This document shows, one piece after another, positions 1-64,000 of a stretch of 64,000 bases of DNA. This stretch comes from Raillietiella orientalis (taxonomy: Eukaryota). Below the pieces are notes generated by a model. The model was not told the origin of the DNA. It was given only the letters and a program-made list of their open reading frames with translations, and searched no databases. The stretch covers positions 2,356,001-2,420,000 of the forward strand of contig JAYWIR010000019.1 of NCBI GenBank assembly GCA_036172245.1, given 5' to 3'. The translations under genes were made by a program, and so were the position numbers. Within the stretch, counting starts at the first letter, position 1. Each line of letters starts with the position of its first letter.

Positions 1-773
1 TTAATAAAAATGGAAAAATAAATACATGACAAGAATAAAACCGAAGAGAATATTAACAAAGATGAGAAAGCTTTGAATGTTGGTTTCTTTCTCTCTCTCC
101 CTCTCTTTTTTTTTCCCAAACACTTTAAATATTAATGTAATGTAGACAATAATAAGGAAAAGCAAACGTTTTTGATTGCATGTGCAGAAGCTACCTGAGT
201 TTGAATGTCTGAAAAAGGGTTCACATCAACTTAATATTTCATTGTAAGGTTAGAAGTTTCTTTGTAAGATTTGAACACTTAGCAATTATTGAAACCTCAA
301 TTTTGAACAACAAATTGTGATATCAAGAATGGAAAAATTGAGGCAAGTGTACATCATTTTAGAAATACTTCTTCCTGCAATGGACAACAGATAATGATTT
401 AAAACTGAAAACAAATGGATGAGACCTGAATTTACTAATGGAAAAGCTGATTCCACCTGAGGTAAGAAAATAAACTAAATTTGGGTAGGAATATGATATC
501 ATTGGAAGCAATATTCCTTCATCTGAATGTTCAAAGAAAATGATTATCTAAGCATTTTCCACTGATCAATTGAAATAAAACCTTTCACTAAATCAGCAGC
601 AGTTTTATTTTCGTATAATGAATGTGAGCACATCAGCAACAGTGTCAAGAGTATAATGAAGTTTAAAAACGCAATGAAACAAACAAAAAAAATGCCACAG
701 AAAATTTAAAATCTTGTAATGCATGCATGGCATAGATCAAAGATTTGATAGGTTTAGTGTGGTGGTCCCAAAA

Positions 774-1592
774 CTATTGGAACAACTTTTTCATTTGGGA
801 AGCATAATACAGATTCAACTGTTTTACTCTACCTTTCAATTCCAGGATTTTTTGTAGAACTGCCTTGTTATTTCTATTGAGATAATATGCTTTTTCCAAA
901 TACTCCTTTGCTTTTTCATATTCCTTTATCTCTAAAAGGGCACAACCCATACGGTATGTTGACTTCAAATTGCAGCTGTCTAACATAAGTACTTTGTTTG
1001 TCAGCAAAATGGCTTCTTTATAATGCTGGAATGCCATTTGACATTGCGCTATGTTGTTATACAAACTAATCTTTAGAGACACTATTTCAGCATTGTCTTT
1101 TTCCTCTGAACTCAAAATCAGTTTCAATGCTAAGCTAAACCGATGAAATGAATCTTTAATTCGGTTTTGAGTATACAGACGAACACCTACACTTTTGTGA
1201 TGCTGAGCACTATTGAACTTCTGTTCATTACTCATGTAAGGAGGTGCAATAGCTATTTCAAATGTCTCGAGAGTTACTGTTACAAAAAATAATTCACATT
1301 CAAATTGACTTTTCTCTTGAAGATTCATAGTCCAGATACAACCATCTAAAAGCCGATCTATTTCTGTATCTCCCTCACCAATTATTACAATTTTGAGAGT
1401 ATTGCTTAAGTCTAGATATGAACATGGTAACTCACTAGAAATATTTTCAAATATAACTTGACATTTTGTACCAAAGGTTGGACGTTTCAATATTATTCCA
1501 CTATTGAGAATGGTTTTTTTAACATGGTATGGGCAAAATGCAAATTTCAGTTCTTTAACCACTGACTTGTCCATTCCAGACTCATTCCCCAT
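774..1592 (-). CDS. Non-canonical FKBP-like protein with degenerate PPIase-like domain and TPR repeats (BDBT / FKBPL-like), single exon
   Basis: 272-aa uninterrupted ORF. N-half VKKTILNSG..KRP..GTKCQV..IIGEGDTEIDRLLDGCIWTMNLQEKSQF is FKBP-fold-like. C-half has TPR motifs (LYNNIAQCQM, KSTYRMGCALLEIKEYEKAKEYLEKA) and a terminal YASQMKKLF typical of FKBP-TPR co-chaperones. Resembles Drosophila Bride of doubletime and vertebrate FKBPL from memory. Alternative start at 1574; minus-strand AATAAA at 604-609. Confidence 0.8.
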   Translation of the reverse strand: MGNESGMDKSVVKELKFAFCPYHVKKTILNSGIILKRPTFGTKCQVIFENISSELPCSYLDLSNTLKIVIIGEGDTEIDRLLDGCIWTMNLQEKSQFECELFFVTVTLETFEIAIAPPYMSNEQKFNSAQHHKSVGVRLYTQNRIKDSFHRFSLALKLILSSEEKDNAEIVSLKISLYNNIAQCQMAFQHYKEAILLTNKVLMLDSCNLKSTYRMGCALLEIKEYEKAKEYLEKAYYLNRNNKAVLQKILELKGRVKQLNLYYASQMKKLFQ

Positions 1593-4500
1593 AAATGTTC
1601 AGCCACAGAAAAATTTTTTGCTGATACAGAATTTGATGATATTTTTGAGTATCTAAACAAAAGCACAATGAATCAACTCATGCCCATTAACCCAAACCTA
1701 AAATCAGTTAAAATTATGAATATTTTCATATTACGTATGCATCCATGAGCAGGACCAATAATGTACAATAAATGCAATGTCATTATTTTCCTGTTTCTTA
1801 AGTTCACCTGGTAATACATTCCATTCAACAACACATTAAAAGTCTTAGGATATCCTGCTACGCAGTTTGCTATTGAATGAAATATTAGCTGGCAGTTTCC
1901 ACATAAAAATCATTTTCAGTCATGATTTACCTATCTACTCAACCCAATGTTTTTGATGCCTACTATTTATTTCCATAATGAACCAGATTGAAAACACATA
2001 TGATACCATCTTGGAAAATAAACAGCTTGAAAAATTTTTGGATTTTAAGTTTAATCTAAGGTGAATCCTTATGGTTGTTTTAAATGACTATTCTACTACT
2101 GAAGAAGAAACACGATTTTTTTGTTTTTCATTGGGCAATTATACTTCTCATTTTACTTTCCAATTGGAGGACTATAATTTTATGCACTGTTACTTCTACA
2201 AACAAACCATATTTTCCCCATTGCATGAACAAATTCCTAGTCAATCTAAAGTGACTCTTTATCATCCAACAATGAATGACTAGCACAACATCTTATTTCA
2301 TAAGAATGGCTTATTCCTATGTATGTATTTGTTTTTCATCATGTACAACTTTTGCCTCTTACATTTATATGTTGAACTTTTCCCAATGTGGAATTAATAT
2401 CATCCAGAAAGCATTCGAAAAATTATACACGTTCTAAGAAAGCAAAGATCAAAAAAGATGTAAAGGGTAAACTAATTTATATTTAAAAGGTTCATTAAAC
2501 ATGAAATAGCAAATGATAGCTTGCTATTGCAAAGTTCTCGCATTTGATATATTACCAGCTTGTGTAAGAGGCTTGATTTTGTTGATGCACCTTTTATTCT
2601 TTAAATACCATATTTAACATTGGAAGCTTTCAGTCAATTTCGATTTACAAAGGAGTAATACAAGAAATTCTTGTAGAGTTTGATACAGACTCAGTAAAAT
2701 TTTGTACTGCATCTAAGACTAAAGATGCTGCAAAACTTACTGTTTAATGTATGAGGTATAATGTATAAGGATAATTCTAAACTATGCCTCAATACAGTAT
2801 AACAGTAGGTTTGAAACGAACTTATCCAAATGACTAAGGAAATCAGCAAATGAATAGAAGATTCCTGGGAGATATGTTTGTTTCTGTTATGAGATGATGC
2901 TTGCTAATTCTTAATCTAGCAATATTGAGGATTATATATTAAGGCAGGATCAGTTTTCTATTAAACTCAATAATAAACTTTCATAATTTAAAACAGAAAA
3001 AACTCTTAAAGCTAAGATCCAATTATGAAAAAATTTTCTCCACAAACTTGGTTACACTTGATTCAACAAAACATAATATGTGCAAGGTTAGCGACATCTG
3101 TGCAAATGTTAAGTGCTCTAGCAGAAAAAAAAAAAAACTGGCTTCTCGGAAAAAAATTTTCATTTGTGGAGTAGTTTATAATTTTTCCGAAATTCCATCT
3201 ACTCCTTCGAGACACAAAAGCTATTAACACATTTACTTGGTAAGTTCACACCTTTTTACAGACAAATAACACGCACGAGAACTAGATGTTTGATAAATAA
3301 GAATTTGAAAAAATTTTGGGGGGGTTTCAAATTTGCTTGTTTCTCAATTTCCTCGTATAGTCATTAGATAAAGATTTACACTGGATTAACACATTTGCTT
3401 AATAATTGATTTTATAATCATCAAAAAATAATTTTGTGATGTATACCCCTGAATCAAGAATTCCAAAAGTGTTTTTAATTTGTGCTAGGGCCTAATCTCA
3501 ACAATACTAACTAACAAACTTATAAGTACTCAAAGTTTGGTGGCTCATTACATGACTAGACGGTTTTGTTGAAAAAAAAACTCAGATGCATTAGCATGAA
3601 ATCTTGATTAGTTTATGAACTGGTTTTCTTTCTTTCCCACTAAATTAGCAAAATCTCTTGTAGTCCTTCTATAACCAAATTTCGATTATTAACACTGTTT
3701 TCTTGCTAAGTTTCACTCTATACATATGCCTATAAATTAATATTCTTCTATTATCATTCTAATATTCTTCATTAGACCTTTTTTTTTTTTTTTCCAAAAA
3801 AAAAAAAAAAAAAGAACTCTTCTACACGAATAATTTTTAGAATTTCAGCTTGATTGTTGGGCAAATTTGAGGAACTTGTGAAGGAAAAATATAAGGTGTG
3901 TATACTCAAACTAAAAATGACAAAGAAAAAGTAAAAAAGCTAAAGTAGAACCAGAAAACATTTTAACATAAAAATCAGTATAGACCAATGATGCAATCTG
4001 TAAATGCTAATTTTGTAATTCTGAATGGAGCTATGAAGGTGACACCTTAAAACCAGAGAACCATAAAACACTACACTGATATTAAAATCTTACAAAATCC
4101 AACTTGGGAAGACTTCAAAGTGAACAATTAGATCTTAATGACAGAACATTAACAATATATCCATACTATGAAACATACATCTCATAATGAAATCATGGTT
4201 GCATTGCATGCATGCAATGTTATTCAAGGGTTACTTGTATGCATATAATGGAGGATTAATAAATTTAATGAATAAGTTTACGTACTCAAAATATTTTCCA
4301 GTTATGCCTGATAATGATTTATCTGTGGCAATGTAAAGAACTGCATCAGAGGCTTGTTCAATACTTTTAAAAAAGAGCCATTGCAAAGGAAACTGTAAAA
4401 GTCTAAAATACTGATTTGCAAATAGGGGAAAATATCGATAACAATTTGTGCTTCTCACAGATCCTGGATGCATACTATTAACAGTAACATTAGTTTCTAG

Positions 4501-5342
4501 AAAGAAATACAAAAATGTCTATTAACTAAAAAAAATTGAAATATGCTCAAGATATTCACCTTTCAAGTGTGTACTCAAGTACAAGGTAAATAATTCAATG
4601 GCAAGTTTACTATGTCCATAAACCTTAAATTTAGAGTATGAAGACCTCAAGAAGTTAATATCTTCGAAGTTGATCCTTGAACAAAGTCTGTGTGCTTCAG
4701 AGCTTATATTTACAATCCTGGCATTATCAGATGATACCAAAGCAGGAAGAAGCAAATTAGTCAAAAGAAAAGGTCCTGTAAAATTAACAAAATAAAAGAA
4801 CAAAAAATGCACATACAGAACCTAAATAATTTGTTTGGAAGCAGATATCAAATCCATTTTCTGTTAAATCTCGGTCATGGTAAAATATCCCAGCATTGTT
4901 GATTAATAGATCTAATGAATCATGTTCTAGAAACTTCAATGCAAGATTTTCTGAGATTTGATAACTATACTTTTGAGAAATTCTTCACAAAAGGCTTGAA
5001 TAGAGTCAAAGGATGTTAAGTCCAACTCCATAAGGAATACATTTTCACTACCAGAATATCTCTTAACAGATTCAAGTACAGAATACTTTGATTTACTGTC
5101 ACGACATCCAAGAATCACTCGAACCCCTAATAAATAAAAGGTTGACGCTTCTTATTTTCATCAAAAAATAATCCGTTTCACATACCCGACCTGGCTAACT
5201 GCTTTGAGACTTCTAGGCCTATCCCTGAGTTAGCACCAGTAAGAACAGCTAATTTGTTTTTCATGTGTGAACCAATAATATATGTGGACTTTCCCAATAG
5301 GTACTTATAAAGATTTGCTAATTTGTGTGTTTCAAATGCCAT
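1547..5342 (-). CDS. Retinol dehydrogenase 11/12/13-like short-chain dehydrogenase/reductase, 6 coding exons
   Basis: Spliced reading gives TGANSGIG (NAD(P) binding), VILGCRD, LDLLINNAG, QTNYLGPFLLTNLLL, RIVNISSEAH, catalytic YGHSKLA, NSMHPGSV and ITGKYFE. Donor GA|GTACGT at 4285 joins acceptor TTTAG|A at 1653/1652, giving the final exon YSKISSNSVSAKNFSVAEHLWGMSLEWTSQWLKN* (stop 1549-1547), which fits the family's A..LW..S C-terminal motif. Start codon uncertain (ATG at 5342 assumed). Confidence 0.85.
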
Positions 5343-8300
5343 TATGCCAAATACTAAGTGCAAACCCCCGAAATTCTTTGATATCCAAATGAACGATAAC
5401 AATGGTTCAAACAGTAGTTAATAGTCACTCAAAAGAATCTGCAACATCAGTAGAACAGTAAAACCGCTCCTTCAAATAATGGCAAAATTTAGTTCTGTTT
5501 TTAATCAAAATTGATGAGTCCCATTGCAAACATGAAAATCCTTGAAACTTATGTACACATTAAAAATGTATTCAGATAATAGTCAACATATTACCAATGA
5601 TAGCTAGTAAAATTTGTACAATTAAAACAGCATGTGACATACTTAACAAGTGTGATGATAATACTAATGAGCATTACAAACATATGCATCAGTTGCTACT
5701 GTACGATCTTTGTTTTGTTTGCACAATTCTTTTATATTACTTCGAAATTCAAAGTGAGGCTTGTTTTCGTATAAGTTTTGAATATATGCAGAAGCATTTG
5801 AAATTTTATACTTTAAAAGAATAACATACTCGGAATGACATTCAAGAAATTTTAAAACAATAATGTGACAAGATAAATCACTCATTACAACTGGAAAACA
5901 TACTTGGGTGTTTAATTTATTACATGGTTCCTTCCATCGGAGTAATCTGTGAACAAAAATTGTTACACGCTCCTCTATGCAAAATGATTTAATTTCTATA
6001 ACTTGCTCGTGCCAAATAAAATATTTGCAATTATGGATGCACTACATATACCGCTTTTTCAACCTTTTTTTTTAAAAAAAAAAAATGGTAACTTTTTAAT
6101 ACACGATAGTAGTAGCTGATGTACCACTACAGCCTCCAATTACTTAAAAACAACCCCATAATTTCCAAGAAACATTATTTATTTGATTGCACCGTGCAAG
6201 GATTTCTAATCCTCCGGCACGTGCCTGCATCCCCAGCACACATTCGCTGCATTTTTAAAGATTACTTTCAAAGCATACCTACGTGAGATCTCTTAGACCC
6301 AACTACGTTGTCTGCACCTCTGGGAGTGCTTCCATGCAACAAACTGAGAAAGCGAAATCATTGCATTCTTGCATGATTCTGATTGCATGTTTGCATTGGG
6401 AGCAGCCCCTACGGACAATCTTCCAGCATTTCGTTCAGACATCAACCACCCGGATAATCCAAATCCTTCTACACGAGGTGGGACCCATAGGTTCCCCACT
6501 GCCCCTTTCCTTTCAAGGCAACCGTGCACGGTGTCCGTCTTTGACAGCTGCAGTGCTTTTAAATGCTCAGCGTAGGAATTTTTCGAAATTCGGAATTCAT
6601 CGAAAATCTTACATTTTAATTGAAAATAAGATATTCTTTTTTTGCTTTTTTACTGACATTGTTACTTGTAAAGAATAGGTACATTTGCAATAGTAAGATC
6701 AAGGCCAAGATCCTTTCAATGCCAACACATACATTTCTCATTTTTATCGACCCGATTTTCCTTTTAGTTTGTCAATAGCATATTCTTATTGAATGTACTA
6801 CTGCCCCAGCCTATACACTAGGATGACAATAGAAGACCTTTGTGAATATGGGCCCTTAAGGCACCAGACAATGCCAAGAAACAGGAAATTGACAGCTGTT
6901 CTCATCATTGCAGTATCTTACCATTCATACTTTTGGACATTTAATAAACGAAATGGACTGGGTCGATTTAAAGACATGCCCTCACAAACTTAAAATTCAC
7001 GTGCTTGAATTCCTGTCACATCTCAATTGGCTTTTTTATATCTGGTTGCTCTACGGGTGAATTGGAATGAAGCCCATTTATAGAGGTATTTTTTTAATAA
7101 CAGATAAGCTCATCGTAAGGAAATGCATGGTTTGTAAAAGAAACCATTATCTGTTTCAGAGTAGAATATCATTTTGAACTTTTATTTATTACAATCAGTG
7201 CAAAGTTAGAACGTACATGACGGCACTGCCTTTGAGTAGATTAGCATTTTCATTGTTCATATTTAAAACCTATTTTGCATTAAATAGCACTTCTAAATCT
7301 ACAATAGAACTAGCTAAACTAAAGCCATCTGTTTTTCAGCCAGAAACAGTATTTTGATCCTTGAATTTTTCACGGTACTTCTAACATACTTAGATCCTTC
7401 AATGCTGTCTCAAGATGTGATGTTGCAAGCCAGTAAGAAATCTTCCGTAAAATGTAGAGCCAACTTTTAACAATGAATCTATCAAATCATTATCTATTTC
7501 CATTCTTCAGGAATTGACAAATTAGAAATTCTTTGTCAAAACGAATCCTAGTAATATTTCTGCGCAAAGCATTTGAAAGGAGTACAATTGATGATTTCCT
7601 TAGGATGATGAATGCACCTAACAATTTCCAAATATTGGATGGTTTCTAATATTTATACCACTCACCATAAATGCAGCCTGTTTTCTGTTACTAATTACAC
7701 GCCATTTACATAATATTTGGAAAATCAATTATTAACTTAGTATTAAAACCCTATAATAGCTACCTCTAAGCCCATGACCTATCATTATCATTTTACATTT
7801 ACAAAAAAAACAAGCTTATCCCTGATTTATTACTCATTAATAATTAGAAATGTTAATTTGTCAGCATATCACCTCCAAATAAAATTCAACTATATTTTAT
7901 TACACATAGCAATCACTTTATTTAACTCATTAACATTCTGATGTTATATGTATAGGAAAATAGCCCCAACTGAAGAATGATAATGTGTTTACAATTGGAT
8001 TTTTTCATCTACCTGGGAGTGCATTTGCTTACGAATTCACAAATTATACATGTCATAATTGAATTTTCTAATGCAAATAGTGATACGGATTTTTAAGAAT
8101 TCAGCACTTACTATCCATGGAGAACTGAGCTCTTATTATTGTTCAGATCATCACAGAAAACAGTCAACCCAGAAAAATGCTTTTTATTTGATAAAAGCAA
8201 AAGCTGAAAAGGTTTCTAACTCTTTCTGAGTCTTCGAAATTTCTTGGTCAGCCTTTCGAGCTTGAGCTTTACTGTTAACCTTGGCTTGAAAACTTGACAG

Positions 8301-8400
8301 GAAAGTCTGATTTGTTCCTCATATGAACATCATACTTACAAACATTCGTGAAAGAATAACAATTATAGAAACCATTTTAATTTAATTTAAAGTCTCGGAT

Positions 8401-8790
8401 ACTTAGGCAGAATCTCTAAAAATTATTTTCGATATGTTCATGGAAAGAAGGCCGGAATCTCAGTTCAAATTACATTTAATGAAAGTTATTCATTAAAAAA
8501 AATCAAGGAAAGTATTCAAATTCATCATTTAAGGATACTCTGCTCTAAGATGACATCTATTTAATAAACGGGAAAAAATTGATAATTATCACAATATGGG
8601 CATAATAAACTCAGTAATCCATTCATGCTCATGAAATGATAGAGATCCTACAGTGACATCTAGAACATCAAAGAACACAGTGACCTTTACATATTATTTC
8701 GGGATTAAGTGCAGACAAATTCTTAAATAAAAAAACCTCCACAACTACACATAAGGGGTGATTAATGAGACTGAACCTTAACGGCCATGC
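8401..8790 (+). repeat. Left arm of ~390-bp inverted repeat
   Basis: Reverse complement of 9708-10096; about 14 differences counted by eye (~96% identity). Confidence 0.95.
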
Positions 8791-9707
8791 TGATAATTTA
8801 TTAGTTAACACTCTTTTTTGATAACTGATTTAAAAAATGGTATGTAAAGTCGAAAGCCTTTCGAATTCCTTTTATTTTCCTAAAATTTATTATTAACATT
8901 CTAATTTCTTACTGCTTTATTCATTGATGCATTATTTGTGTACTTTATTTTCGCGCAGCAATATAATTTGGATAATGGAACTACATCAATAAAACTCTGT
9001 TTTTGAAATATAAGTGGGGCACGTATTTTTGCATTCTCTAAAATTCTGCGCTGATGGATAAGGATTTTACATAATCATAAAAAGTTTTAAAGATTTATTA
9101 ACGCTAAGATACATTAAAGTTAAGATAATGGCCTGTCAGGAAATAAGGACACTCAGATATAGAATTCCCTTAAATGCAAAAGTTTTAATCGATTGTCGCA
9201 CAATTTTCAGTATCTGTAATTCACTTCATAACATTGTAGTTAACTTGAAATGGATTTGCTCTAGAGTTCCTCAGTATACATCGATAATAAATTACTGTTT
9301 CTCTTTCTCTCCCTATGGAGTACTGTTTTCATTGAAATCAAGGAGCCCCACCCCAAAATGAGCCCTTTGATGGCGTAGAGTTGTTTTCGGTGTAGTTGCA
9401 CAGTAAATAAAGGAGTACCAGAGAGATGTGAAAGAAATTACTGATTAGACGTATTTAGAAAATATTTCCTCCGAGTAGTTGATTCTATTTATTGTATTTA
9501 AGAAACTCAAGCTGCGTGGCTTTCTGTTATTTATTTATCAAATCGAAATACTGGCGAAAGAGACAAACTGAAAAGTACGAGTTGTGCTCGGGGAGAAAGG
9601 AAAAAACGATTAATGGTACCAAAGAAAACAGTCTATATGTAATTCGTGTTCGCAGATATGTGCTTATTGTTTTGTATTTAAAGAAATTGATGATAAACAA
9701 AGTCGGT

Positions 9708-10096
9708 GCATGGCAGTAAAGGTTCAGTCTCATTAATCACCCCTTATGTGTAGTTGTGGAGGTTTTTTTATTTAAGAATTTGTCTGCACTTAATCCCGAA
9801 ATAATATGTAAAGGTCACTGTGTTCTTTGATGTTCTAGATGTCACTGTAGGATCCCTATCATTTCATGAGCATGAATGGATTACTGAGTTTCTTATGCCC
9901 ATATTGTGATAATTATCAATTTTTGCCCGTTTATTAAATAGCTGTCATCTTAGAGCAGAGTATCCTTACATGATGAATTTGAATAGTTTCCTTGATTTTT
10001 TTTATGAATAACTTTCAGTAAATGTGATTTGAACTGAGATTCAGGCCTTCTTTTCATGAACATATCGAAAATAATTTTTAGAGATTCTGCCCAAGT
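9708..10096 (-). repeat. Right arm of ~390-bp inverted repeat
   Basis: GCATGGCAGTAAAGGTTCAGTCTCATTAATCACCCC...GAGATTCTGCCCAAGT is the reverse complement of 8401-8790. Confidence 0.95.
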
Positions 10097-10809
10097 TTCT
10101 TCGAAAAAGGTGTATAGATGTCTAGTTAATAAAACAGTAATATATATATCTGTGTATGTGCATGTATATGAATATGTACGTGCAGTGCAAGTGTGACTTC
10201 ATAATGAGTTTTGCAGCATGTGTGTTTTCATAATGTTGAAGGTCATCATTTTCTGGTATGAATACGGAATAGTTAAGAAATCTGCTTCCTTTTTTTCTGA
10301 TAAAAGTGCTTTCATTCAGTGTTAATGAGAGTTACGGATTTTGGTGTGATTCAGTCTTAATGAAAAGAAATTTTTGACAGTAGTGTACCATATCAATGCA
10401 ATGCTTTGCATATGCATTCCTGAAATTTATGAACACTTTCTTTAATGTATGATAGGAAAATGTATGGGTGTTGCAATTTAAGTTTTTTTCATAATGATAA
10501 ATGTTTGTTTTTATTGCAGTTTGAGCTTTTCTGTGATAGTTCATGTGCACCAAGGTCTCAACACAATTGTGTTATTGTGGTGCAGTTGTGATGCATTCAA
10601 AGCAGTTATTTGAATGAATATGCAAAAAAAAAAACAAAAAAACACAAGCCATTCACATGATGATATGATTAGTAGAGTTGTAAGAATAAACTGCTAAATA
10701 ATGTAATAAGATCAATTTGAAGCATGCAAATCCTCAGTTGATGTTATTTCTAGGATCTAAAAAGTGTATTCTTGGATTGCATGTGTTGACACATTTCAGT
10801 CACTGGACA

Positions 10810-13800
10810 ATGGCAGAAAAGGGTGAAAAGGTTGTGAAACAACAGCAGATTAATCTCACCATGCCTTCAAATCAAGGCCAACTAGCATCTCATCAAAAAC
10901 CAGTTCCCATGAAACTTTTTGCTTCTTGGGAAGTGGATCGTTCAACATGCAGTGTTGTTCCTAGGTATTTTATTTTATTCATGTCCTGGGGCATTCACAC
11001 AAATTTATGTATTATGTACATATTACAAACAAGATTTCTATTTATGACTTTTTGTATTTGAGTTGCTATGGTTGTATGAAATGCGTATCTTAACAATTAC
11101 AGTTTTTATCAGTCTATTAAACATTTTTCTTTTAACTGCATTATATTTACTTTTTAGTAATGTTTTATTTCTTTTAGATTATGCACATTAACAATAATCT
11201 ACATAGATTTAATCAAGCCTCTTGGAGCAGAAATCACTTCTGTTGTTATTGCAGTGAAAATACAAGCAAAAGTAAAAGTTCTTGTGTAGCGTTATTTTTT
11301 AATTTCTATGCATTGTAGAATTCCAAGCGTATACTCAGATCATGTGAAATTATGATATCCCAGAATGGTCTCTTGAACTCAAGTCTTGAACTCACATTTT
11401 CCTTACAAGTAATGTCTTCGCTTTATAATATGATATATTCAACTTATTTCAGTATCCGCATTTTATTAAGAGAGATGTCAATAGACTCGAAATTTTATTG
11501 CAGAGAAGGAAAAAATATAAAAATCGCACGATTTTAGGATACAAGACGTTAGCAGTTGGCATTGTTAATATGAATCTGGTATGGATCATTACTTTGGAAA
11601 AACTCTTAGACATTGTTAGCTACTCTTTTTGTATGTGATTTTGTGGGAACCAATTCATATTGAAGCTGAAGGGATGTATCAGTTTTTATAGAAAAGTAAA
11701 GCTAATTTTACAACACCTCAAAAAGCATGAGCTATTAAAGTGTATTCTAGTGAAAACAATCCAAGTTGGTTTGAATAAATCTTTTTTTTAAGGCATTACA
11801 AAAACAACTGGATTTTGAGCTCCCACTCTACAGTACATTGAAAGAAAAAAGTTCTCCTATTGCATGTGTATACATTCGAGAACTAAGTAGTCAGCCTGTT
11901 GAAAACATTGATGGTTTTGGTGACTTTGTTAAGCCATCCTTACAAGGTGTTGGTTTCATATTTGTGTATTTTTATGTATATTATATACAATAGGGCGTAT
12001 TATGGATCATGAAGATTCAGATGATGATGATGAAATAAGTTCGCAAGATGAAGGCAGCGACAGTGAAGTTATAATCGAAGGGAGTGAACCTGGAGTCCAG
12101 CGATTATGTAAGATGGGGAGGCCTAAGTTAGCTGCAACATTTACACACAGCACAAGGGTAAGTAGTGCTGGAGAGAAAATATGCTGTGTAAAGTAAACTT
12201 TGCAGCAAAGAAATCTAAAACAAAAAATCGCTGCTCTCTTGAGGAGATTTAAAGTGAGTGATGATTTGCAAGAGTTGTCTCATGATCAGGAAGATATTGC
12301 TAGTAAATTATCAGGTATTTGTGTTTTTTTAATACCTAAATTTGACAAAAATGTTTTAGCTGTTGATCAAGAAGATATTGAAGATTTGTTCAATGAACTG
12401 GAAAACTTGAGTGATTCAGGGCCAGAAATTGATACTTTATCTGTGTCTTCTATTCCTAAACCTTCACTGAGGCCCTTTTTTTCGTCTAGCAAATCCTTGT
12501 TGCATGAAATTCCAGTTATCAGTGGTATTGTTATTTTATCTGATGTGTTGTTCTCATGTATAATGTTTTTAAAAAGGTTTATATCTGTGGTAACATTTAT
12601 TGCCATAATTCATTTCACCAGCACTAATTTGATTTGGTTGTAGAATGCCATGGTACATCAGAACATGTTAGTGATGAAAGTTCTAAAGCAGAATCTGACC
12701 CTCAAGTTGTTTGGACAGATTTGAAATACAAAGATATGAAACAGTGCAGTTGTCCTTGCTGTGAGACACAAGATATAGATACAGAGTTAGAGAAACCAGT
12801 AGATGCTTCTTTTCCAAGGAATTTAGGTGTTTTAGAGGAAAGATCCATAAAAGACAAAAAAGAGCAAAGTGATTCTGCTTATCTTACAACAGTGATGGAT
12901 AATGAGGTTGGTGTCTTCAACTGTATGTTGCTATTAGTACATGGTTCTTAGATTCGAAAGCACATTCAGGAACAATTAATACCGATGTTTTTTCAAGCTG
13001 ATGATGTTTTTCCGGAAATTATTGTTTTAACAAGAATGAATGATTTTCATGGATTAGCAGTTGCAAATGCTCTTGAAAAGAGGCATGCAAATGTCATTTG
13101 CACCAATAGTCTATCTGAAGTACGGACCATTTTAACTGCACTTATCACACGAATTCAAAAATTGTGAGAATTGGTAAATGTCTTATTTACAGAAAATCTC
13201 TTACCTAGCTGTAATACCAATGCCAAAGCACCTTCATCCATGAAGCTAGTATTAGTTGGCTCAGATGTGTTTGTAAATTGTGTATTGCAGCCATATGTAG
13301 AATTACTGGCAACAAAGTCACCAGATTGGAGTTCCTATCTGCGATTTCTTCATGTACCATTAGGTAGATAAAATCAGATGAAAACAAATTTATAATCAGT
13401 TTCAGCAACAAGCAATCTGTCCCGTTATTTAGGTAGCATAGATAGCATTTATCAGTGCATGTTTGTAGATACATCATGGCGAGAATTAATTGATGGGACA
13501 GTTTCAGAAGTAGCAAATATGGATGAAGTAATATCACGAATTATGAGGTATTCAGCTGAAGCAACAAACAACATTCTGTTACCAATTGCTGAGGCGATGA
13601 TAATTACCTTCAAAGAGAAAAAGTGAGTCACTTTTTATGTTAAAGGTATTGGATTACAAGCTTCCATTTCTGTAGTGCAGAGGAAATGTCGGCGCAAACA
13701 TTTATTCCATTTCTTACAGTAAGTCTAAACACAGATTGTGTATGATTTTTGTGGAACATTACATAATGCTTCTTTTCTTTTTCTAGGAAGTGAAATTTGG

Positions 13801-14698
13801 GCATTTTGAGACATTGCCATCAGGTGCTCTTGATCAAGATGAAATTATAAATTCCCAGTGTCCTGCACCTTTTGTTACCAATGCATCTGATAGCAAATGT
13901 ATTTCAGTTGTCAGTCCACCTACATTTTCTCGAGACAGTAATGTTTCTCCACCTAATTCACCAAGTTCACTGTCCCAGCCCTTCAATCTCAGGTAAACTG
14001 TTGTCAAATGCTGTACATATTTGATGTACTCCCCAACAGAGAAGTGTCTATGCAATTGCTGCCTGTCATTTGCATATTAATGGACGATTTCTGACTTTGT
14101 AACTTCTTCCACTAGTCGGGATTTACCATCTGCAAATACGGAGTTTGCTGACTTGCATCTGGAATACTGGCTGGGTGGTGGAAAATCCGGAGAGCGTGAA
14201 GGCAGACGTCCTGACATGAACAAGTTTTCACTGAAAGCCAGTTTTCGTAACTTGGTTGTACAGCGTCTCCCATCACTGGGTGAAACAGCTACAAATAACT
14301 TGGCATTACATTATGTTTTAAGAGATAAACGTCATAAGAGCAAATCATCCGAAATTGTTCAGTTTGGTTTCCAAGAGGCTTTCACTTCAGGTGTAGTAAT
14401 GATGAGTGAAATATATGCTAAAATTTTCTGCAGTTATGCGTCGAGGTAAAAAGAAAGAAAAAGAGCTGGAACAACGGGTACAGGTAGTTGACAATGTGAC
14501 ACGGCTAATTTGCCATGCCAAGTCCACCCCTTTGAAAGGTACTGTTATGTTCAAATTGACAGCTGATTTTAATTATAATTTTAACTAGTGACTATTGATA
14601 ATGTGGAATGGGTGAACGTCAAATTCTTTCAACTGTCTGCCCAGTGGCCTACACAAGTTAAGAACTTTCCTGTTTTACTATTCAACTCCTCTGAGTGA
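10810..14698 (+). CDS. PACS: Phosphofurin acidic cluster sorting protein (PACS-1/2; Drosophila KrT95D-like), multi-exon
   Basis: [161 protein letters not shown]; stop TGA 14696-14698; short GT-AG introns restore frame. Confidence 0.95.
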
Positions 14699-14776
14699 AT
14701 CATGGTTTAGATACAGATGTTTAGCTAGACAAGTATGCATGTTAGCAACTTAGTTATATAGCATTTTCTTGGCCAA

Positions 14777-14782
14777 AATAAA
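14777..14782 (+). terminator. Likely PACS polyadenylation signal
   Basis: AATAAA about 80 nt after the PACS stop and 9 nt before the FAM50 stop codon. Confidence 0.55.
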
Positions 14783-14790
14783 GGTGTTTA

Positions 14791-16190
14791 CTAGTGTTTC
14801 TTTCCTTTATCAGATATGGTATACTTGTCATAACTTTTGCTGGGATCGAAAGGTTCCCATCGACTTGCAGGAAAAATGTGCTTGTTTCTTTCATACCAAG
14901 ACCGTAAAAGCACTTTCCCTGCATGTGACTCATCCTTTTCTATGGTGGCATCACTTAACAGTCGCACATCATCATGTACATCAAAACTAAACAAGGGACC
15001 ACTTTTTCCTCGTGCCTGAATACTGTTAGCAAAACTTAAAAGTAAAATTTTCACTACCTTTGTGACAATAAAATCATAGAATGTGTAATGATGTGGTATA
15101 ATAAGGTCTTCTTTAACAAACATAAGTTGATCTGCACTCACAGGTCTCAATTCATTAAATTCTTTTCTCAATATTTCTAAACATTTCTGCAGAAAATGGT
15201 AGATTGAATGACCTTTCTTCATGCGAAGCTTGCGTTGGTGTCCTGAACCATCCCAATAACTGAAGGTAATCTCAATATCTTCATTTTTGAGAGCTTCCTG
15301 TTTTGCAACCCATTCCTTTTTGATTGCCACATTAGTTGAATTAATAGATTAGATAAAACCTGTCTTAATTCTTCTCTTAAGCGATTATCTTCTTCTTCTC
15401 TTTCGCGATCTGGCAAGAAACTTGTATCAACATCAGGATTTTTACCTATTTTGCTTTTCTTGTGAGTTTTTTCAGATTGCTGATTCAAGTTTTGCATGGA
15501 ATCATCATCACTATCTTCTTCATCCAATCTAAAAGACAATTGTTGAATCTAAAAAGTATTTGGAACCATTGCCTACTCAATATCTTATGAATCCAAATAA
15601 TGTACCTGTGCTTTTTGCTTTCTCTTTTCTGCTTTTTTAGCTTCAAGTTCTCTTTGCTTTTCTAACTGCTTTTCCATTTGTCTTTTAACTAGTTGCCTCT
15701 CCCTTTCTTTGACTACCGTTTCCTGCTTGGCTTTCATTTCATTAAGAGTTACAAGACCAATTGTAGAACTCTATTGGGATAATGGGAAGAAAAAAAAGAG
15801 AGAACTAATGAAATATCCAGTTTTGTACAATGGAGATAATAAAAAAATATATACACTAAAGTCCATGTCTAAACTGAATTATTATTCTGAAACAAAATTT
15901 TCTTTAATGTATTTAAACTCAATTAAAAATTAACTCAGGAACATATAGAAACAGACTGAAACAACTTCAATGATAAACAACAAGTAACTCAGGTTTGTAT
16001 GATGGCATACTTTCAATTGTTGCTCCACAGCATCATAATGGGCAGCGAATTTGTTCTCAATATTTGCCAATTTAAGATCTTCTTCAATCTTCTTCTTCTG
16101 AAATTCTATTTCCTCATGAGCTTTCTCACGTTTCTTCATTAATTGTAGTGCACGGCCTGCTTCACTAGCTGCTCCTTTATAATGTGCCAT
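14791..16190 (-). CDS. FAM50: FAM50 / XAP5 homolog (spliceosome C* associated nuclear protein), 5 exons
   Basis: [126 protein letters not shown]. Confidence 0.97.
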
Positions 16191-19100
16191 TGTGTATTTG
16201 TGTAGAAAACAAAACTAACTATTTAGTTTACTGAAAAATGTGTTCAAAACCAATTAATTCGATACAGCATTGAACAAAACAATTGCAAACTCAAATTACT
16301 GCTTCAAATTAATTAGCAGTCCAATCCGAAAAACAAAAGTAATAGACAAACAATGCATAATTATTACAATGCCAATATATTAATTTCAAAATCAAATTAA
16401 TAGTTTTCACTAAAACTCATGAATATCTTCAATTAACTTATGGTGGCACGTGCTCCGTACCCAAATTTTTGTCCAAAATTGTACACACGTATTCATTCAA
16501 CCGCCACTACAAGACTAACAGCAAATAGTTTATGTATATAAGAATACCTACGTAAACCTAAGTTAGTAAGTTAACAATAAATATAAATGCAAAGCTCATT
16601 CAAGTATGGCTACAGAAGAAATTAAGTTTTCAAAAACAGAACCCCACTCTCAAGTGCGTCCGTCTTTCTGTTACCACATACATAAGGCGCTAACGCGCCC
16701 AAATTGTATTTTGGATTTAGACAAATAAAACGTGAATAACTTTAAAACAACTTTACATAATACTCTCATACTACTGTTTTTTTTTTTTCTGATACGTTCA
16801 CAGCGCTGCCCATTACTCATTAATATGAGATAGATATTTACAAATTTTAACTCAATTTTTCGAGACGTTAACAAAGTTTGGAAATACATTTTCATTTGAA
16901 ATAGCTTTCTAAATACCAAATCATTCACCCAAATGAATGAGCTCGAGTGTTAGATATGTGTACATTTAAATCAGTTTCAAGTGACAGAAATCAAGGCATT
17001 TTTCCAATCTATGGGCTTTTTATAAAGAAAACAACTTTTGTGTACAATATTATGGCAATAAAATACAATTTAGAAGAAAAAAAGAAGAAAGCAGGAAGGA
17101 AATTCAAATTGATCGTACGAAAAGCAACGATGTATACAGAACAACCCGGGCAATAGAATAAACCATATCAAGGCAAATGTCCCTCGTCATGGGGACGTTT
17201 ACAAACTCAAATGAAATGAACGTCAATATATACTCTTAATATGGTTGATTCATGACAAATGATACAGAACAAAACTTCACGAAAGAAATACTGTATTACA
17301 TAGGAAATGCTACACTTAATTTGTCTAATAGATTACATCTACGATCTAATTTAAACATGGATATTCAATAGTTTCTAAGAATGCTCATTATTTTCCGCAG
17401 CGCACTAAAGGGGACCATTATTCATACAAATCAATGATGCTAATTAATCAGCATGCTATTAGAGGACAGCAACATTATCGGCTTTCCTAACAAAAAGGCA
17501 ATTTAAAAATGTCAAACGCACAATCCCATACTAAGAATCAAAACAAAGAGTTTAGGATGAATGCCATAATGCAGGTGTTAGTAGTATGATCCGAAATTTC
17601 AAACAAAAGAAATTTATATTTATAAATCTAAATAGCTGTCATTTCGTTCAACGAAAAGAAGTATAGAATATCATGAGGAATCCTTGCCACTCATTTTCTC
17701 TATGGAAAAATACAAAACTCAGATAACTGAGATAACCACATTTGATGCTTGCAATTCAAATGTCAATGTTTTTTATTCTTCATCGCGAACACTGAAATAG
17801 ATAACAAATAAGAGATTCTAGGTTTGTATTTGTCTCGAAGAAAAATGCTGATTTTGAACACTTAGAGATATTTTCATGATAAATGGTTACTCGACAATTT
17901 TTCGAGATAATTTTATCACTTGATGTGTTTATGATACATTATAGAGTATGCACAATTTGTTGAAATTTTCCTATTTTTCGATTCAGTTTCCATTTGAAAT
18001 AACGGTCAAAAATACTTCTGGAGCATTTTCATTTGTCCCATGTTCAGTTACGCTGTTCATTGATGGTACAAAATATTGATTTAAATGTGTATTATCAGGT
18101 ATAGATATTGAAATTACTGGATTCCATAGACAGCATATCATACCACACATGTGGTCAGAGGTTTGATTCGACTTTCTGCTTGTAAAATCGATAAATATTT
18201 TGTATCTGTTACTCATCAACGGTGGAGCGTGGTTGTCACGGAGATTCTTCTTTTTTTCTGTCTCATTAATGAAATTAAGAGGGTAAACAGAAAATTATGG
18301 TGGATGTATCGAAATCTCTGCAGTGCTTATATGACCCGTTGCCAAATTGAAAACATGTTCCTAATTCCTGAAAGCTACATTTTGAATTCTTCCTCCAGTA
18401 CTGTTTCGAAACCCGTTCCTCACAGTAAGTTCGTGCATACTCCAGAATTTTCCAAAATGGCAACTATTAGTATGCTGCTAACCTTCGCAGTATTTAACAG
18501 TCTGCTGTCTACGGTGCATCTCTTTTACATTGCATTTCATTTGTGCAAATTTTTTTGCCACACTGTGGCTGTTGGATTATCAATGGTTTCCATCTTCTGG
18601 ATCACTGGATATTTGAATGTACAAGAACTGTTAGAAAAAATTAGTTTCATATTTACGACTCCATTTTGGATTGGACAGAAATGTATAAACCTGCAATATT
18701 AATTATGGAAATTTCGGGATTATCAAAAAGCATCTGAAGCATGTAGGAATAAAGAATGACATTTCTTATTGTATTGCAAGGAAGGAAATGCTGGCCACAT
18801 AGTATTTTTTTTCCTGATTATTCTAAAGAATTCAGAAAAGCGTGTTTCCCATAGTGCACGACCACTCGTAAAGAGCCTGACCTTCAAAATCATAAGGCGT
18901 GTTCCTGTTATTCCTTTTGGGGGACTGCGAGGTGCATGCAACATTTGTGTGTAGCTTTCTGCTTTTTAAATGGCCATCAAAGAGTCTCTCTGCTTGTATC
19001 AAAAAAAAAAAAGAACAGAACAAAAGACTTGGAACACATCAAGCGTGAGATTTCTGGAATTTGTTTGATAATGGAAAAAAAGCTGTTTGAGAATTCCGTA

Positions 19101-22100
19101 GGCTGTAATTCGATTTCAAACTCCTATTCCAAAGCCAAATTGAAACAACGAATGAAAGTAGGAGGGCATCAGTTTTTCATTCTCATAATGATATGTACTT
19201 AAACATGTTACTGTTTACTTTATCAGTTTCCTGTATAGTAGAGAATCGAGATTTAATTGAACGCACAAAGTGGTAAATTAAGTTGAGTGGAGCTTTAATT
19301 TGGTCATGGTTTAAAGGACAGCATTAGAAATCTTTAGGTGCCAAAAACAAAAGGACATATAGTACCCTGATTTATAAATTGAATCAACGAATCCTTCTAT
19401 TACATTAAAAGTGTTACGTTAACAGCACACTATGACAAAGAAAAATATATTTCCCCGTCTTCGTGAATTGAAAGCACTGCCCAAGGTAAAAAATTATAAA
19501 CAAATTTCAGAGAGGATTCCCGCTTGCTTTGTTAAGCTCGACTTCGTAGAGGGTTGTAGCATGGAATGAGACACAAACTTGAAAAGCAAAATTAAATGAG
19601 GAATCAGTAGCTTGCGGTGACAGTGAGTTTCCATTGAATTCACTTTTTGTAATTTTGTAACCGCTTAGGAGAGAAATTATTAGTGATTTCGGTAAAGGCA
19701 TCTGCTCACGATACATTTTCGTAGTTTTCATAAATGGAGATATGAGGGACAGTTTCATTTTGATTATTATGAAACTTTTAAAAGACACTCTTCCACCCTG
19801 TGTTCTCATCCTTTAGTATGTTGTTCATTCCTGCTTATCCTAACTCGTATATCTCATGCTTTCAGTATAATTAATAAAAAATCGGAATCATCTACCTAAA
19901 TTTTTACATTTCAAAAATAAACCAAGTATTCCATCGAATTGAATATTTTTTGGAGGAAGCAAAACTTGATGTGATCAATACCTACCAGGTGAAAAACTTT
20001 AAGCATTTCATGAAAGCTTGAGAACCTTTAACTCTCCGAACAAACAAACAGTGTATTTGCAGCATCAACCATGTAAGGGTTTTTGTTGAACGATGATATA
20101 GTATCGAAATATAGATCCGAAATCAAGGATGTCGATAAATCAGGAACGAATAATTAGGATCTAGCATCCTGTACTTATCTGGGAAAAAATCTTCTAACTT
20201 CATTGGGTTGGTTTTCAGTGAACGGAAATCATGAGGATGCGGAATGAGAATAGAAAAAGTTTCACAAACATGCGGATGCTACAACCGCAGGTTGATGAAA
20301 TTCGATGAAACCGTTATTTGAATACAAGGAACAGCGTTGGACTGTAAGAAGGAAATTATAACCTGTGCCTCAAAAAGATCGAACCTCCATTTCTATTTCT
20401 TAAAACGAATACCAAGAATAAAGTTGCAATTTTTTACGTGTTCACATGTGAATGAAGTCGAATAACATCCATGTTATTTACGTTTACCACATTAATGGCG
20501 TACTGAATTGGACGTTCTTATGAAAATTCAACACAAAAACATGGGCAGTCTCTCCAGCACATTGAAATTGGACACAAGGATTTATTCATAAATTCATGGA
20601 TAATGTTTCTGCTTGCATTTGTTTATCCTTATAAACAAATGCAAGCATTCTCTATCTTACCCTTGTAAGATAGAGAATCACGCTTTTTTGAGAGTTTATC
20701 AGATTTTAAAAGAAGGAAAAATTTCAGTCAGTCTGTCACTGAATCTGATGCCTTTCAAGCAATATAATATGGACTTTTTTAAAAATGATTTTTGCTAATT
20801 TCCCTTTTGTGTTACCCTCTGAGAATGATGAATCCTTAAGGAGTATAACCTCATTCATATTGAGAATTATGGAAAATCAAAGCTGGAAAATAAACACCTT
20901 CGATAGAATATTGAAAATAAATGTCCTCAATAAAATATGGAAATGTCATGGATAGTCCTTTTGTAGCTCAATATTTCGTTGTGCTTTCCATGTGCTTGTT
21001 TTAATCTGTGATCTGGTTCAAAGATTAAAATCTAGTTTTTAGAAACGCTTAATTTTTTTCTTTTTCAAGACACCCTTACATTGCTCGAGCATCGAAAACC
21101 ACTAAAAACTCCTAAAATATTAATTGCTGAAGCACAAGTTAGACTAACAGGGACCCATGTACATATCTGCATTTTATCTATGCTTGAAGTATCATTTATG
21201 TGACATTTCAATGCGCGTCATAGTTGTACTTTAACATTCAGTTCGGGTAGAAGGAGAATTTGGATACGCATGATTTACAATTAATAAACACGATGTACCT
21301 TTGCTTATGAAGGCAGAGTTTCCAAGTTTAAAACTTAATGATAATGGGCACCATAAACAAGATTCTTGATGTGTCGGATAAAGTTTCATGCAAACTGTTG
21401 AGGGAGGCAACAAGAAACCTCTTTCTGTTACTTATGATTTATTTTTCTTCTAGAACTCAAAGATTACCTGAATATAAATTTTTTTATATGCTTTCCAAAA
21501 AAAAACACTTCAAAAAAATTATTTTATATGTATCCTCTACACATTTATTTGCAGATTCATACCCTATGAAGATGTTTATATTCCTCAGCAATAAGCAATT
21601 TTCTTACTAATGTGATATATATCACATTTTAAGACAGTTGATGTTTTGAGTGGTAAAAACAATAAAACTGAAGATTCATTAATCAAACATACTTTTTCTC
21701 TTCCTAGTTAGAATGAAAATAATAAAAATATCAAGTAAAAAATTATTTCTCAAAGTGCCTGATTATTCATCCGGTTTTCAGTTTGCAAACTTCAAAATTG
21801 CCATGCTTTTTAGAAGGAACAAGTATTTATAGCCTACCAGATCAGTAATCTTCAGATATTCCTAGTTTAATAATTTTTATGTTAATGCCTAATTGAAATG
21901 TATCTAGTGTTTTCAATTCTATGAAAATTAGTACATAGATTCTGAATTTGTACATACTAGTTTATATATTTATTTATATCGACAATTTATCATCCATTCC
22001 TTTGGTCATTCGGTTTTTAGCCTTTGCTAGCTGAAGAACTCATAATACATCGACTTTGGTTGCAAATTTATTTGATTTTTTTGTCAAGCTTTGTTAATTT

Positions 22101-22358
22101 ATTCTATTTTTAAGCATTCAGCAAATAAATATAAATTTTTAATATTTTCTGAAGTGGTGATTGGTCACTTATAATGAATTATGGAAGGTTTCTCGTCGGT
22201 AGACTTTTATTTAAGTGAGTAATTCGATTTTAAAAATTAGTCATTCTGCGACGCATAGCTTTGTACGCTTGTTTGCCATTTTGGTTTTGTCCGGCGTGTC
22301 TAGTGAGTGTGCTCTGTAGGATTTCGAATTGGAATTCGTTACAACTATCTGTAAAACA

Positions 22359-23066
22359 ATGGATTCCGATAGTGCTGATGAGAGAAATATAATCATGATG
22401 GATAAAGAAGAATCGGGAGCTAAAGTTTACGTGAAAGGTTTTGCGGAATCTGTTGCTAAGGAAGATTTTGAAGAAATCTTCGGGAGATTTGGAAAAATAC
22501 GAAGTGTCTGGATTGCTAGTAATCCAGCAACTTATGCATTTGTGGAATTTTATGATCAGAGAGATGCTGGAAAAGCTGTTGATGAATTGAATGGAAAGAA
22601 TATTCTTGGTGGCAAACTTCTTGTCGAAATGTCACGTAGAGAGTCTAGATCGTATCGAAGCCGAGGAGGTAGAGGCACTTATTTTCGTGGAAGAGGAAGT
22701 CGTTTTTCTGGATATAGAGGAGGCAGAGGAACTGTAAACTTTAATAGGAATTTTAACAGTGGGTCGTCAAACTGGAGAGGTGGAAGGTCAACACGAAGCA
22801 GGGGATTTGGAAGCCGTGGCTTCACCGAAGGTAGAAATATGAACGATGAGTATAGAAGAAATCCTATGGATGCAAGAGGCGGAAGGGAAAGAGATTATGA
22901 TCGTGGATATGAAAGAGGACGGCAGTATGAAAAGCATCCTCATTACAATAGATATGATAGACCAGAGTTTTTCGATGTGACTTCTGGAGTGAATCATTCC
23001 GATGATTCCGGATTTCATAGTAATTCAAGATACAGAAGTCGCTCCCCCGCCTCAAGGTTTAGGTAA
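22359..23066 (+). CDS. Rsf1: Rsf1-like RNA-binding protein (SRSF3/7-type RRM plus G/R-rich tail); possible longer spliced isoform to 24501
   Basis: RRM KVYVKGF..KEDFEEIFGRFGKIRSVWIASNPATYAFVEFYDQRDAGKAVDELNG..LLVEMSR, followed by an RGG-rich region rather than an RS domain or Zn knuckle, ending RYRSRSPASRFR*, like Drosophila Rsf1. Candidate extra exons at 24223-24369 and 24456-24501. Confidence 0.8.
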   Translation: MDSDSADERNIIMMDKEESGAKVYVKGFAESVAKEDFEEIFGRFGKIRSVWIASNPATYAFVEFYDQRDAGKAVDELNGKNILGGKLLVEMSRRESRSYRSRGGRGTYFRGRGSRFSGYRGGRGTVNFNRNFNSGSSNWRGGRSTRSRGFGSRGFTEGRNMNDEYRRNPMDARGGRERDYDRGYERGRQYEKHPHYNRYDRPEFFDVTSGVNHSDDSGFHSNSRYRSRSPASRFR

Positions 23067-24771
23067 GTAGTCTGTTGCAATCACTTGAATGTGCATGTTA
23101 AGTTTCCAGTTTTAGAGAATTGCTTGAGTAAATATGGCATTGGTTCATAGTAATTAAAAAATAGACTTAAAGTACATGTAAATCACGTGTCTTTCTTTTG
23201 AATTACCTGTTTTCAGTCATTTATGTGCACAGCACATTTCATATTACTTAAACAGATTTTAAAAATTGTCTATTATGCAGTTTCATGGTACTTGGATTGC
23301 AATGGTTACCACATATCTAATGAAGATAATTGGAATGTCATGTTTTGATTTTTTTCTCTGATGTGTTCTTATACTTAGGATAATAGAGATTTCAGGAAGC
23401 ATTAGCATCTGTAATGAATCATACAGATTTCTCATAATTGGAATGCCTTAAAATCTCAGATAGCATAAAACTTCATTATTCTTTGTAACTTTGTAAAATT
23501 TGATGCCCTCCAAAGGGACCACAATGAAGGAAACCCAGTTATCTTGTTTTTGAATAACAGTTTTACCAACTTACTCAGAATTTCCAAAAAAAATCTGAGA
23601 ACATGTCTTCCTTAGTACATGTTCGAAATATGAAGACAAGGTATCTGTTAAATACATTGACAAATTTTTAAATTAACAGTCCATTTGCATAACTATATGA
23701 AGCTATTTCTGAAGTATTTGTTCAAAGTTTGAAACACAACTATTTGGAATTAATGAACCAAATTCAAAATCACATTCAACTCCAGAAGTAAACTCCTGAA
23801 TTCAGTTTCTGCCAGTTCAGATTTTATTTTACTATTCAAGCATTACATTACTGTCATCTTGTTAAATGTTATCTTTTGAATCAATAATTGGAAAGGGTGA
23901 TTCTACACTAGCAAAATTAATTGTGAATTATACTAACTTTTCATAAAATCTTCAAATCAGTAACAGAAGAAATAACTGGTCATTCAGTTTATGCTTTCAT
24001 TCTTAAGCAATTCTTAACTGTTATATTACTCAGATTGTAAGGGAACATATTGTTCTGCCCAGTTGAAAAATTAATTAGTCTTCATTATATGTTACACATT
24101 TTTGCTGAAGAAATTATCTTGTGAATATTGAAAGTATCAGTAAACGTTAGTTTTGCATTGTATGCTCAATCAGTTAATGAAGATGATGCCTAATGCTACA
24201 TTCACTATTCTCTGTTATATAGAAAGTACAGCAACAGTTATAATTCACGAGATACTAATTTCACCTCAAACCGTGGCAGTGGAAGAAATTACTACAATTA
24301 TGAAAAACCTACTTCTGACAGACCAAGATCTTATGGAACATCAAAAGATTTTCACCCTAGAAATAACAGGTACTCTTCTGAACAATGATTAATGTGGAAA
24401 ACAGTTTAAGTTCATATATTGGTTTGGATACTAAGATGTGTTTCATCATATCTAGCTCCTTTGAAAGGAGGATGTCTTCTTCTTCTAGAATGAGGTATTG
24501 ACTAAAGAGAGACTCCTGCAGTATCAAGGGCAGTCCAGATGTAAGATACCAGCCTCAACCATTTTACCATAATTAGAAAAAAAAATGTATAGACTTTTAT
24601 GGTGACATTCTTTTTATTTTATGTTCTTTATCTGTTGGAACCACTAAAATTTGCTTCATCTTCATATCCACCTTGTGTGTTTCAAAAAAAAAAAAAATAG
24701 ACAGCTAGAGCATGTTTGTTGCACTGATATGGTGCTGCTCTATAAAATAAAATATAAAAATATTGATTGGA

Positions 24772-27700
24772 TTATTTGATAGTTGCCAGGGCAGCTGCAC
24801 GTTTATCAGTGTTCTGGAATAGTGCCCTAATCAAATGTTTGACTTCCTCAGCCCTGTAGTACTGGCAGAGAGGTTCTTCATCTCCAGTCCAACAGTCCAC
24901 TATGTCTGCTAAGCTGGCATCAAGGATCCATTGTAGTTTTCTGAACCGCTGCCACAAGGGAACATACATGGAAGGGGAATGCATGTCAAATTCTGAACTA
25001 TTTTTGAAAGATGGACTTAAGATTTCTTGTCCTTCCTTAAGAACACCATCAAAAATGCAAACAAGAACAGTAGCACTTTTAGCAGGGATATCTTCCAGTT
25101 GCAAAATATGCACACAGATTTGTTGCAGTAGCACATTAAAGATCTCTCCTAATTTCATAAATACTAAACAGATTTGCTACCTCCATATCCTACCTATAGT
25201 TTTAAGGAAATAATTAATTGGGAGTACGTCAAACCATGCTTCTCTTATGTGCCTTAAATGTTTTACGCAGTTATCAATAGCTGTTTTATATATCAGTAAG
25301 GAATCCTGGTCACTGATTAGCTCATGTATACCTATGTTACATATTTATTTTGACATACTCAGCAACAGTACTTACGTCTGGGGAAATGAAAGTGTGATTG
25401 CATAATTTCTGTTTGGTGTTGAACCTGGGAATGCAATTGTTTACATGCCAAGTGACGAAGACCATAAATTTTATCAGCAAAAGAAATAGGATGACCAGGT
25501 AGTGGCATATGTTGATATTTATGTCCCAAAGTAATGCACTGATGAGCCAAAAACTGCAAACTATTATGCAGTATTGCTATTCAAATTGATTACAATTCCT
25601 AGCAGATATGCAATTTACCAGTCTCAAAAAGGCTGCTTTGATGATGCACATGACTTACAACTTCTTGATACAAGTCAATCACATCACGACATGAGTGATA
25701 TAAATGACCAGCTAATATGGCATCACTATCTACAGCTTGTTGCATTGTATTATTTAATAACTCAAGAATCATCGTCACCCCTTTGCTGCCAAAATTCAGC
25801 TTGCAAATGAAGCAATTTGTTACCTTACCTTATCTGACAACAAGGAAACCTAATAATTTCAGCTGGTAAATCAATGTGAAACAGATCTATTTTCTGTTGA
25901 GGCAGTTTCTTTAATAAATCATCAATTAAATCTTGTGAAACAACAGTATCACTCCAGACTGTGTCTTGCAGGGGATGAAGCATAAACTGCCTAGCATTAT
26001 TCAATAGTTGTTGACACACCTTGATGATAAAGTGATCATCAATTTTATTTAATATGTTGATGATGCAGCCTTTCTGTTGTAGAAAACCTGCAGGATACTT
26101 ATTTTATTTAATGTAAGTACAAATGTTACCAATTTCTTGTAACGTGCTTTCCAGTTTTTGTAATTGCTTCATTTCTTCTTTATATGCATTTAACAAGTGT
26201 GCATCTGTAGGAATTGTCTGATATACTAGCACTTCTTCTAAAGACCGTAAAAACTGTGCTGCAAATAATTCACTAAATAAATCCATTAAAGTTGAATTAT
26301 TATTTTTGGTGTGCTGTTGATTTAGTAGCCATTTATTTAAAAAAATGAATGTAGTTGACAGATGATTGATGATTTCAGATAAATTTTCAGCACTTTCACA
26401 GTGGCCTAAGTATAAGGAATTCATTTCCGGTTCTTCACTATCCCAAACTCTGCCATGTGTTTTCAGAATTGGTGTAACTATTTTTTCCATTAACAACTGG
26501 CCAACTGTTTGTAATTTGCCAGGTAAAATACCAGTCACCCACATAGCATGCAACATAGAAGGTACATGCAATTTTATTTTTAGGATATGAATGCAAGGAG
26601 TCTCCTGTGTGAAATCAAGTTGTATGAGATCATTCCATTTTTTGTACAGAATGCTCAGTAACACAGCTTTACGCTGCAGAATTACTCTGTCTAGTGCATG
26701 CAGCAACTGTGTTTCCAGTTTGTGTTCCTTCAGAGTACTTGTGGTGTTTTCATAAGTCTGAAGAGCTTCAGCTGCAGTTGCAAGAGAGCTATCATCCATT
26801 TCTTCATCTAATGTTTGCAAAGCTTGATAAACTTTGTGAAGTAAAGATACTGCTTCTGCACATGCTGTTGTTTCTTCATACTTATTTTGTAGTTCTTTCA
26901 GCTCAGTGTTGTTTTGTTGTAATTGATGCAGAATCTGTAGAATATAAACACTTTAAGCAAAACTCGATTTTTAGCTAACCTCAACAGGGAGTTTCATCCT
27001 TAAAGCATCTAACTTGTTTAGAATACTTTCTGTGTCTAAAAGCAGATTACATGACATTTGCAAATGGGGCATAAATATTGCATACTGGTCTTCCAGCTTG
27101 CAAATAATATTTTGTTTGACTTCATGAATTTGTTGGTGCAAATGATTAATGGCTATATGCAAATTATTGGCTTGCAGTTCACCTGAAAGGATTTTTATTT
27201 GTTAATGTAAGCATTTTTCATCCAGTACACAGCATTTACAATTTGAAGTGAATTTTACTCTAAATCTTAAATGTTCATGAGAATGTAACAAGGACAACAA
27301 CAGTATAAAGGCTGTCAAGTTTTTCAAATTCTTTATCAACGGTTTTTCATTTTAATCAAAAAATGAGAAATTTGAGCACTATAATCAACACTATTAATTT
27401 TGAAAGTCTAAACGCTGAATACTGGTGCAGTCTGGGTAAGCAATAGGATTGTAAGGAGACCTTTGAAAGGAATAGTGCATAGTGAATCCATTAATTTGTG
27501 ATCAATCCTTTAAGTTTTGTCTTAAAAGTCATCTTAAGCAATCAGTGTGTTGTAGGCACTCAAAATTCATTTCTTGCAATGGATATTTTTTCAAATATTG
27601 CTTCATTGCAATAAAACAATCAAATATGAAGAAACTTAATGTATTGTTAGCAACAGTGAGTTTTATAATTGCCAGTGAAATACGCAATTCTAGTGTAGTA

Positions 27701-29266
27701 ATCCAAGTAACTTGCTCTGCAATTACAAGAAAGGCAAGTTTATGTTGATAGTTAACAAATTAACAAGCTAAACTTGGACACTTAGATGAGCTAACTGAAA
27801 ATTTGCAGCAACAGTCACTATGAGCAGACATTCTTCTGAAAATAAAACTGACTTGGTGTTCATGTAATAGTAACCATCCATTAGTTACTGGGAGTTCAGT
27901 GTTGTGGCAGAAAGATCAAAAAAGAGGATAAATGAAACTACCAAAAACAGACTAAGTATTTTTACTTAGCAACATAGAAAATCTGGAAAATTCTCTTACT
28001 GTATGAAAATTGCTGAAGTCACTGTTGTGTGATACACAGTGCTAACATGCTGTTAAATGAAAATAAAGATATTTTGAAAAGTGATGCATACACAGGATGA
28101 GGTATGTTTGATGGTATAGCACTGTAGTATGGCAGTAGTAGTCCAATGAAAATTCAACTTGTAAAGTAAATACTACAAAACTGCACCATTTGTTTCTAAA
28201 GCTATATGAGTAATTTATAAATATGGTACATTCAGTGGTGATGAAAAATACTAGTGTGCTTTGACTTGGGGGCTGCAATGTTTGTAGGTTAAAGATCAAA
28301 ATCAGTTCATCTCAAAGTACCTACTAACAGAGACAAAGAATATCTGGGAAAACATCAAATGTACCATACACTAGTGTGAGATGGTAGGCAATTTTTTTTA
28401 TATATGTATGGTATAACAGTGGAAATGAAAGAGTTTGCCTAATTGCCTAGGGTTTGCATAATACAACCAGAGACCCATCGGCAAACCATAAAAAATACTG
28501 TATAAAAACGCATAAAAATTCAATGTGCATAAAAAGTGCATGTTAAACATCATAAAATAGTGCAGAAATTCTACTCTATATTTGATTGCAACACACTAAA
28601 CAGAATCCAATTACTTGTGATTAAATTTACAAAATGTAACCACTATTTAGTGAGGATTTTCTCCAAATGGCAAAGAGAATTACATTGTTTTCGCAAAGTT
28701 ATGCAGAAAAACTGGAAGAAAATCACAACAAATCTTGGAAATGGGGATTCAAGGCAAATAGATAATCAGTGCAAGCTGATACACTATGCTTCCAGGCAAC
28801 TGAAATATAAAATCTTTTCTGTTTTATAAGTACTCTAGTACCTATTTCTAAAGAATGTTAGTAGACTGTGGAATTCAAGAAAATTTTTCGATTTTCCTAT
28901 AGGAATAATACAGGAACAGGATTACATTATATTACGTACGTTTCAATGATGAGAAAATAAGATCTTAGAAAAACAAATTAACCCGTAGCTTTAATCCTCA
29001 AAGACAAAATCACGATAGCACACTAATGACACGGAAATGTTTAAGAAATCAAGTGTTGCAAACAGTACAAGATTCCACAAATGAGAAAACTTTCTCAACA
29101 CCATGCCGGAGCACCATTTTTATGCAATGGTTTCTCCGGCTATATTCACGTATGAAAACAGTACTCAATACGCCATCACATACATTGAAATTTTTTGAAG
29201 TAATTTGATGCTGTAATTTTTTTTACCTGCTGTGCATAAAGCCTCGTAAACTATATTCTTTTCCAT
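24772..29266 (-). CDS. ZW10: Centromere/kinetochore protein ZW10 homolog, multi-exon
   Basis: First exon MEKNIVYEALCTA(G) 29266-29227, spliced to GELQANNLHIAI at 27182. Internal FPCCQIS and AILHNSLQFLAH; C-terminus WQRFRKLQWILDASLADIVDCW..EEVKHLIRALFQNTDKRAAALATIK is diagnostic. Confidence 0.93.
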
Positions 29267-32230
29267 TCGGGGATTCCGGCTTGCTTTCTGTACGATATGC
29301 CTACACTACGCACGGAACGTGCACGCGAAACCAAAACGGCTAAGCATGGCAGTGCAGCATAAAGATTGGAATAAAATTTTCCCCCTATTCTTTTACGTTC
29401 ACGGAACATGCAGTTCAGGCATCAAAAGCATCGTTACAACACTTTGCTGTTGTCAGGGATCGTTCACTGAGCTCATTACATTTCCGTTTTTAACAAACTT
29501 TGCGCTAAGTCTTTACTTCGTAAGTACTTAATAGTTTAAGTGTATCCAGTTTGGTACACAAGAACTCGAAGCCTTGGAAAACTCAGTGTGCCATAATTTT
29601 AAACATAAACAAACACGGATTGACCTCTAAACACTTTTCTTAAGTGAATAAGTAAATGAATTAATTATTTGAAGTACAAAACAAATAAAGCACCATCGTA
29701 GAGTATTTAATAAGATATGATGATGACTGTGCAATACAACTCTTGCCCCCAAATATAAGAGAGTAAACAGGTATATTATTATTATTAAGTTCCTAGGGGT
29801 TCCAGTTTAAAGTTTAGAGAGTAATAGCTCTTATATTACCAGGAATTCAAATTATATTTACTGTTATCACAGATGTTATAAACTACAGTTTATTAGTGAT
29901 ACGAATAATTCTTCTCAGGAAATTCACCTCAAATTCAAAAACAAATGAAATAAGTATGGATGAGAATAAATCTGGTACTAAGGTACCTTGTCGAGAGACA
30001 ATTGCTTATATTACTAATAATTAAAGGAAACAGCAAAACGAAACTTTTTATGGAAAAATTGGAACAGTGTACAATGGGGGAGGTATGGCATGGAAACTCA
30101 GTGACTCCAGTTTACGCAAAATGCTGAAAACCGGAAGTCATAGCCTTCTTTCATTTCCTCGGAATAGAAAAAAAATTGCTGCATCTAAAACATGCTCTAA
30201 GTGATAAATTCAAAGAAAGATACTCCTATTTCTAAACTTCGAAAATTTGATTGTAGCCAGTTGCTTTCAATTATCGTAACAAAATGAATGCAAACTTGAT
30301 AACTTATAAGAAATAAGAAAAAAACCCACCCATTAGTTAAAATATTTGAATTCTATCCACAAAGGAAGAATCAGAAAAGACCAGAAAATTAAAATATCAA
30401 CCTGAAATTAACTTTAAATGCTACATGGACGCTCCTAAAATCGAATATTCATTCATGAGCTCATTCTGGTAGTAAAGACATGACAGTAGACGTGAAGAAT
30501 GCTTTCTGAAAGCTAGGAACTCGTATATTAACATGTCTTTTTGGTATTAGGGGAGCACTGATAAGCTTTAGTATAGGAATTATCTACAACACATCTGTCT
30601 ATGAGGGCTGGATTTTTATATCATGCATCAGCCAAGGTTTTATATCCTGCACTGGATTTGCGTGATTACGTACATCCTGATAGTGGCGATGGCTCGTAAA
30701 TTTTGCATTTAAGAAAAGAAAATTCGAAATCACTTTGCATAAAAATGAAGTTTTAATCGCATTTTTGGAAAGCTAACTTAGAAAATCACCTATTTTGAAA
30801 ACTGAGTTTAATCTGAAATCTATAAATCAACTCTGGGAAGAGACTATTAATTTCAGTTCAAAAGCAGAATAGCCATCACAAATAAAAACAACAACAATGT
30901 ATTGCCCTTTATTTTTCTAGTGATTCATAATGCAAAATGGATATCCCAATTAGCATTGATGGATGCCTTAATTATGGATATGAGAAAGTTTCAGTCTCAA
31001 CATCGAACTCTATGGTTTTACTTGCGGCAGTATTCGATTTTCATTCAGATGCTGAAACATTGAATATTTAGCCATATCACATGAATCTTGCTCCAAGTTC
31101 CTTCAATTATTTAATAGTATTAGCTTAGATTGGATGACAAAATGCAACCCTAAGTAAAAAAGTATGCACGTTGCGTGAGCTGAATTATGCAATATAGTCA
31201 GATAACAAAATTCTTGATTAAAAGTAACCTTAGACTGCTAACCGTTACATCGAGCATCCAGAATTAGTGTCCATAATGAATAATTTAATAGAGTGAATTT
31301 AATAATTGATTCAATAATTTAATGATTGAATAATCGAATGTTATCAATTCGAGGTACAAAATACAATTCAAGATAATTTTGCGAGCAATTCTGTGATGAA
31401 TTCATTTACTAGCAGGGGTATTCCACAGGAGTAGATCATATGATTTTATGAAATTTTAATTTATGACTTTCGTCGTAATTTTCAGGTTAATTTGAAAATC
31501 GTGAGCACAATTAAATCGTGATGTACACTCATAATTAATGCAAGATCGTGACGTATAAGGGTCTCAATGTTCCTGCTTTTATGTATTTATTGGAATTACG
31601 TGATTGCAAGTTTGATCTGTAATTTACAGGAATCATCATGGTTAAAAAATGCTGGACATGTTCATCAATTTCTACTCAAGTAGTGCTTTGTCTATCCCAG
31701 TAACAGCAAAGCCCGGAGCCAGGTTGATTTTCCAGTTTGGCTTTGTAATTAAGATGTAGGTATGTTTTTCCAATTGCTATTACATGCTACTTCTGATTGA
31801 AAATCCTTGTGCTGGGCTGCCGGTCTCGATTCGTGTTGTGGGTGCTCTGCTGGCTTATGTCAAATTTGCAGCGCATTACAAATGAAAAAATACAAGAAAA
31901 TGACTTGTTTTGCTAACGTTGCATTATGTTAGCGTGGACCATAAGGACTGCTTGCGTGCTGAGCTAGTTTCTGTAGTAAATCATGAGAGCAGATAATTAT
32001 TGGAAATGAACTTGTAAGAGTATTGCAGTCGAATTGTACAAAATATGTGCACTACCATAAGTCTCTAATTTCATTTTGATGTGTTCGATACAGTTAAGAT
32101 TTGGGGCAAACTTTCCCCAAAGTTAAAGTTTTCCCTGATACTCTTGATGGTGACATGGTACTCAGAACTGCTTCACCATAATTGTAGGCGAAAGAATATT
32201 CTGATAGTTGTATTTATCAAACTATGACAG

Positions 32231-33567
32231 ATGGGTGTTTGTAAGTGCTCCTTAAAAAAGGTTACGAATCAGTTTTGTTTTGAGCATCGAGTAAACGTTT
32301 GTGAACATTGCATGGTTGCAAATCATCCAAATGTAAGTTTTCTTTGAAAGTTTTTACATTTAATGAAAGTTTTGTAGTGTATAATACATTCATATTGCTC
32401 ATGGTTGAAGGACTGTGATTATAAATCGATATGTACCTTATGTAATAAAGATCTTTCTACTGGAGAGTGTGTGCGGCTTATTTGTTATGGTAAGTTAAGA
32501 GAAATGAATTTAGTAGTTACATTATATAGACCTTTTTCATTGGAAATGTTTGGATAAATATGCAAAAAACCTTCCATCAACTACTGCTCCTGCTGGATAT
32601 GTTTGTCCGATTTGCAGTAAAAAAATTTTTTGTGATAGCAATTTAGTGTCACCAGTAGCAGATGCATTGAAACAGTTTCTTAGCAGAGCAAACTGGGCAA
32701 GAACAGGACTTGGATTACCCCTGGTATGGGTGTAGATTGTCTCAGGAAATAAGCTCTAAATAACTGATATTTTAAGTTAGATGATGAGAATCCTTCAGAT
32801 GTAGAAAGATGTGAGGAAAGCAAGTGTGTTCGCTTTAAGACTCCAAAAACTGATATAGATACTTTTACATCTGAAGATCCTTTTGAAAACTGTTTTGAGA
32901 ATCAAGGTCTTCATGATACAGTTCCTATAGGATGCATAAAAGATTCTTTTCCAGGTATTTCTATGAAGTTTTTCCTCATAATCGTGAAACATTCCACAGA
33001 ATTAATTCTTTGAAATAATCTTGTTTTGCTGAAACTGCAATGCACTAAGACATACCTCATCATGATTGTAAATAAATAGATATTGGTCATATAAATATTT
33101 TTTTATTTTTGTGTGTAATACACAAAAATGAAACTGATTTATTCTAAAAGAAGTTACACATTTTTATGTATTAGCTGCATCATCAAGAAAAGTATTAGGT
33201 GCACAAGAGAGTACAAAATGCCTTCGGTTATCGCTTCAGTTACATTTAGATCATGATGAACACAAATACAGAAGAAGACCAACTTTTGGCTGGTTGCGAC
33301 AACAGTGGAGGTATGTAATTTACAGCAATGAATAACTAATTGTTGTTTTCTTCCTTCTGATTATTACAATTTTCCAGAAATCGAAATTGGCAACCAAGCA
33401 GTTTTGCAAGGAGTCCCATATGCAAAAAATACATAATCTTAATGGTTATTGTTTTGGGATTTTTAACAATAACAATTTTGTTTTATACCCAGATGTATTC
33501 CAGTGAAGCATTTGATAATATTTTTGACCCGTACTTCAATCCACATATCAATGTAGAAAAGTCATAA
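32231..33567 (+). CDS. ZFPL1: Zinc finger protein-like 1 (cis-Golgi protein), 6 exons
   Basis: [101 protein letters not shown]-terminal hydrophobic segment and [11 protein letters not shown]; stop TAA 33565-33567. Confidence 0.95.
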
Positions 33568-35932
33568 TGTGGTTTTCCAACATGCAGCATAATTTGAATA
33601 AGTTGTTTGAGTCGAAAGTTATGTTAAGCGACAGTTATATTTGCAAAATAAATATTTAAAAAAATGTTACTGTTTTTTGATGTATGAAATTAAGGATGGA
33701 AAGATGTTAATTTTGAAGCTCTGTGGTTTCTAGACCATGTTACTCATAAGATAGTAAATACTGTTTCGTATTTCCATGTGAATCATTGCTTTTAAGACGA
33801 GTAATAGTCGCTAGTAGCCATGTAATATGTGCATTGGAATGGATCATGCCCGATTTCATTTCTTAAAGAGGGCAAAATTGCCCGACCAAAGGCCTGTTAA
33901 ATCTGAAGAATCATCATCAAGATCCAAATAAAAACAGCATGCAAGTGAATGATTATCCCGTTTATTTTCAATACACACTTATAACACGCATTATGTTAGT
34001 GGGGATCATCGAGACGGAATGCATGTGAAGCAAATTTCTGTACTCAATCATGAAAGCAAGTCATTATTGGAAATGGCATTATAGGAAAAGGCAATCGATG
34101 TAATGTAACATGATTAGCCACAAACCACATTTTTATTACTTTTGCAGATTTAAAAATGCTCTCGTTTGGAATTCATGAAACGCATTACATCCATGACAGG
34201 GCTCACCTATTAGTTGAGCTACACTTATTATATTTCAAATAACTTGGGCTGACCTTTATGAAACTTCAGAGTATTCATGCCTTCCTTTTTCGAGTCTGCA
34301 TTAGGTAACTTACATAAAACTGCTCGTATCATCTGCCGGTGTGTTTTATATAAAATTCAACTTAATTTGTTTAAGGAACTTTGAGAACACTGGCTAGACA
34401 TTTCCTAACTGGTACTGGTATCAGTAATAAATTTCATAATTCATATTATGGGTGCATGAAATAATTGCTGCGACCTAGTTCTTGAATGCCGGAAAACATT
34501 CCATGCAGTTTTAGCCATATGCCAGGAATCCATTTCACATTTAGCTTCTCGTGACGAATCAGCTTAGTATGTTTTTGTTTCTTTTCTGAACACTGAATTT
34601 TTGGTAACATCCCTCATGGTTTTTTTTAGAGTTCATTCTGAACGTTACCTTATTAATTTTAGAGTCATCGCTTAGTATTTTTAAAACTACGTCTCAAGAA
34701 AACTGTTACATAATGTACGGAATCGATGAAACTTAATTTTAGTCTCTAAAACATTTCGAGAAACGTTTTGCATGACATCATTTGTCACATTTAGAGTAGG
34801 ATATTATTCCATGGAGTCATAAATCAATCATTAATTTTTTAATTGATACTACTATCAATTAGAAAATGTCCAGCCAGTATTCTCAACAATCCTTGTACCA
34901 AATTGGAGCGGGCAAAGTTTATTTTCTTTGGCTGGAAAAATCCCTCCTTAAACTCTACCGCATGTTTTGGTTTTCCAATGCAATAAATGGAACAGTACAT
35001 TGGTTGCCTCGTACAGCTGGTTCTTGAGGTAGAAACCCTGGCATCAGTCACTTGAAATTTCTTTCATAAAAAACGCAATCTTGAGGGATCGGGCCGTTTC
35101 CAAAAGCCCCAGGTTGTTGATGTGCGTCGAGTACCCCTCGAAACATCACAATGTCGTCTGTTGAATATGTGAAGCAAAAGAGAAAAGAGGCAAAGAGGAA
35201 TGACTCAGAGAAACGATGCCAAGATCTGTTCCTGGCGTTCCGTCTGACTGCAAAGAACTACAGGAGCTCACATTTTCATGCCACAGCAAATACAGGAAGA
35301 CGAATGCTGGACTTGGAGCCGTTTTCAACGTCTTCGAAGGAGCATACTCGAGATGCTAGAAAATGCATGTACGTTTGGATGTTGTGGCTCGTGGAAGGAG
35401 ACGCCGGCAGGATCCTCCGAAACCGTTCGGTAGTCGCAGGCGCACCTCTGATGTGGCTCTTGGATCTGTTGATTTTGTGGATGATGGCTGGAGCATCAAC
35501 GGGCTGGCACTCAACGTAGAAAAGAAATTTCCGTAACATGAGCAGGATTTGAAGAGCAGCTGTCGTGAGCACGCTACGTTTTGTGCAGGGGTTGGATTTC
35601 GCGTGGGGTGGTGGTTGCTTTCCTCCTCCCTTGACCAAAGGGTGCCGGGGACGACGTTACCCGGTGTCCCCCATGGGCAAATTGTTGTGCAAGAAACTGG
35701 CAGTGGGAGCTAATCCATATAAATTTTTTTCCCTTAATTTTGCATGTGTGCGGTGTTTCAAAAAGTAGCGCGAAAATTGTTTCATGCAGACCGAATTCTG
35801 TAAGAAATGTATTCTCATCTCTTTTGTTGACAGAGCATCGAGCGTTAACAGCAATGTACTGAAGTTACCTGCCAAAGGCAGTGTATTTTTCAGCAGCAAA
35901 ACTGTGAAGATCAATTCCCCAAGTTTTGTGTA

Positions 35933-38378
35933 ATGTCGGAATTATGGATTTTGATGACTTTTGTTTTCTTCATGTTTATAAGCTGCTATTTCACTGGTTC
36001 GCTACCTTTAATCTTGTCGTTTTCAGAGGTAAAGTTTCAATTTATTTTTTAAAATGAATGATATAATTATTAAATAATGTCATTTTGTTTTATTAATCGT
36101 AGAATAAAGTAAATTACTTGAGTTTGTTTGGATGTGGTTTATTGGTTGGGACTGCATTGTGTGTCATTATACCTGAAGGAATTCAGTTGTTTTATAAAAA
36201 TGGGACAGGTATTTGTGTTTCAAAAGATTTCAAAATTGTAATATTGAATGTTGACATTGACAAGCATAGATGCAGAGATAGTTGCTGCTTCTGCAGTTGT
36301 ACATGGTCTGGATAATCATTCATGGATTGGATTTTCACTGATAATGGGATTTCTATGCATGCTATTAATAGATCACTTCATTTCACTTAGAGCATCAGTA
36401 AATGGTAAAATTTATATTTGAAGCATTTTTTGCATATTTTCTGAAAAACAAATCTTAAAACCTATCTTACCACCCAAATGTATGCAAAAACAGTAATCTA
36501 CAATTAATGTCAATGAACAGTCAGTTAGCACAAAATATTTAAATGAATGCTGAAAACCTATTTTTTCAAGGTTTGCATTCACTAAATACAATTGCGTAGT
36601 CAAATTTGTCCATTCTAAGAAAAGCTGTTACCCAATGTGTTGGGTGTGCATACAATATAAATATGTAAGCAAGCATGAGATAACAGAATGAATATGATCA
36701 AATAGTTACTGTACAGTAATTTGGGTTATATGCCATAGTGTTTGCTGAGATTATTAAGGGTGCAATGATCTTAAACAAAGTTCTGATCTTGATTTAGTCA
36801 TTTAATGCCATGTTTTCCAATAGATTCAGAAGGAATAATTACAGTTAATGAAAGCAAAGATGTGGTGATCACACTGGGTCTTATCATGCATGCAGCAGGT
36901 AAAAACTAATATTTATGATTTATTAAATAATAATGATGTCATCAAAACAACCAACGTTAAATAAAATTACTGGAAACATTTTTACCGATTTTAACAGAAA
37001 CCTATTATTTGCTAATTTCTGATATTAGCAAGTTAATATGTGAACAATGCAGAAACTTCTGTTTGGTTTCTAAGATAGGCATTAGTCACTTGAATCATAA
37101 TAGGGGTTGTGTGATATTATATTTAAAAATCCGTTAGATATGCAGTTTTCATAGATTTTTGATCAATGCCATTTTGGTAGTAGCCATAAATTTTAATCTT
37201 TAATTAAAGCAGGATTTTGATATCTTTATATTTGTATCAAGCTTTAATCAATTTTCAAGTACTTGGAGCTCAGTTTTATTAGAAAGATCGTGAGTTAATG
37301 TCAAGAACATCAAGGAAAGCATATAAAATACGTCAGTCAAAAACTTGTTCATTGCAATGGTGGTGTACCATTGTGCAAAAAGTGATTACAAGTTTGCATC
37401 ATCCTTTTTTTATTATTTATTGGAAAAGGGATGCAGATTGTTGCTATTTGTCTTTCAGCTGTAACATGCTTTCCTAATTTCTAGCTTTACTAAGATTAAA
37501 AGGATTGTGAAGGTGATTTTACATGGCAATTTTTTCGTGTGGATGTGAACATTACAAATATTAGTGATCACACTAGTCATATGAATTCCAAAAGTCAGTG
37601 GGCATAAAAAGATCACTTGAATGCACTTGTACATATTTGTGGATCAAATGCCTAGTTATCTGCATAATTTCAACTCCGTTGTGGGGGAAACAAATTTTGT
37701 GTTGCATGTTGAAGTAATAAATATTCGTATTGGTTTTGATATTTAAGGCATGTGGTTCTTTCCTCCTTTGCAAATGATGATGTCTTATTTCAGTGTACAT
37801 GATGTTTCATGATACTTCTTATTTGTTCATTATAATTTCAGCTGATGGTATTGCTTTAGGAGCTGCAATATCAACTGCACAAGTGAATGTAGAAATTGTG
37901 ATATTCTTGGCTATCATGTTACACAAGGCAAGGATGGGAAGATATAATTTATTTAAAATAATGTTTGTAACAGGCTCCAGCTGCATTTGGTTTGGTTGTT
38001 TTTCTATTACAGAAAGGAATTCCCAGGAGCAAAATAAGAAAACATTTATTATTCTTTTCTCTTTCTGCACCTGTATTAACACTAATAACATATATTATCA
38101 TTTATCAAGTAAACAGATATAACAGTACTTCGGAAAATTATACCAGTTTTCTGCAGTTTCAGAATTACCATTCCATTTTGCCATCTTCTAGCAGTGCTGG
38201 TATAGCAATGCTCTTCAGTGCTGGAACCTTTTTGTATGTTGCACTGCTTCATGTCTTACCAGAAACAGCTGGCATAGGGAAAACATCTGCACATAGCAGT
38301 CTACATACTTTAGAGTTGTGCTTGATAGTATGTGGTTGTCTGTTACCACTTTTTTTAACAGCTGGCCACAGGCACTGA
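35933..38378 (+). CDS. SLC39A9: Zinc transporter ZIP9 (SLC39A9), 7 exons including one GC-AG intron
   Basis: CYFTGSLPLILSFSE, FGCGLLVGTALCVIIPEGI, IGFSLIMGFLCMLLID, TLGLIMHAA|ADGIALGAA, IVIFLAIMLHK|APAAFGLVVFLL, AGIAMLFSAGTFLYVALLHVLPE, C-terminal GHRH. Confidence 0.95.
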
Positions 38379-38430
38379 CATCAGCTTGCTTGAATACACA
38401 TAATCTGGGAACAAGTCACTCTAGTGTTTG

Positions 38431-45623
<7,193 letters not shown>

Positions 45624-48600
45624 TTAATGACATTATCTTAGTATTTCAGTTGAAATGATTTAGAAAACACTTTGTACATGTTTTTAGTTGCATGAAAAAT
45701 TAATTGGCGAGTTGCATTGTGAATCGGATTTTTTCTTACACTCCTTGGTTGTGTATGGGGATATGTGCACTTGACTTATGTGTCGTTCCCGAATATTTTC
45801 CTGTGACTATAATTGGCAAAATATTGTGGATTTAATTTCAAGCAATGTGCAGTTATAAAGTAAAATTATTTCTACGTGTGTGGCTTTTTTATGTTAAAAT
45901 ATAATTGATAATATAAATCATGGACGTGAGTTAATTTGGAAAAAGTTTCAGCAATATTGAATGCTGGAAGTGTTAGGGGGAGATTCTATTATTGAAGAAA
46001 GTAAAATAATGGATTGGTTGCTTATTCTTCATCAAGCCTATGGAAACTGCAGTTTTATTGCTTGTTGGCAAACCGAAATCTATTTGTTGTGCAAGCTTTT
46101 TTTCCAATCTTTTTTGTGAATTCCAGGGCTATTAATTAGTTTATTTAGACATGGAGTCATAAGGAAAGTGTACAAGAATTCACAGTAGTTGTGATGGGAT
46201 GTATTATTTCAAAACCTTTCAGAATTTTGGCAAAATAAGTGTTGACATTTAAGTTGCTCAATTATGTAAGCGGCATTTTACAATTGAAATGTGCCCTTTT
46301 TTCTTCAGAATCACTGCTGTTCTGAAATGTGTGTATAATTTAAAAAAACTTTATATGCATATTTTTAGGTAAATATATGCAATAAAAATCTTCAGCGTTG
46401 CCTTTATAGGTTACCTCTGCCTAATTAGGTCTTTTTCTCTTTGTATATAGTGGCTTCACATATCTTAAAGTACAAGTAAACTTTTTTATTTACCATAGTA
46501 ATGCATAAGTGTAAAAGTAGAAAATATATTACTGCTAATATCAAATAGCAAACTGGGTTGAGTCATTAGTTTTTATGTGCTTGCTCACTGGTATTCTAGA
46601 TGGATGCCATGAATTTTTTCCTAGTTTACTGGTTTTTAAGTAGATGCAAATTTTGGTAGTGTTGAGGATGATTACGGTTGCTGCATTCTTGCTTCTAGTT
46701 ATTGAAATTATGTATGATGCAGGGCAGAAAGAGTATTTTTTTATGTATATTAATTTGCTCATTCAAGCAGTTCTTTTGTAAACTTATTATTTTATGAAGC
46801 AAGAAAGATTTTTACTGATATGCTATTCATAGTATTTATAAATGCAGAAATGCAGTGGTTGACATTAGCCAGGAATTTGTTTCCTTCGTAAGTCGCCCTA
46901 TACAAAAGTTTTTCTTATCTTTTTTCTAGATAGTGTTTTAACTGGTTTCATACTTCTGAATGAGTTAAAAAGTTTATCATTTTCAAACAATAAATCACAT
47001 TCTCAGCAAAAAACAAAGCATGTATTTGTGAATCCATTGTTCAACAAAACTTGGCAGCATTATTAGTCATTTTAGCATGGATAGAGTTAATTTAAATCAA
47101 GTACAGCTTAAATTGAGCTTCTATTTTAATACAGTTTTGTTAGAAAATACAAGCAAACCAGTCCACCCTTCGATCTGAATGAGGAATGTCAGTATAACCA
47201 AAGTGCTCAGTCAGTGTGTTTTTTCTGTTATGATTTCATCAGTGGATGCTGTAGGTTTGCATGAATGTATAGGTCATTGTGAAAATTTTCATGTATTATT
47301 TAGTTTCTACTGATTTTATTGATTGTATCATTACATGGATTTTATATATGCTTTTGAGGAATAATTGAAACCTTTGATTTAGAGCTAAGAAATTTTATAA
47401 AGATGAAGCTTTCAAGCATTCCTTCATACTGTTCTTAATAATGGGTCATCCTAACTAGAATAATGTTGTGTGGATCATTTGAAATTCAATATTGTCACAG
47501 GAACAAAGAGGTTGCATAATCTCACGATTTATCGGAAGATTTTACAATGACTTTACACTTAAATTTCTTGTAGCCTTTGTAATTTCACGAGTCTCGCACT
47601 GGTGCACTACATGCATCATCAGAATTTATGGCCTAGTTCCTGCAGCTCATGTTTATGATTATTATGATATGTAGCATTCTGGAAGAATAGCTAGAACATG
47701 CCATTTCGTTATCTATCAGTTGTATTCACAAAATCCTCTGTAGTACCGCTTCAGTACTTATAGAAAAAGATGGGCCAGGGGATTTTTGTTTATGCATTTC
47801 TCAGTTCTTACAGATACCTTCTATGCAAGGTATTTTTAGGATCCAACGTTTTCGATCTTTATTCGATAAATGTTTTATCGTAGTTTTGATCTTTTCCAAA
47901 TCAAATCCTTATGTAATATTTACAGAATGCTTAATGCGTGTGGCCAACGTTCATAGTTTGCGTTTACGTTTTGCATTTGGCAAAATAGAGGTGTTCAAAC
48001 CCTTTTTAAACCGTCAAGGTTACTATGTTGCAACTGTGTTTTCAGTGTTTTCAGTTTTTGCTTGCTTTATTTTCGTGTTTGATCGAATGTTCCGTATCTT
48101 TGAACCACTCTTGCTCAAAATGAACAGTTATATATTTGTTTATGGTATACTTACCAAAGTTGCATAGAAAATGCACTCTCCAACAGTTTGGGCTTAAATT
48201 TTTGATTACTGCAGCGTAGTCCATGTGTTTTCTCCCAACGAATAGAGTCACCTTTGTATATTCTGCGTCTTATCAGTAAATTTTTGTTTAAAATGAATTC
48301 GGACTTCGAAGAAACAGGAATTTTCATCTCCTGTTGGCTTTGTATAGATTTGCCTGCTTCAAAGAAAAAAAGAGAAAAGGAGTTTCTACGTATTTCAAAG
48401 AACATAAAGTAGAATGATTTCGTTTTTTTAAATTAATGGATGCAGCAGTCAGTGTTTTCGAAAACTAATGGAAGAATGATTATGGCTGCCTGCTTAGCAT
48501 TAAGAGTTGGTTAGTTCAGTTTACGTTTCCGATCACGAGGGTAGTTTATATGATGCTTATCATTTTCCTTTTCATGGAATCTTACTTGTGGAAATAAATA

Positions 48601-50384
48601 CACATTCATTGTTAGCAGTAACTATTAACTGTCTATGTTTTCATTTTTCACTGAAATTAAGGTATAGCAAAGTAAATGAATGGCCTCATTGAGTTTATGA
48701 GTTTTAGCTTGGATGCATTTTTCTCGCACCTAAGAACATATCATCCAACGAATTGTACGATACATGGATCGTGCTTATGAAAGCTTTGTTCCTTAATAGA
48801 AACGTCTAATTTGGTGGACTAACACACAAAAAACTTCATTGTAGCCGATTTACGTATTTCCAATAGTATCCTCATATTAATACGTACATCACCATAAATA
48901 AACTGTTAATGCTTGTAATGATTTCTAGTTATAAGTAGCTGCAATTTCTCATGGCAAGTTTTAGATGCGCTTTCATCTTGGAGCACTTTGAATGCTTCAA
49001 AGTTTCTTAATTTCTGTGTCCTCATCTGTGCAGACTCGCTTCTGAACATGAGCTAATCCCTCCCAGCGTAGATACGTTAGTCACCTTTCAGACCTTCAGC
49101 GTGCTGCTATGTGTACCCAGATCAGTGTCCTTAGGGCGTTGTTTCCCTTGATGAAGTCTGTTCCTCAATATATAGGCCCACTTTTAGGAGAGAATCTCCA
49201 GCGGAGGCCACCAATAGCCCCCACCGAGTTGCATGTATTCCGTTGAAGAACTTGGGAATCGTCCCTTATTAGCCGTCGTACACAAAACCTTGGCATGCCA
49301 CTGTGCTCATGCTGTGTTTTCAATAATTGCCAAATTTATAAATTTATCATCGTTATTTTACAAATTGCTCTAAAACGTAAGTAAAGAAACAGATTGAAAC
49401 AAACTGAATACAGAAAAGGAAAAACAGAGTTTCAATATGGAAGGAATATTTATCAATTTTTTTATGAAACAGCAAAAATCGCAAATTTCAACAAACTTAT
49501 TTTGGCGTAATTGAAGGGGGAGTTCAATCAGAATCACTGCTCTCCGTAAGTTACTTACAATCATAAATGAACGGATTCCGACTACCATCACAAACACTTA
49601 AAACATATATGATTATCGAAACCTGTATTGAGTAATAAAACTTCTAGAAAGTAAATAAAGCTTCCAAGTATAGCGCAATCCTATCGCTTCCAGATATGGA
49701 TAGAATAACCAAAATAGTTTTGAAACAAAAATCCTTGAATGTTCTGTTGCGATGAAACACCTCAGTTTGGGAATAGCCCCTGAAAAATACACTTATGTCG
49801 TTATAAGACCTGTGTACCTTAGGGCTGTCGGATATTCGTGGCTTAAAGTTATTTTACGAGTATCCAAAAGTTTCTCATGTGAAAAGCAATCTGCTTTTAT
49901 CTATAGTCTGATTCATACAATCAAGTCATGGACACCAATTCTTCGAGTTAATCATGTCAGTCATGCTTTCCTCCCAGCTCAATTATGCAGCACATGGTAT
50001 TTGTTTCCCTATGTATTTTTCTTGCCTTGAAATCCTAAATCGCTGGAGCTATAACTCATTGCTCGCTCCATGATGGTGTTGGTTGAGGAATTGCAACTAA
50101 TTGTGATGATTATATCCATGAAAAATCAGATAGAAAGAAGACGACGCCCGATTCATTTTAATTATTTATCCTCAAATTTTCTTATGCATGGCTTGGAATA
50201 TCATAAATATAGTAAAAATTAATAATCATCAAAATTTATTTAGGGATGACAAAATGCCCAACCACATTTTCAAAACTTTTTCTAGTTTTAGTCCAACTGG
50301 ACACTCAAAAATAAAGTTTCAGACATGGCAATTCTGTTGTGCACATTATTTGTGTTTGTGAGGCGCTGTGCATCCCAGGTATCC

Positions 50385-52144
50385 ATGGGAAATAATAATG
50401 GTAAATTGGAAAATCATATTGAAATGGCGAAAAAAACAGGAATTTTACAGTTAAAAAATAGGAAACTAGGAATGGTATGCAAATTGAAGCATGCACACTC
50501 TCAAAGCATTTCAAATTAAAGCTTTTAAAATGTCTGTTCAGCCAAAGGGCTTGAGTTGAAAACGTGGAATTAGGTTGAGTCAAGAATGAGTGAAAAAAAG
50601 AGAAAAAATGCATGTTACTGCAACAGTGGTGTGATATCTAAATATGTTGTAAGCTTCCAGATCTTCAAAATTTGAGAAACTATCTTCGTTCTCTTGATGT
50701 ATCAAACAATAAAATAAGTAAACTTCCAAGTACAATAAAAGAATGTCACAATTTGAGACATCTGAATATCAGTCGCAATTTAATTGGTAACTAATTACTT
50801 TATGTTCCGTACAAAAATTGAAGCTTTAAAGCAAGAAATGCTATCTTACTATCTAACATCAAACTTTGGGCAATTAATGTTTATGTGTTTTCCTTAGAAT
50901 GTTTATACATATCCTGTTATTCATGAGTTTCAATCATTTTAATGTATTTCATATGATCTTTTCTGGTCATACATGGTGTCTAATGCTTATGGATGTTTTT
51001 ATTTACAGTTGTCGTTATTTGTAATACATTTATTCCTTTTACCTCAGCACTAACATCTCATTTGATTAGGAAAATTTTGTTTTAGAGAATTTTCCCAATG
51101 GACTTCCAGGTCTTTCAAAACTTGAAGTGCTGATTGCATCATCCAATAAGTTATCAAAGCTTCCAAATGAATTTGCATCGTTCAACAACTTGAGAGAACT
51201 TGTGTTAAGGTAAACAGTTTCTCTCCATGTATCTCAAGTTACGCTTTTGTTTCTTTAATTGGTACCCACATACGCTTGTAAATAAAGATAAAAACATAAA
51301 TTGTTTCTCTCAGGTCATTCATTGAATATTTTTTTTCCTGTTTACCTTTACAATGACATTGTATTTTGGGGTCAAAAAATCATCGTGCATAATGAACATT
51401 AAGCCTGTCATATTGTTCTGTTTTAAAAGCAGGTAGAATTGACTTTGTATCTGTTTAAAGCAAGATTTTACAGCAAAACTAATATTATGTGAAAGTTTCG
51501 ATTATTGTCAATTGCTCAGTATACTGTGAAAATTATGATGAAGTTATAGTGCACTATTTCAAAGATTCAGTGTTCTACTGTCTTTTGCAGATTTATGCAG
51601 CCAAGTGCATATTATAAAAGCGTTTATATAGCATTAACTGTTAAAAAAAAATACATCTAACTGTTTTTTCCAGTGATAACTATTTCCAAGATTTTCCTTT
51701 GGTGCTGTGTTCACTGCCATCTTTAGAACTACTTGATCTCTCCAAAAATAACATATCTGAAATTCCATTTGGTATTGGTTCTTTGAAGGTGTATGAACTC
51801 AATCTCTGTCAAAATCAGGTTGAGTGTAACTGCTGAAAGTAGTAGTCTCTAGGTTTTAGATTTAGATATCTAGAATTAATGATGATATCTGTAATTGTTT
51901 GCACTTGAAAATTCTCAAGTTGGAAGAAAATTGTTTGACCATCTCAAATATACCTTCAAAACTCTTGACAGCCACAAATGTATGTTTGTTATCGTTAGAA
52001 GGTAATCTATTTCAACTAAGTGAACTTAGAGATTTGGAAGACTATGAACAGGTTAGACAATTTTTGTATATATGGTCTTTCAAGAATATGCCCATTTTGC
52101 AGTATATGGAAAGATTTACTGCTACCAAAAAGAAACTATTTTGA
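50385..52144 (+). CDS. LRRC57: Leucine-rich repeat-containing protein 57, 6 exons
   Basis: MGNNNGKLENHIEMAKKTGILQL, LRRs (LRSLDVSNNKI, LELLDLSKNNI, ELNLCQNQI, LKILKLEENCL), LLSLEGNLF and terminal YMERFTATKKKLF*. Confidence 0.93.
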
Positions 52145-52363
52145 TAATTTTTTTCCATGTGTTCAAAGAGGAAATTAAAGAATAACAACATGCATCAGTT
52201 TCAATAAGTGTGACCATCTTGAAACACTGGATTTAGTATTTAGAAACGGATTATTTAAATAAAGTCATTTATTGAACATGTATAAAAACATGAGCCTGCT
52301 ACATTTGCATTTATATGTGTCCTATTTCAATTGCCCTTTGCAGCCAACAAATCAGCCTAGTTT

Positions 52364-52379
52364 GTGTGTGTGTGTGTGT
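52364..52379. repeat. Short (GT)n microsatellite
   Basis: gtgtgtgtgtgtgtgt run. Confidence 0.8.
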
Positions 52380-53180
52380 TTTATTTTTCATTGTTTTTAT
52401 GTTTTTTGTGCTTGTTAATGTTTTAAATTAGTAGCTGAATTCATTAAAATTGATTGATGTCAGATACCAAAAGAATTTGGACAAACTCCTAATGATTTCA
52501 AGGACATGTTTATTAAGCATTGTAGACATATTTATGTACTGTAGTTGAACAAATGTAATTTTATGTGCAGTACCAATCTTTGAAGTATAGTTTTTCTCCT
52601 AAATACATATATCATAAAAATAAATACATACATATATCTTAGAAATAATTACTTCTGATGGATATTGAAGTTTTCATAGTTAATTTTATGTTTGAGCCCC
52701 ATCAATTGATACATACATTGAAATATAGACAGCAATGTTTGGATACAAATAGGTAGCTTCAAGTGTGGCTTGTGAAAGATCATATTTTTTGATACATTCC
52801 AGTTTCGAATTTATTGGTAGATTTCATTTTATAATGATGTTTAAAAATTCTAAAAAAATATTCAAGTGAATATTTTAGAAGTATTAAATATGTTTTGTTT
52901 AATAGTGAAATTAATATTAATGTTGAATGTTGATGGGTTAAATAAGATAACTGTTATGTGTAAGAAAATGAATATTTAATGGTGGATATTTTGTTAAAAT
53001 ATTTTGAAATGTTCCAGTAATTTTCTCAAATTAGCAGTTATTCTCGAAAATTTCTTTGGTAGATAGGAGTTTTTGTTTGGTATTTTTTTGCGTTCTTTTT
53101 ATGCCTTTTAAAGATATTTTATGTATATTTTTTTTGTGTTGTGTGCATAAGACACAAATGCATTAAACTATCAAACAATA

Positions 53181-55783
53181 ATGATCAGTAAGTTTTTTTC
53201 ATTGCCTGTATTACTCTTCAAGATTAGATTTAGATTCTTTTTGGATTTGGATTCCTAAATCAATTCTTTTGTTTATCCAGTCAGGTATTTTTCAGATTTT
53301 TCCATTTGGTGTTCATGTAAAGTTTAGTATTTCTAAATGGTGTTTGTTGCTGAGCTGATTCTATTTCAAATTTTTTACAAGAGCAAGGTGACTACTATGT
53401 TTTGCAAGAGTTGCAAATCCTCAAAATACCTTCAGATAAATGTTCTAATGCATCAGTTTGTGAACAATGCATACCATTAGAAATCAGACTAAACATAATA
53501 TAAAATATTATCTATGATATCATGCAGTTTGGATGGTGTGCTTTTATTCTATGAAGGTTTGTAGAAGACAGTATTGTCGATATATTGAGTGTATTCTTTA
53601 GATTAACAGTAATGAGATTCATAGACTGTTTCATTTCCTGGTTTCATGTTTCAAAATGGAACTAATTTTGAGAGGAAAACTCTAGTGACAAATTATTGAA
53701 TTATCATTTCGAGTTTTCATCCTAATGCTAGTCCATAAAGCTCTCTGCTTTATTTATCGAATATGCTTATAATTTTATTAAATCTTACCCAACTTTATCA
53801 TCATATAGATGTATTATTTAAGTTTTAATTTGTTTGATTTCAGCAATGATTCACCATAACAATTTACCATAGTGGAATTGGAAAGAACCATTAGAATATA
53901 TCACTGTATTGAGGGTGTCAGTATGAATGTTGATCAATTAATAAAAGAAAATGACACTGTTGAACCTGATGATTTTGTATTCCAAGAGTCTTATTTAAAC
54001 TTGGAAACTCTTCATGGTATTTCAAAGAAACATGGAAATTATATTTATATACCAAAATTTTATCACAAGGTCAGTTTTGTGATGTAGATATGCACTGCAG
54101 CTACGGCTGATACTGTATATCTATAATGTATGCACATATATACAGTATCTGCAGCAACAAGCTTACTATGCCAATAGTAGTCACATAGCATAAAAAAGAA
54201 AAATGACTAGTTTCTTAACAAATACAACTCAACTCAAATATGCAATTCTGTTGTGTGCTGTTTAAGCTGTGTATTCCTTAAAATGCAGTATAGTTTGCCT
54301 CCTATCTCTTTAAAATATTTTTCTAATTTATTGCAAATATGAAATATTAACATCTTTGAAAGCTGTCTTATGATGATGACGTCCTGATGCAAAAATACTG
54401 CAAGGAAGTTAGGAAAAAATCCCAACAAAGACGAAAGCTGGAAATTTTAAATACAGAGGAATTGGAAGTTGGTTTTTGGTTATCTTGACTTAACTATATG
54501 TTCTCTTTAGTTGCTATTAATGCTTTTAAAGCGACATTCTTCATTGTTGCATGGCAGTGAAAAACCTGTAATTGGCTATGAAGAATATTGTAATTTGAGA
54601 AAATCATGTGGATCAAAATTTAGGTATATATGAATTCTTTTGTCCATATGTTGCTACAATTTCTCATTTCCACATCAGTTCTTATTTATCAGCAACGTTA
54701 TTTTTGAAATTATCAGTTGATGATAGGCGTGGATTTGTACATGTGGAAGACCTTTTTGAATATATTGGTCAGAAAGTATGGTTACAGCATGCATGCATTA
54801 GCCTTTTGTCAAATGATGCTTATGGACAGGGCTTTATACATGAAATAGTAAGACCTCCATCATGGATAATTTATATTATTGTATATCATCAGGATTTGGA
54901 AGTATACATTTATAAGCTTATTCCAATAATGCCTCAAATTCAAAAGTTAGAGGATAGCATGTATCCTTTTTATGTAACAACGGTACTAAGGAAGTTTTTT
55001 TTTTTTCTGGATCCCTTCCACATTGGCCACATACCATTACGGATTGTTCTTGCAAGTGGCTTTCTTGAAGATCTATGTGAACTTCAAAACGAGGAATTAT
55101 ATCTTGATTACCCCAAAAATAATTTATTTTCCCTCGAAGTTTTTCTCAAATTATATAGTACTTACAAAAAATTAGACAAAGATGGTAATGGATTGTTAAG
55201 TGCAGATGAATTAAGTTTTTATGACAGTGGAACTTTAAGCAAATCGTTTATAGATCGTGTATTTCAAGAGTTCGTTTTTAATAAAGAAAGACAAATGGAT
55301 TACAGAGGGTTTCTAGACTTTACTTTAGCATTGGAGCATCGCTCACACCCTCAGTCCTTGCGCTATCTTTTTCGTGTGCTTGACATTGAAGGAAAAGGCT
55401 TTTTGACACGCTTCAGCTTGGACTTTTTTTTTCGAGTAAGTGTCGTCTATAATAAACATGCACAATTATTGTTTATGGAATGAAATAGGATATACAAGCA
55501 CGTATAAAAAATCAGGGCTCTAATCCAGTTTCTTTTGATGATATCTGCAACGAGATATTTGATATGGTTAAACCCATTCATTCAGGAATCATCACTTTGC
55601 AAGATCTTATTCATTGGTGAGTTGAATATTAATGCTAAATGCTGAAGTTGTCTGTCTTTCAGTAATCAAGGAGAAATTGTTGTTGGCATTCTCATAGACG
55701 TAAAAAGTTCTCATGTCTGTGACAGTGGGGATTTATTATTTCAGGAATCACAAACCAGTCTTCCAGGAAAGTCAGTGGAATAA
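53181..55783 (+). CDS. PPP2R3C: Protein phosphatase 2A regulatory subunit B'' gamma (EF-hand; G5PR), multi-exon; 5' end uncertain
   Basis: IPKFYHK|LSYDDDVLMQK, KVWLQHACISL, FYVTTVLRKFFFFLDP, EF-hand LDKDGNGLLSADEL, MDYRGFLDFTLALE, LRYLFRVLDIEGKGFL, PVSFDDICNEIFDMVKP, ITLQDLIHCNQGEIVVGILID; stop TAA 55781-55783. Start placed at ATG 53181 (micro-exon ATGATCA|gtaagt); alternatives are GTG 53872 and ATG 53923. Confidence 0.9.
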
Positions 55784-57614
55784 TATTGAAATAAATGGAT
55801 CAGATGTTCTCTCCAAACTAATGCTTGAAAATACTTATTTAATGACATTGCCAGTCTGCAAAAATGGAGTTTTTTGAAATGAGAGCTTTGCGATTGTGTT
55901 TTCAAAGAACCAAGTTTAGTTATGAAAAAGATAACATTTTGAATTTAATGTTATGATCATCTTACAGAACAAGAAAGAAATGCTGATTGTCTTCAAGGAC
56001 TTGAAGCCATTTCACCATAAACAGAGTTCTTAATAATTATTCTTGTTTTATAGCTGTCATGTAGTCTGTGCATATGAATGGGCTTTTTCTGTTTGACTTA
56101 GATTCACATCTCGGATTTTGGAATTCTGCATTATTCTCTTTGATTTACTAATTTTTAGAGTTCTATTCAATCTTCTCCATAAATTTGTTATGGATTTGTT
56201 TTGCATTTGCAGTTGGTGCTATCAGCTGTATGCAAAAAAAGCTGGGAGTGCTTGATCATAGGAATTCATGACATGTATTCAAGCTGCATTGGGTTTTTCA
56301 TTCTGCTTCAGAGCCTGGTCACTGCAAACATTCTAATTTCAGACTCTTGAAGTGAGGGATTTACGAACATCAACTGGCCTTGTGGCATGTCCATGACTAG
56401 ACTTAATAGAAAGTGGAAGGAATCAGAAAAGCCTCATTTTTTTGGTTTTCTTGGGGTTTCTTTTCACTTAAGGCAAATGCTGAAATGTCCTCAGTTGTTG
56501 GAATAATTAACAGCATCATCAGCAAAATATCGCCTAATAAAAACACAAATAATGCCATTGGCTGCATATGCCTAAAGCTTTAGTTCTTGCAGCCTAGGTC
56601 GTTTTCATTATTTCTTCATGTTCTCAGGTATTTTTTTTCATTTCGTGTCATCGTCGATTTGTAATTGCACCACTGCTGTGCTCTTTGCCCAGACTCTTAT
56701 ACCGAACAAATTTTTAAAAACTGGCATTTTCTGATGTTCGTTATGGTGGATTTTACGATGCAAGAGTTTATGTAATTGGTTCTAGCCTTACTCCTTTCAT
56801 CTCAGGATGCCCTGCGTTTGTTCACCTATTCACACTCTCTATCTTAAAGGATGTTGATGGTATACGTTTCAATGCTCTTTTCTGAAACGTTTCTGATGGC
56901 ATGTAGTCTTCTGATGTGCCGGAAATCGTCGTTTCCGTGCTTCCAGTGTATCAAAAGTTTCTCACATCCCCATTTTCTTCAATTTCCCGACTTCTCTGCA
57001 ACAGAACCCATCGTCACACAATACTTTCTGAAACTATTGCATGGTCCCCAGTGTCGGGCTCTGAAAACTTGACCGGAAGTAATGCGTTTTTATTCGCTCC
57101 TTTTGTCAGGAATAAGAGCACAAGTCGTTATTGATTGCCGTACATCTATTCTCTCTCAATATGTACAACAAACACATGTATATGTATTAGAAAGACTTGT
57201 TCTCAGTAGCCGAAAAGCAATTTTTTGTTAATAGTTCCCGATAAACAATTGTTTTATTATTACTTTCGTTTATACTTCATTAAATTTTCTTCTTTTTACC
57301 TAGTTTTAGAAGGGCTTACCGGACTGTTTATGCCGAGTGCTAGTGCCTCTTTTTTCCATTTTCTTTTCTTCCAGAAAGTGCATTAGAGGGCCACTTAAAG
57401 AATTAGGAAAATACACGATCATTAAATGAAACTTACTGTTACTACTTTACCCATGCGTCTGTTTTTAGCGTGCTGATCACTAAAAGTGTTTCGTTCGTGT
57501 GACAACACGCTTACCCTGCAACTTTCAAATAGATGCTTCATCCTTGTATTTAGAATGCTTATTACTCATCCACGATCTTACCCTGAGGCTCTCCGGGTGA
57601 AATTGTAGACGAAT

Positions 57615-57783
57615 GGATATCCGTACTTATCAGGAGAAGGGCACGAGACAAAAATTTATGGTTTCCTGATTAAGCAGGCCGCTGTTTCGGCCGGGATTTG
57701 TGAATAGGGAATCGCAGTCAGTACCCTGAGGCGCTGGATAAAGACAATCAAGAAGAATTTACTGGGTTGAAAAAGTCATTAAC
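57615..57783 (+). repeat. Copy 1 of ~165-bp diverged direct repeat
   Basis: GAAGGGCACGAGA..AAGCAGGCCG..GGGATTTGTGAATAGGG..CGCTGGAT..AATTTACTGGGTTGAAAAAG..CATTAAC recurs at 60153-60315. Confidence 0.85.
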
Positions 57784-58504
57784 AAAAGCCATTTCCCCGG
57801 GGTAGCTTACACATAATATGTTGCATCACCTGCAGTTGACTCGAGTTTTACTCTAAGTGCTTGTATGGGGTGCTTAAGTAATTCCGACGTAGAGTTTGGT
57901 TAACGAGTAGATGGAGAAAATGCAAAGTCATCTGCCAAGCTGAGTGATATCCCTTAAGGCAAGCATAAGAAGTCATGAGTAATTACATTGTTCACTAGTC
58001 TATTTGGAAATATCACTAACGAGACAAACAAGGCAGCACAACTTGTAGTAGACAAGGTGCATTTAGTATCACTGGATTATTTAATTGATGTTCGAAGCCA
58101 AGGGCTTATGGAATTCGAATAATTCAACAACGCTACGTCCTTCTAGAGGGGTACTCTATTCGTCTTCAAATTCCTCTTTTAGAAACTGGGAAAAGAACAA
58201 AGCGGTTGCACACACTTGACCTCAGAGAAGATTGTTGCATCTTTGTTGATTGATGATCATTCGGACATGTTCGGCGCTCGTTTGGGTGTGCAATGGAAAT
58301 CCCTCAGCAGGTGTTCTCACTTGAAAATCAGCCGTCGCCTTGCGTTTCCATGCTTTGCATGGTTTCATTTTCCAAAACTGCTCCATGATGAAGTGCCCTT
58401 TTTTTCCCATTTTTACTTCGCATCGTCTTGATTCTTGTCATTGTCCATTCTGAGAAAACACTGCACAACACTTCAATGCATTTTCTACTGGAATAGAGGC
58501 TTCT

Positions 58505-59149
58505 TGAGTGTCCTATACAATCCAAATTTCCTACGATGCATGTGATGTTGGGTGTATTGGGTGCTGGTGAAGTCAAACTGAACGCTGCTCAGAAAAACAT
58601 TTTTCAATTCAGCATCCACCCGGAACAGAAGGGTGCGCTTCAGAATTCCCTGTTTTTGAAAGCTGCTTGTCCTTTGGTAAAGCTTGAGGGGTTTTAAATG
58701 TAAAGCTCTGAGCGCTTTCTATTTTCTTTCTACCCTCTTTTCTACACTTTCCGTTCTCCTCTCTACCGTCTGCATCTTCTCCCCCTTTATTCCCTTCGCC
58801 ATTGCTCCCAAAGCACGTTTCCTCTCAGTCTTCCCTCTCTATCTCTTTCTATGTGAGAGTGAAGTTCGCTGTGAACCGAAACCAGAAGAAGCGTGTTCAT
58901 CCGTCTGGAACGAGCCGGTCTACTTCCTGAATAACGATTTGTCTCCAGGAAGCACACCTTGTCATTTTGAATCTTCGTGTTCAGCCAGTGGACTTATCAA
59001 GGTCAAACCCTCAGTGAACTCTCAGTGATCAAGCTGCTGAACTGAAAAATGTATTTTCGAGCAGCGTTCAGTTTGACCTCACCAACAACCAAAACACCCG
59101 ACATCACATGCATGACACCGTAGGAAATGCCGATTGCATAGGACGCTCA
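58505..59149. repeat. Inverted repeat pair, arms 58505-58614 and 59035-59149
   Basis: GGTGAAGTCAAACTGAACGCTGCTC versus GAGCAGCGTTCAGTTTGACCTCACC etc.; ~85% identity plus a 5-nt indel. Confidence 0.88.
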
Positions 59150-60152
59150 TTAACCCTCGATGAACAGCCGTCAACTTTTTCCTTGACAAGATTGGTTCGA
59201 AAACTTCCATTCTGAATCCAAAGTGGGTTGATCGATAAAATGGAAAGTCACACACACACACAAAAAATTCTTCCCAGTCTCGACGCTGCTCAGCTATGAA
59301 CGGTGCTTCAGTGTAGCGGTGAAACTGATTCCGGAATCAATCATGGAAGTACAATTTTTATCCACCGGCGTTTCCCTCGCCAAGTCATAAACCGGGATCG
59401 CTATCGGAGGTCCCGGTTTATGGAATAGAGGGGACGTTGCACTAGCCGAAAAATGTTGTTGAAGTGTTCGTTTCGTCCAGAGGGACTGGTCAGCGATTAC
59501 CTTCCGTTTCATAAGGCACGGAATGGGAGGTACTTCCTCTCAAAAACAGGAAGAATCCCGTCAGGATGGCGGGCATACGAGCTCACATCGGAGAACCCAG
59601 GATGACAACTCCAGTGGCGGGAGCCTATGCGACTTCCTGAGATTTCGTCCTCGTGATCTCATCCGAGCATGCTGGAGGTGTCTCGTGGCTGTTGATGAGT
59701 CTTCAGCAGGGAGTATTGGTGTGTTCCAACACAAACACGTCACTATCCGATAAGCGGTGAACAATACAGCAGGAACATTCAGGCATTGTTTATTTCCTCG
59801 ATGATTCCGCTATCTGAAGTGCAAAACAGCAAAATCATCCAAGAAATGCACAATGAAACTGGAGGAAAGCTTTCTTTATGGAGCGAGGATGCACTGCTTT
59901 TCCGTAAGTGGAGGAGTTTGCAGATGAATTTATGGACGCTGGAAGCTCCCGAGCTCGACCCGACGTGTCTAAAAGTCCCTTTTTTCCAGTCAGGTTAGCA
60001 AATGCCTCGTGAAGACATGGAGCAGTTGGGGATGAGGCAGGCGCCAGGGATTTTTCTAAAGTATCGAAGGATTGGATCTTGAAAGTCAGTGGCAGCTGGA
60101 GCACCACTGGACTGAAGCACATCTAGAAAGGCGTCAGTCATGCGCAGTTGGA

Positions 60153-60315
60153 GGACATCTCTATTTATCAGAAGGGCACGAGATAAAAAGTTTACGTTTA
60201 CCGCATCAAGCAGGCCGTTGTGCAGTAGGGATTTGTGAATAGGGAATCTCAGTCAGGACCTTGAGACGCTGGATGAAGACAGTCAAAAATTTACTGGGTT
60301 GAAAAAGCCATTAAC
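60153..60315 (+). repeat. Copy 2 of ~165-bp diverged direct repeat
   Basis: Same motif order as 57615-57783, roughly 80% identity by eye. Confidence 0.85.
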
Positions 60316-60694
60316 GTATGTGTGTGTACAATGGGAAAGGAAGTGCCTTTGCTGCTGTTGATTGCTAGAGACTGGAGGAGAGGGTTCATGACCGTAGCGA
60401 CTGATGCAGAAGATTAGACCTAGTGAGATGATAGCACTCGGTTTTCCTGCGTATTCAGGGAAGAAAGATGAACGTCTGCTCTACATCAGGGTCCATCGGA
60501 CCAAGGATTCATCATTTCCCCTGTTTGCTTGGCATTCTCTGGACATTTGCGTCTCTGTTTGCTGGACATCTGCGTTTCGCACTTCTGACCGGACAGATGC
60601 TCCACACAAACGGGAGAAATTGGAGAGGGCATGCATCATTAAGATGCTAGTTCGTAATGCCTCCTATGAGAAATCTTACGCTGCAGTCCCTGTT

Positions 60695-61167
60695 GGATCA
60701 CAAGGAACAGGAAGCTCTGAAGAGAACATTCGAAATCTTTCCATGTGCTTGCAGTTGATTTGCCGTTTTCTCTTCGCAATGGATAGTGGTGGTGTTGCTG
60801 TTTCCCTTAAATGGTGCTACACTGTTCATCAGGTAGCAGACCTCAGCGTCGCACCGCCTTTTCTCAGAATGCTTTGATCGCGTTCCTCTCAAGCTGGACG
60901 CGGATCACGTCATCTTGTAGCCCCTTTCCACTCTTTGCTCTGCTCAGAAATGCACTGTTCTTCATTGCAGACCGGAAATGACGACCAACAAGTGGCTCTG
61001 GTATTTCCGGAAGTGATGCTAAGAGCCGAGATCTAATGAACACTGTAGTGCCATCTAAGGGAAACAGCAACACCACTATTCATTGCAAAGAGAGAACGGT
61101 AGATCAACTGCAAGCTCACGGAAAGAGTTCGGATGTTCTCGTCAGAGCTTCCTGTTCTTTATGGTCC
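60695..61167. repeat. Inverted repeat pair, arms 60695-60834 and 61031-61167
   Basis: About 19 substitutions and one 3-nt indel over ~137 bp. Visible in the ORF track as near-identical peptides on opposite strands (KGNSNTT..QLQAHGK..RASCSL). Confidence 0.9.
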
Positions 61168-61604
61168 TCCAGATTCTGGAAATCTCAGAACGAGTTGCTC
61201 GTGATCTGTTCCATTTGCAAAACTTTGGTATGGGATGGAGGAGTGTTCTGTTTCGATGCCTTTGGGGAATCGAGGCGTCCTACATTTTACTTCTTCCCGG
61301 AGCCACGTATTTTTGGTGCTCAACCAGGCGGTGAGTCGTTCGCCGATTTTCCCCTGTACTTGTGTTCATAGACAGGATATGCATGGAATGTGTCATGGGA
61401 AGCACAAGGGTCGTTTCCAAAGGTCTCTCCTTTAGAGTCACGGTCACTTTTCTCTGGTTAGATTTGGGATTCACAAGAAAACTGGTCTCCTAAACCCATC
61501 CCAAAGGACTTCCCTCTTAGCATGTGGCGAAGTTTATCGTCGGTGATCCAACCCTCGCTGTTTTCGCGCCGAAGTTTAAGCAAGAGGTTAAGTTTCCTGA
61601 TCCT

Positions 61605-61672
61605 GGAGGCTGACATTCTTTAAACGGGGGAGGCAGAGCACTCCCTTCCCCGTTTAAAGAATGTCAGTCTCC
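61605..61672. repeat. Near-perfect 25-bp stem hairpin (68 nt)
   Basis: GGAGGCTGACATTCTTTAAACGGGG ... CCCCGTTTAAAGAATGTCAGTCTCC; the single difference is a G-U pair on the + strand. Confidence 0.9.
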
Positions 61673-61879
61673 AAGGCCAGAAGAAAGTGTTACACAGCAC
61701 GATTGGCATAGCTGTCGCACACCGTTCCCCCAAGCGAAATAGTCCCCGCCTCACCTTCTGATTGCTTTAAAGGAGGTTAAGAGAAAAAGTGGCAACTGAC
61801 ATAAGGGAGACCTCAGGAAAAGGACTATCGGGTTGCTTTAGGTCGATGAAGATGCATCAGTTTGTCTCATCATTCACGT

Positions 61880-64000
61880 GAAGCATATGTTGTCCGTGGA
61901 GTCTGCGACGACGGCCACGAAGAAAACTCCGTGTCTCTCCCGTCTCAGAGGACCCCAAGGGAAATTTCGTGGTCGTCCACGCCGAATAGATGAATGGGCT
62001 CGTCTCATGAATCACAGAATAGGTCGTGGGAACCCAAACGCATCTCGTTTTGCCTCTGCATTTTCTGAGCAGATCTCTTCACATCGATCTGGCCTTGGCG
62101 TCGCTGGGGAAGGCGATCGCCAGTAGAAACCTTCCTTTCCTGTTTCCCTCTGACGTCATCACCAAGTCGAGAGGAAAGAGTCCACCTCTACTTTCCTCTC
62201 CCTACCCCTTCCACCTCCGCCAGTCCTGGTCCGCTTCCTGGCATTGGCCAAGAGGCCAGGGACGTCTTTCTACAGCGCTCGAGGATGTGAAAGGGGCAAC
62301 AAAGCCAAGCAGGCTGTCGCGCACAAGAAGTCTTGAGTGGTCTGGCTCCTTCATTGCTCGGATAGATTCCAGGATGTTTTTCGAAGAGGAAGCTTACATT
62401 CACGTCTGCACCTACTCTGCGTGGGGAATAGATGCCGAGGCTTCCTCCTCCCGCTTCTTGACAGAGGACACGAGGGGACCACTCACTTAATGCATTCCTC
62501 CAGAAGAAGGGCATCCGCTCCGAGCTGAGTAGGCGGAGGGTATGGGAAGACGTGCCCCCGCAACCGAGGGGGAGCGCAACGGACCGTCATCAAGAAGCGA
62601 GTGGGGGGCAAGTCAAACCAGGAAGTCCCCCTTCATGGTTTGCTGGGGAGCCACTGGAAGTAGAGGTCTCTCAGCAAGGAGGCGGTGAAAGAGAGGTTGC
62701 CGTTTCTGCGAAGGACGCGCCTCTAGGAAGGCTAAAGCTCCTTCCTCGACCTTCGGGTCCTCTGTCCCTGGAGGAACCACGCAAGGAAAGCCATTTGCAA
62801 CGGGAAGAGCATGCTGGAGGGGTGAGCCGGAGACATGGGTGGGGGAGTCGCGGATGCAGACGGGTCCCTAGCTTGCAGGGGGGGGGGCGCTGATCGACGC
62901 CCGACCACCTGCGCGCGCTCCCGTCCTGCGTTCCCCGTTACGGCGAGGACAAGCGGAAGGCTTGAGCTAGGCGCCTGGAGCCTTTCCTTGAGGAGGATGG
63001 CCGGGGAGAGATGCTGGATCGGGGAGCAGCTGCCGCGGGCTCGCCCCTGAGCAGAGGATGTCATCACGCGCCACCGGAAAGATTCCTTCGTATCTCTGCA
63101 CTAGGAGCTTTCCTTCCCAAACATGGAGAGCCGGAGGAGAAGGATCTATACGTCTCCGCGTGGCAGGGGGCTTTCCCTCGCCTTCCCGGTTACCTCTCCT
63201 CCTTCTTGGAGATCCCTGCGCAGCCCCATCTTCGAAACATGCGCGGGCGCCCGAAGAGGCACCATGCGAGCTTTCGAGGGAAGTTGCATCTCCTTGCGGA
63301 CTCCAGGTAGAGCTCCCTTCCCTTTCTTCTTTCCCCACCGCCTTCTTCTCCCGACTTCTCCGGATTCGAGGCCTCTCTAGGAAGCCGCGCGCAAAGGAGG
63401 AAGGGGAGCGAGCGATCGAGGGGGGGGGAGAGAAGGTGCACCTGACGGACAGGGAGCGCTCTTCCTTCCCCGCTCCTCGCAGCGCTCCCCTCCACGTGTT
63501 ATTTGGGAACACGGTCACCCAAGACCGAAGTGCTGGCCTTCGGGGGGGGGGGGAAGTCGCCTCCGGTCCGCTTTGGAGAGGCTGCTCTCGGTGAAGCTGC
63601 AGAGGCCGGCAACGGCGCGCACAGAATCAGAGGCGCCAGCGGCGTCGCCTCTGGGGAGGAAGTCGACGAGGACCCTTCCCTCCCTCTTCCTTAAGAGGCA
63701 GTGGCAATGAGAGGGAAGAAGGGGGCGAAAAGAGGAGGAGAGGAAAGAAGAGACTGCAGGAAGGCGAAGAATGGGAGAAGGAAGATAAAGGGAGGGAGGG
63801 AAGAAGAGAGAGAGAAGAGGAGAAAAGAAGGACAAAGTTTAGAGTCCCTTCAGCTCGGTGCGCACGCGCAGCGGAGGCGATCGAGGAAAAGAACGATTGT
63901 GCCCGAAGGGAGGCGAACGCCTGCCAATGTCCAGGGAAGCAGGAAGATCTCTTCCGCCCGCCAAGGAAGAAGGAAGAGAGAAGGAGGAAAAGAGGAACAG
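61880..64000. other. GC/CpG-rich block with G-runs and long polypurine tracts; no recognisable gene
   Basis: Visually ~60% GC versus ~30% in 1-56 kb. G runs at ~62878, ~63420 and ~63542; A/G-rich tracts at ~63705-63835 and 63963-64000. Overlapping ORFs in all frames lack known motifs. Confidence 0.6.

Follow-up and report, generated by a model that had tools for sequence, protein, structure and literature searches.

The Drosophila genes Adh and Adh-related (Adhr) are reportedly carried on one dicistronic mRNA, an observation credited to Brogna and Ashburner in 1997. The part of Crosby et al. 2015 (PMC4528330) used here counts 159 dicistronic pairs in Drosophila, of which 45 have no monocistronic alternative, and gives a stop-to-start distance of -34 to 319 nt for the exclusive dicistronic loci. 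The same part lists 18 out-of-frame overlapping pairs, called "multiphase" in FlyBase, whose 36 genes include 26 found on polycistronic transcripts, and mentions MOCS2A/MOCS2B (Mocs2 and CG42503 in flies), a conserved bicistronic locus. Bdbt/CG17282 had 0 occurrences in the FlyBase polycistronic and overlapping gene lists of Files S1-S5 of PMC4528330.

Drosophila BDBT (CG17282) and vertebrate FKBPL combine a non-canonical FKBP-like N-domain with three TPRs, according to the parts of PMC7402468 and PMC10040729 used here. These parts mention no overlap with a dehydrogenase gene ("dicistronic" and "bicistronic" occur 0 times in PMC7402468, and "dicistronic" 0 times in PMC10040729), and a literature search found no described dicistron of a short-chain dehydrogenase (SDR) with BDBT/FKBPL. 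Same-strand out-of-frame overlaps, often dicistronic, are already catalogued in Drosophila; what is new here is the conserved SDR-BDBT layout. The window, the whole stretch of 64,000 nucleotides that was analysed, carries an SDR gene of the RDH11/12 type and a BDBT/FKBPL-like gene. These are two real, intact genes whose coding regions share a stretch of the same strand in different frames.

The dehydrogenase gene and its distal last exon

The SDR gene has six exons on the minus strand. The spliced model has a CDS of 951 nt, which is divisible by 3, and encodes 316 aa. Its parts are as follows.

5186..5342, minus strand: SDR coding exon 1, with the ATG at 5342, the TGANSGIG cofactor motif and a weak adh_short fragment match
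4971..5126, minus strand: SDR exon 2, with GT-AG borders and the frame kept
4822..4926, minus strand: SDR exon 3, with the NNAG motif
4560..4775, minus strand: SDR exon 4, with the catalytic Ser and YGHSK (= YxxxK); 27 homologues, best E 4.5e-14
4286..4496, minus strand: SDR exon 5, ending in ...GKYF plus GA at the donor GA|GTACGT, phase 2; intron position and phase as in the insect-like contig L004
1653..4285, minus strand: SDR intron 5, 2,633 nt, a candidate internal-promoter site for the BDBT-like gene
1547..1652, minus strand: SDR last coding exon (exon 6), YSKISSNSVSAKNFSVAEHLWGMSLEWTSQWLKN, with the stop TGA at 1549-1547

The last intron is far longer than the remaining four (44-63 nt). 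It runs from the donor after the end of exon 5 at 4286 to the acceptor TTTGTTTAG|, with exon 6 starting at 1652, and the product ends in ...EYSKISSNSVSAKNFSVAEHLWGMSLEWTSQWLKN before the stop. This splice (4286 to 1652) and the stop had been proposed earlier, and both were reproduced from the sequence. The spliced model contains the class motifs TGANSGIG, INNAGI, NISSEAH and YGHSK, which line up with those of the homologues (TGxxxGxG, NNAG, catalytic Ser and YxxxK). Pfam adh_short gave fragment matches (E 0.0071 and 0.00029) that stayed below the cutoff, the comparison having been made with single exons and not with the full chain. The model showed 40% identity (E 1e-54) to the SDR half of the firefly protein P0079, which itself matched adh_short at E 7e-38.

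The C-terminus was compared with RDH12-like homologues, in which LW stood at the aligned C-terminal place in 15 of 15. Exon 6 aligned with them through AEHLWGMS, so that the A..LW..S tail of RDH11/12-type SDRs is present as predicted. A C-terminal profile was built from the last 48 residues of 23 homologues, with the window left out of the build. When the whole window was translated in six frames, giving 2,106 peptides, the exon-6 frame came first (E 0.076, profile positions 17-44) and the end of exon 5 second (profile positions 1-15). Taken by itself, this E-value is marginal; what supports exon 6 as the true SDR C-terminus is the rank, together with the complementary profile ranges and the matching splice phase. 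In the same search of the window, no alternative last exon within intron 5 outscored exon 6. An SDR reading through to the TAA at 4231 was rejected because it misses the conserved LW tail. The view that the SDR needs a distal exon for its C-terminus was thus upheld.

The BDBT/FKBPL-like ORF and the overlap

The second gene and the signals around it lie downstream on the same strand.

774..1592, minus strand: intronless BDBT/FKBPL-like ORF (P0001), 272 aa, with the stop TAG at 776-774 and an alternative start ATG at 1574
1599..1601, minus strand: TGA in frame with the BDBT-like ORF, 6 nt ahead of ATG 1592; it stops the ORF from extending upstream within the exon
1547..1592, minus strand: out-of-frame overlap of the SDR and BDBT-like coding regions, 46 nt, or 28 nt from ATG 1574
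1155..1160, minus strand: ATTAAA variant poly(A) signal inside the BDBT-like ORF, a possible early end of SDR mRNAs
604..609, minus strand: first canonical AATAAA 3' of both stops, likely the shared poly(A) signal

The BDBT-like frame is open from 1598 to 774 and is bounded upstream by the TGA. ATG 1574 encodes residue M7, and its context (GGAATGG) is better than that of ATG 1592. M1 and M7 are the only in-frame Mets before residue 89, and the overlap is therefore obligatory. The SDR stop falls at BDBT-like codon 15-16. The two coding regions overlap, which leaves no space between them for a terminator or a promoter.

The protein matched the Pfam family PF18023 FKBP_N_2, "BDBT FKBP like N-terminal", over residues 24-97 (E 4.8e-11, 43.2 bits, cutoff 27). 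Its C-terminal TPRs were all above the Pfam cutoffs (TPR_2 34.8 bits, TPR_1 30.5 bits and TPR_8 26.9 bits), and the TPR domains of FKBP51 and FKBP52 matched it in the PDB (E about 1e-10). At E<=1e-10 a representative library yielded 140 relatives, most of them of 260-300 aa and all with at most 44% identity. The best of them (274-294 aa) were collinear and aligned with BDBT-like residues 22-26 to 271. Named relatives came from a stick insect, a damselfly, a louse, a beetle and a horseshoe crab, and 148 of 153 BDBT-like matches begin with M. BDBT-like proteins with accessions are XP_076346866 (Tachypleus), XP_046401588 (Ischnura), XP_023018539 (Leptinotarsa), KAJ8874164 (Dryococelus) and KAF5271747 (Lamprigera). 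A word-indexed search with P0001 returned a single weak match, FKBP4 (2e-4), and the exact sequence, from either ATG, was absent from a collection of 15 billion proteins. The earlier note's identification of the ORF, its two ATGs, the TGA upstream of them and the same-strand overlap in different frames were all borne out. The neighbouring FAM50 gene had its best named matches in chelicerates and insects.

The spliced SDR mRNA model contains 15 AUGs ahead of ATG 1592. No ATG occurs between 1681 and 1592 (88 nt upstream of ATG 1592), and the 60 exon nt from the acceptor (1652) to ATG 1592 are likewise free of ATG. In-phase AG candidates inside the BDBT-like ORF lie at 1500, 1434 and 1404. From 1700 down to 1, the only minus-strand AATAAA is the one at 609-604, which agrees with the earlier statement that the first such signal downstream of the SDR stop lies after the BDBT-like ORF. 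The ATTAAA at 1160-1155 does not appear in the earlier note, and it could serve as an early end for SDR transcripts. No A-tract was found 3' of the BDBT-like ORF.

The tandem layout in other arthropods

The comparison with other genomes, which had been suggested as a check, showed that the tandem SDR-BDBT layout recurs in a firefly gene model and in insect-like metagenome contigs. The firefly protein P0079 (568 aa, Lamprigera yunnana) carries adh_short, FKBP_N_2 and TPR in one chain. It is a single automatic gene model and the only fused SDR-BDBT-like chain among the 153 BDBT-like matches, and the fusion may be an artefact of the adjacency of the two genes.

The contigs were found by a search with a single protein, P0180. 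An intronless BDBT-like ORF is found on seven insect-like metagenome contigs, which represent five distinct sequences. The BDBT-like proteins of these lineages are 27-35% identical to that of the window. In four of the five distinct sequences (L001, L002/L003, L006 and L007), an SDR-tail-like frame (...NSGNSMHNELLWHFGKEAK, with "LLW/LMW") has its stop 77-99 nt ahead of the BDBT ATG. At least one in-phase AG acceptor is present in each of these four, at a place that differs from sequence to sequence. The fifth (L004/L005) has an intronless BDBT-like ORF of 286 aa and, some 4.9 kb upstream of it on the same strand, SDR exons 4 and 5 (E 5e-6 and 1.7e-13). Its exon 5 ends in GKYF+AA|GTAAGT, which is the position and phase of the last intron in the window, and a deletion of about 68 nt in its SDR last exon removes the LLW part. 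Exon 5, an intact SDR tail and BDBT occur together on none of the seven contigs. In these contigs, the SDR last exon is unstable.

The stop-to-start gap (77-99 nt) of the insect contigs holds 2-4 ATGs. AATAAA words were found in the 77-98-nt gap of L002/L003 and L007, and the SDR mRNA there may therefore end ahead of the BDBT ORF; such words were absent from the gaps of L001, L004 and L006. Neither AATAAA nor ATTAAA was found inside the insect BDBT-like ORFs. In the conservation profile ahead of the insect BDBT ORFs, the stretch of intron just before the SDR tail (-388 to -192) was 70-88% invariant per 40-column bin. The more distal blocks ranged from 9/40 to 32/40 invariant columns, several of them at 65-80%. 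No clear promoter signal was seen in this profile.

From the sequences compared, the SDR-BDBT tandem layout is conserved in distant arthropods. This recurrence suggests that the two genes probably share a long-lived transcription unit.

Expression of the pair and known systems

We tentatively favour the reading, to which we give a probability of about 45%, that the locus is an old conserved co-oriented arthropod pair, with a structurally dicistronic SDR mRNA and a BDBT-like protein made mainly from its own shorter mRNA. SDR transcription would run through the BDBT-like ORF, because there is no room for a terminator or promoter and no AATAAA before 609-604, and the long SDR mRNA would thereby be structurally dicistronic. 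The shorter mRNA would share this 3' end and start either in the long last intron of the SDR gene or at the start of its last exon. A start within the ATG-free 88 nt upstream of ATG 1592 would yield a clean leader.

Intron 5 shows no ORF with a family match in the ORF list of the window. The earlier note had named a CpG-containing patch in this intron as a candidate start site. The rise itself was seen at about 3000-3400 (o/e 0.70 vs 0.11-0.52 in the other 400-nt intron bins). As a promoter mark, the patch was too weak and was set aside, for it rests on 7 CpGs. Inr-like words in AT-rich DNA carry little meaning.

The alternative that survives best, although we consider it unlikely, is a functional dicistronic mRNA. 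Internal entry would then give rise to the BDBT-like protein, or else termination at 1547 with backward reinitiation at AUG 1574/1592. The same tight layout in three divergent lineages and the lack of an AATAAA before 609-604 are consistent with it, as are the Drosophila dicistronic pairs and the out-of-frame pairs on polycistronic transcripts in the part of PMC4528330 used here. Against it, no Rfam family was found over the whole window, and the gaps of the insect contigs hold several ATGs. Moreover, a first ORF of 316 codons with 15 upstream AUGs makes reinitiation and leaky scanning inefficient by established scanning knowledge. With so many AUGs ahead of ATG 1592, it is implausible that ribosomes scan from the cap as far as the second ORF, and leaky scanning was rejected as a route to it.

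An ancient pan-arthropod obligate dicistron, in which the SDR mRNA also yields the BDBT-like protein (through internal entry or through reinitiation at the overlap), is more doubtful still. If it were true, the dosage of the two proteins would be coupled, which would hint at a functional link. BDBT is a casein kinase 1 cofactor in the fly clock and in planar polarity, and we know of no functional link between it and an RDH-type SDR. To our knowledge, there are no spliced-leader operons in chelicerates or insects.

We regard as improbable that the two genes have separate, partly overlapping mRNAs, the SDR mRNA being polyadenylated early inside the BDBT-like ORF (at the ATTAAA or a similar signal), the BDBT-like gene having its own promoter, and no mRNA carrying both complete ORFs. 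The ATTAAA in the window and the gap AATAAA words of L002/L003 and L007 speak for such an arrangement. However, a poly(A) site within an essential-looking ORF would truncate the BDBT mRNAs too; three of the contig gaps lack the signal, and the insect BDBT-like ORFs contain neither AATAAA nor ATTAAA.

Slightly less probable again is a shared SDR promoter with alternative splicing, in which a 5' UTR donor is joined to the acceptor at 1653, the SDR coding exons are skipped and the BDBT-like ORF comes first. In Drosophila, exon sharing most often takes the form of common promoters and 5' non-coding exons (130 genes, in the part of PMC4528330 used here), and the exon stretch ahead of ATG 1592 is free of ATG. 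By our own estimate, however, chance alone would leave 60 nt free of ATG in about 1 case in 3, and no such donor was identified upstream.

Splicing to an alternative 3' site, with a fusion protein as its product, is very improbable. P0079 has both domains in one chain, and the in-phase AG candidates would allow, for example, an exon from 1500 that joins ...GKYF to GIILKRP.... With this exon the SDR would lose its tail and the BDBT part its 31 N-terminal residues, P0079 is the possible artefact noted above, and nearly all BDBT-like matches are unfused, begin with M and, for the most part, are of 260-300 aa.

That the ORF is a recent retrocopy or a pseudogene, captured in the SDR 3' UTR and without a function of its own, is hardly credible: it is intronless, but its 272-codon frame is intact with family matches above the Pfam cutoffs, no A-tract follows it, and lineages with only 27-35% identity likewise have an intronless ORF in this position behind the SDR last exon, which argues against recent capture. 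In this respect the earlier note found no support, while its two real genes, their overlap, the distal exon and the lack of an AATAAA before the ORF end all stood. The BDBT-like ORF may have originated in a very ancient insertion.

If the shared transcription unit is real, the pair would be among the few two-protein loci kept together over very distant arthropods, the BDBT-like proteins of three lineages being 27-35% identical to each other. It would also be a natural test case for the expression in animals of a long downstream ORF that overlaps an upstream ORF of 316 codons. For annotation, automatic pipelines are likely to fuse both genes, as in P0079, or may cut the SDR at TAA 4231 and lose the conserved tail.

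Compared with BDBT and FKBPL, the window protein has the predicted FKBP_N_2 and TPR architecture but differs in sequence, its identity to any relative found not exceeding the 44% given above. Like MOCS2, the locus is a deeply conserved two-protein locus, in this case with a putative single transcription unit, whereas the MOCS2 products are subunits of one enzyme. As in Adh/Adhr, the upstream cistron is a short-chain dehydrogenase with a downstream ORF on the same strand, and the shared mRNA would be a further likeness. Adh and Adhr are tandem duplicates without overlap, whereas the window pair encodes unrelated proteins and its coding regions overlap. The Drosophila multiphase pairs are alike in that adjacent same-strand genes in an arthropod host overlap by tens of nt, the upstream stop lying past the next start in another frame. 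The window pair differs from them in being known from sequence alone and in having a layout common to lineages far more distant than Drosophila species.

Dehydrogenase gene model and its C-terminus

The minus-strand RDH11/12-type short-chain dehydrogenase (SDR) gene was modelled with six exons, and the last of them runs into an intronless BDBT/FKBPL-like ORF.

Features of the SDR and BDBT-like genes in the window
5342-5186, minus strand: SDR exon 1 (six-exon model)
5126-4971, minus strand: SDR exon 2 (same model)
4926-4822, minus strand: SDR exon 3 (same model)
4775-4560, minus strand: SDR exon 4 (same model)
4496-4286, minus strand: SDR exon 5 (same model)
1652-1547, minus strand: SDR exon 6 (last), stop at 1549-1547
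1598-774, minus strand: BDBT-like open frame, bounded upstream by TGA 1601-1599

All SDR intron borders were GT-AG, and the spliced CDS of 951 nt encodes 316 residues. The classical motifs TGANSGIG, NNAG, catalytic Ser and YGHSK were present (spliced model; homologue alignment). Four introns are 44–63 nt long, and the fifth is 2,633 nt, approximately 40 times the length of its neighbours. A T-run and an A-run in this intron form a 20-nt inverted repeat (I5, 3774-3820; 7-nt spacer, 85% complementary), and a similar T/A tract is located at 6054-6089.

The earlier note held that the SDR needs the distal exon for its C-terminus and that this exon encodes YSKISSNSVSAKNFSVAEHLWGMSLEWTSQWLKN with the stop at 1549-1547. 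The six-exon model reproduced the peptide, and two tests bore out the need for the exon. In an alignment with 15 RDH12-like proteins retrieved with SDR exon 4, the exon-6 peptide aligned with the homologue tails, and LW was present in 15/15. Read-through to TAA 4231 gave nothing comparable to these tails. A profile built from the final 48 residues of 23 homologues, with the window left out, was run over the six-frame translation of the 64-kb window (2,106 peptides in all). The exon-6 frame ranked first (profile positions 17–44) with an E value of 0.076, which is marginal by itself, and the exon 5 end ranked second (positions 1–15). The top rank of that frame, the way its profile range complements that of exon 5, and the agreement in splice phase point to 1652-1547 as the true SDR C-terminus, on which the two tests agree.

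BDBT-like protein and the coding overlap

The BDBT-like protein P0001 has 272 residues from ATG 1592. It matched Pfam FKBP_N_2 ('BDBT FKBP like N-terminal'; E 4.8e-11, 43.2 bits, cutoff 27) and TPR_1, TPR_2 and TPR_8, each above the Pfam cutoff. In the PDB, the sequence matched the TPR domains of FKBP51 and FKBP52. HMMER, run exhaustively, gave 1,082 proteins at E ≤ 0.001, of which 140 reached E ≤ 1e-10 (best E 3.5e-29); most are 260–300 aa and collinear with P0001. Named relatives came from stick insect, damselfly, louse, leaf beetle and horseshoe crab. Identity to every relative found was at most 44%, and the exact sequence was absent from a collection of 15 billion proteins. The protein is fast-evolving.

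Before residue 89, the only in-frame Mets of P0001 are M1 (ATG 1592, context TTTATGG) and M7 (ATG 1574, context GGAATGG), so the overlap with the SDR is obligatory. M7 shares a column with the start Met of homologues in a 38-protein alignment. The SDR reading frame closes at BDBT codon 15–16. The coding regions overlap in different frames by 46 nt (ATG 1592) or 28 nt (ATG 1574), which confirms the same-strand, out-of-frame overlap described before.

Elsewhere in the window, a FAM50/XAP5 homologue exon is located at 14791-15348 (minus strand). Among named proteins, the best identity was to the spider Parasteatoda (79%), with 75–77% to other chelicerates and 70–76% to insects. By this approximate placement, the window is arthropod DNA, probably from a chelicerate. 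The unnamed MetaClust protein P0183 (440 aa) scored 408 bits, against at most 301 bits for named arthropod homologues, and may thus come from the same or a closely related species. By eye, long open frames resemble an RRM/RG-rich splicing factor (22320-23066, plus strand), a ZW10-like protein (26104-26952, minus strand), a YY1-type zinc finger (38781-39179, minus strand) and a PP2A B''-type EF-hand subunit (54599-55483, plus strand). G+C climbs from about 0.33 to 0.45–0.60 over 58000-64000, and candidates for this end are a CpG-island-like region, a repeat and foreign DNA. Long open frames on both strands of 62000-64000 are expected from composition alone.

Layout in other lineages

Among 153 BDBT-like proteins (the best 150 of 1,082 HMMER matches plus three cluster members), an SDR was also present in one. 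This is P0079, a 568-aa hypothetical protein of the firefly Lamprigera yunnana, with adh_short (E 7e-38, residues 37–237) followed by FKBP_N_2 and TPR. The SDR half has 40% identity to the window SDR (E 1e-54), and the SDR tail region is directly joined to the BDBT-like N-domain. Regardless of whether this fusion is genuine or an artefact of gene prediction, the two genes must be immediate neighbours on the same strand in this firefly.

A search of metagenome contigs with the BDBT-like protein P0180 found seven loci on insect-like contigs, or five distinct sequences (L002 = L003; L004 = L005). All seven have an intronless 286-aa BDBT-like ORF, 34–35% identical to P0001 and closest to a stick-insect protein (40%). 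In L004/L005, tblastn with the window SDR located exon 4 (E 5e-6) and exon 5 (E 1.7e-13) on the strand of the BDBT ORF, exon 5 lying about 4.9 kb upstream of its ATG. Exon 5 ends in GKYF plus AA/GTAAGT, with the intron position and phase of GKYF plus GA/GTACGT in the window. In L001, L002/L003, L006 and L007, a frame closing with NSGNSMHNELLWHFGKEAK and a stop ends 77–99 nt ahead of the BDBT ATG. In all of them, one or more AG acceptors are in phase, at positions that differ from sequence to sequence.

Compared with L001, L002, L006 and L007, L004/L005 have lost about 68 nt of the tail exon, including the LLW segment. At the deletion site (L004:7756-7759 and identical L005), a stop follows soon after the acceptor, and exons 4 and 5 are still open; decay of the dehydrogenase tail may be under way in this lineage. 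No SDR exon was found within 8 kb upstream of the L006 BDBT ORF because insertions lengthened its intron. Relative to L004, insertions of about 0.3 and 1.8 kb occupy L006:2336-2626 and 2875-4697 in the last SDR intron.

None of the seven contig loci combines exon 5 with an intact tail and the BDBT ORF, owing to the variable acceptors, the L004/L005 deletion and the lengthened L006 intron. Even so, a common plan is found in three lineages: an SDR exon that closes after GKYF, then a long intron, a short exon for the tail and, directly behind, an intronless BDBT-like ORF. The BDBT-like proteins of these lineages are only 27–35% identical to one another, which makes a recently captured retrocopy (the earlier note had suggested a retrocopy) unlikely. 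The deep conservation of this layout is the noteworthy part.

Production of the BDBT-like protein and known systems

The earlier observation is confirmed, and its interpretation is partly supported. Between 1700 and 1, the minus strand has a single AATAAA, at 609-604; it follows the BDBT-like stop by 165 nt and is where the first such signal had been placed. A shared transcription unit is plausible. We favour, at a probability of about 0.45, a joint reading. SDR transcripts would pass through the BDBT-like ORF to the signal at 609-604, and the main source of the BDBT-like protein would be a shorter mRNA with its 5′-end within SDR intron 5 or at exon 6. The candidate promoter patch has an elevated CpG o/e at 3001-3400 (0.70; other 400-nt intron bins 0.11–0.52, mostly 0.1–0.3), but with only 7 CpGs it is a weak mark.

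In the spliced SDR mRNA, 15 AUGs precede ATG 1592, which rules out cap-dependent scanning as a route to the BDBT-like ORF; the stretch 1680-1593 has no ATG. To translate that ORF from a dicistronic mRNA, ribosomes would have to enter internally or to reinitiate past 316 codons, and such reinitiation is known to be inefficient. These points make a truly functional dicistron doubtful. Early polyadenylation of SDR mRNAs, for which ATTAAA at 1160-1155 inside the BDBT-like ORF speaks, is improbable. A promoter shared by both genes, with the SDR 5′ UTR spliced to acceptor 1653, has a low probability. A fusion isoform is very improbable, and a dead retrocopy is hardly credible.

Literature searches turned up no account of a pairing of SDR with BDBT or FKBPL. 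SDR pairing is unmentioned in the available parts of the BDBT papers PMC7402468 and PMC10040729. Bdbt/CG17282 has 0 occurrences in Files S1-S5 of PMC4528330. According to that paper, stop-to-start distances in D. melanogaster polycistronic loci range from negative (ORF overlap) to >1 kb, and from −34 to 319 nt in exclusively polycistronic loci. A coding stretch is shared in different frames by 18 gene pairs, mostly over <40 nt, and 26 of their 36 genes are on polycistronic transcripts (PMC4528330). Monocistronic alternatives for 3′ genes usually arise via a downstream promoter (PMC4528330). The window SDR/BDBT-like pair fits the known kind set out in this FlyBase 'Rule-Benders' paper.
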